Below, one piece after another: positions 1 to 64,000 of a DNA stretch of 64,000 nucleotides. Made by a program: the position numbers and the translations under genes. Where the stretch lies: contig CAVYTU010000014.1 in the NCBI GenBank assembly GCA_963771465.1, forward strand, positions 1,088,001 to 1,152,000. Reading direction: 5' to 3'. The notes beneath the pieces were generated by a model. The model ran no database searches. It had not been told where the DNA came from and saw only the letters and a program-made list of their open reading frames with translations. The DNA comes from an uncultured delta proteobacterium. Its GTDB lineage: Bacteria > Desulfobacterota > Binatia > UBA9968. The number at the start of each line of letters is the position of its first letter. The stretch's first letter is position 1.

Positions 1-398
1 TTAGGGCGCGCCAGGCGGCGCCAACGGCGCCGTGAACTTCATCTCCTTGCCGAAAAAAGTTTCGCAGAGCCGGCGGCGCTCGGCGGTTTGCTTTCAGTTC
101 TACTCATGTACTTTGTTGGCGCGCGATTGTTCGGACAGGCTACCGGCATGATCGCCGCTGGGATCTTGGCATTGAACCCTTGGCACCTACAGATAAGTCG
201 TCTTGGCGTTGAAGTGCTGCCTTGAGGCCGATCGGCTACGCGGCGCTCACCGAATTGCTGCGCAACGACCGGCTCGATCGGGTTGTCTTCCTGGTTCGCC
301 CCGGCGAGCTCGGTTTGCAACGAAACGCGCGGCCGGTCTATGAAGCGCGTGGGCCCGATGGCAAGGCGACGCTCTGGGCTTTCGACATAAATTTGTAA
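1..398 (+). pseudogene. Collapsed remnant of an ArnT/PMT-like (GT-C) glycosyltransferase gene
   Basis: Frame from base 1 reads ...AALGGLLSVLLMYFVGARLFGQATGMIAAGILALNPWHLQISRLGVEVLP* (stop 223-225), typical of GT39/ArnT N-terminal helices. A different frame at 228-398 reads ...VVFLVRPGELG...VYEARGPDGKATLWAFDINL*, like a C-terminal soluble domain. The 5' end may lie outside the window. Confidence 0.5.
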
Positions 399-465
399 GC
401 GCTCTTAAAGCTGTGTCCAGGCGTGATAGATTCTGGTTCGCGCAAATCAAGAATTTTAGTTGACA

Positions 466-2526
466 ATGAGTAAGCAGGAATCTCGCGCCGCGAGAAAACG
501 TCGGCAGACCCGGCAAGCGCACGCCGGGGCGGACCGCAAAAGGTCGCGATCTTCGACATCGCTGTTAGGATTCGGGTCGGTTTTCGCCGCGGCGTTTTTT
601 CTTCGGTTGATTTACCTTTGGCAGATCGAGTCGATCCCGCTCTTTTATCATCTCGCCGGCGACGGCCGGGCGTATGATGAGTGGGCACAGCGCATCGCCG
701 CGGGCGATGGGTTGGGCCAGGGTATTTTCTATCAGGCGCCCTTGTATCCCTACTTTCTCGGCGTGTTGCAGTTCGTCTTCGGTCACAATCTTTGGCTGAT
801 TCGATTTCTACAAGTCATTGTCGATTCGCTTTCCTGCGCGCTGGTGTTTCTGGTCGGCGAGAAATTGTTTTCGCGGCCCGCGGGCATCGCCGCCGGACTG
901 CTTCTCGCTGGCTACGCACCGGCGATTTTCTTCGCTGCGCTGATTGAAAAATCGGTTCTCGATCTGATGCTTCTTAGCTTACTAATGTTTGTGCTGCTTA
1001 ATGGCGTGGACAAGAGTTGGCTGAAATGGCTCGGCGCCGGCGCGCTGCTCGGACTGCTCGGCTTGTCGCGTGAGAATGCGCTGATTTTGGCGCCGGTGGT
1101 GTCGTTGTGGATCTGGTTTCACTATTCGCCCCTGCCATTCGCGCAACGGGCTCGCTGGCTCGCATTGTTTTTCGCCGGACTGATGCTGGTTTTGATCCCG
1201 GTTGGAATGCGGAATTTGTTAGTTGGCGGTGAGTTCAAGCTGACGACTTCCCAGTTCGGTGCCAACTTTTACATCGGCAACAATGCCGCCGCCGACGGAA
1301 CCTATGGCTCGATTCGCAACATGCTCGGCGAGACTCAACTCGAAGGGTCCGACGCGAAACGTTTGGCGGAACGTAAATTGGGCCGCGAACTCACGCCGGG
1401 TGAAGTTTCGAATTATTGGTCCGGGCAAGCGCTCGAGTACATTAAGGCGCAACCGTCACAGTGGCTGCGCCTGGTGGGACTGAAATGGCTCTTGGTGTGG
1501 AATGCGCGCGAGGTCGAAGACTCGGACGATTTTTACATTTATCAAAATTGGTCGTGGTTACTTTCAAGCTTGGCGCTTTTCAGCCACTTCGGCGTGCTCG
1601 CGCCGTTGGCCGCGATCGGTGTGATGTTCACGCTTGGCCAATGGCGTCGACTATGGCTCCTCTACGCAATGATTCTCGCCTTGACGGTGAGCGTAGCGGC
1701 CTTTTATGTGTTCGGCCGTTACCGCTTTCCGCTGGTGCCGTTGCTGGTGCTGTTTGCCGGCGCCGGCGTTATTGAAGCAGCAAAATTTTTCCAACGGCGC
1801 GCGTGGAGCAGCTTGGCGCCGGCATTGCTCCTATTGCTCCTATTGATTGGCGTCGGCGTGGTGGTCAACTGGCCGTTGCGAAAAGTAGCTGGCGCCGGCG
1901 CGGCCGGCTACAACAATCTGGCCAACGCTTTTGCCAAGCAAGGCAAAATCAGCGAAGCGATCAAGACCGCCGAGCGGGCGCTTGAAGTGGAGCCGGATTA
2001 CGCCGTGGCGCAATACAATCTCGGCAATTTATACGCGCAGCAGGGCAAATTCGATTTGGCTAAACGCCACTTCGAGGCAGCGCTTCGGCTTTTGCCCAAC
2101 TACGCCGAGGCGCATGGCAACTATGGCCAGCTGCTCGCCGAGGGCGGCGATATTGACGCCGGCATGAAGCATTTTGAAAAAGCCGTGACGCTTAACCCAA
2201 CACTCAGTCGAGCGCAGCTCAATCTCGGCGTGGCGTTGGCGAAACAAGGAAAGACCGCAGCGGCGATCGAACCCTTGAAAGCCGCGGCTCGATTGAATAC
2301 CGGCTCGCCGCAAGCGAGTTTTTTTCTCGGCAGCGTCTACGCGGTGCAGAATCGCTACGCGGAAGCCGAAGCTTCCTTCAATCGAGCGTTGCAGATCGAC
2401 GGCAATTTCGCCCCGGCGCATCAAAGCTTAGCGCAGTTGTTCGAATTACAGGGCAATAAGGAAGCGGCGTTGCGCCACTACCGGGAAATCGCTCGATTGA
2501 TGAAACAGAGCGGCGCCGCGCGGTGA
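466..2526 (+). CDS. GT-C (PMT/ArnT-like) membrane glycosyltransferase with C-terminal TPR repeats
   Basis: Multi-TM N-terminus with D-x3-Y-D-x-W-A, FYQAPLYPYFL, NFYIGNN and RYRFP motifs, then about 6 TPRs (e.g. AQYNLGNLYAQQGK). ATG at 466 preferred over TTG 460. Confidence 0.8.
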   Translation: MSKQESRAARKRRQTRQAHAGADRKRSRSSTSLLGFGSVFAAAFFLRLIYLWQIESIPLFYHLAGDGRAYDEWAQRIAAGDGLGQGIFYQAPLYPYFLGVLQFVFGHNLWLIRFLQVIVDSLSCALVFLVGEKLFSRPAGIAAGLLLAGYAPAIFFAALIEKSVLDLMLLSLLMFVLLNGVDKSWLKWLGAGALLGLLGLSRENALILAPVVSLWIWFHYSPLPFAQRARWLALFFAGLMLVLIPVGMRNLLVGGEFKLTTSQFGANFYIGNNAAADGTYGSIRNMLGETQLEGSDAKRLAERKLGRELTPGEVSNYWSGQALEYIKAQPSQWLRLVGLKWLLVWNAREVEDSDDFYIYQNWSWLLSSLALFSHFGVLAPLAAIGVMFTLGQWRRLWLLYAMILALTVSVAAFYVFGRYRFPLVPLLVLFAGAGVIEAAKFFQRRAWSSLAPALLLLLLLIGVGVVVNWPLRKVAGAGAAGYNNLANAFAKQGKISEAIKTAERALEVEPDYAVAQYNLGNLYAQQGKFDLAKRHFEAALRLLPNYAEAHGNYGQLLAEGGDIDAGMKHFEKAVTLNPTLSRAQLNLGVALAKQGKTAAAIEPLKAAARLNTGSPQASFFLGSVYAVQNRYAEAEASFNRALQIDGNFAPAHQSLAQLFELQGNKEAALRHYREIARLMKQSGAAR

Positions 2527-2562
2527 TCCCGTCGGATGCGTCGAATCCGTCTGCTGCGCGAT

Positions 2563-4581
2563 TCACAATTCGGCGCGCAATATCAACGAAGCGGGTGGAT
2601 CAATGATTTTAATAAAAGGAATCGGATCGTCGGCTAGTTTGACCGGTTCGATGGTGGCAGCAGGTTCACTCTTGAGGCCGGCAATCCAATGATATTTGAG
2701 AACAATGACCTTGCCTTTGAGCTCGCTGAGCTCGATGCGGTTGAGTGATGTTTTGACTTTACCTTCGCCTTCGATGAACCAACTGAGAGTTTGATCGACT
2801 TTCAGCAAATGCACCGGGCCGATGCGCCGGTCGAGGGTGAAGAGACCGGGTATGGCTTGGAACCGTTTGAGTGAGACGGGGTGAAACGCGACCACGGCGC
2901 CGATGTTGTAAAGGCGCAGATAACTTCGCAGCTCTTCGTCGGAGAAAGTAGCGATGTCGCGCTTGAACAGTTTGCCTGAGTGAAACTCGGTGAAATGGTG
3001 CCGGTCGTTGTAGAGATTGATCGGTCCACCGATGAGTTGGCGGCTGATGTGATGCGCGATGAACGACGAAAGATACATGCCGTCATAGACAAAGCCGGTT
3101 TCATCTCCCGACTCTTCGAACAAGACTCGCGCTTCTACTGAGGTTTCGCGTGCGATCCAGTCAGCGACCGCGGCGATTTCGGGAATCGCTCGGGTCCTGA
3201 GCTTGAGTTTGCCTGCCGCTTCCGTTTGGACAAGGTTTACCGCGAAGGCGCAGAGCGCTAGGCTCAGCAGCCACGGCACCCATCGCCAAAATCTTCCGTC
3301 ACGCCCGTTCACCCAGCGGCTGATGGCGTAAGCCGCGCCGATCGCGAGAAACAAATCGTAGGGAACCTTGAAGCGCAGCGGTTGCCAGGCTTTGACACTC
3401 GGTAGGAACGCGCCGAAGTAGGTTAAGATGAACAAAACAGAAATTGCCCAAGCGAGCATGATGCCGAGCGCGCGATGTTCGCTTTGAATGAGCGTGCGGA
3501 TTCCGGCCGCGCCGAGAATCAACAGGGCGATGCGAAAGCCCTTTTCGACAAATGACGGCCGGAAGGTCCAGTAACCTTTGGTGCCGACGTAGTCGATTAC
3601 AAAAGTAAATGGATCGGTGCTGGCGAAGAGCGGTAGCTGCTCGACGATCGATTGTGAAACATCGTCGTTACGGTGGGCGATTGCGGTGAAGAGCCACGGT
3701 GAGTTTACCAGCAGCGATGCCGCAGCCGCGCCGAAGAGTGCCAAGAGCCGATTGCGTTGGAGCGATTTGGGCTGGGCAACCAGCAAGGCGATCATCGGCG
3801 GGGCCAGGATCAATATCGACTGCACATGCAGCGGCAAGATGACCACCGCGAAGAAGAGCCAGCCGATATGAGCTGGTGAGATTGCTCTGTCTTCACTAGC
3901 GATCCGATAAAATAGTGACACGCCCCAGATGCTCAGGTAGGAAGCGACGGGGAAGCCGATCATGCCGTAGAAAAACATCTCGCGCGGCAATGAGTTCCAC
4001 CAGTAAATGATGCCCAATAAAGCGGCCGAGAGTGCGATTAGATTTTTCGAGTCGACAGCGTAGAAAAAATTCCTGGCGGCGAAAAACATCAGCCATGGCA
4101 CAGCGGCCATCGATAAAAACACGCTTAGCTTAAACCATTGGAGAGCGGTGAGCGTTAAGGCGGACAAGACGAGCGCAGTGAATTCAAAGAACTTGATGCT
4201 CAGATCTTGAATCGTGTTCGACGGGTAGCCGGCCATGAACAACGGATTGTAACCAGAGAGTATTCGATCCCGCGTCCAGAATGCTTCCAGCGATTTCAAG
4301 TGGTGAAAGTGCAGCCCCCAGTCCTGATCGATGAGCGGATGGGTATCGAACAAGCCGCCGATGGATTGAAAGAGCAGCAATAGGCCGAGCAGATGAAGAG
4401 CAAAGACGACGCCCGTGGCAGTGATCGCGCGGCGGGGATGGTTGAACCCAATACGCAGGATCGAATATCGGCCAAGGTTGTCGTTCGCTGCACGATCAGC
4501 AGCGTTGCGGAGATTTCGGCTGCGTCGGCGCGGCGGTCTGCGCACGGCGAACTGAATGGCAACTGAGTCGACGAGGGACAT
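2563..4581 (-). CDS. Large integral membrane protein, probable GT-C fold glycosyltransferase
   Basis: Many TM helices, acidic D-Q-D-W loop after TM1, GYNPLFMAGYP motif, C-terminal soluble domain. Start uncertain; ATG 4581 chosen to avoid overlap with the divergent gene. Confidence 0.6.
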   Translation of the reverse strand: MSLVDSVAIQFAVRRPPRRRSRNLRNAADRAANDNLGRYSILRIGFNHPRRAITATGVVFALHLLGLLLLFQSIGGLFDTHPLIDQDWGLHFHHLKSLEAFWTRDRILSGYNPLFMAGYPSNTIQDLSIKFFEFTALVLSALTLTALQWFKLSVFLSMAAVPWLMFFAARNFFYAVDSKNLIALSAALLGIIYWWNSLPREMFFYGMIGFPVASYLSIWGVSLFYRIASEDRAISPAHIGWLFFAVVILPLHVQSILILAPPMIALLVAQPKSLQRNRLLALFGAAAASLLVNSPWLFTAIAHRNDDVSQSIVEQLPLFASTDPFTFVIDYVGTKGYWTFRPSFVEKGFRIALLILGAAGIRTLIQSEHRALGIMLAWAISVLFILTYFGAFLPSVKAWQPLRFKVPYDLFLAIGAAYAISRWVNGRDGRFWRWVPWLLSLALCAFAVNLVQTEAAGKLKLRTRAIPEIAAVADWIARETSVEARVLFEESGDETGFVYDGMYLSSFIAHHISRQLIGGPINLYNDRHHFTEFHSGKLFKRDIATFSDEELRSYLRLYNIGAVVAFHPVSLKRFQAIPGLFTLDRRIGPVHLLKVDQTLSWFIEGEGKVKTSLNRIELSELKGKVIVLKYHWIAGLKSEPAATIEPVKLADDPIPFIKIIDPPASLILRAEL

Positions 4582-4689
4582 GAGAACTATTTTTTCGCCA
4601 AGCCGGTGAAAAGGGTCGGAAAGTGGAAACCCCGAGAAGCCTATAGTAAGAACGTAAGGGATAGATAACAGCAACGAGATTTCTTGCCA

Positions 4690-5445
4690 ATGAGCCAAAC
4701 AGATATTTATCTCTCGGTGATCGTGCCGGCATACAACGAAGCGGCGCGCGTCGGCAAAACCTTAGAGCGATTGCAGCAATATCTCACCCACGCGCGATTC
4801 AGCTACGAGATCTTAGTCGTCATTGACGGTTCCACGGACGCAACCGCGCAAGTCGTGCGGCAACGGGCCGAGGGATTTTCCGGGCTTGGATTGATCGAGC
4901 GCGGCGCCAATCGCGGCAAAGGATTTACCGTGAGAGAAGGGATGCTTGCCGCCGTCGGTCAGGTTCGGTTGTTCTGCGACGCCGATAACTCGACCGACAT
5001 CGGCCACTTCGACAAGATGAAGCCGCTGCTCGACCAAGGCTACGATGTCGTCATCGCGTCGCGCAACGACTCGGACGTGGCCGGCGCGGAGCAGGCGGTC
5101 GCGCAGGCCTGGTATAAGCGCGCCGTCGGCAGATTAGGCAATCGGATTGTGCAGCGGCTGGCGGTGCCCGGTATTTGGGATACCCAGTGCGGCTTTAAGG
5201 CATTTCGCGCCGTCGCCGCCGAGCGAATTTTTTCACAGACGACGATAGAGCGCTGGGGTTTTGACATCGAAGCGCTGGCTTTGGCGCAGGCGCTAAACTA
5301 TCGGATCGGTATTATTCCCGCCCATTGGATCAATGATGACCGAAGCCACGTGCGGTCGCTGGATTATTTAAAAGTGCTCACCGACACCTGGGCGGTGCGG
5401 CGAAATCTGCGCGCCGGCAAGTACCAGCTGTCAAATTTCACGTGA
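4690..5445 (+). CDS. Polyprenyl/dolichyl-phosphate glycosyltransferase (GT2, DPG-synthase-like)
   Basis: SVIVPAYNE, DGSTD, NRGKG, DAD, DTQCGFK and WGFDIE motifs. Confidence 0.9.
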   Translation: MSQTDIYLSVIVPAYNEAARVGKTLERLQQYLTHARFSYEILVVIDGSTDATAQVVRQRAEGFSGLGLIERGANRGKGFTVREGMLAAVGQVRLFCDADNSTDIGHFDKMKPLLDQGYDVVIASRNDSDVAGAEQAVAQAWYKRAVGRLGNRIVQRLAVPGIWDTQCGFKAFRAVAAERIFSQTTIERWGFDIEALALAQALNYRIGIIPAHWINDDRSHVRSLDYLKVLTDTWAVRRNLRAGKYQLSNFT

Positions 5446-5453
5446 TTCGCTTT

Positions 5454-6173
5454 TCAATGCTCGAGCAGAGTGCCCATCCAACTCACGGCTAAGCCGAGCG
5501 TTAAACAAAGCAAGGTCATGGGATTGCGCTGCTCGAGGCGGTGCACTTGCGGCAGAATATCGGCGGTGGCGATAGCTAAGAACGTACCGGCCGAAACGCC
5601 GATGGCAACCGCGACGTTCGCCGGCGACAACGAGCGAAAGAATAAATAAGCGATCAAAGCGCCGATTGGAGTCGTCAGCGAGAACAATAAATTAAGCCAG
5701 CTGATTTTGCGCCGATCCCAACCGGCGGAAAGCAAGATTGAAGAAATCGACATGCTATCGGGCATCTTGTGAATGATCACCGCGAGCAGGACGACGGGGC
5801 CGAGCTGTGGCAAGAGCAAGCCAGCGCCGAGGGCAATTCCATCGAGTAGACTATGGAGCGAGATCCCGAGAAATGCGGGAATCCCCATCTGATGGATGTC
5901 GCAGGCATGCTCTTCGCAAGCGTGGACAAAGACGAAGCGCTCCATGACGAAGATGAGCAGAAACCCGGCCAAGATTGGCCAGCCCATCGCTTCGTTCAAT
6001 ACTTTGCCGGTCTCGGGCAGCATGTGAAAAAATACCGCGCCGAGTAACACTCCCGCGCTGAAGCTCAGCAAAAGCGCTAACGCCCGTTGCGACATCTCCC
6101 GGAGTAGCGGCAGAAAGCCGCCGACAAGGGAGATGAACATGACGGTCGGTAAATATATTCCTAACGTGGTCAT
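5454..6173 (-). CDS. ZIP family metal (Zn) transporter
   Basis: FSAGVLLG...HMLPE, His-rich loop HACEEHACDIH, LHSLLDG and HKMPD motifs. Confidence 0.9.
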   Translation of the reverse strand: MTTLGIYLPTVMFISLVGGFLPLLREMSQRALALLLSFSAGVLLGAVFFHMLPETGKVLNEAMGWPILAGFLLIFVMERFVFVHACEEHACDIHQMGIPAFLGISLHSLLDGIALGAGLLLPQLGPVVLLAVIIHKMPDSMSISSILLSAGWDRRKISWLNLLFSLTTPIGALIAYLFFRSLSPANVAVAIGVSAGTFLAIATADILPQVHRLEQRNPMTLLCLTLGLAVSWMGTLLEH

Positions 6174-6307
6174 GAGATTTCACCAACGGTGGACGCTAGC
6201 ATACGCCCCTAGGGGTAGCAAATTGTGTGGCCGATGGATGCGATTGTCCGACGTTTAACTGCATGTTAGTTAATTCAATAAGAATTCAAGCGACGGGAGA
6301 TTATCTA

Positions 6308-6847
6308 ATGATCGGAAAACTATCGGCTGGGATTGCCGGTTTGTGCCTATTGGTTGGCTGTTCGATGGCCGCGCCGGGAACGCGGGCGAGCGCCGCACTG
6401 AAAGAAGATGAAGATAAGGATGGCAAGACCATTGGCACGGCAACGTTAAGGGAACAATCGGGTGGCGTGCTGGTGCTCGTGCGCGTGGAGCCCAAAGGAC
6501 TAACGCCGGGTTTACACGCCGTGCATATTCACGCGGTCGGCAAATGCGACGCGCCGGCGTTCACTAGCGCGGCGGGTCACTTCAATCCGTCGGGGAAAAA
6601 ACATGGATCTAAGAGTGCTGAAGGCGCTCACGCCGGCGATATGCCGAATATGCTGGTGACCAAAGACGGTTCAGGCCGCTTTGAAGTTTTGGCCGACGGT
6701 ATCACGCTCCGCGCCGGACCGCTGTCGGTGTTCGACACCGACGGTAGCGCGCTGGTCATTCATGTAGGGGTGGACGATTATTTAACCGACCCTACCGGCA
6801 ATGCCGGCGATCGCGCCGCCTGTGGTTTGATCGTCGCGAGCAATTAG
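6308..6847 (+). CDS. sodC: Cu/Zn superoxide dismutase, probable lipoprotein
   Basis: HAVHIH, GHFNP, KHG, HAGDMPN, ALVIH and GNAGDRAACG motifs; LLVGC lipobox; GGGAGA RBS before ATG 6308. Confidence 0.9.
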   Translation: MIGKLSAGIAGLCLLVGCSMAAPGTRASAALKEDEDKDGKTIGTATLREQSGGVLVLVRVEPKGLTPGLHAVHIHAVGKCDAPAFTSAAGHFNPSGKKHGSKSAEGAHAGDMPNMLVTKDGSGRFEVLADGITLRAGPLSVFDTDGSALVIHVGVDDYLTDPTGNAGDRAACGLIVASN

Positions 6848-7602
6848 ATTCTCGATTCAAGGTAGTGCAGCCGAGCTCGACCGTGAGCTAGGCTAGCTTC
6901 GGCCTGCCGAATCCGTTCGACGGTTCCAAGATCCTGCCAGAAACCGTCGAAGCAAAATCCATAGAGCGCTTCGCCGGCGAGCAGCATTTGCGGATAGGTC
7001 TTCTGGGTCGTGCTGAATTTTTCACCGGCGCCTTGGGCGGCCATGTAAGCGAAGATCTTCGGCTCGATAATCTGCACGCCGGTGAACATGAGTTTGCGCA
7101 GCGGTCCGGCTGGCTGGGCGGCAATCTTGCTATTGAGGAAGCGATGGATTCTGCCGTCGTCATCGATGTCCATGGAGCCGTATTGATCGGCCATTTCATC
7201 CGGCCGAAGCACCAACGTTACGGCGGCCTTCTTTCGCTCATGGAAGGCAATCAGCTCGGCGAGATTGAGATCGATGAGCGCATCGGTATTAATGACGATG
7301 AAGCCGCCGTCGTGGAGAAACGATTTGGCTTTCAGCAAGCCGCCGCCGGTGTCCAGCAACTCTACTTCTTTGGAATAACTGATTCTGACACCGAGCTGCG
7401 CGCCGTCGCCGAGATGGCTCTCGATCTGGTCACCGAATTGATGCAGGTTGATGACGATGTCGCGAATGTCGTAATGGCGCAGCAATAGGAGCGCATATTC
7501 GATCATCGGCCGGCCGGCCACCGGCACCAGCGCTTTTGGTTTGTCGTCGGTGATTGGCCTCAAGCGCGTCCCTTGGCCCGCGGCCAGAATCATCGCTTTC
7601 AC
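6844..7602 (-). CDS. murU: Nucleotidyltransferase, MurU-like (MurNAc-1-P uridylyltransferase)
   Basis: MKAMILAAGQGTRLRPIT..PK and LLDTGGG motifs; overlaps the upstream AmgK-like gene by 4 nt. Confidence 0.75.
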   Translation of the reverse strand: MKAMILAAGQGTRLRPITDDKPKALVPVAGRPMIEYALLLLRHYDIRDIVINLHQFGDQIESHLGDGAQLGVRISYSKEVELLDTGGGLLKAKSFLHDGGFIVINTDALIDLNLAELIAFHERKKAAVTLVLRPDEMADQYGSMDIDDDGRIHRFLNSKIAAQPAGPLRKLMFTGVQIIEPKIFAYMAAQGAGEKFSTTQKTYPQMLLAGEALYGFCFDGFWQDLGTVERIRQAEASLAHGRARLHYLESRI

Positions 7603-8675
7603 AGCATCGCCTCGAAGTGCTCGAGCAGTAAGGGTCGGATTGATTGGGTTTGCGCGGTCTCTGCCAAGTTACGCTGCAAACGCCGCACGGTGGGCGGCAC
7701 GAACTTCATATAGCCCGGCTTCCCTTTGACGATATCGAGATAGTAAAAACGGCCGACAACTTTTAAGTCCCGTTGAATCGCCGAGAGCCGATAGATGTCG
7801 CTAAACTGGTCAAAATCCGCATGCTGTTTTTCCAGCTCGCACTTACGCTCGAAGAAGTAACGCACGAGTCGGGCCTCGATATCAGGCTGAATCACGCTGT
7901 CGGTGATGCGATCGTTCAATAACGAAGCAAGGTCGTATTGCGCCGGCGCCAACAGCGCGTCTTGGAAATCGATGACGCGCACGGTGTTCTCGTGGATCAT
8001 GAGATTCCAGCTATGATAGTCGCGATGGTTCAAATAGACGGGTTGGCGCTCGAGAGTCGCCGCGATTTCGCTGAAAACTTTTCGCAGTGCGTCGGTGCTG
8101 ACCTTGGCGATTTTTCCGCCCGGACGTTTTTCCAATCCCCACTCGATGAAGTGCTCGAACTCCCACATGTAGAGTGAAGCGTCGAAGCGCTGTTGAAAGG
8201 CGATACATCGATCGTCGCGCGCCGCCGTGCCGCGGAATTGCAGGTTGAGTAACTCGTCGAGCGCTTTTCGATACCAGACGATCACTTCGCTTTCAGCTAA
8301 ACCCTGCACTCTGTCCCACAACGCGGTGTCACCCAAGTCTTCGAGAAAGAGCAAGCCATCACTTTCCCACTGGCCGAAGAGTTTGGGCACGTTGACGCCG
8401 ATGGCCTCCAGAAAGCGATGCACATTTAAGAACGGTAGTTCTTGCGGGCCGTCTTTGAAGATCGCCAGCTCTTCGCTGGAAAGCGGCAGGGCGCTGCCCG
8501 CCGGCAGTTCCATGACGATCATCGTGGGCGGCGCGCCGGCGCCGCTCAAACGGGCGCGGTAGTAACGCCGGCTCGAGGCGTCGCCGGCGAGCGGCGCCAG
8601 TGACGTGAGCGATGCGCCGGGGCCAAACGCAGCGAGAACTTTGTCGGCGATGCGCTGAGTGATCGGATCAGTCAA
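7599..8675 (-). CDS. amgK: Anomeric MurNAc/GlcNAc kinase (APH-like phosphotransferase)
   Basis: LAGDASSRRYYR, LEDLGD, HRDYHSWNLM, IDFQDA and YDLASLL motifs; paired with murU. Confidence 0.8.
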   Translation of the reverse strand: MTDPITQRIADKVLAAFGPGASLTSLAPLAGDASSRRYYRARLSGAGAPPTMIVMELPAGSALPLSSEELAIFKDGPQELPFLNVHRFLEAIGVNVPKLFGQWESDGLLFLEDLGDTALWDRVQGLAESEVIVWYRKALDELLNLQFRGTAARDDRCIAFQQRFDASLYMWEFEHFIEWGLEKRPGGKIAKVSTDALRKVFSEIAATLERQPVYLNHRDYHSWNLMIHENTVRVIDFQDALLAPAQYDLASLLNDRITDSVIQPDIEARLVRYFFERKCELEKQHADFDQFSDIYRLSAIQRDLKVVGRFYYLDIVKGKPGYMKFVPPTVRRLQRNLAETAQTQSIRPLLLEHFEAML

Positions 8676-8735
8676 TTTTTGCCTACGGTCGAGCTTGGAC
8701 GATTGCGACGGTTGAAGCGAAGATTCGCTGAGCGT

Positions 8736-8768
8736 GAAGTGCCGGCGACCGCCGGTGCGTTAGACTTC
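8736..8768 (-). promoter_or_regulatory. Candidate bacterial SECIS hairpin
   Basis: Immediately 3' of UGA on the minus strand: GAAGU-CUAACGCA-CCGGC-GGUC-GCCGG-C-ACUUC. It has a lower stem GAAGU/ACUUC, an upper stem CCGGC/GCCGG and a GGUC apical loop. Confidence 0.75.
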
Positions 8769-8984
8769 TCACGTGCCGCCGAAACCGACCGTGATCTTGC
8801 CGGCGTCGACGATGACCGGAATCTTGCGCCGGCCGTTGGTTAACTTGACCATGCGCTCGAGGCCGTCTTCGTCTTTTAGCACGTTGATATATTCGAATGG
8901 GATCTTGCGCCGGGAGAAGTCGGCGCGGGCCGCCGAAGTGTACTGGCAAAGATCCTGTCCGAATATGAGAACTTTTTCGTCCAT
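8760..8984 (-). CDS. Glutaredoxin-like selenoprotein (UXX-star type), ending GGT-U-E-V-stop
   Basis: Grx-like pattern (CQYT, IPVIV, VGFGG). TGA at 8771-8769 is followed by GAA GTC TAA and a SECIS-like hairpin. The ORF track truncates it at the TGA. Confidence 0.8.
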
Positions 8985-9121
8985 GAGTCGATTCGCCTCG
9001 CGCCGTTCAAGGTTTGCCGCAGCTAAAAAATAAGCAGCCGGGGGCTAAATTGCAAGTGAGTCTACCCCTATGTTACTTTCGTGAGAATTTATTCAACCGG
9101 TTTACCCGTGGAGAGGAATTT

Positions 9122-10039
9122 GTGACGATCCGCACTGCCATCGCTCAGATCAACCCAAAGCTTGGCGACCTCCAAGCGAACCTTGCGCTGTACGAAGCGA
9201 AAATTCGCCAGGGAATCGAACATCGCGCCGAGCTGCTGCTGTTTCCCGAGTTGAGCCTGACCGGTTACTTTCTGCGCGATACCGTACCCAACGTGGCGCT
9301 GACGCTCGATTCAGTCGAAATGACCGCGCTCAAAAGATTGAGCCGCGAACTGCCCTTCGTCGCCGGGCTGGTCGAGGAAAGCGCCGATCACCGCTTTTTT
9401 AATTCTGCGGTCTATTTCGAGGACGGCGAGATTCGCCACGTGCATCGGAAAGTTTATTTGCCGACCTATGGGATGTTCGACGAGCAGCGCTATTTCGCCA
9501 GAGGTGACCGGGTGCGTGCCTTCGATTCCAAGTTTGGCCGCTTGGTGCTGCTCATCTGCGAGGATCTCTGGCACCCATCGACGATCTATCTGGCGGCGCT
9601 CGATGGCGCGTTGGCGGTGATCTGTCCGTCGTCGAGTCCGCTCCGCGGTGTCGTCGATGACCAGGTCCAAGACGACAACGCGCGCTACTGGGAGATGATC
9701 AACCGGGCTTATGCCGAGACTTATAGTTTGTTCATGCTCTACGCCAACCGCTGTGGCTTTGAAGATGGCGTCGGCTTTTGGGGCGGGTCGGAGATCGTCG
9801 ATCCTTTTGGCCAGCGGCTGGCCAAAGCGAAATATTACGACGAGGATTTTATCGTCAGCGAAGTCGCCTTCCAAGCGGTGCGGCGCAAGCGGACGATGTC
9901 GCCATTATTGCGCGACGAAGATATGGATCTGACGATCAACGAGCTAATGCGCATTCGCGAGCGGCCGGCGGCGACCAAGGGGGTTCAAAAGTTCAAAAGT
10001 TCAAGGGCTCAAGGTTTCCGCAAACCGAAGAAGCGATAA
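9122..10039 (+). CDS. Nitrilase/carbon-nitrogen hydrolase; probable glutaminase subunit of NAD synthetase
   Basis: [27 protein letters not shown] and ICEDLW (E-K-C triad); GAGGA RBS before GTG 9122; adjacent to nadE. Confidence 0.85.
9983..10014 (+). repeat. Degenerate 8-mer tandem repeat within the nitrilase 3' end
   Basis: GTTCAAAA GTTCAAAA GTTCAAGG GCTCAAGG. Confidence 0.7.
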
Positions 10040-10089
10040 CGATCGCGCATCGAACGAATTGCCGCGAGCGACTCAGCTTGCACTCTCCC

Positions 10090-10911
10090 ATGATCCAAAT
10101 TCCCACCAACACTACTTTGTTGCGCGAGATTCTTACCGCGTTCATTCGTAACGAGGTGCACAAGACCGGCCTTAAGCGCGTGGTCATCGGTTTGTCCGGC
10201 GGCGTCGATTCGGCGCTGAGCGCAATGCTCGCCGCAGAGGCCCTCGGGCCGAAAAACGTCTTGGGTATTTTAATGCCGTACAAAAGCTCCAATCCAGACA
10301 GCCAGGAGCATGCTGAGCTGGTCGCGCAACAAAGCGGCATTGAAACTCTGCTGGTGGAAATCACGCCGCAGATTGACGCCTATTTTGCCAAGTTTGCGGA
10401 CGCGGATGCGCGCCGGCGCGGCAATAAGATGGCGCGCGAGCGAATGACGATTCTCTACGATCACTCGGCGCGCTGGAACGCGTTGGTGTTGGGTACAAGC
10501 AATAAGACCGAGCTGCTGCTGGGCTACGGTACGCTCTACGGCGACATGGCTTCAGCGATCAATCCAATGGGTGATCTCTATAAAACTCAGGTGTGGGCGC
10601 TGGCCGAAGCGGTCGGCGTGCCGCCCGCTATCGTGCAAAAAGACCCGTCCGCCGATCTTTGGGTCGGCCAGACCGATGAAGGCGAGTTGGGGTTTACCTA
10701 TCGTGAAGTCGACAAATTGCTCTTCTTAATGGTCGATCAGCGCTACACCCGGGCGGAGCTGATCGCCGCTGGCTTTCCCGAACGCTTTGTCGACGAAGTC
10801 GCGCTCGGCATTATGAATTCGCAATTCAAACGGCGTCTGCCGGTCATCGCCAAGGTGTCGCAGCGCACGATTGACCGTGATTTTCGCTATTCCAGAGACT
10901 GGGGCAAATGA
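10090..10911 (+). CDS. nadE: NAD+ synthetase (single-domain synthetase)
   Basis: [32 protein letters not shown] and [12 protein letters not shown] motifs; ATG at 10090. Confidence 0.93.
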
Positions 10912-10912
10912 C

Positions 10913-11056
10913 GGTCGACGATCGAGAATCGATGATTGAGGATGGAAAAATCCAATTCTCATTCTGCGATCTCGGTCGCCGCTACAAAAAATTCTGTCAA
11001 GTAAACCGCGTTAACTCGGTCGCAGTTCTCGATCCTCCATCCTCAATCCTCGACCG
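10913..11056. repeat. Inverted pair of degenerate heptamer arrays
   Basis: GGTCGAC GATCGAG AATCGAT GATTGAG GATGGAA (10913-10947) versus TTCTCGA TCCTCCA TCCTCAA TCCTCGA CCG (11026-11056). Confidence 0.7.
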
Positions 11057-11071
11057 GTCTGGGATTCTCTA

Positions 11072-11914
11072 ATGGCGGGGCGGCTCTACATCGTCCCCAC
11101 TCCCATCGGTAACCTTGAAGATATCACTCTGCGCGCGCTGCGGATTCTCAAAGAAGTCGATTTGATCGCGGCGGAGGACACGCGTCACACGCAGCATCTA
11201 TTAACTCACTTCGGTATCGATAAACCGCTGACCAGTTATCACGACCATAACGAACGAGAAAAAGCGCTGGCGCTGGTGCAGCAGATCAAGAACGGCGCAA
11301 GCGTCGCGCTGGTTTCCGATGCCGGCACGCCGGCGATCGCCGATCCGGGATTTCGCCTGGTGAGTGCGGCGATTCGCGCTGGCATTCAAATCGTGCCGCT
11401 GCCGGGCGCGTCGGCGCTGGCGACTGCCCTAAGCGCCAGCGGTTTGCCCACCGATCGGTTTTTGTTCGAAGGTTTTTTGCCGGCGAAGAAGCAAGAGCGA
11501 AAGAGCAAGCTGCAAGAGCTGCGTGATTGCACCGCGACTTTGGTTTTTTACGAGGCGCCGCATCGGTTGAATGACACGCTGGGTGACATGCAGCAGATTC
11601 TCGGCGAGCGTGCCATCGTCATCGCGCGCGAAGTGAGCAAAGTTCACGAGGAGTTTCTGCGCGGTACAGTGAGCGAGGTGATTCACCAGCTCACCGGTCG
11701 GGAAGTAAAAGGCGAGATGACTATCGTCGTGCACGGCTCGACGGGTGAAGCGCGAGTCACTGAAGAGCAGTTACGATCCGATATCCAGCGATTGATCGGT
11801 GAGGGAGTCGGCGTCAAGGAAATATCCGAATTGTTCGGAGAACGCTATGGTTTATCCAAACGCGAGGTTTACCGTTTGACGCTCGCGATCAAGAGTCAAA
11901 AGGGCGCGAAATGA
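11072..11914 (+). CDS. rsmI: 16S rRNA C1402 2'-O-methyltransferase
   Basis: LYIVPTPIGNLEDIT, AAEDTR, LVSDAGTPAIADPG and FYEAPHR motifs. Confidence 0.95.
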   Translation: MAGRLYIVPTPIGNLEDITLRALRILKEVDLIAAEDTRHTQHLLTHFGIDKPLTSYHDHNEREKALALVQQIKNGASVALVSDAGTPAIADPGFRLVSAAIRAGIQIVPLPGASALATALSASGLPTDRFLFEGFLPAKKQERKSKLQELRDCTATLVFYEAPHRLNDTLGDMQQILGERAIVIAREVSKVHEEFLRGTVSEVIHQLTGREVKGEMTIVVHGSTGEARVTEEQLRSDIQRLIGEGVGVKEISELFGERYGLSKREVYRLTLAIKSQKGAK

Positions 11915-12090
11915 CGGGCGCGCTTTACCCTAATTCCGTAGCCCGCGCGCATGGGGCGCAATCCATGGATTCATCGCGCGCTATGCGGCGGCTTGCCGAC
12001 ACCTTTGAAACATAACCGTTGGGTGCCTCCGCGACTCCAGGCTCACAGCGCGTTCGATCGAGGTTCTACCTGCAACTGCGAAATTCGCGC

Positions 12091-12381
12091 TTAGCGGCGA
12101 ATGCTAAAGCCGTAAAAATTATTTTCCGGTTTTTCCCAACCAACTTCGACACTGGCGACGCGGGCGCCGGTGGGGCCTTGGCGGCACCAGGCGATTAGCT
12201 CATCAAGTTTTTGCCGCGCGCCCTCGGCGACCGCTTCCACCGAGCCATCGGGACAGTTCATCACCCATCCCGTTAGCCCCAATTTCTGCGCCTCCTGGAG
12301 CGTCGATGCACGATAGTAAACTCCCTGGACGCGCCCGTGGATTTTCAGATGCACGCGAGTCATTTCACCGGCGACAACCAT
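12091..12381 (-). CDS. acyP: Acylphosphatase
   Basis: GRVQGVYYR, GWVMNCPDGSVEAVAEG and WCRQGP motifs. Confidence 0.92.
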   Translation of the reverse strand: MVVAGEMTRVHLKIHGRVQGVYYRASTLQEAQKLGLTGWVMNCPDGSVEAVAEGARQKLDELIAWCRQGPTGARVASVEVGWEKPENNFYGFSIRR

Positions 12382-12461
12382 GATCGTCTACGGATTGCTC
12401 TAGCCCAGAGCCAACCGCGCTACAAGTCCTGATACCGCGAGAGACCACAGCGCAAATAGAT

Positions 12462-12491
12462 TTGACAAGCGACCGGCGACTTTTGTAGGCT
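12462..12491 (+). promoter_or_regulatory. Sigma70-like promoter of the RRM gene
   Basis: TTGACA-18 nt-TAGGCT about 140 nt upstream of ATG 12629. Confidence 0.5.
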
Positions 12492-12628
12492 GGCGCCGTT
12501 TTGCAAGGGTCCGGTTACCGAAGAGCGCGCCAACAGGTTCCCGTGCGTGAGACTGGTTTGAGGCCTTGCCCTTTGGCTACGTCGATCCCCGAGATTGAGC
12601 ATTCGTCGATTCAACAAGGAGGGTCAGT

Positions 12629-12946
12629 ATGGGAGCAAAGTTATATGTTGGAAATCTTCCCTACAACGTCACGGAAGATCGACTGCAGCAACATTTTGCA
12701 CAACATGGCTCGGTGCTGAGCGCGCGCATCATCACCGACAAATTCAGCGGCCGTTCCAAGGGTTTCGGCTTTGTCGAGATGAGTTCGGATCAAGACGCCG
12801 AGAAGGCGATCAACGCGCTCAACGGCACCGACTTCGAAGGCCGCAACATCGTGGTCAGCGAAGCGCGCCCGCAAGCGCCGCGCGAACCGCGTTCCGGTGG
12901 TGGCGGGTTCGGCGGCGACCGGCCACCGCGGCGCGACCGCTATTAA
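12629..12946 (+). CDS. RRM RNA-binding protein with Gly-rich tail
   Basis: RNP2 KLYVGNL, RNP1 KGFGFVEM; AGGAGG RBS. Confidence 0.95.
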   Translation: MGAKLYVGNLPYNVTEDRLQQHFAQHGSVLSARIITDKFSGRSKGFGFVEMSSDQDAEKAINALNGTDFEGRNIVVSEARPQAPREPRSGGGGFGGDRPPRRDRY

Positions 12947-13150
12947 CCAGCGCGCCAACGGTAAGCACCCGCACGCCAAGCTCCTGAGTTTTCTTGAGCT
13001 TGCTGCCGCGGTCGCTGCCGGCAACCTCGTAGGTGGTGTTGCCACCGTACAAAGGTCGCGCCGGTGAGCGCGCGCAACAACTTGGCGACCACTTCACGAT
13101 TTTCACCCTGGGCAAGAAGTGCGCGCGCACGATTTTAGCTGCGCCGTTGG
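12945..13150 (-). pseudogene. ligA: Decayed remnant of a second ligA 3' end (HhH tail plus BRCT)
   Basis: Minus-strand pieces in shifting frames: VRAHF / LAQGENREVVAKLLRA-LTGATFV / NTTYEVAGSDRGSKLKKTQELGVRVLT. They are colinear with LigA C-terminal motifs. Confidence 0.7.
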
Positions 13151-13203
13151 GATCGAAACTAACGGTCGAGGTCACATATATTAGATGGCAATCGTGGATT
13201 CTC

Positions 13204-15393
<2,190 letters not shown>

Positions 15394-15531
15394 TCATCGA
15401 TCCCTGAATCGCCGGGATGACAAGGCAAGCTGAGTAATGCCGCGCCATAAAAATTAGCATAGTTGCGCGATCGAATGAAGATCGACGATCGCTACATTGA
15501 CCGTCTCAGACCAGCGTGTTAAACCATCGAA

Positions 15532-17277
15532 ATGGGTACTCGCATTTTTCGGACGGCCGTTTTACTGGGCTTTTTGTCCGGCTGCACCACGACGGTACCT
15601 GAAGTCCAGATGCCGCCGGACGGCATTTCGTGGACGCCAGAGGGGCCATTCCGTAACCAACCGAAAGCCGACATTCCTGCCGAGGCTTTAGCCTACAATC
15701 ACTTTCTCAGGGGCCACGCGTCGCTCGGCGAGGGCGACTTTGAGACGGCGCTCAAAGAATACGAAGCGGCAACCCAGGCAAAACCCGATGAAGCGTTCTT
15801 GCGTTTCCGATTGGCAACGATGTATTTGCGCAAGGGCGATCTTAAGAAAGCGCTCGTCGAAGCCGAAGCGGCGGCCAAGTTCGATCCGAAAAGCGTCGAT
15901 CATCATTTGTTGCTGGCGGGACTCTATTCCTCTGTGGGCGACAGTCAAAGGGGCCTGGCTGAGTACAATGAAGTTCTCAAGCTCGATGCCACGAATCAAG
16001 AAGCGCTGCTCTATCTTGGCGCCCTGTACTTACAGTTGGACGACTACGCGCAGTCGACGCAGCGATTAGATGAGCTGCTCAAGCTCGATCCCAACTCAGC
16101 CCTCGGTCACTATTATCTCGGCCGCGTGCGCGCCAAGAGCAAACTCTATTTGGCCGCCGAACAGAGTTATCGCAAGGCGTTAGAGATCAATCCTAAATCC
16201 GAAGCGGTCTTGATGGATCTGGCTTTGGTTTATGAGCTTGACGGCAAGACCGAAGACGCGATTCAGACCTACCAGCGTTTGCTGCAAGTCAACGCGCAGA
16301 ATGTTTGGGCGCGGCGCCGCTTGGGCGAGCTTTATGTCGGACAGAACAAACTCGATGACGCGCTACGCCAGTTCGAAACCCTTGAAGGCGCGGAAACCGA
16401 TCCACGCGAAACTCGGATCAAGATCGGTCTGATTTCCTTTGAGAAGGGCGACTTCGAACGAGCTGCCACGGAATTCAACCTGGTTCTTGCCGGCGACCCC
16501 GAGAACGATCGGGCGCGCTATTATCTCGGCGCCACCTACGTCGAGCTCAAGTCCGATGACAAGGCGCTGGAGGCGTTCGAGCGTGTGCCGGAGAAAAGCG
16601 AGCTTTACGTCGACGCCCGCGTCCAGGCGGCTTACCTCTACGATCGCAAGGAACAGACTCGAAAAGCGATCGAGGTTTTGCAGCCGGCGCTTAAGACGCG
16701 CAACGACCGCAAAGAGCTGCACGCGTTCCTGAGCTCACTTTACCGCAAGTCCAAGGATTATCCGCGGGCGATTCAAGCGATGGAGCGGGTGGTCGTGCTC
16801 GATCCCAAGAGCGACGAGGCGCATTTTCAGTTGGGCGCGCTTTACGATGAGAACAAGAACAAAGACAAATCCATCGCGGCGATGAAGCGGGCCATCGAGA
16901 TCAATCCCAAGAACGCCCCGGCGCTCAACTACCTGGGTTACACTTGGGCCGAAATGGGCGTCCAATTGGACGAAGCCGAGGATTTGATTCAACGGGCGCT
17001 GAAGATTACGCCCAATGACGGCTTTTATATTGATAGCCTGGGCTGGGTCTATTATCAGCGCGGCGATTTCGCGCGCGCCGTGGAGCACTTGGAGAAAGCC
17101 GTCGAACTCACGGTGGACGATCCGACGATCATCGAACATCTGGCCGACGCCTATGAAAAGATCGGTAGACAGGAACGCGCCGTGACGCGCTACCGGGATG
17201 CACTCAAACACACCAAAGAAGCGGAACAAACCAAGCGCATCCGCGAGAAAATCCAGCGACTGGAGAGAAAGATTTGA
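15532..17277 (+). CDS. TPR-repeat lipoprotein
   Basis: FLSGC lipobox, many TPRs, ALNYLGYTWAE and YIDSLGWVYY motifs. Confidence 0.85.
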   Translation: MGTRIFRTAVLLGFLSGCTTTVPEVQMPPDGISWTPEGPFRNQPKADIPAEALAYNHFLRGHASLGEGDFETALKEYEAATQAKPDEAFLRFRLATMYLRKGDLKKALVEAEAAAKFDPKSVDHHLLLAGLYSSVGDSQRGLAEYNEVLKLDATNQEALLYLGALYLQLDDYAQSTQRLDELLKLDPNSALGHYYLGRVRAKSKLYLAAEQSYRKALEINPKSEAVLMDLALVYELDGKTEDAIQTYQRLLQVNAQNVWARRRLGELYVGQNKLDDALRQFETLEGAETDPRETRIKIGLISFEKGDFERAATEFNLVLAGDPENDRARYYLGATYVELKSDDKALEAFERVPEKSELYVDARVQAAYLYDRKEQTRKAIEVLQPALKTRNDRKELHAFLSSLYRKSKDYPRAIQAMERVVVLDPKSDEAHFQLGALYDENKNKDKSIAAMKRAIEINPKNAPALNYLGYTWAEMGVQLDEAEDLIQRALKITPNDGFYIDSLGWVYYQRGDFARAVEHLEKAVELTVDDPTIIEHLADAYEKIGRQERAVTRYRDALKHTKEAEQTKRIREKIQRLERKI

Positions 17278-18092
17278 TCTCGCTCCGTCGCTGCGCAACC
17301 GCTCCATTCGGGCCCATCGTTTTTTATCTGCTGGTCACGTTCAGTTTCTACTTGACGGGATGCGCGACGGTTGCCAAGACGCTGGCGCCCCAACCGCCAA
17401 CGCCGCAGTGGGAATCGGCCAAGTTGATCGAGGCGCTCAGCCAGCGGCGCAAGCAGTTTCGCTCGCTGCGCGCATTGGCGCACGTCAATTATTCGGGGCC
17501 GGAAGGCAAGCATGGGTTCGACGAAGCGGTTTTGGTGCAGCGCCCCGATCGCCTGCGTTTGGAGACGCTGTCGATGTTGGGAGCGATTCTCATCGTCACC
17601 GCCAACGGTAAAGAGATTATCGGCTATCACCCGCGCGAAGGCGTGATGGTGCGCGGTCAGAGCACGAAAGTGAACTTGCTGCGCTACACGCAAATTCCCC
17701 TGGAGCTGGACGAAATCACCTCGCTCCTTGCAGGGTTGCCGCCGGTGGACGCTTCTGGCCCCTGGCGCCAGGAGGGAAACTCGTTGATGTTCTCGCCCAA
17801 CGGCAATCTGAAAGACTCAGTCGCGTTCGAGTCGTCGCAGCCGTTGCCGACCCAGTGGCAGCGTTTCAACGGCAGCGGCGCGGTGGAATTGACCGCCCAG
17901 TTTTCCGACTACATCACGACAGCGGCGGGTTTATTTCCGTCCAAGATCAATATCGAAGCGCCGCTGCAAAAGAAAAAGTTGGAAATCCGTTTTCAAGGAC
18001 CGGAATTGAACGCGACGATTCCCGCCGACTCTTTTTCACAACCAAAGCCGCCCCACGTGAAGGAGATTCCCATCGAGATGATCGGGAGTTGA
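17274..18092 (+). CDS. LolA/LolB-fold (DUF4292-like) lipoprotein
   Basis: LTGC lipobox, RPDRLRLE motif, beta-rich; follows the TPR gene. Confidence 0.55.
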   Translation: MISLRRCATAPFGPIVFYLLVTFSFYLTGCATVAKTLAPQPPTPQWESAKLIEALSQRRKQFRSLRALAHVNYSGPEGKHGFDEAVLVQRPDRLRLETLSMLGAILIVTANGKEIIGYHPREGVMVRGQSTKVNLLRYTQIPLELDEITSLLAGLPPVDASGPWRQEGNSLMFSPNGNLKDSVAFESSQPLPTQWQRFNGSGAVELTAQFSDYITTAAGLFPSKINIEAPLQKKKLEIRFQGPELNATIPADSFSQPKPPHVKEIPIEMIGS

Positions 18093-18098
18093 GCAAAG

Positions 18099-19868
18099 AT
18101 GCGACCCAGCTGGCGACTGATCGTTGCCCTGCTATTTATTATTGGCTGTGGTGACAAAAGCGAAGTCAAAGTCGCCGATGTCAAACCGGAAACGAGCACC
18201 GAAGACGCCGGCAAGCCTGTGACCGGGGATTGGCTAATTTATCACGAGCTCAGTGATCCCGAGCAACTTAACCCACTCACCAGCAGTGACGCGGTCTCCA
18301 GCGACATCAGCGCATTCATGTTTGAGGCTTTGCTTACCCGTGACCCGCGCACATTGGAAATCAAACCGCTTATCGCTGAGGCGCGGCCGGAAATTGCGCA
18401 GGATAAACTCACCTATACATTCAAGATTCGCAAAGATGCGCGCTTTCAAGATGGCCGTCCAGTAAGCGGCGAAGATGTCCTGTTCAGCGTTAAGGCCGTC
18501 AAGTGTCCGTTTGTCAACGCGCCGTTTCTCCGTGTCTATTACAATTCTTTGATTGATGCCGAGCTCATTGATCCTTATACCATCCGCTTTGTAACCAAAG
18601 AGCCTTACTTTCAGAACGAAAGCGTTTTGGGTGGCGTTCCGCTGCTACCGCGGCATTACTATGATCCGGATAACCTATTGCAGCGCGTATCGGTGAAGGC
18701 GCTCGCCCAAGATCCCGCTAAACTTCCGCCGGAAGTAAAGCAGTTCGGCGAGCAGTTCAATAAGAATTACAATCGCAATCCGCTGGGGTCAGGTCCGTAC
18801 AAATTCAACGGCTGGAAAACCGGTAGCGATATCGAGTTAATTCGTAATCCCAATTATTGGGGCAACGGCAAGGAGAGAATTGATCAACCCCACTTGGATC
18901 GTCTCAAATTTCGCTTCGTGAACAACATGGACGCGGCGCTGAATCGGCTCAAAAGCGGCAGTCTTGACTACATGGAAGCGTTACAGCCGGTGCAGGCGGT
19001 CCGAGGCACAGCTAGCGAAAGGTTTAACCGCGAATTCAAAAAATACGAATACTATGCTCCGACATACACCTATATCGGGTGGAACAACGAGCATCCGATT
19101 TTTCGCGATAAGCGCGTGCGCCAGGCGATGACTTATTTAACCGACCGCAAGCTGATCGTCAAAAGCGTACTGTTTGGCTTGGGAGAAGTCGTCGACAGCC
19201 ATATTTATCTTTTCCGGCCTGAGTACGACAAAAGCCTAGTTAGTTATCCGTTCGATCGACAAAAGGCGCTGGCCTTGCTCGGTGAGGCAGGTTGGAAAGA
19301 TACGGACGGCGATGGTGTGCTCGATAAAGTGGTTGACGGTAAGCGAATTCCGCTGCGATTCGAAATCAAGGTGAACTCGGGCAACGCGCTTCGTAAAAGT
19401 GTGGCGCTGGTATTGCTGGATGAGCTAAAAAAGCACGGCATCGCCGCCAGTGTTCGCGAACTCGACTGGACGATCTTTCTCAACGACGTTAAGAATCATC
19501 ATTTTGACGCGGTGGTTCTAGGCTGGCAGATGTCGACGATCGAACCCGATGCCTACCAGGTGTGGCACTCGACACAAGCGGCCAACAAGGGTTCCAACGC
19601 GATCAGTTATAAAAACTCACGGGTCGACGAAATCCTCGAAAAGTACCGGCGTGAATTTGACGCGCAAAAACGCATTGAAATGTACAAGGAGTTCCAGCAG
19701 ATCCTGCACGAGGAGCAGCCTTACACGTTTCTGTTTGTCTCGAAACGGATTTCTGTGGTGCATCGTCGTTTTCAAGGCGTCGAGGTTTTTCCCGACGGTC
19801 TTCGGCCCATCGATTGGTGGGTTCCCACGAGAAATCAAAAATTTGCAACCACGATAGCTGCCCAATAA
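18099..19868 (+). CDS. oppA: Peptide ABC transporter substrate-binding protein (family 5)
   Basis: Lipobox IIGC; LNPL, YTFKIRKDARFQDG, GSGPYKF and VRQAM motifs. Confidence 0.9.
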   Translation: MRPSWRLIVALLFIIGCGDKSEVKVADVKPETSTEDAGKPVTGDWLIYHELSDPEQLNPLTSSDAVSSDISAFMFEALLTRDPRTLEIKPLIAEARPEIAQDKLTYTFKIRKDARFQDGRPVSGEDVLFSVKAVKCPFVNAPFLRVYYNSLIDAELIDPYTIRFVTKEPYFQNESVLGGVPLLPRHYYDPDNLLQRVSVKALAQDPAKLPPEVKQFGEQFNKNYNRNPLGSGPYKFNGWKTGSDIELIRNPNYWGNGKERIDQPHLDRLKFRFVNNMDAALNRLKSGSLDYMEALQPVQAVRGTASERFNREFKKYEYYAPTYTYIGWNNEHPIFRDKRVRQAMTYLTDRKLIVKSVLFGLGEVVDSHIYLFRPEYDKSLVSYPFDRQKALALLGEAGWKDTDGDGVLDKVVDGKRIPLRFEIKVNSGNALRKSVALVLLDELKKHGIAASVRELDWTIFLNDVKNHHFDAVVLGWQMSTIEPDAYQVWHSTQAANKGSNAISYKNSRVDEILEKYRREFDAQKRIEMYKEFQQILHEEQPYTFLFVSKRISVVHRRFQGVEVFPDGLRPIDWWVPTRNQKFATTIAAQ

Positions 19869-19877
19869 CTATTCCTC

Positions 19878-20909
19878 ATGACCAGTTATCTTTTTCAACG
19901 TTTGCTATTTATGATTCCGACTTTCATTGGCATTACGATGATCGTATTTCTCATTGTCCGTTTGGCGCCCGGCGATCCGGCCGAACTGCGCGCCGCAGGC
20001 GGGCTCGGCGCCGCTGCGGGCGGCGGTATCTCGGTGGAAAAACGCGGCGCGGTGGACGAAGCGATGGCCCAGTGGCGGGCGCAGTACGGCCTCGATAAGC
20101 CGCTCTATGTTCAATATGCGGTATGGTTGAAGAATATTTTTACATTGAGTTTCGGCGATTCGTTCAAGGACAGCCAACCGGTGTGGGGCAAGATCGCCGA
20201 GCGAGTGCCGGTAACACTCAAGCTTAACTTCTGGTCGATCCTGGTGGTGTATTTGGTGGCAATCCCTTTGGGTATTTATTCGGCCACGCACCAAAATTCG
20301 ATTACCGATCAGGCGACAACTTTGCTTGCCTTCGTGTTGTTTGCCGTGCCGTTGGTTTGGGCCGCGACCATGGCGCTGGTGTTTATCTGCGGCGGCGATT
20401 TCTACTATTTCTTTCCCCCGGGCGGGCTGGAGTCGCTTGATGCTTCGGCGGATTGGCCGTGGTGGAAAAGATTTCAGGACCACGCCTGGCACTTGTTTTT
20501 ACCCGTGGTGCTGCTGTCCTACGACGGTTTTGCCGGATTATCGCGCTACATGCGTTCGAGCATGCTCGAAGTCTTGCGCCAAGATTATGTCCAAGTGGCC
20601 AGAGCGAAGGGGCTGGACGAGGGCGTCGTCGTTTTTAAGCATGTGCTACGGAACTCGCTGATACCGCAAATAACTTTACTCGCGTCTATTCTGCCCGGAC
20701 TGATCGGCGGCAGCGTGATTATCGAAACGGTATTTTCTATTCCCGGCCTCGGGCAACTCGGATTCGAGTCAGTCTTATCCCGCGATTATCCCGTGGTGCT
20801 TGCCCTTCTTGCGGTGACCTCGGTCCTAACGCTGATCGGCATTTTGATCTCAGATTTACTTCTGGCTGTCGTGGATCCGAGAATAGCTTTTGGCCGCAGA
20901 GCGCAATAA
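19878..20909 (+). CDS. oppB: Peptide ABC transporter permease
   Basis: LAPGDP, GLDKP, DYVQVARAKGL and IETVFSIPGLG motifs. Confidence 0.92.
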   Translation: MTSYLFQRLLFMIPTFIGITMIVFLIVRLAPGDPAELRAAGGLGAAAGGGISVEKRGAVDEAMAQWRAQYGLDKPLYVQYAVWLKNIFTLSFGDSFKDSQPVWGKIAERVPVTLKLNFWSILVVYLVAIPLGIYSATHQNSITDQATTLLAFVLFAVPLVWAATMALVFICGGDFYYFFPPGGLESLDASADWPWWKRFQDHAWHLFLPVVLLSYDGFAGLSRYMRSSMLEVLRQDYVQVARAKGLDEGVVVFKHVLRNSLIPQITLLASILPGLIGGSVIIETVFSIPGLGQLGFESVLSRDYPVVLALLAVTSVLTLIGILISDLLLAVVDPRIAFGRRAQ

Positions 20910-20925
20910 CCCCATTTCAGTGAAC

Positions 20926-21975
20926 ATGGCATCGACGAATCCAACAACGCAGGACACGGTAACGCAATCTGAGGCCGGTGGACTATGGTCCGATGTCTGG
21001 CACCGTTTTAAACGCAATCCGATCGCGCTTACGGGCTTTTACGTTGTTTGTTTTTTTATTTTTATGGCGCTGTTCGCCGACTTCATCGCCAACGACAAGC
21101 CCTATTATACCGAGTATAAAGGCAAGTCGTATTTCCCTATTTTTCGCAGCTACTTGGTCCGCATGAAGCTTGGTCGATGGCCGGCCGAACTGCTAAACGT
21201 TGAGTTTAGAAAACTTGAGGACGCCAAATCAATTTTTCCGCCGATTCCCTATCGCCCGGGCAATATCAACTTGCTCGAGCCGCTCGAGCCGCCTTCAGAG
21301 CGCCACTGGTTCGGCACCGATAAGCTGGGCCGCGACGTGATGGCGGGGATGATTCATGGATCGCGCGTCTCATTATCGATCGGTTTTGTCGCGGTCGGGA
21401 TCGCGGTCGTGATCGGTGTCGTGCTCGGCGCCATTGCCGGCTACTTCGGTTCATGGACAGATTTGGTCATCTCGCGTTTCTTCGAAGTGATGCTTTCTAT
21501 CCCGACGTTTTTTCTGTTGATCACCATCGCGGCGCTTTTGCCGCCGAGCATTTTTTTGACGATGTTGATCATCGGCGCGACCAGCTGGGTCGGCATCGCA
21601 CGCTTTACGCGCAACGAGTTTTTGCGGATTCGCAGTCTAGATTACGTGACCTCAGCGATCGCGCTTGGCGTGTCAGATCGTAAAGTTATGTTCCGACATA
21701 TTCTACCCAACGCCCTAGCACCGGTGATCGTCTCCGTGGTGCTCGGCATCGCCGGCGCGATCCTGGTCGAGTCCAGTCTAAGTTTCCTCGGCATCGGCGT
21801 GCCGGCTGAACTGGTCACCTGGGGTTCGATCTTACACGAAGCCAGCAGCACAACTTTCGCCTGGTGGCTTGCGGTCTTTCCCGGTTTCGCCATCTTTATT
21901 ACGGTGCTCGCCTATTACCTCGTCGGCGAAGGCTTGCGCGAAGTGCTCGACCCGCGCCTGCGCGGCTTGCGTTAG
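20926..21975 (+). CDS. oppC: Peptide ABC transporter permease
   Basis: HWFGTDKLGRD, RHILPN, ESSLSFLGIG and GEGLREVLDPR motifs. Confidence 0.92.
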   Translation: MASTNPTTQDTVTQSEAGGLWSDVWHRFKRNPIALTGFYVVCFFIFMALFADFIANDKPYYTEYKGKSYFPIFRSYLVRMKLGRWPAELLNVEFRKLEDAKSIFPPIPYRPGNINLLEPLEPPSERHWFGTDKLGRDVMAGMIHGSRVSLSIGFVAVGIAVVIGVVLGAIAGYFGSWTDLVISRFFEVMLSIPTFFLLITIAALLPPSIFLTMLIIGATSWVGIARFTRNEFLRIRSLDYVTSAIALGVSDRKVMFRHILPNALAPVIVSVVLGIAGAILVESSLSFLGIGVPAELVTWGSILHEASSTTFAWWLAVFPGFAIFITVLAYYLVGEGLREVLDPRLRGLR

Positions 21976-22108
21976 TTCGATGCTTTCTGTTAAGTCGGTC
22001 GAAGCCCATTGCCATTCCTTATTTTGGAACCGAATGTTGCTACTAACAGAACGTATGGCGAGCATCGGCGCGCGAACCGACCATGAGGTCGAAAGAAAAT
22101 AAATATTT

Positions 22109-23236
22109 ATGGCGGAGAAAAGTCTCGACGAAATTAAAACCGATATCTTGCAGCGTTCCGGACGGATCAATCCATTCGAGCGGGTGAAGCAAGCCGACGT
22201 CGAGCTGGTGGTGAAAAACTTGGCCAGCCTCGATTCAGAACTATGGGGCCGCGAGTGGGGTAAGTTTGGCGTCAAGTATGAGGCGGTGGCCCAGGAGCAG
22301 GAAAAGCAAGGCAAGTCGAAAGAGGCCGGCGAGACTTATTACTTGGCCTACGAATATTACCGAATCGGCCGTTATCCGGTGCCGAGCAGTCCGGAAAAAA
22401 TGAAATGTTATCAAGGCGCGCTCAGGACTTTCACCAAAGCCGGCGCGACTATGGAACCGCCGCTGAAGCGCATCGAGATTCCTTTTGAAGGCAAGAAAGT
22501 CGTCGGCTACCTGCAAGTGCCCAAAGGTGTCGATCGCCCGCCGGTGGTGATGCATTGGGGCGGCGTCGATGGTTGGAAAGAAGACCGGCGGACTAACAAC
22601 GACGTGCTGCTAAAGCTAGGCATCGCTTGTTTCACCATCGACATGCCCGGCGCCGGGGAAAATCCTTGTTTGGGTCAAGAGCCGAAAGCGGAAAGAACAT
22701 TTTCGGCGGCGATGGATTACTTGGAAACCCGCAGCGACATCGACGGCAAGCGCATTGCCTGCATGGGCGGCAGCTTCGGCGGCTATTGGGCGGCGAAGCT
22801 CGCCCACACCGAGCCGAAGCGCTTGCGCGGCGCGGTCAATCATGGGGCCGGCGTGCATAGGACTTTTCAGGAAGAATGGTTGCGCCCGGCGCTGACTTTG
22901 ACGGCATCGCAATATCTGATGGGGCCGGCGAGTTTGCTCGACGCGCGCTCATATATTTTCGGCGTCAAGAGTTTGGAAGAAGTGCTCAAGACCGCGCCGA
23001 CGCTTTCGCTGGTGACGCAAGGTTTGATCGATCAGCCCTGCGCGCCATTGCTCTGCATCAACGGTAAGGACGACGATCAGCATCCGATCAGCGACTTCTA
23101 TTTGCTAGCCGAGCACGGTAGCCCAAAAGACTTGCGCATTATTCCTGAGGCTGGCCATATGGGCCGCAAGAAGGGCGAGTCGAACGACGAAGTCGTCGGC
23201 ATCGTGACGACCTGGCTTCAAGAGAAACTGGCATAA
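22109..23236 (+). CDS. Alpha/beta hydrolase (FrsA/esterase-like)
   Basis: GGVDGWKE, DMPGAGE, nucleophile GGSFGG, C-terminal D and H (GHMG). Confidence 0.8.
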   Translation: MAEKSLDEIKTDILQRSGRINPFERVKQADVELVVKNLASLDSELWGREWGKFGVKYEAVAQEQEKQGKSKEAGETYYLAYEYYRIGRYPVPSSPEKMKCYQGALRTFTKAGATMEPPLKRIEIPFEGKKVVGYLQVPKGVDRPPVVMHWGGVDGWKEDRRTNNDVLLKLGIACFTIDMPGAGENPCLGQEPKAERTFSAAMDYLETRSDIDGKRIACMGGSFGGYWAAKLAHTEPKRLRGAVNHGAGVHRTFQEEWLRPALTLTASQYLMGPASLLDARSYIFGVKSLEEVLKTAPTLSLVTQGLIDQPCAPLLCINGKDDDQHPISDFYLLAEHGSPKDLRIIPEAGHMGRKKGESNDEVVGIVTTWLQEKLA

Positions 23237-23253
23237 TTTAGGCAGGAGAATAC

Positions 23254-23802
23254 ATGGCACGCATCGCAACGATCACTAAAAAAGAAGAGTTGGCAGCGGA
23301 CGGGCAGAAAGTATTTGACGCCATTGCGCAGAGTCGTGGCGTGGTCGGCGGGCCGTGGTTGGCGTTGCTGCACAGCCCGGAGATGGCGCAGCGCACCATG
23401 CATCTTGGCTCCTACGTGCGTTTTGAGTCGACGCTGGAGCACAAGGTTCTTGAGTTCACGGCGCTGGTCGCCGCGCGGGAGCTTGAATGCAAGCATGAGT
23501 GGGCTGCCCATGTAAATCACGCCCAAAAGGCTGGCGTTCCGCTAGAGACGATTCGCATGGTGCACCAGAAGAAGGGCGCGGAAAATTTTTCTTCCGAAGA
23601 TGCGCAAATCGTCAGCTTCGTGCGCGAGATGATTCAGACGCACCGGGTGAGTGAACCGACCTTTCAGGCGATCTTCAATCGCTTCGGTGAAAAGGGCATG
23701 GTCGAGCTCACCGCAACGATCGGCTATTACGCCATGCTCGCCTGCACGCTCAATACTTTCGACGTCTATACCGCCTCGCCGCCGGATGATCTGAAGATCT
23801 AA
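23254..23802 (+). CDS. Carboxymuconolactone decarboxylase/AhpD-like protein
   Basis: GPWLALLHSP, E-W-x-x-H and ELTATIGYY motifs. Confidence 0.8.
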   Translation: MARIATITKKEELAADGQKVFDAIAQSRGVVGGPWLALLHSPEMAQRTMHLGSYVRFESTLEHKVLEFTALVAARELECKHEWAAHVNHAQKAGVPLETIRMVHQKKGAENFSSEDAQIVSFVREMIQTHRVSEPTFQAIFNRFGEKGMVELTATIGYYAMLACTLNTFDVYTASPPDDLKI

Positions 23803-24016
23803 TCTGACATGACGGCGTTTGCGCACTGATCGCGCACGGCAAATTTCAAGTTCCCAATGTTCCTCGAAGATCAAGTGTGGCCCAAACGCTGTGGCCATAT
23901 GAAGGGAAAACAAGTCATTCATTTCATACTGACAATTGCGGTTTGGCCGTTGACAGCGTGCGCGAGGGACGGATAGTCTCGGGCGAAAATCGAGATCGCA
24001 GGAAGGGATTCAGGCG

Positions 24017-24787
24017 ATGAAACTGAAAGATCAAGTGGCGCTGATTACCGGGGCGGGGAGAAATATCGGCAAGGCGATGGCTAAGCTGTTCGCTTCCGAA
24101 GGGGCGAAGATTATCGTTGCCGAAATGCATGAAGGGCGCGGTCAAGCGGTGGTCGACGAGATCAACCAGTCGGGTGGTCAAGCAGCGTTGGTGTTGGGCG
24201 ATGTTTCCAAGTCGGCGGACGTGCAGCGCATGGTAAAGGACGGAGTAGGCAAGTTCGGCGGCATCGATATTCTCGTCAACAACGCGGCGCTGACCGACCA
24301 CGCCAATATTTTTGACAGCACGGAAGAAGAATTCGACAAGGTCATCGCCGTGAGTTTGAAGGGACCGTATCTGGTGACGAAATATGTTGCCATGCAGATG
24401 AAGACCCAAGGGCGCGGCGGCAAAGTTTTGAATTTCGGTTCGACATCGGGATTGGTCGGTCGTTTCGACGGCATCGCCTACGCGGCGGCGAAAGCGGGCG
24501 TCATCAACATGACCCGCGCCATGGCGGTGCAGCTGGCCGAGTACGGCATTCGCGTCAACTGTGTCGTACCCAACCGTTCCGGTTCGCCGGTGGGTTACGA
24601 TGATGACGTGGCTGGCAGCCGCACTTTTCAGAACCTCGCCGGCCGTCTCGGTACGGCTGACGATCAGGCAAAAGCGGCATTATTTCTGGTCAGCGACGAT
24701 TCCAGCTTCATCATCGGTCATCCGCTGATCGTCGACGGCGGCGTGATGGCGACGGCGAATTTTCCGCGCGAGCAGTTTCAGAAATAA
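24017..24787 (+). CDS. Short-chain dehydrogenase/reductase
   Basis: TGAGRNIG, NNAA, YAAAK and VDGG motifs; upstream TTGACA-18-TAGTCT. Confidence 0.92.
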   Translation: MKLKDQVALITGAGRNIGKAMAKLFASEGAKIIVAEMHEGRGQAVVDEINQSGGQAALVLGDVSKSADVQRMVKDGVGKFGGIDILVNNAALTDHANIFDSTEEEFDKVIAVSLKGPYLVTKYVAMQMKTQGRGGKVLNFGSTSGLVGRFDGIAYAAAKAGVINMTRAMAVQLAEYGIRVNCVVPNRSGSPVGYDDDVAGSRTFQNLAGRLGTADDQAKAALFLVSDDSSFIIGHPLIVDGGVMATANFPREQFQK

Positions 24788-24794
24788 GACCGAA

Positions 24795-24839
24795 GCCGTT
24801 CAAACCGTTCAAATGGTTCAAACAGTTCAAGCCGTTTAA
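24795..24839. repeat. Five-copy degenerate 9-mer tandem repeat
   Basis: GCCGTTCAA ACCGTTCAA ATGGTTCAA ACAGTTCAA GCCGTTTAA between convergent genes. Confidence 0.8.
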
Positions 24840-24880
24840 GGAGGATCGGTGCGTGGTTGGTTCGATTCTCCGGACACGAG

Positions 24881-26131
24881 TCAGCGATACAGCGGCAGCG
24901 CCGCGATGCGCCGTTCAATCTCCGCCATCATCAACTTGTATTCCGGTCCATCGAAGCCGCCAAAGACGCGTTTGAATTCCGCCTCTTGCATGTATTCCGG
25001 CAGGTCGGTGGTGTCTGGCATGAGGTCGTTTTCGCTTAACCCGGCGGCAAGTTTTTGTCGCAATCTTCGCGCCGACGCGCTCCTTGCCGCATACTCGCCG
25101 AAGCGCGTGCCGGCGCGGTCGGCGGCGATGTCGTTAAATGAAAAGCCGCTGCCGCCGCGCGAGTCGGCAATCTCTTTGTAGACGCCGACGGCGTCCGCTA
25201 ACGGACTGCCGGCGTTGGCCGCGAGCGCCGCGGATACGATGAAATGCTTGGCGAAATCGTCACGCTTACTGAGCAGGACGTCATGCTTGGCTGGGCGCGG
25301 CCAATTCTTCGCAACAGGCAGGACTTTGTCCAAGCTCTCGCCGGTGATGTAGATCGATAATATCAAGATCGCCGCACGGTTTTCCGCTGGCGGATTTTTA
25401 TCGGACCGCTCGGCGGCGAACTTCAACAGTGGCGCTAGCAACTCGATCATGGAGACATTCTTGGATTTTAGCGTACGGGTAACTTCCGCCAATCGCCCTT
25501 GGTAAGCTTTTAGACGATCTTGTTCCTCGGGCGGAATCAGCGCAGCACGCAATTGGTCTGGCAGATCCGCCTGCCACTCATAGGTCAGCGCGATGCGTCG
25601 TTGGTCGACGCGTATTTGCGTGACCACTTGAGCGAATGCATTGAGATCGACAGAGCCGAATGCCAAATCGAAACCGCGCCAGAACAGCCACTGCGCAATC
25701 TGGGGTGGAAGCGACAATCGGCCGATGCGCAGGTATTGCCAGCTTAGACCGGAGCCGTCTTCCACCAATACCGCGTTGAGATTGATGAATAGGCCCATCG
25801 GTATCATCGGCAGTGACCGGCTGGCGCTGAGCTCGACGGCGCGATTCTTCAGCGCCACCCGCGCGCTGGCGCCGGCGTATTGCTGCGCCATATAATTGGC
25901 GGCGAGATCCAGATCGCCTTGGCTGATAACAACCGTGCGCCGCGCGCCGGATTTCAGTTTGCGCGGATCGTTTTGATCGAGAATACGCTTGGCCCGTTCG
26001 ATGCTGCCCGGCGTGACTTCGGCGGCGCGACTGACCGTCGGCTGAGTCTCGATGATGAGAAAGGCGGCGCCGATAAGCGCCAATGGCAAGGCAAGGATCA
26101 GCAGCAGGAGCAGCTTGAATAAGAATCGCAT
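24881..26131 (-). CDS. Conserved hypothetical membrane-anchored protein with a YfiM-like C-terminal motif
   Basis: N-terminal TM; C-terminal KHFIVSAAL...KEIADSRGGSGFSFNDIAADRAG. Confidence 0.65.
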   Translation of the reverse strand: MRFLFKLLLLLILALPLALIGAAFLIIETQPTVSRAAEVTPGSIERAKRILDQNDPRKLKSGARRTVVISQGDLDLAANYMAQQYAGASARVALKNRAVELSASRSLPMIPMGLFINLNAVLVEDGSGLSWQYLRIGRLSLPPQIAQWLFWRGFDLAFGSVDLNAFAQVVTQIRVDQRRIALTYEWQADLPDQLRAALIPPEEQDRLKAYQGRLAEVTRTLKSKNVSMIELLAPLLKFAAERSDKNPPAENRAAILILSIYITGESLDKVLPVAKNWPRPAKHDVLLSKRDDFAKHFIVSAALAANAGSPLADAVGVYKEIADSRGGSGFSFNDIAADRAGTRFGEYAARSASARRLRQKLAAGLSENDLMPDTTDLPEYMQEAEFKRVFGGFDGPEYKLMMAEIERRIAALPLYR

Positions 26132-26416
26132 CGCGTGACCTTAGACGAAATTACGCGATGCTGCGACCAAATGCGAATCTTACGTAGGCCTGGCGCGAAT
26201 GAATCTAACTCAGCTCCTGCCTCAACCAACTGACGATAGTCGGGAAGGTCTGCGGCGTTTGGCCCATGTGGCCGCCGGGGAAGACCTGATCATGTTGGCA
26301 CTCTTGGGATTTAATGCTATGGGAGATGCAATTCGCGATATTTTGGACCTGCGCATGTTGAATCGAGTGCGCGGAGGCCGTACAACGTGAGGGGACGCAA
26401 CCGCGAAGTCGCAGCC

Positions 26417-27406
26417 ATGGCTGATCTAATCCAGGTTAAAAATCTCCAGACTTCTTTTTTCACGCCGGAAGGCGAAGTGCGCGCCATCGATGGCATCAGC
26501 TTCGAGATCGGCGAGGGCAAAACCCTCGGACTGGTGGGCGAATCGGGCTGCGGCAAGAGCGTGACGTCACTCTCGATCATGCGGCTGATCCAATCGCCGC
26601 CGGGAAAAATCGTCGGCGGCGAGATTTTCTACCGTGGCAAGGATCTTCTCAGGCTCAACAATGAAGCGATGCGAAAAATCCGCGGCAACGAGATCTCGAT
26701 GATCTTCCAGGAGCCCATGACTTCGCTCAATCCGGTGTTCACCGTCGGCAATCAGATCGGCGAAGCGATCAAACTGCATCAGGGATTGGGCAAACAGGAG
26801 ACCCGCGCCAAGACGATTGAAATGTTGCGCTTGGTCAAGATCGCCGATCCAGAGTCGCGCGTCGATTCCTATCCGCACCAATTGAGCGGTGGCATGCGCC
26901 AGCGCGTCATGATCGCCATGGCGCTGTCGTGCAATCCATCGCTGCTGATCGCCGACGAGCCGACCACGGCGCTGGACGTGACGATCCAGGCGCAGATTCT
27001 CGAGCTGATGAAAGAGCTGCAGCGAAAGATCGGCGGCATGGCGCTGCTCTTGATCACCCACGATCTCGGCGTGGTCGCCGAACAAGCTGACGATGTCGCC
27101 ATCATGTATGCCGGCAAGATCGTCGAGCGGGCCAACACCAAGGCGATATTCACCAAACCGTTTCACCCTTATACCGTCGGTCTGCTCAATTCGCTGCCGA
27201 GCGTCGGTGCCGCGAAGAAACATCGCTTGGACGCGATCCCGGGCGTCGTGCCAAGTCCGCTCCATTTACCGAGCGGCTGCCGCTTTCGCGACCGCTGTCC
27301 GAGAGCGGCGGAGCTGTGTGCTCAGAGCGAACCGGAGCTGGTCGAGCGAGAGGCAGGCCATACGGTGGCTTGTCATTTTCCGCATGACGAAGTGCGCGCT
27401 AGTTAA
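26417..27406 (+). CDS. oppD: Oligopeptide ABC transporter ATP-binding protein
   Basis: [26 protein letters not shown] and a C-terminal Cys cluster. Confidence 0.93.
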
Positions 27407-27484
27407 TGGAAAATTGAGAATGGATAATTGAAAATGGAAGAACTGAATTTCAAATTATCCATTATCCATTATCCATTTTGAATT
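27405..27484. repeat. Inverted pair of heptamer arrays between oppD and oppF
   Basis: AATGGAA AATTGAG AATGGAT AATTGAA AATGGAA, then ATTATCC x3 ATTTTGA ATT. Confidence 0.8.
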
Positions 27485-27494
27485 GAGCCAATTC

Positions 27495-28472
27495 ATGAGC
27501 TTGTTAGAAATTCGCAACCTGAAAAAATATTTCCCCGTCGGCGAGGGATTTTTTTCGCGCGGCAAGGGCGCGGTCAAAGCGGTTGACGGAGTTAACCTGA
27601 CGATCGAGGAAGGCGAGACGGTCGGTTTAGTCGGCGAATCGGGATGCGGCAAGTCGACTTTGGGCCGGACGATTCTCCGGTTGATCGAGCCGACCAGCGG
27701 CGAAGTCAATTTTCTTGGCAAGAATTTGCTGACGATGCCCCAGCGCGAGCTGCGCGATATGCGGCGCCAGATGCAGATCATTTTCCAGGACCCCTACGCT
27801 TCGCTCAACCCGCGCATGCGGGTCGGCGATATCGTCGGTGAAGGACTGGAAATTCATAAGCTCGCCAAAGGCAAAGCCAAGCGCGATCGGGTGATGGAGC
27901 TGCTCCATCAAGTCGGTCTGCGCGAAGATCACTTCGACCGCTACCCGCACGAATTTAGCGGCGGCCAGCGCCAGCGCATCGGCATCGCCCGCGCTTTAGC
28001 CGTGAGTCCAAAGTTCATCGTTTGCGACGAGCCGGTGTCGTCCCTCGATGTTTCGATTCAAGCGCAGATCATCAATCTCTTGCAGGAGCTGCAAGAGAAG
28101 ATGCATCTGACCTACCTATTCATTTCCCACGATCTCCGGGTCGTCGAGCATATCAGCCATCGAGTGGCGATCATGTATCTTGGCAAGGTGGTCGAAATCG
28201 CCAAGAGCGACACGATTTACCGGGACGCCAAACATCCCTATACCCGCGCGCTGCTCTCCGCCGTGCCGATCCCCGATATGTCGCGCAAGAAAGAGCGGGT
28301 CATCCTCGAAGGCGACGTGCCGAGTCCGGTGAACCCGCCGTCGGGTTGTACGTTCCACCCGCGCTGCTCCTACCGTGAAGCGCTGTGCAGCCAGAGCGAG
28401 CCCAGTTTAGATTTTGCCGCGGACGGCCATGGTGTCGCTTGCCATGTCTTCGGGCCGATTAAACGGGCGTGA
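27495..28472 (+). CDS. oppF: Oligopeptide ABC transporter ATP-binding protein
   Basis: [35 protein letters not shown] and HPYTRALL motifs. Confidence 0.93.
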
Positions 28473-28539
28473 TGTCCACGCGACCTTCGCAATGCCAAAT
28501 CTGCCATTGCAAATTTCAAATTGAGAGTCTCGCCGGGAG

Positions 28540-28567
28540 TTGATTTAGGCGGTGCCGATGGTACAAT
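28540..28567 (+). promoter_or_regulatory. Sigma70-like promoter upstream of greA
   Basis: TTGATT-16 nt-TACAAT with extended -10 TGn. Confidence 0.55.
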
Positions 28568-28610
28568 CACACTAGAATTTAACAGCTTGGCGAGACCAAC
28601 ATTTAATTAA

Positions 28611-28646
28611 GGCCTCTCGGGAGCGATTCCGAGGGGTTTTTATTTT
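28611..28646 (+). terminator. Intrinsic terminator-like hairpin in the greA leader
   Basis: CCTCTCGGGA-GCGA-TTCCGAGGGG followed by TTTTTATTTT, 17 nt before the greA ATG. Confidence 0.7.
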
Positions 28647-28663
28647 GTTGTGGAGTTGAATTT

Positions 28664-29146
28664 ATGGCTGACGACAGCGTGCCAATGACGAACAAGGGTT
28701 ACCAGTTCTTGATGGAAGAGCTGAAACGATTGAAAAGCGTGGAGCGTCCTCGCAACGTACGCGAAATCGAAGAGGCCCGCGAACACGGTGATCTTTCGGA
28801 AAACGCCGAATTCCATGCCGCCAAAGATCGCCAGTCCTTGCTAGATTTGCAGATCCGGGAGATCGAAGACAAAATCGCGCGGGCCCAGATCATAGACATT
28901 TCCAAGCTTTCCGGCGAGAAGATTGTATTCGGTGCCACGGTGGCGCTCGCCGATGGTGACACGGGCGATAAGGTGGTATATCAAATCGTCGGCGATCACG
29001 AGGCGGAACCGAAGAACGGTAAGATTTCCATTAGCTCTCCCATCGCTCGGGCATTGATCGGCAAGAACGAGGGAGAAGAAGTTCAGGTCCGCACCCCCAC
29101 GGGCGTTCGTACTTTCGACATCCTTAGCGTCGACTATATCGAATAA
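28664..29146 (+). CDS. greA: Transcription elongation factor GreA
   Basis: AREHGDLSENAEFHAAK and ISISSPIARALIGK motifs. Confidence 0.96.
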   Translation: MADDSVPMTNKGYQFLMEELKRLKSVERPRNVREIEEAREHGDLSENAEFHAAKDRQSLLDLQIREIEDKIARAQIIDISKLSGEKIVFGATVALADGDTGDKVVYQIVGDHEAEPKNGKISISSPIARALIGKNEGEEVQVRTPTGVRTFDILSVDYIE

Positions 29147-29187
29147 GTCGCCGGTGCCAGTGGGGCGGGCCGTTCTGGAAAGGCAGC

Positions 29188-31209
29188 ATGACCTTTTCAG
29201 CCATCGCGGTTGCACCCGCTCATTTCGCATCGGCGCATTTCGCCGCGCCCTACCCAGTTCACAATCGCTGCCGATTGCCATCGCGCCATACCGTGCGGTG
29301 GATTGCCGTGGCGCTGCTGATCGTTTTTTTCAGCGGTTATTGGGCGGTGCCAGCCCAAGGCGAAATTCAAATCGAACCGCGGGTCGGTTTCCACGGCGTG
29401 TTCCAGCTTGGCCGGCCGTTTCCACTCGAGATCGAGTTAAACAATAGCGGTCGGCCGGCCGAAGGCGTCTTAGAAGTGCAGGTTTGGAAGGGCGGCGCCA
29501 CCAAAGGCGGCGCGCCGTTCGCGGTCAACTACCGGCGCCAAGTATTTCTCGCGGCCCAGGCGCGCAAGACCATTCAACTCACCGTCGATCCCGATTTTAT
29601 CAGCCGGCCGCTGAGGCTTACTTTCTCCAGTCCCGCGGGCGCGGCCAAGCGCGAACTCGATCTGCGTCGTTATTTTTCACCGACCCCGCTGCTGCTGTTT
29701 CTGAGCGAGAGCAATTTATTACCGCCGATGGCGAGTGCGACGGGGCAGCATCGGCTGATCGCGCTGTCGCCCGGCGAGCTCGCTGCGGACCCGCGCGCAC
29801 TGCTCGGCGTGTCCCACGTTATTCTCTACGATCAGTCGCTACGCGATTTGTCGCGCGCTCAACTCGCCGCCCTCGATACCTGGCTCAGTTCCGGCGGCCG
29901 CATGGTGATCATCGGCAGTCTCAATTTTGCGCTCTATCAAGACGCGGCGCTCAGCCGTTTTTTGCCGGTGCGGGTTAGCGGCACCCGGCGGATCACTTTC
30001 AAACCGAGCGCGGTCAAAGACGAGCCGCCGGCATCGCTCGGCGGCGTGTGGGCGCTGCAGTCGACGCTGGTCAACGGCAAGGTGCTGGCCGAAAGCGACG
30101 GCGTGCCGGTGTTGGTCGAAGCCAGCCGCGGCCGGGGACGAATTATTTATTTCGCTTTGGATATCGGCCGTCCGCCGTTAGCGCAGTGGAGCGGGCTGCC
30201 GAGATATTTGCAGACGCTGCTGGCGCCGGCTAGCGCTGACGATCAGCCGCTGCGCAGCGAGTGGAACGACGCGGTGTTTGCCCAGCTGATCGCGAGTCCG
30301 ACGTTTATCTCGACCTACGTGCCTTCCGGCTCGATGTTTGTCGCGATGATTCTCTATTTGGCCGGTCTCGGCGGTATTCTCTGGCTCTGGCAGCGCAAGA
30401 CATTCTCCGGGCGGGCAACCCTTGGCGCTTTGTTTGGGCTGGTGAGCGTCGGCACTGTTGCCGGCTATTTTCTCTTCAATCGCGGCGGCAATATTCCCGA
30501 CGGTGTGCTGATGACTTCTACCTTGCTTGAGAGCAGCGGCGACGGTTACGTCGAGGCACAGGCGAATCTCGCGCTATTCTCCACCCAGCCGCGGCCCTAC
30601 GATCTCGAAATGAATCGGGGATGGATGGAATTGACGCCGGTCTCCAACCGGGCTAGGGATCAGCAGGCGGCGGCGGTTGTACAACAAGACAGCAACGGTG
30701 TGAGCCGCTACCATCTGCCGCTGCGCGAATGGGACTATCGGCTGTTTCGCATGCGGCTCATCGACCGTTTTCAATTGCGCGCTGAGTTCGAAGCGCAAGG
30801 CGATCAACTGATCATGAAAATCGATAACCAGAGCGGCAAAGATTTGACCCACTGTTGGCTGTTGGTGCCGGGCCGACAATTCGATCTCGGCCGGATCGCC
30901 CATGGCGCCACTTGGCGCAAAACCTTTTCGTTGACGCCCCTCAAGAGCGCCGCCGAAGCGAGCACGGCGCGCAGCGAAGGGGTGAGCTTCCGCGAAGTGC
31001 GGTTTCCGGATAAGACCCGGGATATTTTGTTTCACTCGTCGTTTTTTCCGCGCGACGGCGACGCCCGCTGGGCGAGCGGGGCGGCGGTGTTTTTCGGTTG
31101 GGTCAACGATTTTGAACCGAAGGTGCGCCTGGACGATGCGCGCATCCAGCGCCAGGACTACGCGCTCTACCGCGCGATCATTCCGTTAGCCCAAGGGGAG
31201 GACGAATGA
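29188..31209 (+). CDS. Hypothetical exported/membrane protein with a GATase-like central domain (MoxR operon)
   Basis: Signal-like segment, QLAALDTWLSSGGRMVIIG motif, two TM helices, C-terminal beta domain; start uncertain. Confidence 0.6.
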   Translation: MTFSAIAVAPAHFASAHFAAPYPVHNRCRLPSRHTVRWIAVALLIVFFSGYWAVPAQGEIQIEPRVGFHGVFQLGRPFPLEIELNNSGRPAEGVLEVQVWKGGATKGGAPFAVNYRRQVFLAAQARKTIQLTVDPDFISRPLRLTFSSPAGAAKRELDLRRYFSPTPLLLFLSESNLLPPMASATGQHRLIALSPGELAADPRALLGVSHVILYDQSLRDLSRAQLAALDTWLSSGGRMVIIGSLNFALYQDAALSRFLPVRVSGTRRITFKPSAVKDEPPASLGGVWALQSTLVNGKVLAESDGVPVLVEASRGRGRIIYFALDIGRPPLAQWSGLPRYLQTLLAPASADDQPLRSEWNDAVFAQLIASPTFISTYVPSGSMFVAMILYLAGLGGILWLWQRKTFSGRATLGALFGLVSVGTVAGYFLFNRGGNIPDGVLMTSTLLESSGDGYVEAQANLALFSTQPRPYDLEMNRGWMELTPVSNRARDQQAAAVVQQDSNGVSRYHLPLREWDYRLFRMRLIDRFQLRAEFEAQGDQLIMKIDNQSGKDLTHCWLLVPGRQFDLGRIAHGATWRKTFSLTPLKSAAEASTARSEGVSFREVRFPDKTRDILFHSSFFPRDGDARWASGAAVFFGWVNDFEPKVRLDDARIQRQDYALYRAIIPLAQGEDE

Positions 31210-31949
31210 AGGACAATCCGGTCTGGCGCGAAAGCATCGAGGTTTTCTTTGTCGAGGGGCACGGCTATCAGGTTTATTTTTATCTGTTGATCATTCTCAC
31301 GCCGGTAGAATTTTTCTCGTTATATATTCCTTCCCTCGACGCCCAAATGTGGAGCGGTTCGGCGAGTCTGTTCAGAGTCACGGCGGTGAGCGCGCTGCTG
31401 TTGATCGTCTATTTTTCCTTGCGAGTGGCCAATCAGGAGTTTGCGCCGTGGCGGTTTCGGCCGATCAAACATTGGCTCGGCCAACAAGGTCAGCCCGCCG
31501 CCGCGGTGCGCCGCGGGCAACTATTTTTTCTTTTGGCCCATATCGGCCTCTCATTGCTGGTCTCGGCGCCGCTCTTGGTCTGGGCCGGCGCCGTGGCGCG
31601 CACACCGCTCACGAGCATCGCCGTGACCTTTCTGTTGCTCTCCTTTTACGCGCTGAGCTACGGTGTCTGGGGGCTCGCCTCGCTGGCGCTTTGGGAGCGT
31701 CGCGTGGAGAACCGGCAAGTTTTTATCCGTTGCTTTTTTACCTGCTTGGTGATTTTGTCGGCGTTGTTTTATCTGCCACTCAACCCGATCGCGTTTCTAC
31801 TGGCGTATCTCAGCCGGCAAGAGTTGGCACCGCTAACGATTTTCGGTTGGCAATGGCCGGCGCCCTATCTCCATTTCACTTTTCATCTCATGCTCGGCGC
31901 CTCAGGCTACGCCTTGCAACGTTGGGCGTTGCAAAGGGAGGCGTCATGA
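31206..31949 (+). CDS. Hypothetical multi-pass membrane protein
   Basis: About 6 TM helices; ATGA overlaps on both sides. Confidence 0.65.
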   Translation: MKDNPVWRESIEVFFVEGHGYQVYFYLLIILTPVEFFSLYIPSLDAQMWSGSASLFRVTAVSALLLIVYFSLRVANQEFAPWRFRPIKHWLGQQGQPAAAVRRGQLFFLLAHIGLSLLVSAPLLVWAGAVARTPLTSIAVTFLLLSFYALSYGVWGLASLALWERRVENRQVFIRCFFTCLVILSALFYLPLNPIAFLLAYLSRQELAPLTIFGWQWPAPYLHFTFHLMLGASGYALQRWALQREAS

Positions 31950-33376
31950 ACCCGCTGGCCGTCGCGCTCCAGGAGAAATTTGCCGCGTTACTTAGTTGGG
32001 AGCGGCGCAAGCGCAGCGAGCAGATACTGCTCACCCTTGCCGGAGTGGCGCTAGCCGTGACGATCGCGCTGATGCCGCTGAACGGCTATTTGCCGATGGA
32101 CGCGTTGCGCTGGCTGATGCCGGTGATCGTAGCGCTGGGGATCTCGCCGGTTATTTTCTACCGTCAACGCTGGCGCCCAAGAGATGTCACCCGCGCGCTG
32201 GCGCAGATCGACAAAGAACTTCAGCTTGACGAACGTGTGAGCACCGCTTGGGAATTGTCCGCGGCAGTCGATCAGAGCGCCACCGCTCAGTTAGTGATTA
32301 AACAAACGGAAGCCGGTTTGCGCGCAGTGCAACCGCGCGATTTGTTTCCACGTCAATGGCGTTGGCAAAGCTACGCCGCGTTGCCGTTGATGATTCTCTG
32401 GTTCGGTTTGCTGTGGTTTGATGCCGATCGCCCCGACTTGGCGCAGCAAAGTGTTAACGCGCCACGGACGCTGGCGCAGAAGCTGGGCGAATTTGCCCGT
32501 GACTTGCAAGAAAAAGCCAAGAGCGAAGGTTTGCCGGAAAGCTTTAAAGCGGGACAAGAGCTGGAAAAGGTTGCGCGCAAGAATATCGAGGCTAAAACCG
32601 GCGACGAGCAGCTCAAAAAAGAAGTTTCCGGCATGGCCAAAAAATTTGAATCCGCGGCAAAGACCGGCGCCGAGAAGAATTCCTTCACGGCCGGCGAATC
32701 CGAGCAGAGCTTACGGGATCTCAAGGCCGAGTTGGATGCAGCGCACGATCTGTTGGAGCTACCCGACGGCGTCAAAGGGAGCCAAGAATTGCCGCAACAG
32801 TGGATGGATCGCTTGGCTTCATTGCCACAGCTCAAGAAGCAATTGGACAAAGAGCAGCAAGCCGGGCCGGGCATGGGTCAAAATCAACTCAAGGCATTTC
32901 TCGACCGCATGAATCAGCAGGCGACCGGCGCCCTCGACCGGCGGGCGCTCATCGACGCGCAAAAATTTCTCGACCAGATGATGCAACAAGGACAAGGCCA
33001 GAAATCTGACAGCCAGACGCAGATGGCCGGCCGGGGCGAACCAGACGGCAGCGACGACGGCGCGCGCGAAAAAAATCACAGCAACTCGCCCGGCAAAGAG
33101 CCGGGGAAAAAAGACGACGGAGCCAATTCGTTGCCGGAGTTTCGCGGCGGCGCACAGACGCAAATCAAAGGATTGCTTGGCGCGGGCGAGAGCAGCGGCG
33201 TGGCTTTCAAGGGCAAGCCGCCGACCGGAAAAAGCGCGCTCAGTCAGCAAGCCGTGGTGGCCAACTATCGGCGCCAGGCTGAGCAGGAGCTGAATTCGGA
33301 ACGTGTTCCCGAAGCGTTGAAAGAGACGATACGGAATTATTTCTTGTCGCTGGAGAATAGTGAGCCAAGCAAGTGA
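31946..33376 (+). CDS. Membrane-anchored coiled-coil protein (MoxR operon)
   Basis: ATG 31946 after GGGAGG; LDERVSTAWE motif, Q/G-rich coiled coil, VPEALKETIRNYF tail. Confidence 0.7.
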   Translation: MNPLAVALQEKFAALLSWERRKRSEQILLTLAGVALAVTIALMPLNGYLPMDALRWLMPVIVALGISPVIFYRQRWRPRDVTRALAQIDKELQLDERVSTAWELSAAVDQSATAQLVIKQTEAGLRAVQPRDLFPRQWRWQSYAALPLMILWFGLLWFDADRPDLAQQSVNAPRTLAQKLGEFARDLQEKAKSEGLPESFKAGQELEKVARKNIEAKTGDEQLKKEVSGMAKKFESAAKTGAEKNSFTAGESEQSLRDLKAELDAAHDLLELPDGVKGSQELPQQWMDRLASLPQLKKQLDKEQQAGPGMGQNQLKAFLDRMNQQATGALDRRALIDAQKFLDQMMQQGQGQKSDSQTQMAGRGEPDGSDDGAREKNHSNSPGKEPGKKDDGANSLPEFRGGAQTQIKGLLGAGESSGVAFKGKPPTGKSALSQQAVVANYRRQAEQELNSERVPEALKETIRNYFLSLENSEPSK

Positions 33377-33397
33377 GTTGCCACAGGGAGTCCCATC

Positions 33398-34401
<1,004 letters not shown>

Positions 34402-34405
<4 letters not shown>

Positions 34406-35476
34406 CGATGGCTTTGGAGTCAAGGGTAGCGAGTCTCGAGTTGAGGTTCCAGCGCTTTGCGGCGCTATTGGCGAAGGTTGCTCGTCGCGCGCGTGGGAAG
34501 GGTTTTCGCTTCCCGCGCAGTGACAGGGACAGGCACGAAGAAAATCCACGCCTGGCTGTCTCCCAAGGCAAAACTCCAGACAGCCATCCGGAAACCTTCT
34601 TCGACACCGACTTTCTGCGCAAGCTCGAACGCTTGCACCTGATCGCCAAGCGGCTAAGTTGGGCCGGCGCCAAGGGCGAGCATGCGGTGTCGCGCAAGGG
34701 ATTTAGCTTAGAATTCTCCGATTACCGGCGCTATCAGCCGGGCGACGACCTGCGTTACGTCGATTGGAATATTTATCGCCGCCTCGATCGGCTGCTATTA
34801 AAGGTGTTCACCGCCGAAGAGGAGTTGAATATTTATCTGCTGGTCGATACCAGCCGATCGATGGCAGTGGGGGCCGAGGGCGCGCCGGTCAAAACTCGAC
34901 TACGCCAAGAAAGTCGCCGCGGCGTTGGGCTATATCGGGCTTAAAAACCTCGACCGCGTCGGCGGCGCGCCGTTTTCAACGGCGCTGCATAAGCCGCTGA
35001 CTCTCGGCCGCGGGCGAAAACAGATTCTCAGCATGTTCAGTTTTCTCAACCACCTGTCGTGCAGCGGCGAGACCAATTTGCGCGCGTCGATTCATGCCTT
35101 CACCAATCTGTTTCCCCATCCGGGATTTGTCGTGATCGTCAGCGACCTGTTCGATCCTGAAGGTTGGCGCCGAGCGTTGGAAGAGTTGACGGCGAAACGA
35201 TACCAGCCGCTAGTGATTCACATCGTCGATGAACAAGAGCTGCAACCCAAGGCCTGGGGTGATGTCGCCCTCATCGACGTCGAAGGCGGGCGCGAGCGGA
35301 AATTTTTTCTTGACGACGATTTAGTCCGGCGCTTCCAAGCGGAGCTGGCGAGTTATTTCAAGGATATCGAAACGGTGTGCGCCAGCCGGCGCATCGATTA
35401 CCTGCGCACGACGACGCAGGTGCCCTTCGACGAGTTCGTCTTGCAGACGCTGCGCCAGGTGAGCAGCGTGGCGTGA
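34402..35476 (+). pseudogene. DUF58 family protein, split by a +1 frameshift near 34865-34895
   Basis: The first frame has EFSDYRRYQPGDDLRYVDWN...VDTSRSM. The +1 frame continues SKLDYAKKVAAALGYIGL...VIVSDL. This is either a real lesion or a sequencing error; the start is uncertain. Confidence 0.75.
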
Positions 35477-35494
35477 ATCAATCCCGGCTCGATT

Positions 35495-38400
35495 ATGCTC
35501 TGGTCTTTGCCCTCCGCGCTTTTCCTGCTCGCCGCGGCGTTGCCGCTGATCTTGTTTCTCCATAGCCTCAAGCCGCGCGGCTTGAAGATCGCCACGACCA
35601 CGTTGTTTCTTTGGGACCGGGTCTTGCGCGAGCGGCCGCTGCATGCCCGCCTCGGTTGGCTCTTGCGCAAAAATCTTTTACTGATTCTGCAATTAATTGC
35701 GGCACTCGCGTTGATCGCGGCCCTGGCCGATCCATCGTTACTGCATTTCGGTGCACCGTCCGGCGATCTCGTCGTCGTGCTCGACCTGAGCGCGAGCATG
35801 AAGGCCAAGGGCAAAAGCGGTACGCGCTTCGACGCCGCGCGCCGAGAATTTCTCGCTTTAGTCGATGGCCTGGGCGCGCAACAAAAAATGCTCGTCATCG
35901 CCGCCAGCACGCAGCCGCGCCTGGTTGCGCCGTTTACTTCCGACCAACGCAAGCTTCGTGAGCTCGGCGCAAGTATCGAAGCGACCGATGCGCAGGGGCG
36001 GGTTAAAGACGCGATTCTTTTCGCCCACGGGTTTTTAAAACGCGCCAGCGCCGACCGCGTCATCGTTATCAGCGACGGCGCCTTCAGCGGCGCCGAAGAA
36101 TACGCCAAAGCGGCGGCGCATTTGAGCTTCATCAAGATTGACGGCGTCAGGGACGGGACCGGCAATATCGGCATCATCGGTTTCGAAGTGCGCCGCCAGC
36201 CCGATCGGCCGTCGTCAGCCGAGATCATGGTGCATGTTCGCAACTTCACTAAGCGGGCGATCAAGGTGCCGCTGGTCTTGAGCTTAGGTGAGAAAACGTT
36301 GCTGCGCGACGAGATTGAAATCGGTGCCGACGACCGGCGTGTATTAATCTATCCTTTCGACGGCAGCTTGACCGGCGCGCTGACCGCGCGACTGGAAATC
36401 GACGACGACTTCGCCACCGACAACCGCGCCTATCTCGCCGTCAACGACGCGCCGACCGTGCGCCTGCTCTACATCGGCCCGGGAAACCCTTATCTGAGTA
36501 ATCTCCTGCGGCTGTTCGCCAACGTTGAGGTGGTTGCAGCGGCGCGCTGGGAGGCCGAGCTCGTGCGCGCACAAAAGCCGTTTGACGTGGTCATCTTCGA
36601 TCGCGTCCCGGTGCCGGCATTGACCCAGGGCAATTTTATTTTGATCGACACCGTCGCGCCCAATCTGCCGATCCAACTCCAGGGGAAGATTCAAGCGCCG
36701 CGCGTGACCGCGCCGCTGGCGAAGCATGCGCTGACCGAAGGTTTGGGTCTCGGCGATTTGCGCGTGCACGAGGCGTTGCGCGTCGCCCTCGCTGGCGATG
36801 CGACGGCCCTAGCGCGGTCGGATGAAGGACCGCTGCTGGTCGCCATGGAACGCGGCAAGCTCCGTCTGCTGTTCATCGGCTTCGATCTTGCGGCCTCGGA
36901 CCTGCCGCTGCGCATCGCGTTTCCCGTGCTGATGCACAACGCGCTGGAATGGTTTCAGCCCCAGCGCGTGGAATTTCCCGCTCAGAGCGCCCAGGCGGGC
37001 ACACCCTTGGCGTTACGCTTCCCAGCCGGTGACGGCGCGCTGGAGATTACTTTGCCGTCGGGCAAAAGCGAAAGTTTCAGTAATACGGTAAATCCGTTTC
37101 TGTTCGCCGATACTTTCCATAGTGGCTTTTACGGCTTTAAAAGTGCCGGGCGCGCAGGTCGATTCGCAGTCAATCTCTTCGATGAAAACGAATCGAATAT
37201 CGCGCCGCGCCTAAGCGCGACGACAAAGGCCGCAGGGAGCAGCGAGAGTAGTGGTATCGTCGAGAACGCCTTCTCACTTTGGCCGTTTCTGCTCGGCGCC
37301 GTACTGCTGTTGCTAGGGTTGGAGTTATTTCTCGCGTTGCGCCAGAGCCTGGCGCTTTACCCAGTTCTGGTTCGCGGTACAGCGTTGGCCGCGCTCGCGT
37401 TGGCATTGTTCAACCCGCGGATTTTCAACTCAACCACGGCGCTCGATGTTATCTTCGGCGTCGATCTGTCGCGCAGCGTCGGCCAAGAAGGGCGCGAGAA
37501 AGCGCGCGATGTGCTCGAAGCCGCTGAGCGATTTCACAGTCCGATGACGCGTACCGGTCTGCTCGCTTTCGGCCAGGCGCCGGAGTGGGAGTTTTTGCCG
37601 CGTGAAAAGATCGGCGCCGCCGATTTCGGGGCGCGCTTGGCGCGCGATGAAACTGACATTCAAGCGGCGCTGCAAGCGGCGTTGGCGCAGATCGGCGAAG
37701 GGCGCCAGGGCAGAATTCTGTTGCTTTCCGACGGCAACGAGAATCGCGGCGAGACCGCACGGGTCGCGCCGCTGCTGCGCAGCCAAGGAGTGTCGGTGTG
37801 GACCTTGCCGGTGAGTTTATCGCGCGGCCGCAATGAGATTTATTTGAGCGACTTCACGTTGCCGCGCCAAGTCGACAGCGCCGAAGGGTTCGAGATACGC
37901 GCCGCCATCGAAAGCTGGCGCGATGCGCCGGCGCGGCTGCGCTTGCTGCGCGACGGTGTCGTGCGGATCGAGCAGGAGCTGCGCTTGAAAGCCGGCGCCA
38001 ATGCGCTCAGTTTTCGCGACAACCTGACCGAGCGCGGCAATCATAACTACGAGCTCTTGGTCGAGTCGGCCGACGACACGCTGGCGGAAAACAATTTCTT
38101 GCAGGGTGTCGTCGAAGTGAAGGGGCCGCCACGAGTGCTGTTGCTTTCGGCCCACGCGGAAAGCCAACGGGTGATCTCCGGCGTATTGCAGACCCAAGGC
38201 TACGCAGTGGTCGCGTCTACGCCCGAGCGCCATTCGTTGTCGATGGCAGAGCTTTCCGCCTTCGATCTCTTGGTGCTCGACAACGTGCCGGCGTTTCAAT
38301 TGTCCCACGCCAAGATGGAGAATATTGAAAAATACACGCGTGACTTGGGCGGCGGCTTGCTGGTCATCGGCGGCTCGCAAAGCTACGGCGCCGGCGGCTA

Positions 38401-39835
38401 TTTTCGCACGCCGCTGGAGCGCATTTTGCCCGTCGACATGCGCCCGCCGGCGCGCCTCGACATGCCCCATGTGGCGCTGCTTTTCGTCCTCGACAAGTCG
38501 GGCAGCATGGGCGCCGGCGGGGAAGGTAGCACCAAACTCGATCTTGCCAAGGCTGCCGCCATCGCCGCCGCCGACATCATGAACCCGACGGATCAAGTCG
38601 GTATTCTTGCGTTCGACGCCAACTGGGATTGGGCTTTGCCGTTTCGCCAGGTCGGCAAAGGCGAATGGATTTCCGAGAAGCTGGCTAATTTGCAATCCGA
38701 CGGCGGCACCGATCTCTACAAGGCGATGGTCGAAGCGCAGCGCGGCATCGCTGGGAAGCAAGCCGCGATCAAGCACGTGATCGTGCTCTCCGACGGACTG
38801 ACGGACAAGGCGGACTTTCAATCTTTGGTCAGTAAGATGGCGCGCGACGGCATCACCGTTTCTACCGTATCGGTGGGCAGTGACGCCGATGTTAAACTGA
38901 TGGCCGAGATCGCCAAAGAAGGCCGGGGACGCGGCTATGTAGCGCTCGATCCGCAGACGATTCCGCAGATTTTTACCACTGAGACTTTGCTGATATCGCG
39001 CGATCTGCTGATCGAAAAAACCGTGACGCCGACGATTGTGGCGCCGAGCGGGCCGCTTAAAGGCATTGCGCAAGCTAATTTGCCGCCACTGCGCGGCTAT
39101 GTTTTAACCTATCCCAAGCCGCGCTCGGAACTGCTCATGCGCGTGGATAAAGATCCACTGTTGGTCTCTTGGCGCTACGGACTCGGTCGGGTGATGGCAT
39201 TCACATCGGACTTGAGCGGCCGTTGGGGCAAAGATTGGGTCAGCTGGCGGAGCTTTCCTCAATGGGCGAGCCAGATCAGCCGCGACACGCTGAGAAAGGT
39301 TCTCGACTCCAAGGTGCGTGCGGAATTTAGCGCCGACGGCGAGTCGGTAAAGATAGTCACCGATCTGGCGGCGCGCGACGGCAAGTTTCTGAATCATCTG
39401 AAGCTGAAGGCCAATGTCACCGCGCCGGATCGCACGACGCACGAGCCGACGCTGCAACAAAGCGCGCCGGGACGTTACGAAGGACAGTTTACGCCGGCGG
39501 CCCGCGGCATTCATTTTGTCACGCTTTATGCCGAGGGCAACGCCAATGAGCCGCCCGTGGCGGTGGCGACCATTCCCTATATCGCGCCTTATCCCAAAGA
39601 GTACCGCGAGTTAAAACCCAACCTATCGCTACTGAGCCGGCTCGCCGAAGAAACCGGCGGGGAGATGCTCGATCCGGAAAAATTCACCGACGGCTTGAAA
39701 CGTCTATACACACCGACCGTTGGAAAAAGCACCCAAGGAAAAGACACCTGGTGGCCGCTGGCGGGCGCGTCGCTGTTTTTATTCCTCGCCGATCTGGTGC
39801 TGCGCAGTTGGCCGCGCAAAGCTATTTTGACCTGA
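35495..39835 (+). CDS. Large BatA/VWA/GATase-like multidomain membrane protein
   Basis: BatA-like N-terminus (LPLILFLHSLKPR), three MIDAS motifs (DLSAS, DLSRS, DKSGS), GGGLLVIGGSQSYGAGGY and a C-terminal TM. Confidence 0.85.
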   Translation: MLWSLPSALFLLAAALPLILFLHSLKPRGLKIATTTLFLWDRVLRERPLHARLGWLLRKNLLLILQLIAALALIAALADPSLLHFGAPSGDLVVVLDLSASMKAKGKSGTRFDAARREFLALVDGLGAQQKMLVIAASTQPRLVAPFTSDQRKLRELGASIEATDAQGRVKDAILFAHGFLKRASADRVIVISDGAFSGAEEYAKAAAHLSFIKIDGVRDGTGNIGIIGFEVRRQPDRPSSAEIMVHVRNFTKRAIKVPLVLSLGEKTLLRDEIEIGADDRRVLIYPFDGSLTGALTARLEIDDDFATDNRAYLAVNDAPTVRLLYIGPGNPYLSNLLRLFANVEVVAAARWEAELVRAQKPFDVVIFDRVPVPALTQGNFILIDTVAPNLPIQLQGKIQAPRVTAPLAKHALTEGLGLGDLRVHEALRVALAGDATALARSDEGPLLVAMERGKLRLLFIGFDLAASDLPLRIAFPVLMHNALEWFQPQRVEFPAQSAQAGTPLALRFPAGDGALEITLPSGKSESFSNTVNPFLFADTFHSGFYGFKSAGRAGRFAVNLFDENESNIAPRLSATTKAAGSSESSGIVENAFSLWPFLLGAVLLLLGLELFLALRQSLALYPVLVRGTALAALALALFNPRIFNSTTALDVIFGVDLSRSVGQEGREKARDVLEAAERFHSPMTRTGLLAFGQAPEWEFLPREKIGAADFGARLARDETDIQAALQAALAQIGEGRQGRILLLSDGNENRGETARVAPLLRSQGVSVWTLPVSLSRGRNEIYLSDFTLPRQVDSAEGFEIRAAIESWRDAPARLRLLRDGVVRIEQELRLKAGANALSFRDNLTERGNHNYELLVESADDTLAENNFLQGVVEVKGPPRVLLLSAHAESQRVISGVLQTQGYAVVASTPERHSLSMAELSAFDLLVLDNVPAFQLSHAKMENIEKYTRDLGGGLLVIGGSQSYGAGGYFRTPLERILPVDMRPPARLDMPHVALLFVLDKSGSMGAGGEGSTKLDLAKAAAIAAADIMNPTDQVGILAFDANWDWALPFRQVGKGEWISEKLANLQSDGGTDLYKAMVEAQRGIAGKQAAIKHVIVLSDGLTDKADFQSLVSKMARDGITVSTVSVGSDADVKLMAEIAKEGRGRGYVALDPQTIPQIFTTETLLISRDLLIEKTVTPTIVAPSGPLKGIAQANLPPLRGYVLTYPKPRSELLMRVDKDPLLVSWRYGLGRVMAFTSDLSGRWGKDWVSWRSFPQWASQISRDTLRKVLDSKVRAEFSADGESVKIVTDLAARDGKFLNHLKLKANVTAPDRTTHEPTLQQSAPGRYEGQFTPAARGIHFVTLYAEGNANEPPVAVATIPYIAPYPKEYRELKPNLSLLSRLAEETGGEMLDPEKFTDGLKRLYTPTVGKSTQGKDTWWPLAGASLFLFLADLVLRSWPRKAILT

Positions 39836-39852
39836 CGATGCGATTCCACCGC

Positions 39853-39906
39853 TTGTGATATGAGCGCTGGGTAGGTATTATTTACCCGACGATTGGTATG
39901 ACCAAT
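39853..39906 (+). promoter_or_regulatory. TA promoter with palindromic operator
   Basis: TTGTGA-17 nt-TATTAT; palindrome ATTGGT-ATG-ACCAAT (39892-39906) before the GGAGG RBS. Confidence 0.55.
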
Positions 39907-39917
39907 TGGAGGTAGTC

Positions 39918-40151
39918 ATGGCCCGAAAAGTTAAACTCACGCTCAGTTTAGACGAGGACGTCGTAGAGACCCTGGACTCTGTCAGCAAGCAAAGTAAGCA
40001 GCCTCGTAGCCGCGTGGTCCAAGATGCGATCCAGTTGTGGCAGCGCCGGCGGCTTCAGCAAGAACTGGCCGAAGGTTACCGCTCCATGAGCAAAGAAGAT
40101 CAGGAAACAGCGGAACAACGATTGGCTGCGTTTCGGGAGATTCTCGAATGA
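39918..40151 (+). CDS. Ribbon-helix-helix antitoxin (CopG/EndoAI-like)
   Basis: KLTLSLDEDVV...RSRVVQDAI and LAEGYRSM motifs; ATGA overlap with the toxin. Confidence 0.8.
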   Translation: MARKVKLTLSLDEDVVETLDSVSKQSKQPRSRVVQDAIQLWQRRRLQQELAEGYRSMSKEDQETAEQRLAAFREILE

Positions 40152-40492
40152 CCTCCCTGAGTCTGCGCCGCGGTGAGGTCTGGTTGGTGAATTTCAATCC
40201 CGGGCGAGGAAGCGAACAAAGAGGAATCCGACCGGCACTTGTCATTCAGAATGACACGGGAAATATCTACGCCTCCACGACGATCGTCGCTGCAATCACG
40301 ACTACGATTAAAGAATTCCCCATCACGGTTGTATTAGCGGTGGGTGACGGAGGGCTTCGGCAGCGATCGATGGTGAATACCGGACAGATACTGACCATCG
40401 ATAAAGCGCGTCTACAAAAACGGTTAGGCCGATTGAGCGATTCCAATATGCGTAGAGTAGAAACGGCGATTCGCGTGAGCCTCGATATCTGA
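40148..40492 (+). CDS. mazF: PemK/MazF family endoribonuclease toxin
   Basis: RRGEVWLVNFNPGRGSEQRGIRPALVIQND and QILTIDKARL motifs. Confidence 0.92.
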   Translation: MTSLSLRRGEVWLVNFNPGRGSEQRGIRPALVIQNDTGNIYASTTIVAAITTTIKEFPITVVLAVGDGGLRQRSMVNTGQILTIDKARLQKRLGRLSDSNMRRVETAIRVSLDI

Positions 40493-40584
40493 TAAACATT
40501 TATCGGTGCGTTCCGATGGCCAACGAAACAGAACTTGCGAGGCGCGCAACTCAATTTCAATAAGGAAGCTAGGTAGATTAACTC

Positions 40585-41589
40585 ATGAGAAGAGCATTTG
40601 CTTCGGCATTATTTTTATTTGTTTTATTGCCTTTTTTTAGGTCTGAGGCGCAGCCACTGCAACGCGTGCGCGTTGCGTTGTCGACGCCGACGCCGCATAT
40701 GGCGCCGCTCTGGGTGGCCAAGGATAAAAAGTTTTTCGAAAGGCATGGTCTCGATGTCCAGCTCATTCTGGTCAACAGCGGTTCGCTGGTGGCGCAGATG
40801 TTTGCCGCGGGTGAGTTGCAGATTACCGCCAATGCGCCGGCCTCGCTGGTCAATCTGGTCGCCGGCGGCGAGCGGATTGCGTTTTTCCTCGGTCTCAGCA
40901 ACACGACGCCATTCTCGGTGATCACCCAGCCGAACATTCGCCGGGCCGAGGATTTAAAAGGCAAGAAGATCGGCACGGCGCGCTTCGGCGGCTCATCGCA
41001 TATTTCCGCGCTGATCGCGCTGGAGCATTTGGGACTGGACTTGAAACGCGACAGGATTACGTTGATTCAAACCGGCGTCGATCCCGACCGCATGGCGGCG
41101 CTTGACGCCAAAGCGATCGATGCCGGCATGCTGCAGCGGGTTGCGACCAAAGTCATGACCGCCAAAGGATTTAACAATTTGCTCAACATGCACGCGGCGA
41201 AGGTGCAGTATCAGAACACCGGTCTGGCGATGAAACGGGATTACGCCGCGGCCAATCCCAAGGCGATCGACGGCCTCACCCGCGCCATGATCGAGGCTTA
41301 CGGTTTCATCTTTCACAAAGACAACAAGCAATCCGTGAAGGAAGTCATCGCGCGCAATCTCCGCCTGCCGAAACTCGAAGCGGCGGAAGATTTTTATTTG
41401 GAAGCGCTCGAAGAGCTCGACCGCAAGCCCTATCCGACGCTCGAAGGTATGCGCATCGTAATCAAGTACGTCGCCGAGCAAAACCCAAAAGCCGCCGGCA
41501 TGAAAGCCGAAGAGATCGTCGATCAAAGCTGGTTGAAGCGGCTCGACGGCGAAGGGTTTTTTGACAAAGTTTACGGCGGGAAGTTCTAA
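40585..41589 (+). CDS. ABC transporter substrate-binding protein (NMT1/SsuA-like), orphan
   Basis: Signal peptide; PLWVAKDKKFFERHGLDV, DLKGKKIG and YPTLEG motifs. Confidence 0.85.
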   Translation: MRRAFASALFLFVLLPFFRSEAQPLQRVRVALSTPTPHMAPLWVAKDKKFFERHGLDVQLILVNSGSLVAQMFAAGELQITANAPASLVNLVAGGERIAFFLGLSNTTPFSVITQPNIRRAEDLKGKKIGTARFGGSSHISALIALEHLGLDLKRDRITLIQTGVDPDRMAALDAKAIDAGMLQRVATKVMTAKGFNNLLNMHAAKVQYQNTGLAMKRDYAAANPKAIDGLTRAMIEAYGFIFHKDNKQSVKEVIARNLRLPKLEAAEDFYLEALEELDRKPYPTLEGMRIVIKYVAEQNPKAAGMKAEEIVDQSWLKRLDGEGFFDKVYGGKF

Positions 41590-41636
41590 CCGCTGATTGC
41601 CTCACGTTACATTTCGCACCGTCCATTCAATGCATT

Positions 41637-41667
41637 CCGCCGCGGAGTCTTGCGGCGGCGAGTTTTG
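41637..41667 (+). terminator. Possible intrinsic terminator
   Basis: CCGCCGCGG-AGTC-TTGCGGCGG followed shortly by TTTT. Confidence 0.4.
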
Positions 41668-41923
41668 GTTGCTTACCAAGACCAGAGACAGGCACGGGCA
41701 GCGGCCGTCCTACCGCTCAGTTTCTTTAATTTTTTCGCAGCGCTGCGTGTCGAATTAGGGTATAATCGATGGCGTGGTGAGTGACTTGATGAATACTTTT
41801 GCATCCGAGGAACGTCTAATAGGTAAGAGGATTAAAACTTTGAACAATGGTCCGATAGTTACGATTAAGAAACGCCGTAGCGGCGAGAGTAGCGCAGCTA
41901 AGGTTAACTCCGAAGAGGTGACG

Positions 41924-42118
41924 ATGAAACCGGGAGATGGTTTGAAAACTACTAAACCGATTCGCTCGCAGAAAACCGGCACTCTATTGCCGCGCGAAGG
42001 AACCTTTGTCCGTGCCGTCGAAAACATGGGACGGCAGCTGATTCTGGTTAACTTCGGCACGGCGGGAGAAGAATATCTCTTCCCCGATGAGATTGTGCTG
42101 CAACCTGCCAAGGGCTAA
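41924..42118 (+). CDS. Small hypothetical protein (64 aa, possibly SH3-like beta barrel)
   Basis: GAGGTG RBS before ATG 41924; MKPGD...EGTFVRAVENMGRQLILVNF...EYLFPDEI. Confidence 0.6.
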   Translation: MKPGDGLKTTKPIRSQKTGTLLPREGTFVRAVENMGRQLILVNFGTAGEEYLFPDEIVLQPAKG

Positions 42119-42327
42119 AACTTCTTTCACTGCGACGGCACGAAGAACTCGTACGTCGTAAGGATTAGCCTGCTAATCCTTCACCCAGCGAAGTATCCTA
42201 CGCTTGCGCGTGTATCGTCTTTTTGTCCTAGGTTCCCGCTGTTGGGGGGCGCAACCTGCCTGCCGCAAGCTTTGGCATCATCCTGCGAGATTTGATAGAA
42301 GCAATGACATTAGCCGGGAGGTATGTC

Positions 42328-42672
42328 ATGAGCGAGCGAGTGATCAAGGGTTATCACGCGCACATTTACTACGATCCGAAAACGACACGTGATGCGGCGG
42401 CGAAGGTGCGCGCCGGGTTGGCGCAGTTTAACGTTCAGCTTGGCAGCTGGCATGATGAAGCGGTGGGGCCGCATCTCGATGCCATGTACCAGGCGGTTTT
42501 CACCCAGGAAGAGTTCGCCCAAGTCGTGCCTTGGCTTATGCTGCACCGCGAGGGGTTGTCCGTGCTCGTCCATCCGTCGACGGGAGACGGTTACGGCGAC
42601 CATATGGAGCGCTCGCTGTGGTTGGGCGATCGATTGAAATTGAACGAGGTCGCGCTTACGCGCGGTCATTGA
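42328..42672 (+). CDS. DOPA 4,5-dioxygenase family protein
   Basis: YHAHIYY, VGPH, WLMLHREGLSVLVHP and DH...LWLG motifs. Confidence 0.9.
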   Translation: MSERVIKGYHAHIYYDPKTTRDAAAKVRAGLAQFNVQLGSWHDEAVGPHLDAMYQAVFTQEEFAQVVPWLMLHREGLSVLVHPSTGDGYGDHMERSLWLGDRLKLNEVALTRGH

Positions 42673-42689
42673 GCTTTGCTGAGTTGGCG

Positions 42690-43052
42690 ATGAAACGCAT
42701 CTACAGCGCCAAAGATCCGCTGATGATCGGCCACTTGAAGAACGTCATGGCGACGTTCGGCATCAAATGCGTAACGCGAAAACTCGATCTGATCAGCGCG
42801 GCGGGCCAGTTGCCGCCGACCGAATGCTGGCCGGAGCTTTGGGTCGTCGACGACGACAAAGCGAGTCGCGCGCGATCGATTCTCAAAAAAACTATGGCGC
42901 CGCTGGCTTCGGTGAAAAAGTCCTGGACGTGCAGCGGCTGCGATGAAAAGATCGAAGGCCAATTCTCCGAGTGCTGGAACTGTGGCTGCGACCGCGCCGG
43001 CGCAAAGTCGCGCGGCGTGGTCAAACTCGCGTCGCTGCCGCGCCGCCGCTAG
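42690..43052 (+). CDS. DUF2007 domain protein with C-terminal zinc ribbon
   Basis: WPELWV; WTCSGCDE...FSECWNCG. Confidence 0.8.
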   Translation: MKRIYSAKDPLMIGHLKNVMATFGIKCVTRKLDLISAAGQLPPTECWPELWVVDDDKASRARSILKKTMAPLASVKKSWTCSGCDEKIEGQFSECWNCGCDRAGAKSRGVVKLASLPRRR

Positions 43053-43097
43053 CTCGCTTCGAAAGAATCAAAACAAAAAAATTAGCAGGGAGTGTTC

Positions 43098-44036
43098 ATG
43101 GAGTATCGCCAATTGGGCAATTCCGGTGTCCGTGTATCCGTGGTCGGATTGGGCACCAATCGTTTCGGTGCGGCCGACGTGCCGCAAGCCGAGGTCAATA
43201 AGATCATCGACGCCGCGCTCGACGCCGGTGTGAACTTCTTGGACTCGGCGAACGTTTACAACGATGGCCGTTCGGAGGAGACTTTAGGCGTAGCGCTCAA
43301 GGGACGCATGGACAAGGTCGTGATGGCGACCAAGTTCAATTATCCGCGCAAAACCAGCGCCAACAGTTGGGGCGCGTCGCGCTATCACATGATGCAAGCG
43401 GTGGAGCAGAGCTTGCGCCGCTTGCAGTGCGATCATATCGATCTTTACTACTGCCATCGTTGGGATGACACGACGCCCATCGAAGAGACGCTGCGCGGTT
43501 TGGATGATCTGATTCGCATGGGCAAGGTGAATTACATCGGCGCGTCGCTTTACGCTGCGTGGCAATTGGCGCATGCCAACCTGCTCGCGGAGGTGAAAGG
43601 CTGGACACGCTTCGCCGTTTTGCAGTCCGAGTACAATATGCTCAAGCGCGGCGTCGAGCGCGAAATCGTGCCCTATTGCCGGGCGCAAAACGTCGGCTTG
43701 GTGCCGTACTATCCGCTCGCCGGTGGATTTCTCACCGGCAAATATGAATTCGGCAAACCGCCGCCGCCGGGCTCGCGCGGCGAGTCGGTGCGCAACGTGC
43801 AAGAGCTGATGGTTGAGCGCAATTACCACATCGTCACCAAACTGTCCGCGTGGGCCAAGCAACACGGCCGCGGCGTGAACGAATTGGCACAGGCGTGGTT
43901 ACTCGCGCAACCGAGGGTTTGCTCGGTCATTACCGGTGCCAAGAAGGTCGAGCATGTCACCAGCAACGTCAAAGCGGCGGACTGGCATTTGAATGCCGAG
44001 CAGTTGAAAGAGATCGACGGGATTTTGAAGGCCTAG
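43098..44036 (+). CDS. Aldo/keto reductase
   Basis: LGNSGVRVS, DSANVY, ATK, SLRRLQCDHIDLYYCH and YYPLAGGFLTGKY motifs. Confidence 0.93.
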   Translation: MEYRQLGNSGVRVSVVGLGTNRFGAADVPQAEVNKIIDAALDAGVNFLDSANVYNDGRSEETLGVALKGRMDKVVMATKFNYPRKTSANSWGASRYHMMQAVEQSLRRLQCDHIDLYYCHRWDDTTPIEETLRGLDDLIRMGKVNYIGASLYAAWQLAHANLLAEVKGWTRFAVLQSEYNMLKRGVEREIVPYCRAQNVGLVPYYPLAGGFLTGKYEFGKPPPPGSRGESVRNVQELMVERNYHIVTKLSAWAKQHGRGVNELAQAWLLAQPRVCSVITGAKKVEHVTSNVKAADWHLNAEQLKEIDGILKA

Positions 44037-44085
44037 AAGATTCGGATTGGGAAATTTACTCGCAGAGAGCGGCAACAGCGCAAAG

Positions 44086-44667
44086 CTAAATCACGAACGG
44101 CAAAAACAATTGCGCGGAAGCGCTGAATTTTTCGCGCTTCGGTGCTTTCGCCAATTGGCGAATTTCCTGCTCTAACCAGCGGATGTATTGACGCTGGGTG
44201 TGGCGTTTGTCGATGGCGGCGATGCAGAGTTGGCGCACCGATTCGGCATATTCGGGCCAGCGTTCGCGCAGGTTGCGCGGCATTTTAATATAAGTCGGGG
44301 GGTCGTCGCAGAAGATTGGGTCGCGGGCGAGGGTCCAGATGTCGCATTGGGTTTCACCGGCGGGAATTCTATCCGGATCGGTGGCGCGCGACGCGGTGAG
44401 ATTGCCGCGGCCCAAACCTTGGGTCAAGTGTGTCAGCTCGTGGCCGATGGTTTGATAAGTGAGCTTGCGCACTTTGAAGCGAATGATCAGGCGCGAAATG
44501 ACTCCTTTGCGATACATCACGGTCGCGCTGCCCAAGTGCTTGCGCGTGTAGCCGATGGTGATCGTCGAATCTTTTAACTCTGGAAAATAACGCAGTGAGT
44601 GCTCGATCATCTCTGCAGCGCGGCGGGTGAGGCGTTGCTTCATCTGCGGGGTGAATTTGAGCTGCAT
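44086..44667 (-). CDS. Hypothetical protein with HExxH (zincin-like) motif
   Basis: TIGHELTHL followed by GETQCDIWTLAR. Confidence 0.6.
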   Translation of the reverse strand: MQLKFTPQMKQRLTRRAAEMIEHSLRYFPELKDSTITIGYTRKHLGSATVMYRKGVISRLIIRFKVRKLTYQTIGHELTHLTQGLGRGNLTASRATDPDRIPAGETQCDIWTLARDPIFCDDPPTYIKMPRNLRERWPEYAESVRQLCIAAIDKRHTQRQYIRWLEQEIRQLAKAPKREKFSASAQLFLPFVI

Positions 44668-44750
44668 GAACGGTAACTTTGGCGCAGATTCTCCCTACCT
44701 TGATCCACCGGTCGAGAGTGTCATAATGCTGTCCTTCTCAGGTTGAATTT

Positions 44751-45674
44751 ATGGCAGAGGCAGAAAGTAAGCACAAGGAAAAAAGCGCGGCGCCGTATCG
44801 CTCGGGCTATATCGCCATCGTCGGGCGGCCCAACGTCGGCAAGTCGACGCTGCTCAATCAAATCCTCGGCGAGAAGGTTGCCATCGTGTCGCCGCGGCCG
44901 CAGACCACGCGCAATCGCATCACGGGCATCCGTACCACCGAGACTTCGCAGATCGTTTTTCTTGACACGCCGGGAATTCATCAGGGTCATACCATGATCA
45001 ACCGGCGCTTGGTCGACACGGCGCTGCAGACACTCGATGAGGTTGACGGGGTCGTCTGGGTGCTCGACGCGCACGATCGGATCAAGCAGGAAGAAGAACG
45101 GATCGCTGAGACGCTCAGCGGCGTTGAGACGCCGGTGCTGATTCTCATCAATAAGATCGATCTGGTATCCAAGGGCAAGTTGCTGCCGCTGATGGAACGC
45201 TGCGCACAGTTATTGCCGGAAAAAGAAATCGTGCCGGTGAGCGCGCTCAAGGGCGACGGTGTGCCGATTATCTTAGACATCGTTGAAAAATGGTTGCCCG
45301 AGGGCGAAAAGTTTTTCACCGAAGGCGAGTATACCGACCAAACCGAGCGCTTCTTGGCTTCGGAAATCGTTCGCGAGAAAGTTTTTCTGCTGACTCGTCA
45401 GGAGATTCCCTACGGTGTCGCCGTGACCATCGATGAGTTTACGGAGAAGGAAGATAAGAATCTGATCGTGATCTCGGCGACGATCCACACGGAGCGCGAC
45501 TCGCACAAGGGAATTCTCATCGGCAAGCGCGGTGCCATGCTCAAGGAGATCGGCCAGCGGGCGCGCGAGGAGCTGGAAAAAATTTTCGGCTGCCGGATAT
45601 TTCTTGAACTGTTTATCCGCGTCGATCCCGACTGGACGCAGAATCCCAATCTACTCACCGAGATGGGGTTGTGA
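44751..45674 (+). CDS. era: GTPase Era
   Basis: GRPNVGKS, PQTTR, DTPG, NKID and KH domain (ILIGKRGAMLKEIG). Confidence 0.96.
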   Translation: MAEAESKHKEKSAAPYRSGYIAIVGRPNVGKSTLLNQILGEKVAIVSPRPQTTRNRITGIRTTETSQIVFLDTPGIHQGHTMINRRLVDTALQTLDEVDGVVWVLDAHDRIKQEEERIAETLSGVETPVLILINKIDLVSKGKLLPLMERCAQLLPEKEIVPVSALKGDGVPIILDIVEKWLPEGEKFFTEGEYTDQTERFLASEIVREKVFLLTRQEIPYGVAVTIDEFTEKEDKNLIVISATIHTERDSHKGILIGKRGAMLKEIGQRAREELEKIFGCRIFLELFIRVDPDWTQNPNLLTEMGL

Positions 45675-45721
45675 GAAGCCAGAAGGCGACTAGCCGCAAA
45701 GTACGCAGAAAAGAAAATTAG

Positions 45722-47167
45722 ATGCATCGGACAGCAGCAGCTCCTTCTATAGTCACGCGCCGGTTGCCAGGCAAATTGCCGATTGTCGCCATCGTCGGAC
45801 GGCCCAACGTCGGCAAGTCGACCTTGTTTAACCGGCTGGTCGGCGAGCGGCGGGCGATCGTTGACGATCTGCCCGGTGTGACGCGGGATCGGAACTACGC
45901 CGAGGCCGAGTGGGGCGACCGGAAATTTCTGCTCGTCGACACCGGCGGTCTGGATTCGGACAGCGACGGCGATCTCGAAGCGAGCGTGCAATCGCAGAGC
46001 CGCTTGGCCGTGGCTGAAGCTGACGTCGTGGTGTTTCTGTTCGACGGCAAAGACGGGCTCAATCCGTTGGATCGCGAAGCGGTGGATTTATTGCGCCGGT
46101 CGCAAAAGCCGGTGCTCTACGCGGTCAACAAACTCGACTCGCGCCAGCGCGCCGACAACCTCTATGAGTTTTACGGCCTCGGCATCGAGACGCTCTATTC
46201 GATCTCGGCCGAACATGGTCTCGGCGTGGGTGAGCTTTTTGATAGTGTGAGTCGGTATTTTCCGCCGCTGCCGGCGAATTTGCTGGGTGACGAATCAGAA
46301 GATGTCGAGCCAGAGGATACCGAGCCGGAAACAAAAACGGTCGAGCCGTTAAGAGTTGCCGTGGTCGGGCGGCCTAACGTCGGCAAGTCGACCTTGATCA
46401 ACCGTTTGCTCGGTTTCGAGCGCTCGGTGGTCGACGCGACGCCGGGCACGACGCGGGATTCTTTGGACACGCCGTTCGAACTGCTTGGCGAGCCGTGTGT
46501 TTTGATCGATACCGCTGGCATTCGCCGTAAGGCGCGCATCGACGACCGCATCGAGCGGTTTAGCGTGAGTCAATCGCTCAAAGCGGTGGAACGCGGCGAT
46601 CTGATCATTCATGTGATCGACGGACCGGAAAATGTAACCGATCAAGACGCGCAGATTTTGAGTTATGCGGTGGAGCGCGGCAAAGCGCTGGTTTTGGCCG
46701 TGAATAAATGGGATCTGGTGTCGAAGAATAGCAGCGACGTCCGAAAGTACCGCGAGGAAGTAAACTATCGACTGTCGTTCTTGGACTACGTGCCGATAAC
46801 ATTCATCGCCGCGGCCACCGGTTATGGCGTGCGCAAGATGCTCGAAACCAGCGCGCGCGTCGTCAGGGCGTACCGGCATAAAGTTTCGACGTCAAAGTTG
46901 AACCAAGCGCTGCAGCGCATCGTCACGGCCCACACCGTGCCATTGTTTCATGGCAGGTCGGTGAAGTTTTACTATGGCACGCAGACCGGCACACAACCGC
47001 CCACGTTTACTTTTTTTGTCAACGTTGCCGAGGCCGTGCCGGCGAGCTATCAGACCTATTTAACCGGTCAGCTCAGAGAGCAGCTCGGCTTGGACCATGC
47101 GCCGTTACGGCTGTTTTTTCGTGCGCGCCGGGAAGCCGCAGCGCCGCGGAAAAGGCCGCGCCGATAA
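45722..47167 (+). CDS. der: Ribosome biogenesis GTPase Der (EngA)
   Basis: Two GRPNVGKS G-domains with an acidic linker, PGVTRD, GTTRD and PPTF; start uncertain. Confidence 0.95.
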   Translation: MHRTAAAPSIVTRRLPGKLPIVAIVGRPNVGKSTLFNRLVGERRAIVDDLPGVTRDRNYAEAEWGDRKFLLVDTGGLDSDSDGDLEASVQSQSRLAVAEADVVVFLFDGKDGLNPLDREAVDLLRRSQKPVLYAVNKLDSRQRADNLYEFYGLGIETLYSISAEHGLGVGELFDSVSRYFPPLPANLLGDESEDVEPEDTEPETKTVEPLRVAVVGRPNVGKSTLINRLLGFERSVVDATPGTTRDSLDTPFELLGEPCVLIDTAGIRRKARIDDRIERFSVSQSLKAVERGDLIIHVIDGPENVTDQDAQILSYAVERGKALVLAVNKWDLVSKNSSDVRKYREEVNYRLSFLDYVPITFIAAATGYGVRKMLETSARVVRAYRHKVSTSKLNQALQRIVTAHTVPLFHGRSVKFYYGTQTGTQPPTFTFFVNVAEAVPASYQTYLTGQLREQLGLDHAPLRLFFRARREAAAPRKRPRR

Positions 47168-47184
47168 CGGCGCGACGAGCGCTT

Positions 47185-47216
47185 GCCATCGACGCGTTGT
47201 CTGCGTCGATGGTTAT
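47185..47216 (+). terminator. Hairpin after der, possible terminator
   Basis: GCCATCGACGCG-TTGTC-TGCGTCGATGGT; weak U tail. Confidence 0.4.
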
Positions 47217-47460
47217 TCCCTATCCTCGTGGATTTGCCGCGCAGTAGCGCTTTCGCGCTCAATTTCAGAGCAAAAAAAGAAACTTCAATTTGCCAGAAAG
47301 TACCGCAAAAACAATCGTTTCGTCGACCGGCGAGGGGTGAACTCCAAGGCCCTCGGAGTTTCCCTTCTGGTCTTCAGGGATAAATTGCCTTATCATTTCT
47401 ACCTTGATTGCTCTGGCCGCCACGGCAACGAGATTTCGCGCCGAGTGTGACAAAGCGTAA

Positions 47461-48627
47461 ATGACTATGGTTGAGGCATCCTTAAATTCACCGGATGGAA
47501 TTTCTTCGTCCGTGCCGATGGGCGGAGATTACGCGCCGTGGCTCGCGCTCTGTCGAGTCAACGGTTTGGGCTGTGTGAGTTTCAAAAAACTTGCGGCGCA
47601 ATTCGGCGATCCGACCAAAGCCTTTGCGGCGTCCAAGTCGGAGCTTGAAGCGGTCGAAGATCTGCGCGCCGAAGCGATCGATGGCTTGATGCATTTTGAC
47701 CAATGGGCCGAAGTCGAGAATGAATTAAAGCGCGTGCGCGCCGCCGGGGTAACTTTAATCCCGTTTAGCGATGCCAATTATCCGGCGCGCTTACGAACGA
47801 TCGCCGATCCGCCGCCAGTGCTTTATGTCAAAGGTGAGTTGCGCGCAGACGACAGCCGAGCCGTGGCGATCGTCGGCTCGCGCAGCGCCAGCGACTACGG
47901 CCGGCGCGTGGCCCGCGATCTGGCGCGCGGCTTGGCCTCGATGGGATTCACCGTGGTGAGCGGCATGGCGCGCGGTATCGACGGCATGGCGCATGAGACG
48001 GCGATCAATTGCGGCGGGCGAACGATCGCGATATTGGGCTCCGGCGTTGAACGCGCGTATCCGCCGGAACACGACAAACTTTATCAGCGTATTAGCGACC
48101 AGGGCGCCGTGCTTTCCGAATTGCCGATCGGCACCCGGCCGATGGCATTTAATTTTCCGGCGCGCAATCGGCTGATCAGCGGCGTGTCTTTGGGCGTGGT
48201 CGTGGTCGAAGCCACCGAGAAGAGCGGCTCGTTGATTACCGCTTCGTTAGCCGTCGACCAGGGGCGCGAAGTGTTCGCCGTGCCGGGTGAAGTCGGCGCC
48301 AGCCGAAGCCGCGGCGCGCACCGCTTGATTCGCCAGGGCGCCAAGCTGGTCGAGAACGTCGAGGACATCCTCGAAGAGATCGCGCCGCAGCTTTTGCATC
48401 GCGGCGGCGCGGCGAATCCCGCGCCGTTGACTTTGCCGCAAAATGCCGGCGCCGAGGCGCGCAAAATTTTCGCCTTGCTCGAAGCGGGTTCACTGCAAAT
48501 CGACGAAGTGATCGAGCGCAGCGGTTTGGTCGCGCAGCGGGTTTTGGAGATTCTCTTGGATTTGGAGTTGCAAGGCTATGTGCAGCAACTGGCGGGCAAA
48601 CGATACGCCGCCGAGAGAACCAATTGA
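47461..48627 (+). CDS. dprA: DNA-processing protein DprA
   Basis: YPARL..IADPP, AIVGSR, VSGMARGID, FPARNRLISG and SGSLITA motifs. Confidence 0.95.
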   Translation: MTMVEASLNSPDGISSSVPMGGDYAPWLALCRVNGLGCVSFKKLAAQFGDPTKAFAASKSELEAVEDLRAEAIDGLMHFDQWAEVENELKRVRAAGVTLIPFSDANYPARLRTIADPPPVLYVKGELRADDSRAVAIVGSRSASDYGRRVARDLARGLASMGFTVVSGMARGIDGMAHETAINCGGRTIAILGSGVERAYPPEHDKLYQRISDQGAVLSELPIGTRPMAFNFPARNRLISGVSLGVVVVEATEKSGSLITASLAVDQGREVFAVPGEVGASRSRGAHRLIRQGAKLVENVEDILEEIAPQLLHRGGAANPAPLTLPQNAGAEARKIFALLEAGSLQIDEVIERSGLVAQRVLEILLDLELQGYVQQLAGKRYAAERTN

Positions 48628-48661
48628 ATCGATACCTCTGACACATTTAGGAATGAGTTAC

Positions 48662-50977
48662 ATGGCAGCAAAGAATCTAGTCATTGTCGAATCCCCGGCC
48701 AAGGCCAAGACCTTGGAAAAATATTTGGGGCGGGATTTTCAAGTCAAAGCGTCCATCGGCCACGTGGTCGATTTACCCAAGAGCAAGCTCGGTGTCGACG
48801 TCAAGAAAAACTTCGCGCCGGATTTTACAGTCATTTTATCCAAGAAAAAGGTCATCGACGAGCTTAAAAAGGCCGCCAAAGGCAAGACCAATATTTATCT
48901 CGCCTCCGATCCGGATCGCGAGGGCGAAGCGATCGCCTGGCATATCGCCGATCAAGTGGTGAAGAATCATAAGCGCGTGCATCGGGTGATGATCAACGAG
49001 ATCACCAAGAAAGCCGTGCAGGAAGCGATCGCCAATCCGCAAGAGCTCGACCGCAACAAATTCGACGCGCAAGTGGCGCGCCGCGTGCTCGACCGCTTGG
49101 TCGGCTACAAGATAAGCCCGATTCTATGGACCAAAGTGCGGCGCGGCCTGAGCGCCGGGCGGGTGCAGTCGGTGGCGGTGCGCCTGGTCTGCGAACGGGA
49201 AAAGGAAGTGCGCGCCTTCGAGCCGGTCGAGTATTGGTCGTTGACGGCGTTGCTGGAAGGTCATCTACCGCCTTCGTTCAAAGCTAAGCTGGCGCAGTGG
49301 CAGGGCCAGAAGGTCGACAATAAGAAGTTCCGCCTTGAGACTGAAAACAGCGTTCAGGAAATTCTCAAATCCCTCGAAAATGCGCCGTGGGTCATCGGCG
49401 AGGTCGAGAAAAAAGAACGGCGCCGATTTCCAACGCCGCCCTTTGTCACCAGCAAGTTGCAACAGGAAGCGTCGCGCAAATTGGGCTTTCAGCCCAAGCG
49501 CACCATGCAGTTGGCGCAGCAACTCTATGAAGGCGTGGAGTTGGGCAGCGAAGGCTCGGTGGGCTTGATCACCTATATGCGTACCGATTCGACGCGCGTT
49601 TCCAACGATGCGCTGACGGCCGTGCGCGGCCATATTCAAACCCAGTACGGCAAAAATTATCTGCCTGATCGGCCGAATACTTTTCGTTCGAAGAAGGGCG
49701 CGCAGGATGCCCACGAGGCGATTCGCCCGACTTCGCTTGATTATTCGCCCGAGCGGGTGCGGCGCTATTTGCGGCGCGACGTGTTTCAGCTCTACTCGCT
49801 GATCTGGGATCGCTTTGTCGCCAGCCAGATGGTGCCGGCGGTGTATGATCAAACCGCTTTCGAGATTCCCGTCAAAGAGGCGCTGTTTCGCGCCACCGGG
49901 CAGCAGGTCAAGTTCGACGGCTTTATGAAGCTCTATACGGAGGGACGCGACGAGCGTACCGCGCAGGCCAACGGCGAAGATGAGGAAGATGATGACGCGC
50001 AGGATTTGGACGGCGTGCTGCCCAACCTGCAGAAGGGCGATATTTTAAAACTCCTATCGATGGAGCCGCGCCAGCATTTTACCCAGCCGCCGCCCCGTTT
50101 CACGCAAGCCTCGCTGATTAAAGAGCTCGACGAGAATGGCATCGGCCGGCCGTCGACCTATGCGGCGATCATCTCGAACATTCTCGATCGCGAGTATGTA
50201 TCGCAAAACGAAAGCCGCCAATTGGTGCCGACCGATTTGGGCTTTTTGGTGACCGACTTACTCGTCGAGAGTTTTCCCGACATTCTCAACGTCGAGTTTA
50301 CCGCCGGGATGGAAAACGACCTCGACAAGATCGAGGACGGCAAAGAGAAGTGGACCAAGACGATGAAGCGCTTCTACACGCCGTTCGAGCGCGATCTCAA
50401 GAAAGCCGCCAAAGAGATGCGCGATGTCAAACGGCAAGAGGTGCCGACCGATATCGACTGTGAGAAATGCGGCGCCAAAATGGTGATCAAGTGGGGCCGC
50501 AACGGCGAGTTTCTCGCCTGCCCGCAATATCCCGAATGCAAAAGCACCAAGAATTTCAAGCGCGGCAACGAAGGCGAGGTCGAAATCGCAGTCGAAGAAG
50601 AAGTCGACGAGGCGTGCGAGAAATGCGGCCGGCCGATGCTCTTGCGCTTCGGTAAGTTCGGCAAATTTCTCGGCTGCAGCGGTTACCCCGAATGCAAAAA
50701 TATTCAGCCGCTGCAAAAACCGGTGGATTTGGGCATCAAGTGTCCCGAGTGTAAGGAAGGGAACATTAAAGAGCGCAAATCACGCTGGGGCAAAATGTTC
50801 TACGGCTGCGACAAGTATCCCGAATGCAAGTTCGCTTCGTGGGACAAGCCGTTGCCGACGCCGTGCCCGGACTGCGATAGCCCGATCCTGGTGGAGAAAA
50901 TTCTCAAACGGACCGGCCGCACGCACCGTTGTTACAAGAAAGAGTGCGGCTACTCGATCCAGGTCGTGGAGCAATAG
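48662..50977 (+). CDS. topA: DNA topoisomerase I
   Basis: LVIVESPAKAKT, DPDREGE, SAGRVQS, LITYMRTDS, GIGRPSTYA and three zinc ribbons. Confidence 0.97.
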   Translation: MAAKNLVIVESPAKAKTLEKYLGRDFQVKASIGHVVDLPKSKLGVDVKKNFAPDFTVILSKKKVIDELKKAAKGKTNIYLASDPDREGEAIAWHIADQVVKNHKRVHRVMINEITKKAVQEAIANPQELDRNKFDAQVARRVLDRLVGYKISPILWTKVRRGLSAGRVQSVAVRLVCEREKEVRAFEPVEYWSLTALLEGHLPPSFKAKLAQWQGQKVDNKKFRLETENSVQEILKSLENAPWVIGEVEKKERRRFPTPPFVTSKLQQEASRKLGFQPKRTMQLAQQLYEGVELGSEGSVGLITYMRTDSTRVSNDALTAVRGHIQTQYGKNYLPDRPNTFRSKKGAQDAHEAIRPTSLDYSPERVRRYLRRDVFQLYSLIWDRFVASQMVPAVYDQTAFEIPVKEALFRATGQQVKFDGFMKLYTEGRDERTAQANGEDEEDDDAQDLDGVLPNLQKGDILKLLSMEPRQHFTQPPPRFTQASLIKELDENGIGRPSTYAAIISNILDREYVSQNESRQLVPTDLGFLVTDLLVESFPDILNVEFTAGMENDLDKIEDGKEKWTKTMKRFYTPFERDLKKAAKEMRDVKRQEVPTDIDCEKCGAKMVIKWGRNGEFLACPQYPECKSTKNFKRGNEGEVEIAVEEEVDEACEKCGRPMLLRFGKFGKFLGCSGYPECKNIQPLQKPVDLGIKCPECKEGNIKERKSRWGKMFYGCDKYPECKFASWDKPLPTPCPDCDSPILVEKILKRTGRTHRCYKKECGYSIQVVEQ

Positions 50978-51121
50978 CGTCGAGAGCGCCGCTTCGTTCG
51001 TTCGCAGATTGCTTGCAAAGACTTTCGCTCCACGGTAGAGATTCCGCTGGCCGTGTTCGTGCCTCGTGTCTGTAGGACGAGCACGATTATGGGCACGGCG
51101 GATAAATTTCACTATCGATCC

Positions 51122-52549
51122 ATGGATAACTTGGTGCGCATAATCGGCGGCGGCTTGGCCGGCACCGAAGCGGCATGGCAGTTGGCGCGCCGGGGGATCG
51201 CCGTGGAACTGTTCGAGATGCGGCCATTGCGCCGCACCGAAGCGCACGCGAGCGATGACCTCGCTGAGGTCGTGTGCAGCAATTCGCTCCGATCTGATTC
51301 CTTATCCGCTCCCGCGGGTTTGCTCAAGGCGGAGATGCGCCAGCTCAACTCCCTGATTATTCGAACAGCCGAAACGCATCGCGTACCCGCCGGTTCCGCT
51401 CTGGCGGTCGATCGCGCTGCGTTCGCGCGCGGCGTAACTCAAGCGATCGAAGCTTTGCCCAAAGTCCAGGTTATTCGCCACGAAGTTGAATCGATACCTG
51501 ATGACGGCATCGTCATTGTCGCCACCGGGCCGCTGACTTCGCCGGCGTTATCGCGCGCATTGACCGCTCAATTGGGCGAAGAGCATTTGTATTTTTATGA
51601 CGCGATTTCGCCCATCGTTACCGCCGAGTCGATCGATATGAACCTAGCCTATCGCGCGGCGCGTTACGGCAAGGGCGGCGATGACTATATCAATTTGCCG
51701 CTGACGCAAGCGGAGTACTATCGTTTCATCGACGCGCTAGTCGCCGCCGAGCGAGTGGCGACCCATAGCTTCGAGCGCTTTGTCCCGTTCGAAGGCTGCA
51801 TGCCGATCGAGGAGATGGCCGACCGCGGCAAGGAAACTCTCGCCTTCGGACCCATGCGCGCCGTGGGTCTGATCGATCCGAGCACCGGCAGGCGGCCCTA
51901 CGCGGTGGTGCAGCTGCGCCAGGAAAATCGCGCAAGCACGCTCTACAATTTGGTCGGCTTTCAAACCAAAATGACTTATGCCGAACAGCGCAAGGTTTTG
52001 GCGCTGATTCCCGGCTTGGCCAACGCCGAGTTCGTTCGGCTTGGGAGTTTGCACCGCAATACGTTTATCAACGCGCCGCAGCATCTATTGCCGACGCTTC
52101 AATGGCGCCAACGCCAGTCGCTATTTTTCGCCGGACAGATGACCGGCGTCGAAGGTTATATCGAATCCGCCGCCACCGGCCTGCTCGCTGGCATCAATGC
52201 CGCGAATTTAGTTTTCGGCAAAGCGCCGGTGGTGCCGCCGCTGACCACCGCGCTGGGCGCTTTGCTGGGTTACATTAGCGATTCCGAGCGCAAACGTTTT
52301 CAGCCGATGAATGTGAACTTCGGTTTGATCTCGCCGCTATCTGTTGGTCTACGCGGCAAGGCGAAAAAAGAGATGTTGTCGCGCCGCGCGCTGGCGGACA
52401 TGGCGGCGTGGCTGAGCGAATTGGACGGCGGCGCTAAGGGCGCTGATGCCAATGACCTTGTAAGCGTGGAGACACTAGGCCGAATTCACGGCGAAACTTC
52501 GGTCGAGATGCAACCTTTGCGGAACGACGGCAAAGCAGTTGTGCCGTGA
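51122..52549 (+). CDS. trmFO: Folate/FAD-dependent tRNA m5U54 methyltransferase
   Basis: IIGGGLAGTEAA, VCSNSL, YNLVGFQT and AGQMTGVEGY motifs. Confidence 0.95.
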   Translation: MDNLVRIIGGGLAGTEAAWQLARRGIAVELFEMRPLRRTEAHASDDLAEVVCSNSLRSDSLSAPAGLLKAEMRQLNSLIIRTAETHRVPAGSALAVDRAAFARGVTQAIEALPKVQVIRHEVESIPDDGIVIVATGPLTSPALSRALTAQLGEEHLYFYDAISPIVTAESIDMNLAYRAARYGKGGDDYINLPLTQAEYYRFIDALVAAERVATHSFERFVPFEGCMPIEEMADRGKETLAFGPMRAVGLIDPSTGRRPYAVVQLRQENRASTLYNLVGFQTKMTYAEQRKVLALIPGLANAEFVRLGSLHRNTFINAPQHLLPTLQWRQRQSLFFAGQMTGVEGYIESAATGLLAGINAANLVFGKAPVVPPLTTALGALLGYISDSERKRFQPMNVNFGLISPLSVGLRGKAKKEMLSRRALADMAAWLSELDGGAKGADANDLVSVETLGRIHGETSVEMQPLRNDGKAVVP

Positions 52550-52733
52550 AGATGGCAGCGAGATAAGTTGCTTATGAGATTAGCAGCGAAAAGGTTAAAC
52601 CTCGTGCCGAGCACAAAATGAAACATTCGCTCTCGTGCCTCTGTTTGACGTTTTGGTTCTCCAGGGTCACACCGCGATCGGCGCAGCGCCGCGAGATTTC
52701 CTCTTAGCATGAATAATCCGGGATAGCATTGCG

Positions 52734-53669
52734 ATGAGCCCGCGGCGCAGCGCATTCATCGACGTCGGCACCAACACAGTTCTCTGTCTCATCGCCGACA
52801 TTCGAGAGACCGGCCGCTTCAGAGTGCTCGCCGATCTCGCCGACATTTCTCGCCTCGGTCAAGGGGTCGATCGCACGCGCCGGATCAGCGCCGAAGGCGA
52901 ACAGCGCACCCTCGAAATCCTCGAACGTTATCGCGATCACTGCCAGAGCCTGGGCGTTGAAGAGGTCTTTGCGGTCGGTACCAGCGCCCTGCGCGACGCG
53001 GAGAACCGCGCCGAGGTGCGCGCGCGTTTGCACACCAAACTCGGCTTCGAGATTCGCGTCATCTCGGGCGCCGAAGAAGCGACCTATTCATTTCTAGCGG
53101 TGACGCGCGGCCTGGCGCTCACCGGCAGGGAACTTCTCGTGATCGACATCGGCGGCGGCAGCAGTGAATTTATCCGCGGCAACGACGCCGGCGTTTCTCA
53201 AGTGCTCAGCGTCGACGTCGGTTCGGTGCGTTTGACCGAACGCTTTCTTCACGCCGATCCGGTGCGCGGTGACGAAGTCGCAGCGATGCTGGCCGCCATT
53301 GACCGTGGGCTTGCGCCGGTCATGGCTAGCTTGGCCAGCACCAACGCGGCGCTGACTCTGGTTGGCATCGCCGGCAGTTTCACGACCGTGGCGGCGATCG
53401 AGAAGCGTCTAGTGAATTACTCCCATAGCCAGGTGCACGGCAGCCGACTCAGCCTCGGCGAAGTGCGCCGGCAGATTCAGCTCTTTCGTGAAAAGACTAT
53501 AGAGGAGCGTAAGCAGATCGCCGGTCTCGAAGCCAAGCGCGCCGATGTCATTTTTGCCGGCGCCTGCTTGATCGAACGGATCATGACGTTGTTCCACGCG
53601 GAGAGCGTCGTCGTGAGCGATCAGGGTGTGCGTTACGGTTTGTTGCACGAGCGCGCGCAATCGCTCTAA
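52734..53669 (+). CDS. ppx: Ppx/GppA family phosphatase (short form)
   Basis: IDVGTNT, GTSALRDA, DIGGGSSE, GSVRLTE and RADVI motifs. Confidence 0.9.
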   Translation: MSPRRSAFIDVGTNTVLCLIADIRETGRFRVLADLADISRLGQGVDRTRRISAEGEQRTLEILERYRDHCQSLGVEEVFAVGTSALRDAENRAEVRARLHTKLGFEIRVISGAEEATYSFLAVTRGLALTGRELLVIDIGGGSSEFIRGNDAGVSQVLSVDVGSVRLTERFLHADPVRGDEVAAMLAAIDRGLAPVMASLASTNAALTLVGIAGSFTTVAAIEKRLVNYSHSQVHGSRLSLGEVRRQIQLFREKTIEERKQIAGLEAKRADVIFAGACLIERIMTLFHAESVVVSDQGVRYGLLHERAQSL

Positions 53670-53768
53670 AGACAAAAAACCAGTTGACATTTTTTCTTGA
53701 ATTGGGAATTATCGCGCGTGATATTTTGATTTTGGCAGTAGCTCTTGATCAACGCGGGGTGAAGAAAA

Positions 53769-54038
53769 ATGACTAAGGCAGATTTAGTCGAGACCGTGGC
53801 CAAGGTGGCGCAAATCAACAAGCGCACAGCCGGTGAAGCGGTGGATGCGACGTTCGATGGAATTATCAAGGCGATCAAGAAGGGCAAACGATTTCAAGTT
53901 CCCGGTTTTGGCACTTTCACGGTGCGCGCGCGTAAGGCGCGTAAAGGGATCAATCCCCAGACCGGCGACGTGATCACCATCAACGCGAGCCGGACCGTCG
54001 CTTTCAAACCGGCGCCGGACTTGAAAAAAGTATTGTAA
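53769..54038 (+). CDS. hup: DNA-binding protein HU
   Basis: MTKADLV, GFGTF, RKARKGINPQTG and FKPA motifs. Confidence 0.95.
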   Translation: MTKADLVETVAKVAQINKRTAGEAVDATFDGIIKAIKKGKRFQVPGFGTFTVRARKARKGINPQTGDVITINASRTVAFKPAPDLKKVL

Positions 54039-54057
54039 CCGCTCGGCACACCGATCG

Positions 54058-54090
54058 AGGCCACCGCGGGCAACCGGGTGGCCTTTTTTT
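54058..54090 (+). terminator. Intrinsic terminator of hup
   Basis: AGGCCACC...GGTGGCCT followed by a T run. Confidence 0.85.
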
Positions 54091-54172
54091 GTCCTACTTG
54101 ATGCCGCAGCGGTAGGCACGTAGAATACGCAGAAATCAAAAGTAGGAACTCGCGTTCCGCGAAAGAACGATC

Positions 54173-55093
54173 ATGGCGCTCAAAACTGAAAAAATTTGGC
54201 TCGACGGCGAACTCGTGCGCTGGGAAGATGCCAAGGTGCATGTGCTATCCCATGCGCTGCATTACGGCACGGCGTACTTTGAAGGTATTCGCTGCTACGA
54301 GTTGGCCGACGGCCGCTCCGCCGTGTTTCGTCTCGAAGAGCATATGCGGCGGCTCGCCGATTCAGGAAAAATTTTGGGTTTTCCGCTGCCCTATTCGGTG
54401 GAGCAACTTTGCCAAGCGACCAAAGAGGTCATCCGCGCCAACAAGCTTAAGGCCTGTTACATCCGGCCGCTGGCGTTTCTCGGTCTCGGCGAGCTCGGCG
54501 TTTACGCGCCGCAAAATCCTGTGAACGTGTGCATCGCGGTGTGGCCTTGGGGTGCTTACCTAGGCGACGACGGCATCAAAAACGGCATTCGCGCCAAGGT
54601 GTCGTCCTACACGCGCCACCACGTCAACGTGACGATGACCAAAAGCAAGACCTCGGCAAACTATGTGAATTCAGTTCTGGCCAAAGCCGAAGTGAAAAAA
54701 GCCGGCTACGACGAAGCGATCATGCTCGATACCGAGGGTTACGTTGCGGAAGCCAGCGGCGAGAATATTTTTATGGTGCGCGGCGGCAAGATCAAAACGA
54801 CGCCGTTGACTTCTATCCTGCCCGGCATCACGCGGGAATCGATTATGACCTTGGCGCGCGATAAGGGCTACGAAGTGACCGAGGAGCGTTTCACCCGCGA
54901 CGAGCTCTACATCGCCGACGAAGTGTTTTTTACCGGCACCGCCGCCGAGCTGACGCCGGTCCGCGAAGTTGACGACCGGCAGATCGGCGCCGGTAAACGC
55001 GGTCCGATTACCGAGGATTTGCAGACTACTTTCTTCGATGTCATCAAGGGAAAAGCGGTGGAGAAGTACGCCAAGTGGCTCGCCTACGTTTAG
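54173..55093 (+). CDS. ilvE: Branched-chain amino acid aminotransferase
   Basis: LHYGTAYFEGIR, YIRP, EASGENIF, LPGITR and FFTGTAAE motifs. Confidence 0.95.
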   Translation: MALKTEKIWLDGELVRWEDAKVHVLSHALHYGTAYFEGIRCYELADGRSAVFRLEEHMRRLADSGKILGFPLPYSVEQLCQATKEVIRANKLKACYIRPLAFLGLGELGVYAPQNPVNVCIAVWPWGAYLGDDGIKNGIRAKVSSYTRHHVNVTMTKSKTSANYVNSVLAKAEVKKAGYDEAIMLDTEGYVAEASGENIFMVRGGKIKTTPLTSILPGITRESIMTLARDKGYEVTEERFTRDELYIADEVFFTGTAAELTPVREVDDRQIGAGKRGPITEDLQTTFFDVIKGKAVEKYAKWLAYV

Positions 55094-55152
55094 GCGCCGC
55101 GAGTCGCACTCATTTTTTGCCCCTTGCCACTTACCTTCCATAGTCATTCCCC

Positions 55153-55524
55153 ATGGCAGATGCGCGCGAGCCGACGCTCAGGGTGACCATGCTGCCGCGC
55201 GACACCAACGCGCGCGGCACGATCTTTGGCGGCGTGATCCTCAGTCATATCGACTTGGCGGGCGGCATCGCAGCGTCGCGCTGCGCCGCGCGAAACTTCG
55301 TCACCCGGGCAATGCGCGAAGTCGAGTTCATTGCGCCAGTGTACGTCGGCGATGTGGTGAGCTTTTACACTTCGACGCTGCGCATCGGGACGACATCCGT
55401 GACCATCAAAGTCGATGTCGAAGCGCAACGCGCGAAAGATCCCAGCGCTAACGTCAAAGTCACTGAAGCCGAGGTTATTTTCGTCGCTGTTGATGAAGCG
55501 GGGAACCCGATTGCGTTGAGATGA
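55153..55524 (+). CDS. Acyl-CoA thioesterase (hotdog fold)
   Basis: [13 protein letters not shown]...D and FIAPVYVGD motifs. Confidence 0.9.
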
Positions 55525-55533
55525 GGGGGTCAG

Positions 55534-55615
55534 CCGCAAAGAACGCAGAATACGCAAAGTACAAAAAGGAAATCATAAGAATTCGAACTTCGCGCGCTTT
55601 GTGTTCATTGTAGTG
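55534..55615. repeat. Degenerate 9-mer array with an inverted counterpart
   Basis: CCGCAAAGA ACGCAGAAT ACGCAAAGT ACAAAAAGG ... CTTTGTGTTCATTGTAGTG; related units near 45693, 54120, 61850 and 61902. Confidence 0.6.
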
Positions 55616-55656
55616 AAGAGGCGAATACGTAGACGCGAATAGCTGTCCGCCGGCGA

Positions 55657-56505
55657 TTAGGATGCACCGTCCGCACACGCAGAGCCGCCGTTGTCTTTGA
55701 GAAATTGCACCGCTTGATCTTTGATCGCACGGATCGACAGCCAGTGACCGTGCTCGGGATAGAGCACCAGACGATGCGTCTTGCCTAAACTTTCCAGCCG
55801 GTCGCGAAGCAGCGTGGCCTGGGAAACCGGGATCAATGAATCTTGCGCGCCGTGCAAAATCAGCGTTGACGCCTGCCAATCGGCGGCTTCCGGCAGCAGA
55901 TTTCGCAGCTTCGGTTCGGCTTCGCCATTGGGATTCAGTATCATTTTAAGCGCGAAACTCGAAGTGTTTTTGTAAAGCGTTGCCAGATCGTAGGCGCCGG
56001 AGTGGAGCATTGCCCCTTTGAGACCGTCGATTTCATTGGCCAACGCCGCCGCTACCACTGCGCCGCGGGAAAATCCGTAAACGTAAATCTTGCTTCCATC
56101 GATCCACGGCAGCTGTTTCGCCCTGGCAACCGCGTCGAGAACTGCGCGGCGCGTCGATTCAGCCAGCGGGCCGTCGGGAACTTTGGTACCCCCGTAGCCC
56201 GGCAACGAGACGGCCATGCTGGCGTAACAGACCTCCTTGGCGAACGCTTCGGCGGCGGGCAAAACCCGGCGCGCGCCAATGCCGAACCAGCTATGACCGT
56301 GCAGTAAGACGATTAGTGGAAACCGGCCGTTGCCGCGCGGGCGCGCCAGATAACCTTCCACTAATCCACCAGCGCTGGGAAACATAAAACGCGAGGTAGA
56401 ATTCGCCGGCAGGGCCGCGAGGTCATTTACGGAAACGGTTTCAAACGTCGAGCAGCCGCCAAGTAAGAATAGGGCCAGAGCGGTTAGGACGGCATTCACG
56501 CGCAT
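55657..56505 (-). CDS. Alpha/beta hydrolase lipoprotein (S9 peptidase-like)
   Basis: LGGC lipobox; LLHG, GFSRG nucleophile, LHGAQD and EHGH motifs. Confidence 0.85.
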   Translation of the reverse strand: MRVNAVLTALALFLLGGCSTFETVSVNDLAALPANSTSRFMFPSAGGLVEGYLARPRGNGRFPLIVLLHGHSWFGIGARRVLPAAEAFAKEVCYASMAVSLPGYGGTKVPDGPLAESTRRAVLDAVARAKQLPWIDGSKIYVYGFSRGAVVAAALANEIDGLKGAMLHSGAYDLATLYKNTSSFALKMILNPNGEAEPKLRNLLPEAADWQASTLILHGAQDSLIPVSQATLLRDRLESLGKTHRLVLYPEHGHWLSIRAIKDQAVQFLKDNGGSACADGAS

Positions 56506-56584
56506 GCAGTTTCATACCACCCCGGCCACCTGAATCAATACGTTTGCACCCGCGCCGAGCTTTCAGTATCAATGAACGCTGAAT

Positions 56585-57492
56585 ATGAAAAGCAACCTGA
56601 TTCGCTGTTTTACCATCTTATCGTGGTTTGCGCTGTTCGCCTGCGGCGATTCGCCAAAAGCGCCCAAGACGCTGCGCGTTGGCTTTGTACCCGCCGAAGA
56701 CGCCCAGCAGGTGATGCAAAACGCCCAGCCGGTTGTGGAGATCCTGCGCAAAGAACTGGGCATGGAAATCCAACCGTTCGTCGCTACCGACTACACCGGC
56801 GTGGTCGAAGCGTTGCGCGTGGGCAAGCTCGATGTCGCATTTTTGGCGCCGGCTTCCTACGTGCTGGCGAAAAGCGAAGCCAACGTCAAAGTCGTGCTCA
56901 AGTCCGAACGCAAAGGTATCCCGACTTATTTTGCGGCGATCATCACGCGGGCCGATAGCGGCATCAAAACCCTCGAGGACTTGCGCGGCAAAACTTTCGC
57001 CTTTGGCGATTCGCTGTCCACTACGGGCCATGTGTTTCCGCGCAAGATGTTTAAGGAGCGCGGCATCGATCCGGTGCGGGATTTCAAACAGATTCTTTAT
57101 TCCGGCGGCCACGACGCCACCGTGTTGGCGGTGCTCAATCGCAAAGTCGACGCCGGCGCCACCTACGCCAACTCTCCCGATAGCCAGGACACCGCGTGGA
57201 TGCGCTATTTGAAAGATCCGGCGGATATAAAAAAAATTCACGCCATCGCCTTCTCCGAGCCGATCCCCGCCGACAATCTGGTGATCCGCGGCGACCTCGA
57301 TGACGCCATCGCTAAAAAGATCGTCGATGTTTTCATCAATTTGAGCCGCGATCCGGCGGGGAAACAGATGCTGCGCGAACTTTACCAGATCGATGGTTTC
57401 GTCACCGCCACCGACAAGGACTACGACTCGGTGCGTGAGGCTTTTAAGATTGCCGGCATCCCGCTCAAGGAAGCGCTCAAGAAAAAGAAATC

Positions 57493-57496
<4 letters not shown>
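56585..57496 (+). CDS. phnD: Phosphonate/phosphite/phosphate ABC substrate-binding protein
   Basis: VATDYTGVVEAL, STTGH and SGGHDA motifs. Confidence 0.9.
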
Positions 57497-58272
<776 letters not shown>

Positions 58273-58293
58273 TGGCGGCGAAATTTAACCGCC

Positions 58294-60111
58294 TCAGTCG
58301 ACGCCGGGATGGCCTGATTCGTCCAGCTTGCGAAGCGCATAGCGATATCCGACTTCGATAATTTTATCGACGCTGCGCCATTCGAAGACATTGAATTGGC
58401 CGACCGGCGGTTCGAAGCAGAGATCGGCTTGGGCCTTGGCGCTCGCGATGGCGCGGATGCCGCCGACGGTGGTGGTGCGATAGAGAGTATTTAGAATATT
58501 GGGGATGTCGGGTTTGTCGCTGAATGGACTCAGCTGTTGCCACAGGAGTTTCCAGCCCGAGACGGTGTAGCTCTCCGATAGCTTACTCGTGAATTCGACC
58601 TGCTCGCTGACATCGACGGCGCAGACTCGCCCTTGGCAAAATTTCTTCATGGTCTCCACCGGCAGATTGTCGACTAAGCCGCCGTCGATAAAAATCTCAC
58701 CGTTTTCGATCGCCGGCGGGCCGATACCGGGGATGGACACGCTGGCGCGCACAGCTTTCCAGAGCGCCCCTTGCTGATGTATTTTCGCCGCAGCGGTGGT
58801 GAGGTTGGTCGACACACAGAAAAATTGGGTGCGAAGATTCTCGATTTCGGCGTTACCGAACATTCTTCGGAGCATTTGATCCATACGCCGCGCGGAGTTG
58901 AGCGCGACCAAAGGCAAGGTGTAATTTTTCTGCGGTTCGCAGCGCGGCCATTCGTCGCGATTGACGCGGGCCATGGTCTGCCAATCCCAGCCGAGCGCGT
59001 GTTGCGCGGCGATCACCGCGCCCATGCTGGTGCCGCCGATCATGTCGATCGGCACGCCGCGCTCTTGGAGCGCACGAATCACGCCAATATGGGCAAAACC
59101 GCGCGCGCCGCCGCCGCTCAAAACTAAACCGATTCCATTGCCGGTGATCAGGCGCGCGAGTCTGGCGACGTCGGCTGCTTCAGTGGCAACGATGTGGTGG
59201 TGTGCCGAAGTGCCCAATTGGGCGACCCACTTCGCCGTTGTGAAATCATGACTGACGTCGCGACCGTGCAACAGCACGAGCTCCATACGCGCAGTGATGG
59301 TGCAGGAATCAAAGTAGTCGCGCATTGGCTTGAGCGCGGCATCGGGACTCGCGACGTTGGCACGGCCGACAACCAAGATGAGGTCGGCTTGACGGATACA
59401 ACGTTTAGTCCAAGCATTGAGATCCGCGTCCGCTTGGTAAACGATGGCGCGGTGATTGGCTTCGAGGGCGTCCAAGCGGACCGTGAGCTCGGCTTCGGCT
59501 GCGCGAGCTTCGTTGGCCGCGGAAAATTCAACCCCAGACTCGCGGCCGATGCTCTGTGGGCTCACGCACAACGTTGGAGCTATCTTCGTCAGCGCGTTCG
59601 CTAGCAACAGCGCGAACTCGTTCGCTTGATCGCTTTCGTCACAGGGAAGCACCGCAACGGTGCGCAGGTTACTTCGCGCCGTTGCTCCGTCGCTGCCTTG
59701 GCGCTGGCGCGACGCCAGCTGCACGGCGATTTGCCGGATCAGCGTCGGGTCAAATTGGATCGCCCGCTCAAATGCCGACTGCGAGAGCATTGCGAGTGTG
59801 GTATCGCGGATCGCGCGAATCGTCGCCGAACGCGCTTCTCCGGTGAGCAAGGCGAGTTCGCCTACACTTTCGCCGCGGGCAATTTCGCGAATGATTTCTT
59901 CTGCGCCGTCAGCGCGTTGGACCGACACGCGCAGCCGTCCTGAAAGCACGATGTACATCGAGTCGCCGGCATCGCCGGCGCGAAACAAAATCGCGCCGCC
60001 GGATAGACTTATGAATCGCAACTCAGAAAGCAGCTCGTCGAAAGCGCACGGAGTTAGGCCAGCGAAGAGGGGTGTGGCTATAAGCTCGGCGAGTTTGTCT
60101 TGGGAAAACAT
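58294..60111 (-). CDS. cNMP-binding domain plus patatin phospholipase (NTE-like)
   Basis: N-terminal CNB (LFRAGDAGDSMYIVLSG, GELALL..ARSAT); patatin GGGARG, GTSMG and DGG motifs. Confidence 0.92.
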   Translation of the reverse strand: MFSQDKLAELIATPLFAGLTPCAFDELLSELRFISLSGGAILFRAGDAGDSMYIVLSGRLRVSVQRADGAEEIIREIARGESVGELALLTGEARSATIRAIRDTTLAMLSQSAFERAIQFDPTLIRQIAVQLASRQRQGSDGATARSNLRTVAVLPCDESDQANEFALLLANALTKIAPTLCVSPQSIGRESGVEFSAANEARAAEAELTVRLDALEANHRAIVYQADADLNAWTKRCIRQADLILVVGRANVASPDAALKPMRDYFDSCTITARMELVLLHGRDVSHDFTTAKWVAQLGTSAHHHIVATEAADVARLARLITGNGIGLVLSGGGARGFAHIGVIRALQERGVPIDMIGGTSMGAVIAAQHALGWDWQTMARVNRDEWPRCEPQKNYTLPLVALNSARRMDQMLRRMFGNAEIENLRTQFFCVSTNLTTAAAKIHQQGALWKAVRASVSIPGIGPPAIENGEIFIDGGLVDNLPVETMKKFCQGRVCAVDVSEQVEFTSKLSESYTVSGWKLLWQQLSPFSDKPDIPNILNTLYRTTTVGGIRAIASAKAQADLCFEPPVGQFNVFEWRSVDKIIEVGYRYALRKLDESGHPGVD

Positions 60112-60249
60112 TTTGCCCGCTTCTGCGCTGAAATGAATCGTCCGGCCAGTGTTACTGTTGGGTGCCTAACGCACCAATTGAACCCAATCTAGGAGGGGAT
60201 CAAATACATTATTGTGCCGGCCAAGTGCAAGCGGACGCCAGACGGTCGA

Positions 60250-60495
60250 TCAACCGCCATCGCCGCCGACGACAAACGGCGCCCAGAACATCGGGTGCGC
60301 GTAGCTGTACGAGTTGCCGGCTGATTGCTGCATGACCGCGAGTGACGCAGCGCGCAGCGCTTGGACGCGGTTCAGTTTGGCGTCGGCCGATTGGCGCTTA
60401 AACAATTCGGTAGTGATAAGTTTCGCCGACACGGTTTCCACCGGCCAGTGGGATACGAGCAACGCCTTGGTGGCGGCGAAAAGGGCGGTTAGAAG
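60250..60495 (-). pseudogene. 3' fragment of a CHAT (caspase-like) domain gene
   Basis: ...AATKALLVSHWPVETVSA...ALRAA...YAHPMFWAPFVVGGDGG*; in-frame stop shortly upstream and catalytic His/Cys region absent. Confidence 0.8.
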
Positions 60496-60534
60496 ATTCT
60501 CACGGGGTTGACGAGCTCAGGGCTCGCTGAATAA

Positions 60535-60730
60535 GTATTAACCGCGCCGCTGCGCATTGGCATCGGGATTCATACCGGTGAGGTGATCGCCGGGATTGTC
60601 CGTGCCGGTGAGCGTATGGATATCGACGTGACAGGCGATATGATAAGCAGTGTCGGTGATGCTTGGGTGATTGAGAAAAGGGGCTTCGCGGTGAATGAGA
60701 CGAAGACGATCTTTGAATCGACGTTGCGCT
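60535..60730 (+). pseudogene. Decayed fragment of a class III adenylate/guanylate cyclase
   Basis: PLRIGIGIHTGEVIAGIVRAGERMDIDVTGDMISSV...IFEST; preceded by TAA at 60532-60534; the N-x3-R catalytic segment is degenerate. Confidence 0.7.
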
Positions 60731-60909
60731 CGTATTGTCCGAGCTCTACGACAAGATTGGTCTTAAAACTCTCGCTAATGAAGAGTACCGCGAGGCGGAA
60801 TTTTTGGCGAAAGCGAAGCCGTAGCGGCCATGGTGAAGTTCCAAACTGCAATCTTGTACATTCCGCCGATGGTCCGCGATTTGGCGCTGAACGATAGTTT
60901 TCCCGTCAG

Positions 60910-61839
60910 GTGAAATCATTGGAATTGGAGCATGACATTTTTGCCGAAGCGCCGGCGCGGCCGCGCAAACGGCGGCTCAGTTTTATCGTTACGTGCGTTT
61001 TGCTTTTGATCCTGGCCTGGTCGTTTCAAGGTGCAAAGATTCGACCGGGTGAGTTATTCGAAGGCGTGCCGCAGATTTTTCACACTCTGAGCCGAATGCT
61101 GCCGCCGGATTTTGCCCGCATCACCGAGGCGAAACATTATTATTTTCCGGAAAAGCTGAGCTTGCCCGAATTGATTTTGCCCTTGCCCTTAGGCGAGGAT
61201 GAAGCGCGCGCGCGCCAGCGTTGGTGGGATAATACTTTCCCCCAGACCGTGGTCGGCGCGACTTTGGAAACCGTGCAGATGGCTTTGGCGGGAACATTTC
61301 TGGCGTTGTTGGCGGCGTTTCCTCTCGGCTTTCTCGCGGCGCGCAATACCACGCCGCACCCCTTCGTCTATCACGCCGTGCGCACGGTGCTGAATCTAGT
61401 GCGCACGATTCCCGATCTGGCGCTCGGCTTACTGTTCGTTGCAGCGGTCGGCCTGGGCGCTTTCGCCGGGACCATGGCATTGGCGATTCACACAGCGACG
61501 GTTCTCGGCAAATTATTATCCGAGTCGGTGGAAAATATTGACGAAGGCGTGGTCGAAGCGATCCGCGCCACCGGCGCCGGTTATTCGCAAATACTGTCGT
61601 TCGCCGTGCTGCCGCAGATCTTGCCCGATCTCATTTCATTCACGCTTTACCGCTTTGAAACCAACATCCGCGCGGCTTCGGTTTTGGGCTTGATCGGTGC
61701 CGGCGGCATCGGTTACTTGATGAACACCAGTTTCCGCACTTTCCAATATCAAGAAGCGGCGGCCATTGTGTTGGTACTGATCGCGCTTGTGATGCTGGTC
61801 GATTACCTGAGCGCGCGGCTGCGCCGTCTGGTTGTCTAG
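60910..61839 (+). CDS. phnE: Phosphonate ABC permease
   Basis: LETVQMALAGT, RTIPDL, EAIRATGA and YRFETNIRAASVLGLIGAGGIG motifs. Confidence 0.92.
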   Translation: MKSLELEHDIFAEAPARPRKRRLSFIVTCVLLLILAWSFQGAKIRPGELFEGVPQIFHTLSRMLPPDFARITEAKHYYFPEKLSLPELILPLPLGEDEARARQRWWDNTFPQTVVGATLETVQMALAGTFLALLAAFPLGFLAARNTTPHPFVYHAVRTVLNLVRTIPDLALGLLFVAAVGLGAFAGTMALAIHTATVLGKLLSESVENIDEGVVEAIRATGAGYSQILSFAVLPQILPDLISFTLYRFETNIRAASVLGLIGAGGIGYLMNTSFRTFQYQEAAAIVLVLIALVMLVDYLSARLRRLVV

Positions 61840-62032
61840 CGAGGCATTAGCCGCAAAGGGCACCCGGCCACAGGGAATGAATATTCGGATTCGGAATATT
61901 AACCGCAAAGAACACAAAAAAGAATTCGGATTCGTTGCAACCGTTTGAAACCCGCCCTTTTGGCTTTAGCTGCGCTGCGTCACGGGCATTTTGTTTTTCG
62001 CTGTGGTAAGGTCGCGGCCGAGTGATTGACCG

Positions 62033-62884
62033 ATGATCCGAACCGTTGGATTAGTTGCCAAATACCACGAGCCCAAAGCTGCGCAGATGGTGCGCTGGCT
62101 CATTCCCTGGCTAAAGAAGCGCGGCAAGCAGGTCTGCGTGGAAAAGGGTCTGGTTCACCGCGGCGCACGCGCGTGCAGCAAAAAAGAGATGGCGGCCGAG
62201 GCCGATCTGATTATTTCGTTGGGCGGCGACGGTACGCTGCTCAACATCGCGCCTTTGGTGATCCGTCCCGAGGTGCCGATCCTGGGTGTCAATCTTGGTG
62301 GTTTGGGATTCATCACCGAAGTCGCGGTGGGCGAACTGGAGGCGGTGCTGAGTAAGACACTCGACGGTGATTTCGAAGTCGAGCCGCGCATGACGTTGCA
62401 GGTGCGCGTGATCGGCAAGAAAGGCCGCACGCGCAAGTTTCGTATCCTCAACGACGCGGTGATCGCCAAGGGCGCGCGCAGCCGCATCATCGATCTGGAA
62501 ACTCATGTCGGCGACGATTATCTTTGCACCTACCGCGCCGACGGCTTGATTATTTCCACGCCGACGGGTTCTACCGCTTATTCTTTGGCCGCGGCGGGGC
62601 CGATTCTCGAACCGACACTCGGCGCCATCGTGCTCTCGCCGATTTGCCCGCACACGCTGACCAACCGGCCGATCGTCGTGCCGAGTAATGCGGCGATCCG
62701 CGTGACCTTGCGCTCCCTCGGCGATACGGTTTTTTTTAGCCCCGATGGACAACAGGGGATACGACTGCACAACGGTGACCAAGTGGAAGCGCGCGACTAC
62801 GGCATGCCGGTGTCGCTGATCAAGTTGCCGTCGCGCAGCTACTACGAGATTCTCCGAGAAAAACTCAAGTGGGGCGAGCGCTAG
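62033..62884 (+). CDS. nadK: NAD kinase
   Basis: LGGDGTLL, GVNLGGLGF, LND and DGLIISTPTGSTAYSLAAAGPI motifs. Confidence 0.95.
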   Translation: MIRTVGLVAKYHEPKAAQMVRWLIPWLKKRGKQVCVEKGLVHRGARACSKKEMAAEADLIISLGGDGTLLNIAPLVIRPEVPILGVNLGGLGFITEVAVGELEAVLSKTLDGDFEVEPRMTLQVRVIGKKGRTRKFRILNDAVIAKGARSRIIDLETHVGDDYLCTYRADGLIISTPTGSTAYSLAAAGPILEPTLGAIVLSPICPHTLTNRPIVVPSNAAIRVTLRSLGDTVFFSPDGQQGIRLHNGDQVEARDYGMPVSLIKLPSRSYYEILREKLKWGER

Positions 62885-62895
62885 AAGAATAGTTT

Positions 62896-64000
62896 ATGTT
62901 GCGCGAGCTGCGGATCAAGAACTTCGCGGTCATCGACGAAGTTGTGCTCGACCTGGGGGCGGGGTTGAATATCATCACCGGCGAAACCGGCGCGGGGAAG
63001 TCGATTATCCTCAACGCCTTGGGGCTGATCTCCGGTGAGCGCGGCAGCTCGGATATCATCCGCCACAAGGAAGATGAAGCGACGGTGGAAGCGCTCTTCG
63101 ATGGTTTGCCGACGGCGATCGAGGCGAAGCTCGCCGAGGCAGGATTCGCGGCCGACGGCGAGTTAGTCATCAAGCGCATTCTCAATCGTTCAGGAAAAAA
63201 TCGGATCTATCTCAACGGCAGTCTTTGTCCGCTCAATGTCCTCGCCGAAATTGGCAGTTCGCTCGTTCATATCTACGGCCAGCATGAGCACCACACCTTG
63301 CTTCAGCCGGAAACGCATTTGAACTTGCTCGATGCTTTCGCCGACTTGGCCGACCGCGGCGTGTCCATGCGCGAGCACTTCAACAAACTCTCCAGCGCCT
63401 GGCATGAGCTTAACGCCAGCCGTGATTCGTTGGAAAAACGGCGCCGCGAAAGAGCATTGCTCGAAGCTCAAGCAGAGGAGATCGCGCGGGCGCGTTTGCA
63501 GGCCGGCGAAGAGGAGGAACTCAAGGCGCGCAAAAATATTTTGGCCCACGCCGAGAAGCTGCATCAGGGCAGCCGCGAGGGTGAAGAACTGTTGTACGAA
63601 GGCGAAGCCGCGCTGGTCGGGCGCCTAGGGAAATACGCCGTGCGGCTGCGGGAATTAGCTGCCATCGATCCGAATTTGCAGCCGACGTTGGAGTTGATCG
63701 ATTCTTCCTTGGCCCAGCTGCAAGAAGCGGCGGCGCAATTGCGCCGTTACGCCGGCCATAGCCATTTCGATCCGCGAGCGTTGGAACAATTGGAAGATCG
63801 GTTGGCGGAAATCCAACGGTTGAGGCGAAAATACAACGCCGATTTCGACGAACTGCTCCGCTTGCGCGGCGAGATCGAAAATAGTCTGACGAATTTGGAC
63901 CAGGGCGAAGAGCGGATCGCGGCCTTGGAAAAGGAATTTGCCGCGGCACGCCGATCGGCATGGGATTTCGCCGAAAAGCTTTCCAATGACCGGCAGCGGG
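62896..64000 (+). CDS. recN: DNA repair protein RecN (runs off the window end)
   Basis: Read directly: MLRELRIKNFAVIDEVVLDLGAGLNIITGETGAGKSII...IYGQHEHH; follows nadK; absent from the ORF track because it has no stop in the window. Confidence 0.93.
   Translation, partial: MLRELRIKNFAVIDEVVLDLGAGLNIITGETGAGKSIILNALGLISGERGSSDIIRHKEDEATVEALFDGLPTAIEAKLAEAGFAADGELVIKRILNRSGKNRIYLNGSLCPLNVLAEIGSSLVHIYGQHEHHTLLQPETHLNLLDAFADLADRGVSMREHFNKLSSAWHELNASRDSLEKRRRERALLEAQAEEIARARLQAGEEEELKARKNILAHAEKLHQGSREGEELLYEGEAALVGRLGKYAVRLRELAAIDPNLQPTLELIDSSLAQLQEAAAQLRRYAGHSHFDPRALEQLEDRLAEIQRLRRKYNADFDELLRLRGEIENSLTNLDQGEERIAALEKEFAAARRSAWDFAEKLSNDRQR

Follow-up and report, generated by a model that had tools for sequence, protein, structure and literature searches.

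On the minus strand of the window, by which we mean the whole 64,000-nucleotide stretch of DNA that was analysed, a small gene almost certainly recodes an in-frame UGA as selenocysteine (Sec) and belongs to UXX-star selenoprotein family 1, as judged by sequence comparison. Taking all the evidence together, we think it probable that its product is a 74-aa Sec-containing mini-glutaredoxin with a Cys13-Sec72 pair. The gene is an ordinary further member of a catalogued family, whose terminal motif and double-Sec members are already known, and the finding will not surprise specialists, because the family is already curated. The features discussed below are as follows, with positions in the window.

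8760..8984, minus strand: coding sequence of a UXX-star selenoprotein family 1 protein, 74 aa plus TAA (NF041114 match, open reading frame, predicted model)
8946..8948, minus strand: Cys13 of CQYT, at the N-terminal active-site position of glutaredoxins, without the second Cys of CxxC
8817..8819, minus strand: Pro56 (IP-VIV), at the cis-proline position of the thioredoxin fold, the cis geometry being presumed from the family
8769..8771, minus strand: in-frame TGA, probably read as Sec72 (TGA-x-[VI]-stop in homologous loci; Cys here in the homolog P0124)
8760..8768, minus strand: the last two codons, Glu-Val (GAA 8768-8766, GTC 8765-8763), and the true stop TAA (8762-8760)
8742..8755, minus strand: putative bSECIS upper stem-loop CCGGC-GGUC-GCCGG, its loop 18 nt past the UGA, entirely 3' of the true stop (folding and conservation)
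8736..8768, minus strand: the two-stem fold as a whole, with the lower stem GAAGU/ACUUC, as given by RNAfold, the lower stem not conserved
6844..8675, minus strand: amgK-like (7599-8675) and murU-like (6844-7602) genes, downstream and co-oriented, both below NCBIfam cut-offs

The UGA, its probable recoding and its hairpin

The open reading frame starts with ATG at 8984 on the minus strand, and its 3' end reads ...GGC GGC ACG TGA GAA GTC TAA, with TGA at 8771-8769 and TAA at 8762-8760, exactly as the initial annotation had described it. Standard gene callers end the frame at 8769 and give 71 aa. Translated with TGA as Sec it yields 74 aa with the C-terminus GGTUEV, where U72 is the Sec, and C13 is indeed the sole Cys of the protein, at the glutaredoxin active-site position (CQYT).

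Homologous loci were collected by a genome scan whose pattern covered the N-terminal motif including the active-site Cys, so that the C-terminal Sec site was left unselected. The scan confirmed 164 relatives, of which the best 80 were used and, after removal of one cut at a contig end, gave 79 complete loci; the nearest of them in GTDB are for the most part MAGs of Candidatus Binatia and of related delta-proteobacteria. TGA-x-[V/I]-stop is present in 78 of these 79 loci, which come from several phyla, and this supports the earlier proposal of a UGA recoded three codons before the end. When the window is added to the 78 loci, codon +2 is Val in 77 cases, with all four Val codons in use, and Ile in 2, and the true stop is TGA in 34, TAG in 32 and TAA in 13; since the Val codons vary synonymously and the choice of stop is free, the stretch after the TGA bears the signature of coding sequence. 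As a control we took 688 TGA stops of open reading frames of at least 200 aa from the same DNA, a set that may contain shadow frames and a few family stops, and found x-x-stop next in 23 and x-GTN-stop in 4. In the one exception among the loci (L077), TCA (Ser) takes the place of the TGA and GV-stop comes next. The family gene of this locus, near 10001-10219, is worth a remark of its own: its TCA is one base away from TGA and marks the true C-terminus independently, and it could also be a sequencing error.

RNAfold pairs GAAGU (8768-8764) with ACUUC (8740-8736) and CCGGC (8755-8751) with GCCGG (8746-8742) around the loop GGUC (8750-8747), with a two-stem energy of -9.8 to -11.3 kcal/mol. Both stems proposed in the initial annotation are thus predicted, but only the upper one is kept in the family. 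A lower stem of at least 5 bp occurs at 41 of 78 sites compared with 36.3 +/- 3.7 in shuffled sequences, which reached 41 in 74 of 500 shuffles, and the RNAalifold consensus of 13 close loci retains the upper stem only; the lower stem was consequently rejected as a conserved feature. For the upper stem we applied the bSECIS limits given in the Fig 2 legend of PMC13188914, namely a loop of 3-9 nt with a G among its first two nucleotides, an upper stem of 4-16 bp, a distance of 16-37 nt from the UGA and an MFE of at most -7.5 kcal/mol. The window hairpin falls within all of them (loop GGUC, 5 bp, 18 nt, -8.3 kcal/mol for the stem and -11.3 for the whole). It is not stabler than its dinucleotide shuffles when taken alone (z from -0.04 to -1.15 over four spans), and sequence comparison indicates that it exceeds chance only across the homologs. 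Of the 80 family sites, which comprise the window and 79 loci related to each other (from the best 80 of 164 relatives), 75 have a G-loop hairpin 16-25 nt past the TGA, against 61 of the 688 other TGA stops of the same DNA. The upper stems are highly diverse, with 56 distinct ones and, for every one of the six positions that were counted, 4-6 types of standard pair; G(G/U)N stands at the centre of nearly all loops. An arm-shuffle control (0.96 against 0.48 paired) carries no weight, being circular, because the stems had been chosen for pairing. The likeness to the loop of the E. coli fdhF SECIS also holds, as the fetched sequence does have GGUC. The Rfam scan of the window gave nothing relevant and left the hairpin unmatched. 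A Rho-independent terminator was rejected, since no terminator-like site is called at 8742-8755 and at least 5 T within the 8 nt after the hairpin are found for only 3 of 79 family hairpins.

The counter-picture, in which homologs would end at GGT with neither downstream codons nor a hairpin, is therefore not what these loci present, given x-[V/I]-stop in 78 of 79 and the hairpin at 75 of 80. A plain stop, with a 71-aa protein and a hairpin that is a terminator or a chance fold, or a lineage that has lost Sec use, would agree with the ends of database homologs, 117 of 120 of which finish at the Sec site, with the lack of Sec machinery seen nearby and with a hairpin that is unexceptional on its own. 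However, those ends are the result of gene calling under code 11, with a plain stop one would expect other stop codons at the site too and no x-Val-stop after it in 78 of 79 loci when TGA-x-GTN-stop occurs at 4 of 688 control stops, and neither a called terminator nor, save in the 3 of 79, a T-tract accompanies the hairpin, so that we regard this reading as very improbable.

The upper stem (8755-8742) lies wholly past the TAA, as had been noted earlier, and with only two codons after the UGA a SelB-binding stem would sit in the 3' UTR, free of coding constraint. Such a position has a precedent in bacteria, because in SaoC, according to Haft and Gwadz (bioRxiv 10.1101/2022.07.06.499078), the protein ends with UGA-UAG and a 7-bp hairpin with a GGU loop follows the stop. 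SaoC and KCU-star proteins share with our protein the near-terminal Sec and the SECIS past the stop; they are unrelated proteins and carry vicinal Cys-Sec motifs. It is strongly suggested by these data that SelB-GTP-Sec-tRNA would bind the G-loop hairpin 18 nt past the UGA, that Sec would be inserted and that Glu-Val-TAA would terminate the chain, and that in the absence of selenium a 71-aa product without the tail would be made.

Genes of the Sec machinery usually lie elsewhere in the genome and need not be linked to selenoprotein genes. A tblastn search with E. coli SelA, SelB, SelD and FdhF (E 1e-5), which covered the window and the best 80 loci with 10 kb on either side, gave no selA, selB, selD or fdhF match, and tRNA scans of the same DNA gave no tRNA-Sec. 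The window was also scanned for further Sec sites, and among 17 sites of a TGA plus hairpin only that at 8771 was recognised in a real gene frame; the one at 42390 was rejected as lying in a shadow frame. A scan of the best 80 loci for neighbouring selenoproteins gave 17 distinct motif matches, none of them convincing by eye.

Family identity and the homologs

With NCBIfam NF041114, 'UXX-star selenoprotein family 1', the protein reaches 104.1 bits (cut-off 72) over the whole profile (1-70 of 70). The 71-aa form scores 95.6 bits and ends at profile position 67 of 70, so the read-through completes the profile. The Uxx-star subfamily NF041212 was passed as well (89.5 against 66); family 2, NF041211 (60 against 100), family 3, NF047338 (54.3 against 97), and the HUGP/GUXX-star fusion NF045501 (55.2 against 325), which together with NF041212 share the fold and the terminal motif with our protein, stayed below their cut-offs. 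The Sec-x-x-stop ending contained in the family name is present as TGA-GAA-GTC-TAA, and the NCBI names of the close homologs P0077 and P0091, as well as of the top ESM Atlas cluster, are those of UXX-star family 1, which bears out the identification made in the initial annotation. PF00462 is matched (35.6 bits against 22.9), but the protein fails as a dithiol glutaredoxin or NrdH, having CQYT instead of CxxC and scores under every glutaredoxin/NrdH cut-off of NCBIfam (among them TIGR02181, 28.9 against 90; TIGR02194, 26.3 against 85.75; TIGR02196, 37.6 against 88.55).

In a 2026 review (PMC13188914, Table 1) NF041114 is listed as a predicted selenoprotein, 'Distant Grx-like protein 1', with UxxT and 2 Sec, and the same name is listed in a 2022 review (PMC9312934). 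We found no experimental work on the family in the literature searched, a search that did not take in Haft and Tolstoy 2025, and no mention of it by name in the passages found in the GOS paper cited by PMC13188914. Our protein shares with the family the whole-profile match, the U-x-x-stop end and C/UxxT at the glutaredoxin site. It differs from the representative of that table, which has UxxT and a second Sec, in having Cys13 and one Sec, and its motif is CQYT where CPYT is usual; beyond these, no difference was found.

The active-site Cys is invariant in alignment A2 (103 sequences), an invariance that is partly selected, because the locus search pattern contained that Cys, and Pro56, which aligns with the VP of solved glutaredoxins, is invariant in alignments A1 and A2. 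P0072 and P0079 have no Cys13, and P0154 has Thr at the Sec site; with these and the Ser locus L077, neither Cys13 nor Sec72 appears from the sequences to be absolutely kept. The alternation of Cys with TGA, which had been suggested as a check, is borne out by protein sequences: Cys stands at the tail site in 10 of the 150 distant matches listed (12 by regular expression, minus two GGTWC rows; 42 of the 150 were unparsed by the tail-site pattern). Three such homologs, P0124, P0138 and P0165, pass the family-1 cut-off, and P0124 aligns to our protein gap-free at 50% identity, with TCEV aligned to TCGV.

Fifteen homologs (P0094, P0108, P0111, P0128, P0131, P0141-P0143, P0149, P0168, P0174, P0180, P0182, P0183 and P0190) have W at position 13 as well as at the tail site, several with another W after xV. 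They look like double-TGA, that is double-Sec, genes in which TGA was rendered as Trp by the gene caller, and so understood they would fit the '2 Sec, UxxT' entry in PMC13188914. Many homologs of 50-56 aa start just past position 13 (e.g. P0151, P0181, P0191) and may be double-Sec forms cut at the first TGA. A genome-wide reassignment of UGA (Trp in code 4, Gly in code 25), by which residue 72 would not be Sec, could draw on the W at the Sec site in some database homologs, but W also takes the place of the catalytic Cys and of the true stop in them, which points to an artefact of gene calling. In the window itself TGA ends 33 of 76 open reading frames of at least 150 aa, shadow frames included, and the amgK-like gene ends in a TGA that overlaps the murU-like start; UGA being an ordinary stop elsewhere in the window argues against codes 4 and 25, and we give reassignment a negligible chance.

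The 15 longer homologs are mostly N-terminal over-calls or frameshifts by eye, and there was no reductase fusion among them. In three (P0275, P0277 and P0278, the P0277 cluster having 105 members) a PF20385-domain protein carries a C-terminal family-1 domain that ends with GGT. P0223 is a fusion in which an ArsR/SmtB metalloregulator precedes a Uxx-star domain, each part scoring above its NCBIfam cut-off, which hints at redox or metal sensing. The plasmid search for homologs returned no match.

The predicted fold and the proposed Cys13-Sec72 pair

The AF2 model, calculated from a 103-sequence alignment with Cys substituted for Sec, has a mean pLDDT of 94.5 (93 for the last four residues) in the best of five models, which span 94.5 to 85.8; the 71-aa form, folded as a control from its single sequence, gives 45.9, too low to be informative. 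Residues 2-70 match the glutaredoxin-like 3zij (BC3987; Z 10.7, rmsd 1.9 A, 68 aligned) and 7c10 (cGrx1; Z 10.3, rmsd 2.2 A, 67 aligned), and the structural alignments stop near residue 70, our chain ending where glutaredoxins start their last helix. With NrdH/YruB-type proteins and canonical glutaredoxins (3zij, 7c10, the NrdH 1h75, E. coli Grx3) the protein has in common the fold over 2-70 and the positions of the active-site Cys and the Pro; it differs from them in lacking the second Cys of CxxC and in having a short GGT-U-EV tail in place of the C-terminal helix.

According to DSSP only two short extra strand or bridge segments are present in the model, at 54-55, just before Pro56, and at 72-73; most simply, these two would be paired. 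In the complex of glutaredoxin with glutathione the cis-Pro loop contacts the glutathione. The same loop in DsbA complexes forms hydrogen bonds with the peptide backbone and presents the substrate cysteine to the active site, as described in PMC8405906. Because of the two segments and this substrate role of the cis-Pro loop, we infer that the tail occupies the substrate groove and brings Sec72 next to Cys13, for which it would be the resolving residue. With its Gly-Gly linker the U-E-V tail could bend back to the part of the groove next to Pro56 in which a substrate or glutathione usually offers a cysteine to the active-site thiol; Sec72 and Cys13 could then form a selenenylsulfide that stands in for glutathione as well as for the second Cys of CxxC, and the protein would be a thiol/selenol-disulfide oxidoreductase or a redox relay, re-reduced by some thiol or reductase. 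A Cys13-Sec72 redox pair is thus plausible, and we lean towards it, as it fits the predicted secondary structure and the finding that Sec and Cys replace each other at either site; a possible bias of AF2 towards Cys-Cys contacts weakens the support that the model lends.

Animal thioredoxin reductase and TGR have a Gly-Cys-Sec-Gly tail, and TGR couples this tail to a glutaredoxin domain. The likeness to thioredoxin reductases drawn in the initial annotation holds for a Sec on a Gly-linked C-terminal tail; it is loose in other respects, our protein having neither the vicinal Cys-Sec nor the flavin/NADPH domain. From this likeness one could also suppose that the tail acts in trans, Sec72 being a free-swinging nucleophile for another protein or subunit and Cys13 working as in a monothiol glutaredoxin with a small thiol. 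The Gly-Gly linker would permit such movement, the five AF2 models differ in confidence, and Ser and Thr variants occur at the tail site, but the best model orders the tail at high confidence. The last helix of canonical glutaredoxins, moreover, carries glutathione-binding residues, and this helix is absent here, with structural alignments ending near residue 70. We hold a tail acting in trans to be rather improbable.

Returning to the Cys13-Sec72 redox pair, we may go one step further and tentatively suggest, at somewhat less than even chances, that UXX-star proteins are self-resolving mini-glutaredoxins whose Sec tail acts as a tethered glutathione mimic in the cis-Pro groove, with a long-range S-Se or Se-Se bond to residue 13. 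If true, this redox centre in a thioredoxin fold would depend on neither CxxC nor glutathione, and the UGA-terminated 71-aa form, with its groove open, could be a functionally distinct product set by selenium supply. Docking of the tail in this way was not found in the literature searched; the main family paper, Haft and Tolstoy 2025, lies outside that search and may propose it.

Gene neighbourhood and implications

Downstream of the selenoprotein gene the amgK-like gene recurs in 12 and the murU-like gene in 12 of the best 80 loci, all within the 13 closest, and upstream rsmI, nadE and a nitrilase-like gene are likewise kept only in the 13 closest. A conserved operon at the family level was rejected, as this amgK/murU/rsmI/nadE context is limited to those loci and other clades differ; the amgK/murU context is, as far as gene order tells, a clade-level one and gives no hint of a substrate.

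The neighbourhood also bears on the main rival to the redox pair, by which Cys13 and Sec72 would be the two ligands that bind a soft metal or metalloid such as Hg, As or Cu, with a trafficking or sensing role. The same Cys13-Sec72 geometry would suit both roles, PMC13188914 names metal binding as a possible role of the UXX-star Sec, P0223 joins an ArsR/SmtB regulator to a Uxx-star domain, and a ZIP transporter and a Cu/Zn-SOD are encoded 2-3 kb from our gene. Yet zip homologs are found in 9 and sodC in 1 of the best 80 loci, every one of which belongs to the closest clade, a scan of the 25 commonest-neighbour clusters gave no metal-resistance gene except an ArsR-like HTH in 11 loci, and the Cys and Pro positions of glutaredoxins are kept. 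We consider the metal site unlikely, though less so than a tail acting in trans.

A few other regions of the window may be recorded here. At 9014-10911 (plus strand), divergent from the selenoprotein gene, an NAD synthetase is apparently split into a nitrilase-like glutaminase gene and nadE, a pair seen in 4 of the 13 closest loci. The NAD-dependent DNA ligase LigA at 13204-15381 (minus strand) has codon and residue usage unlike that of its neighbours, by eye. A run of six open reading frames (673, 675, 335, 180, 183 and 1446 aa) occupies 29188-39835 (plus strand) and has no NCBIfam match save a weak VWA-type one in the last. The 711-aa membrane-like protein at 2563-4698 (minus strand), next to a GT2 glycosyltransferase, has no Pfam or NCBIfam match and has a 59% homolog in the locus L001, and at 40037-40492 (plus strand) there is a MazF-like open reading frame, weak and below the cut-off.

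For annotation, a correction of three residues restores a likely catalytic residue that is missed by standard gene callers, which cut 117 of 120 homologs at this point, and it flags the Binatia-like source organism as a probable selenium user. The genes of the family supply dozens of natural bacterial SECIS stems without coding constraint, which are useful for defining the requirements of SelB. A protein of 74 aa that occurs naturally in Cys/Sec, Sec/Sec and Cys/Cys versions is, finally, a convenient test case for the question of why Sec is used.
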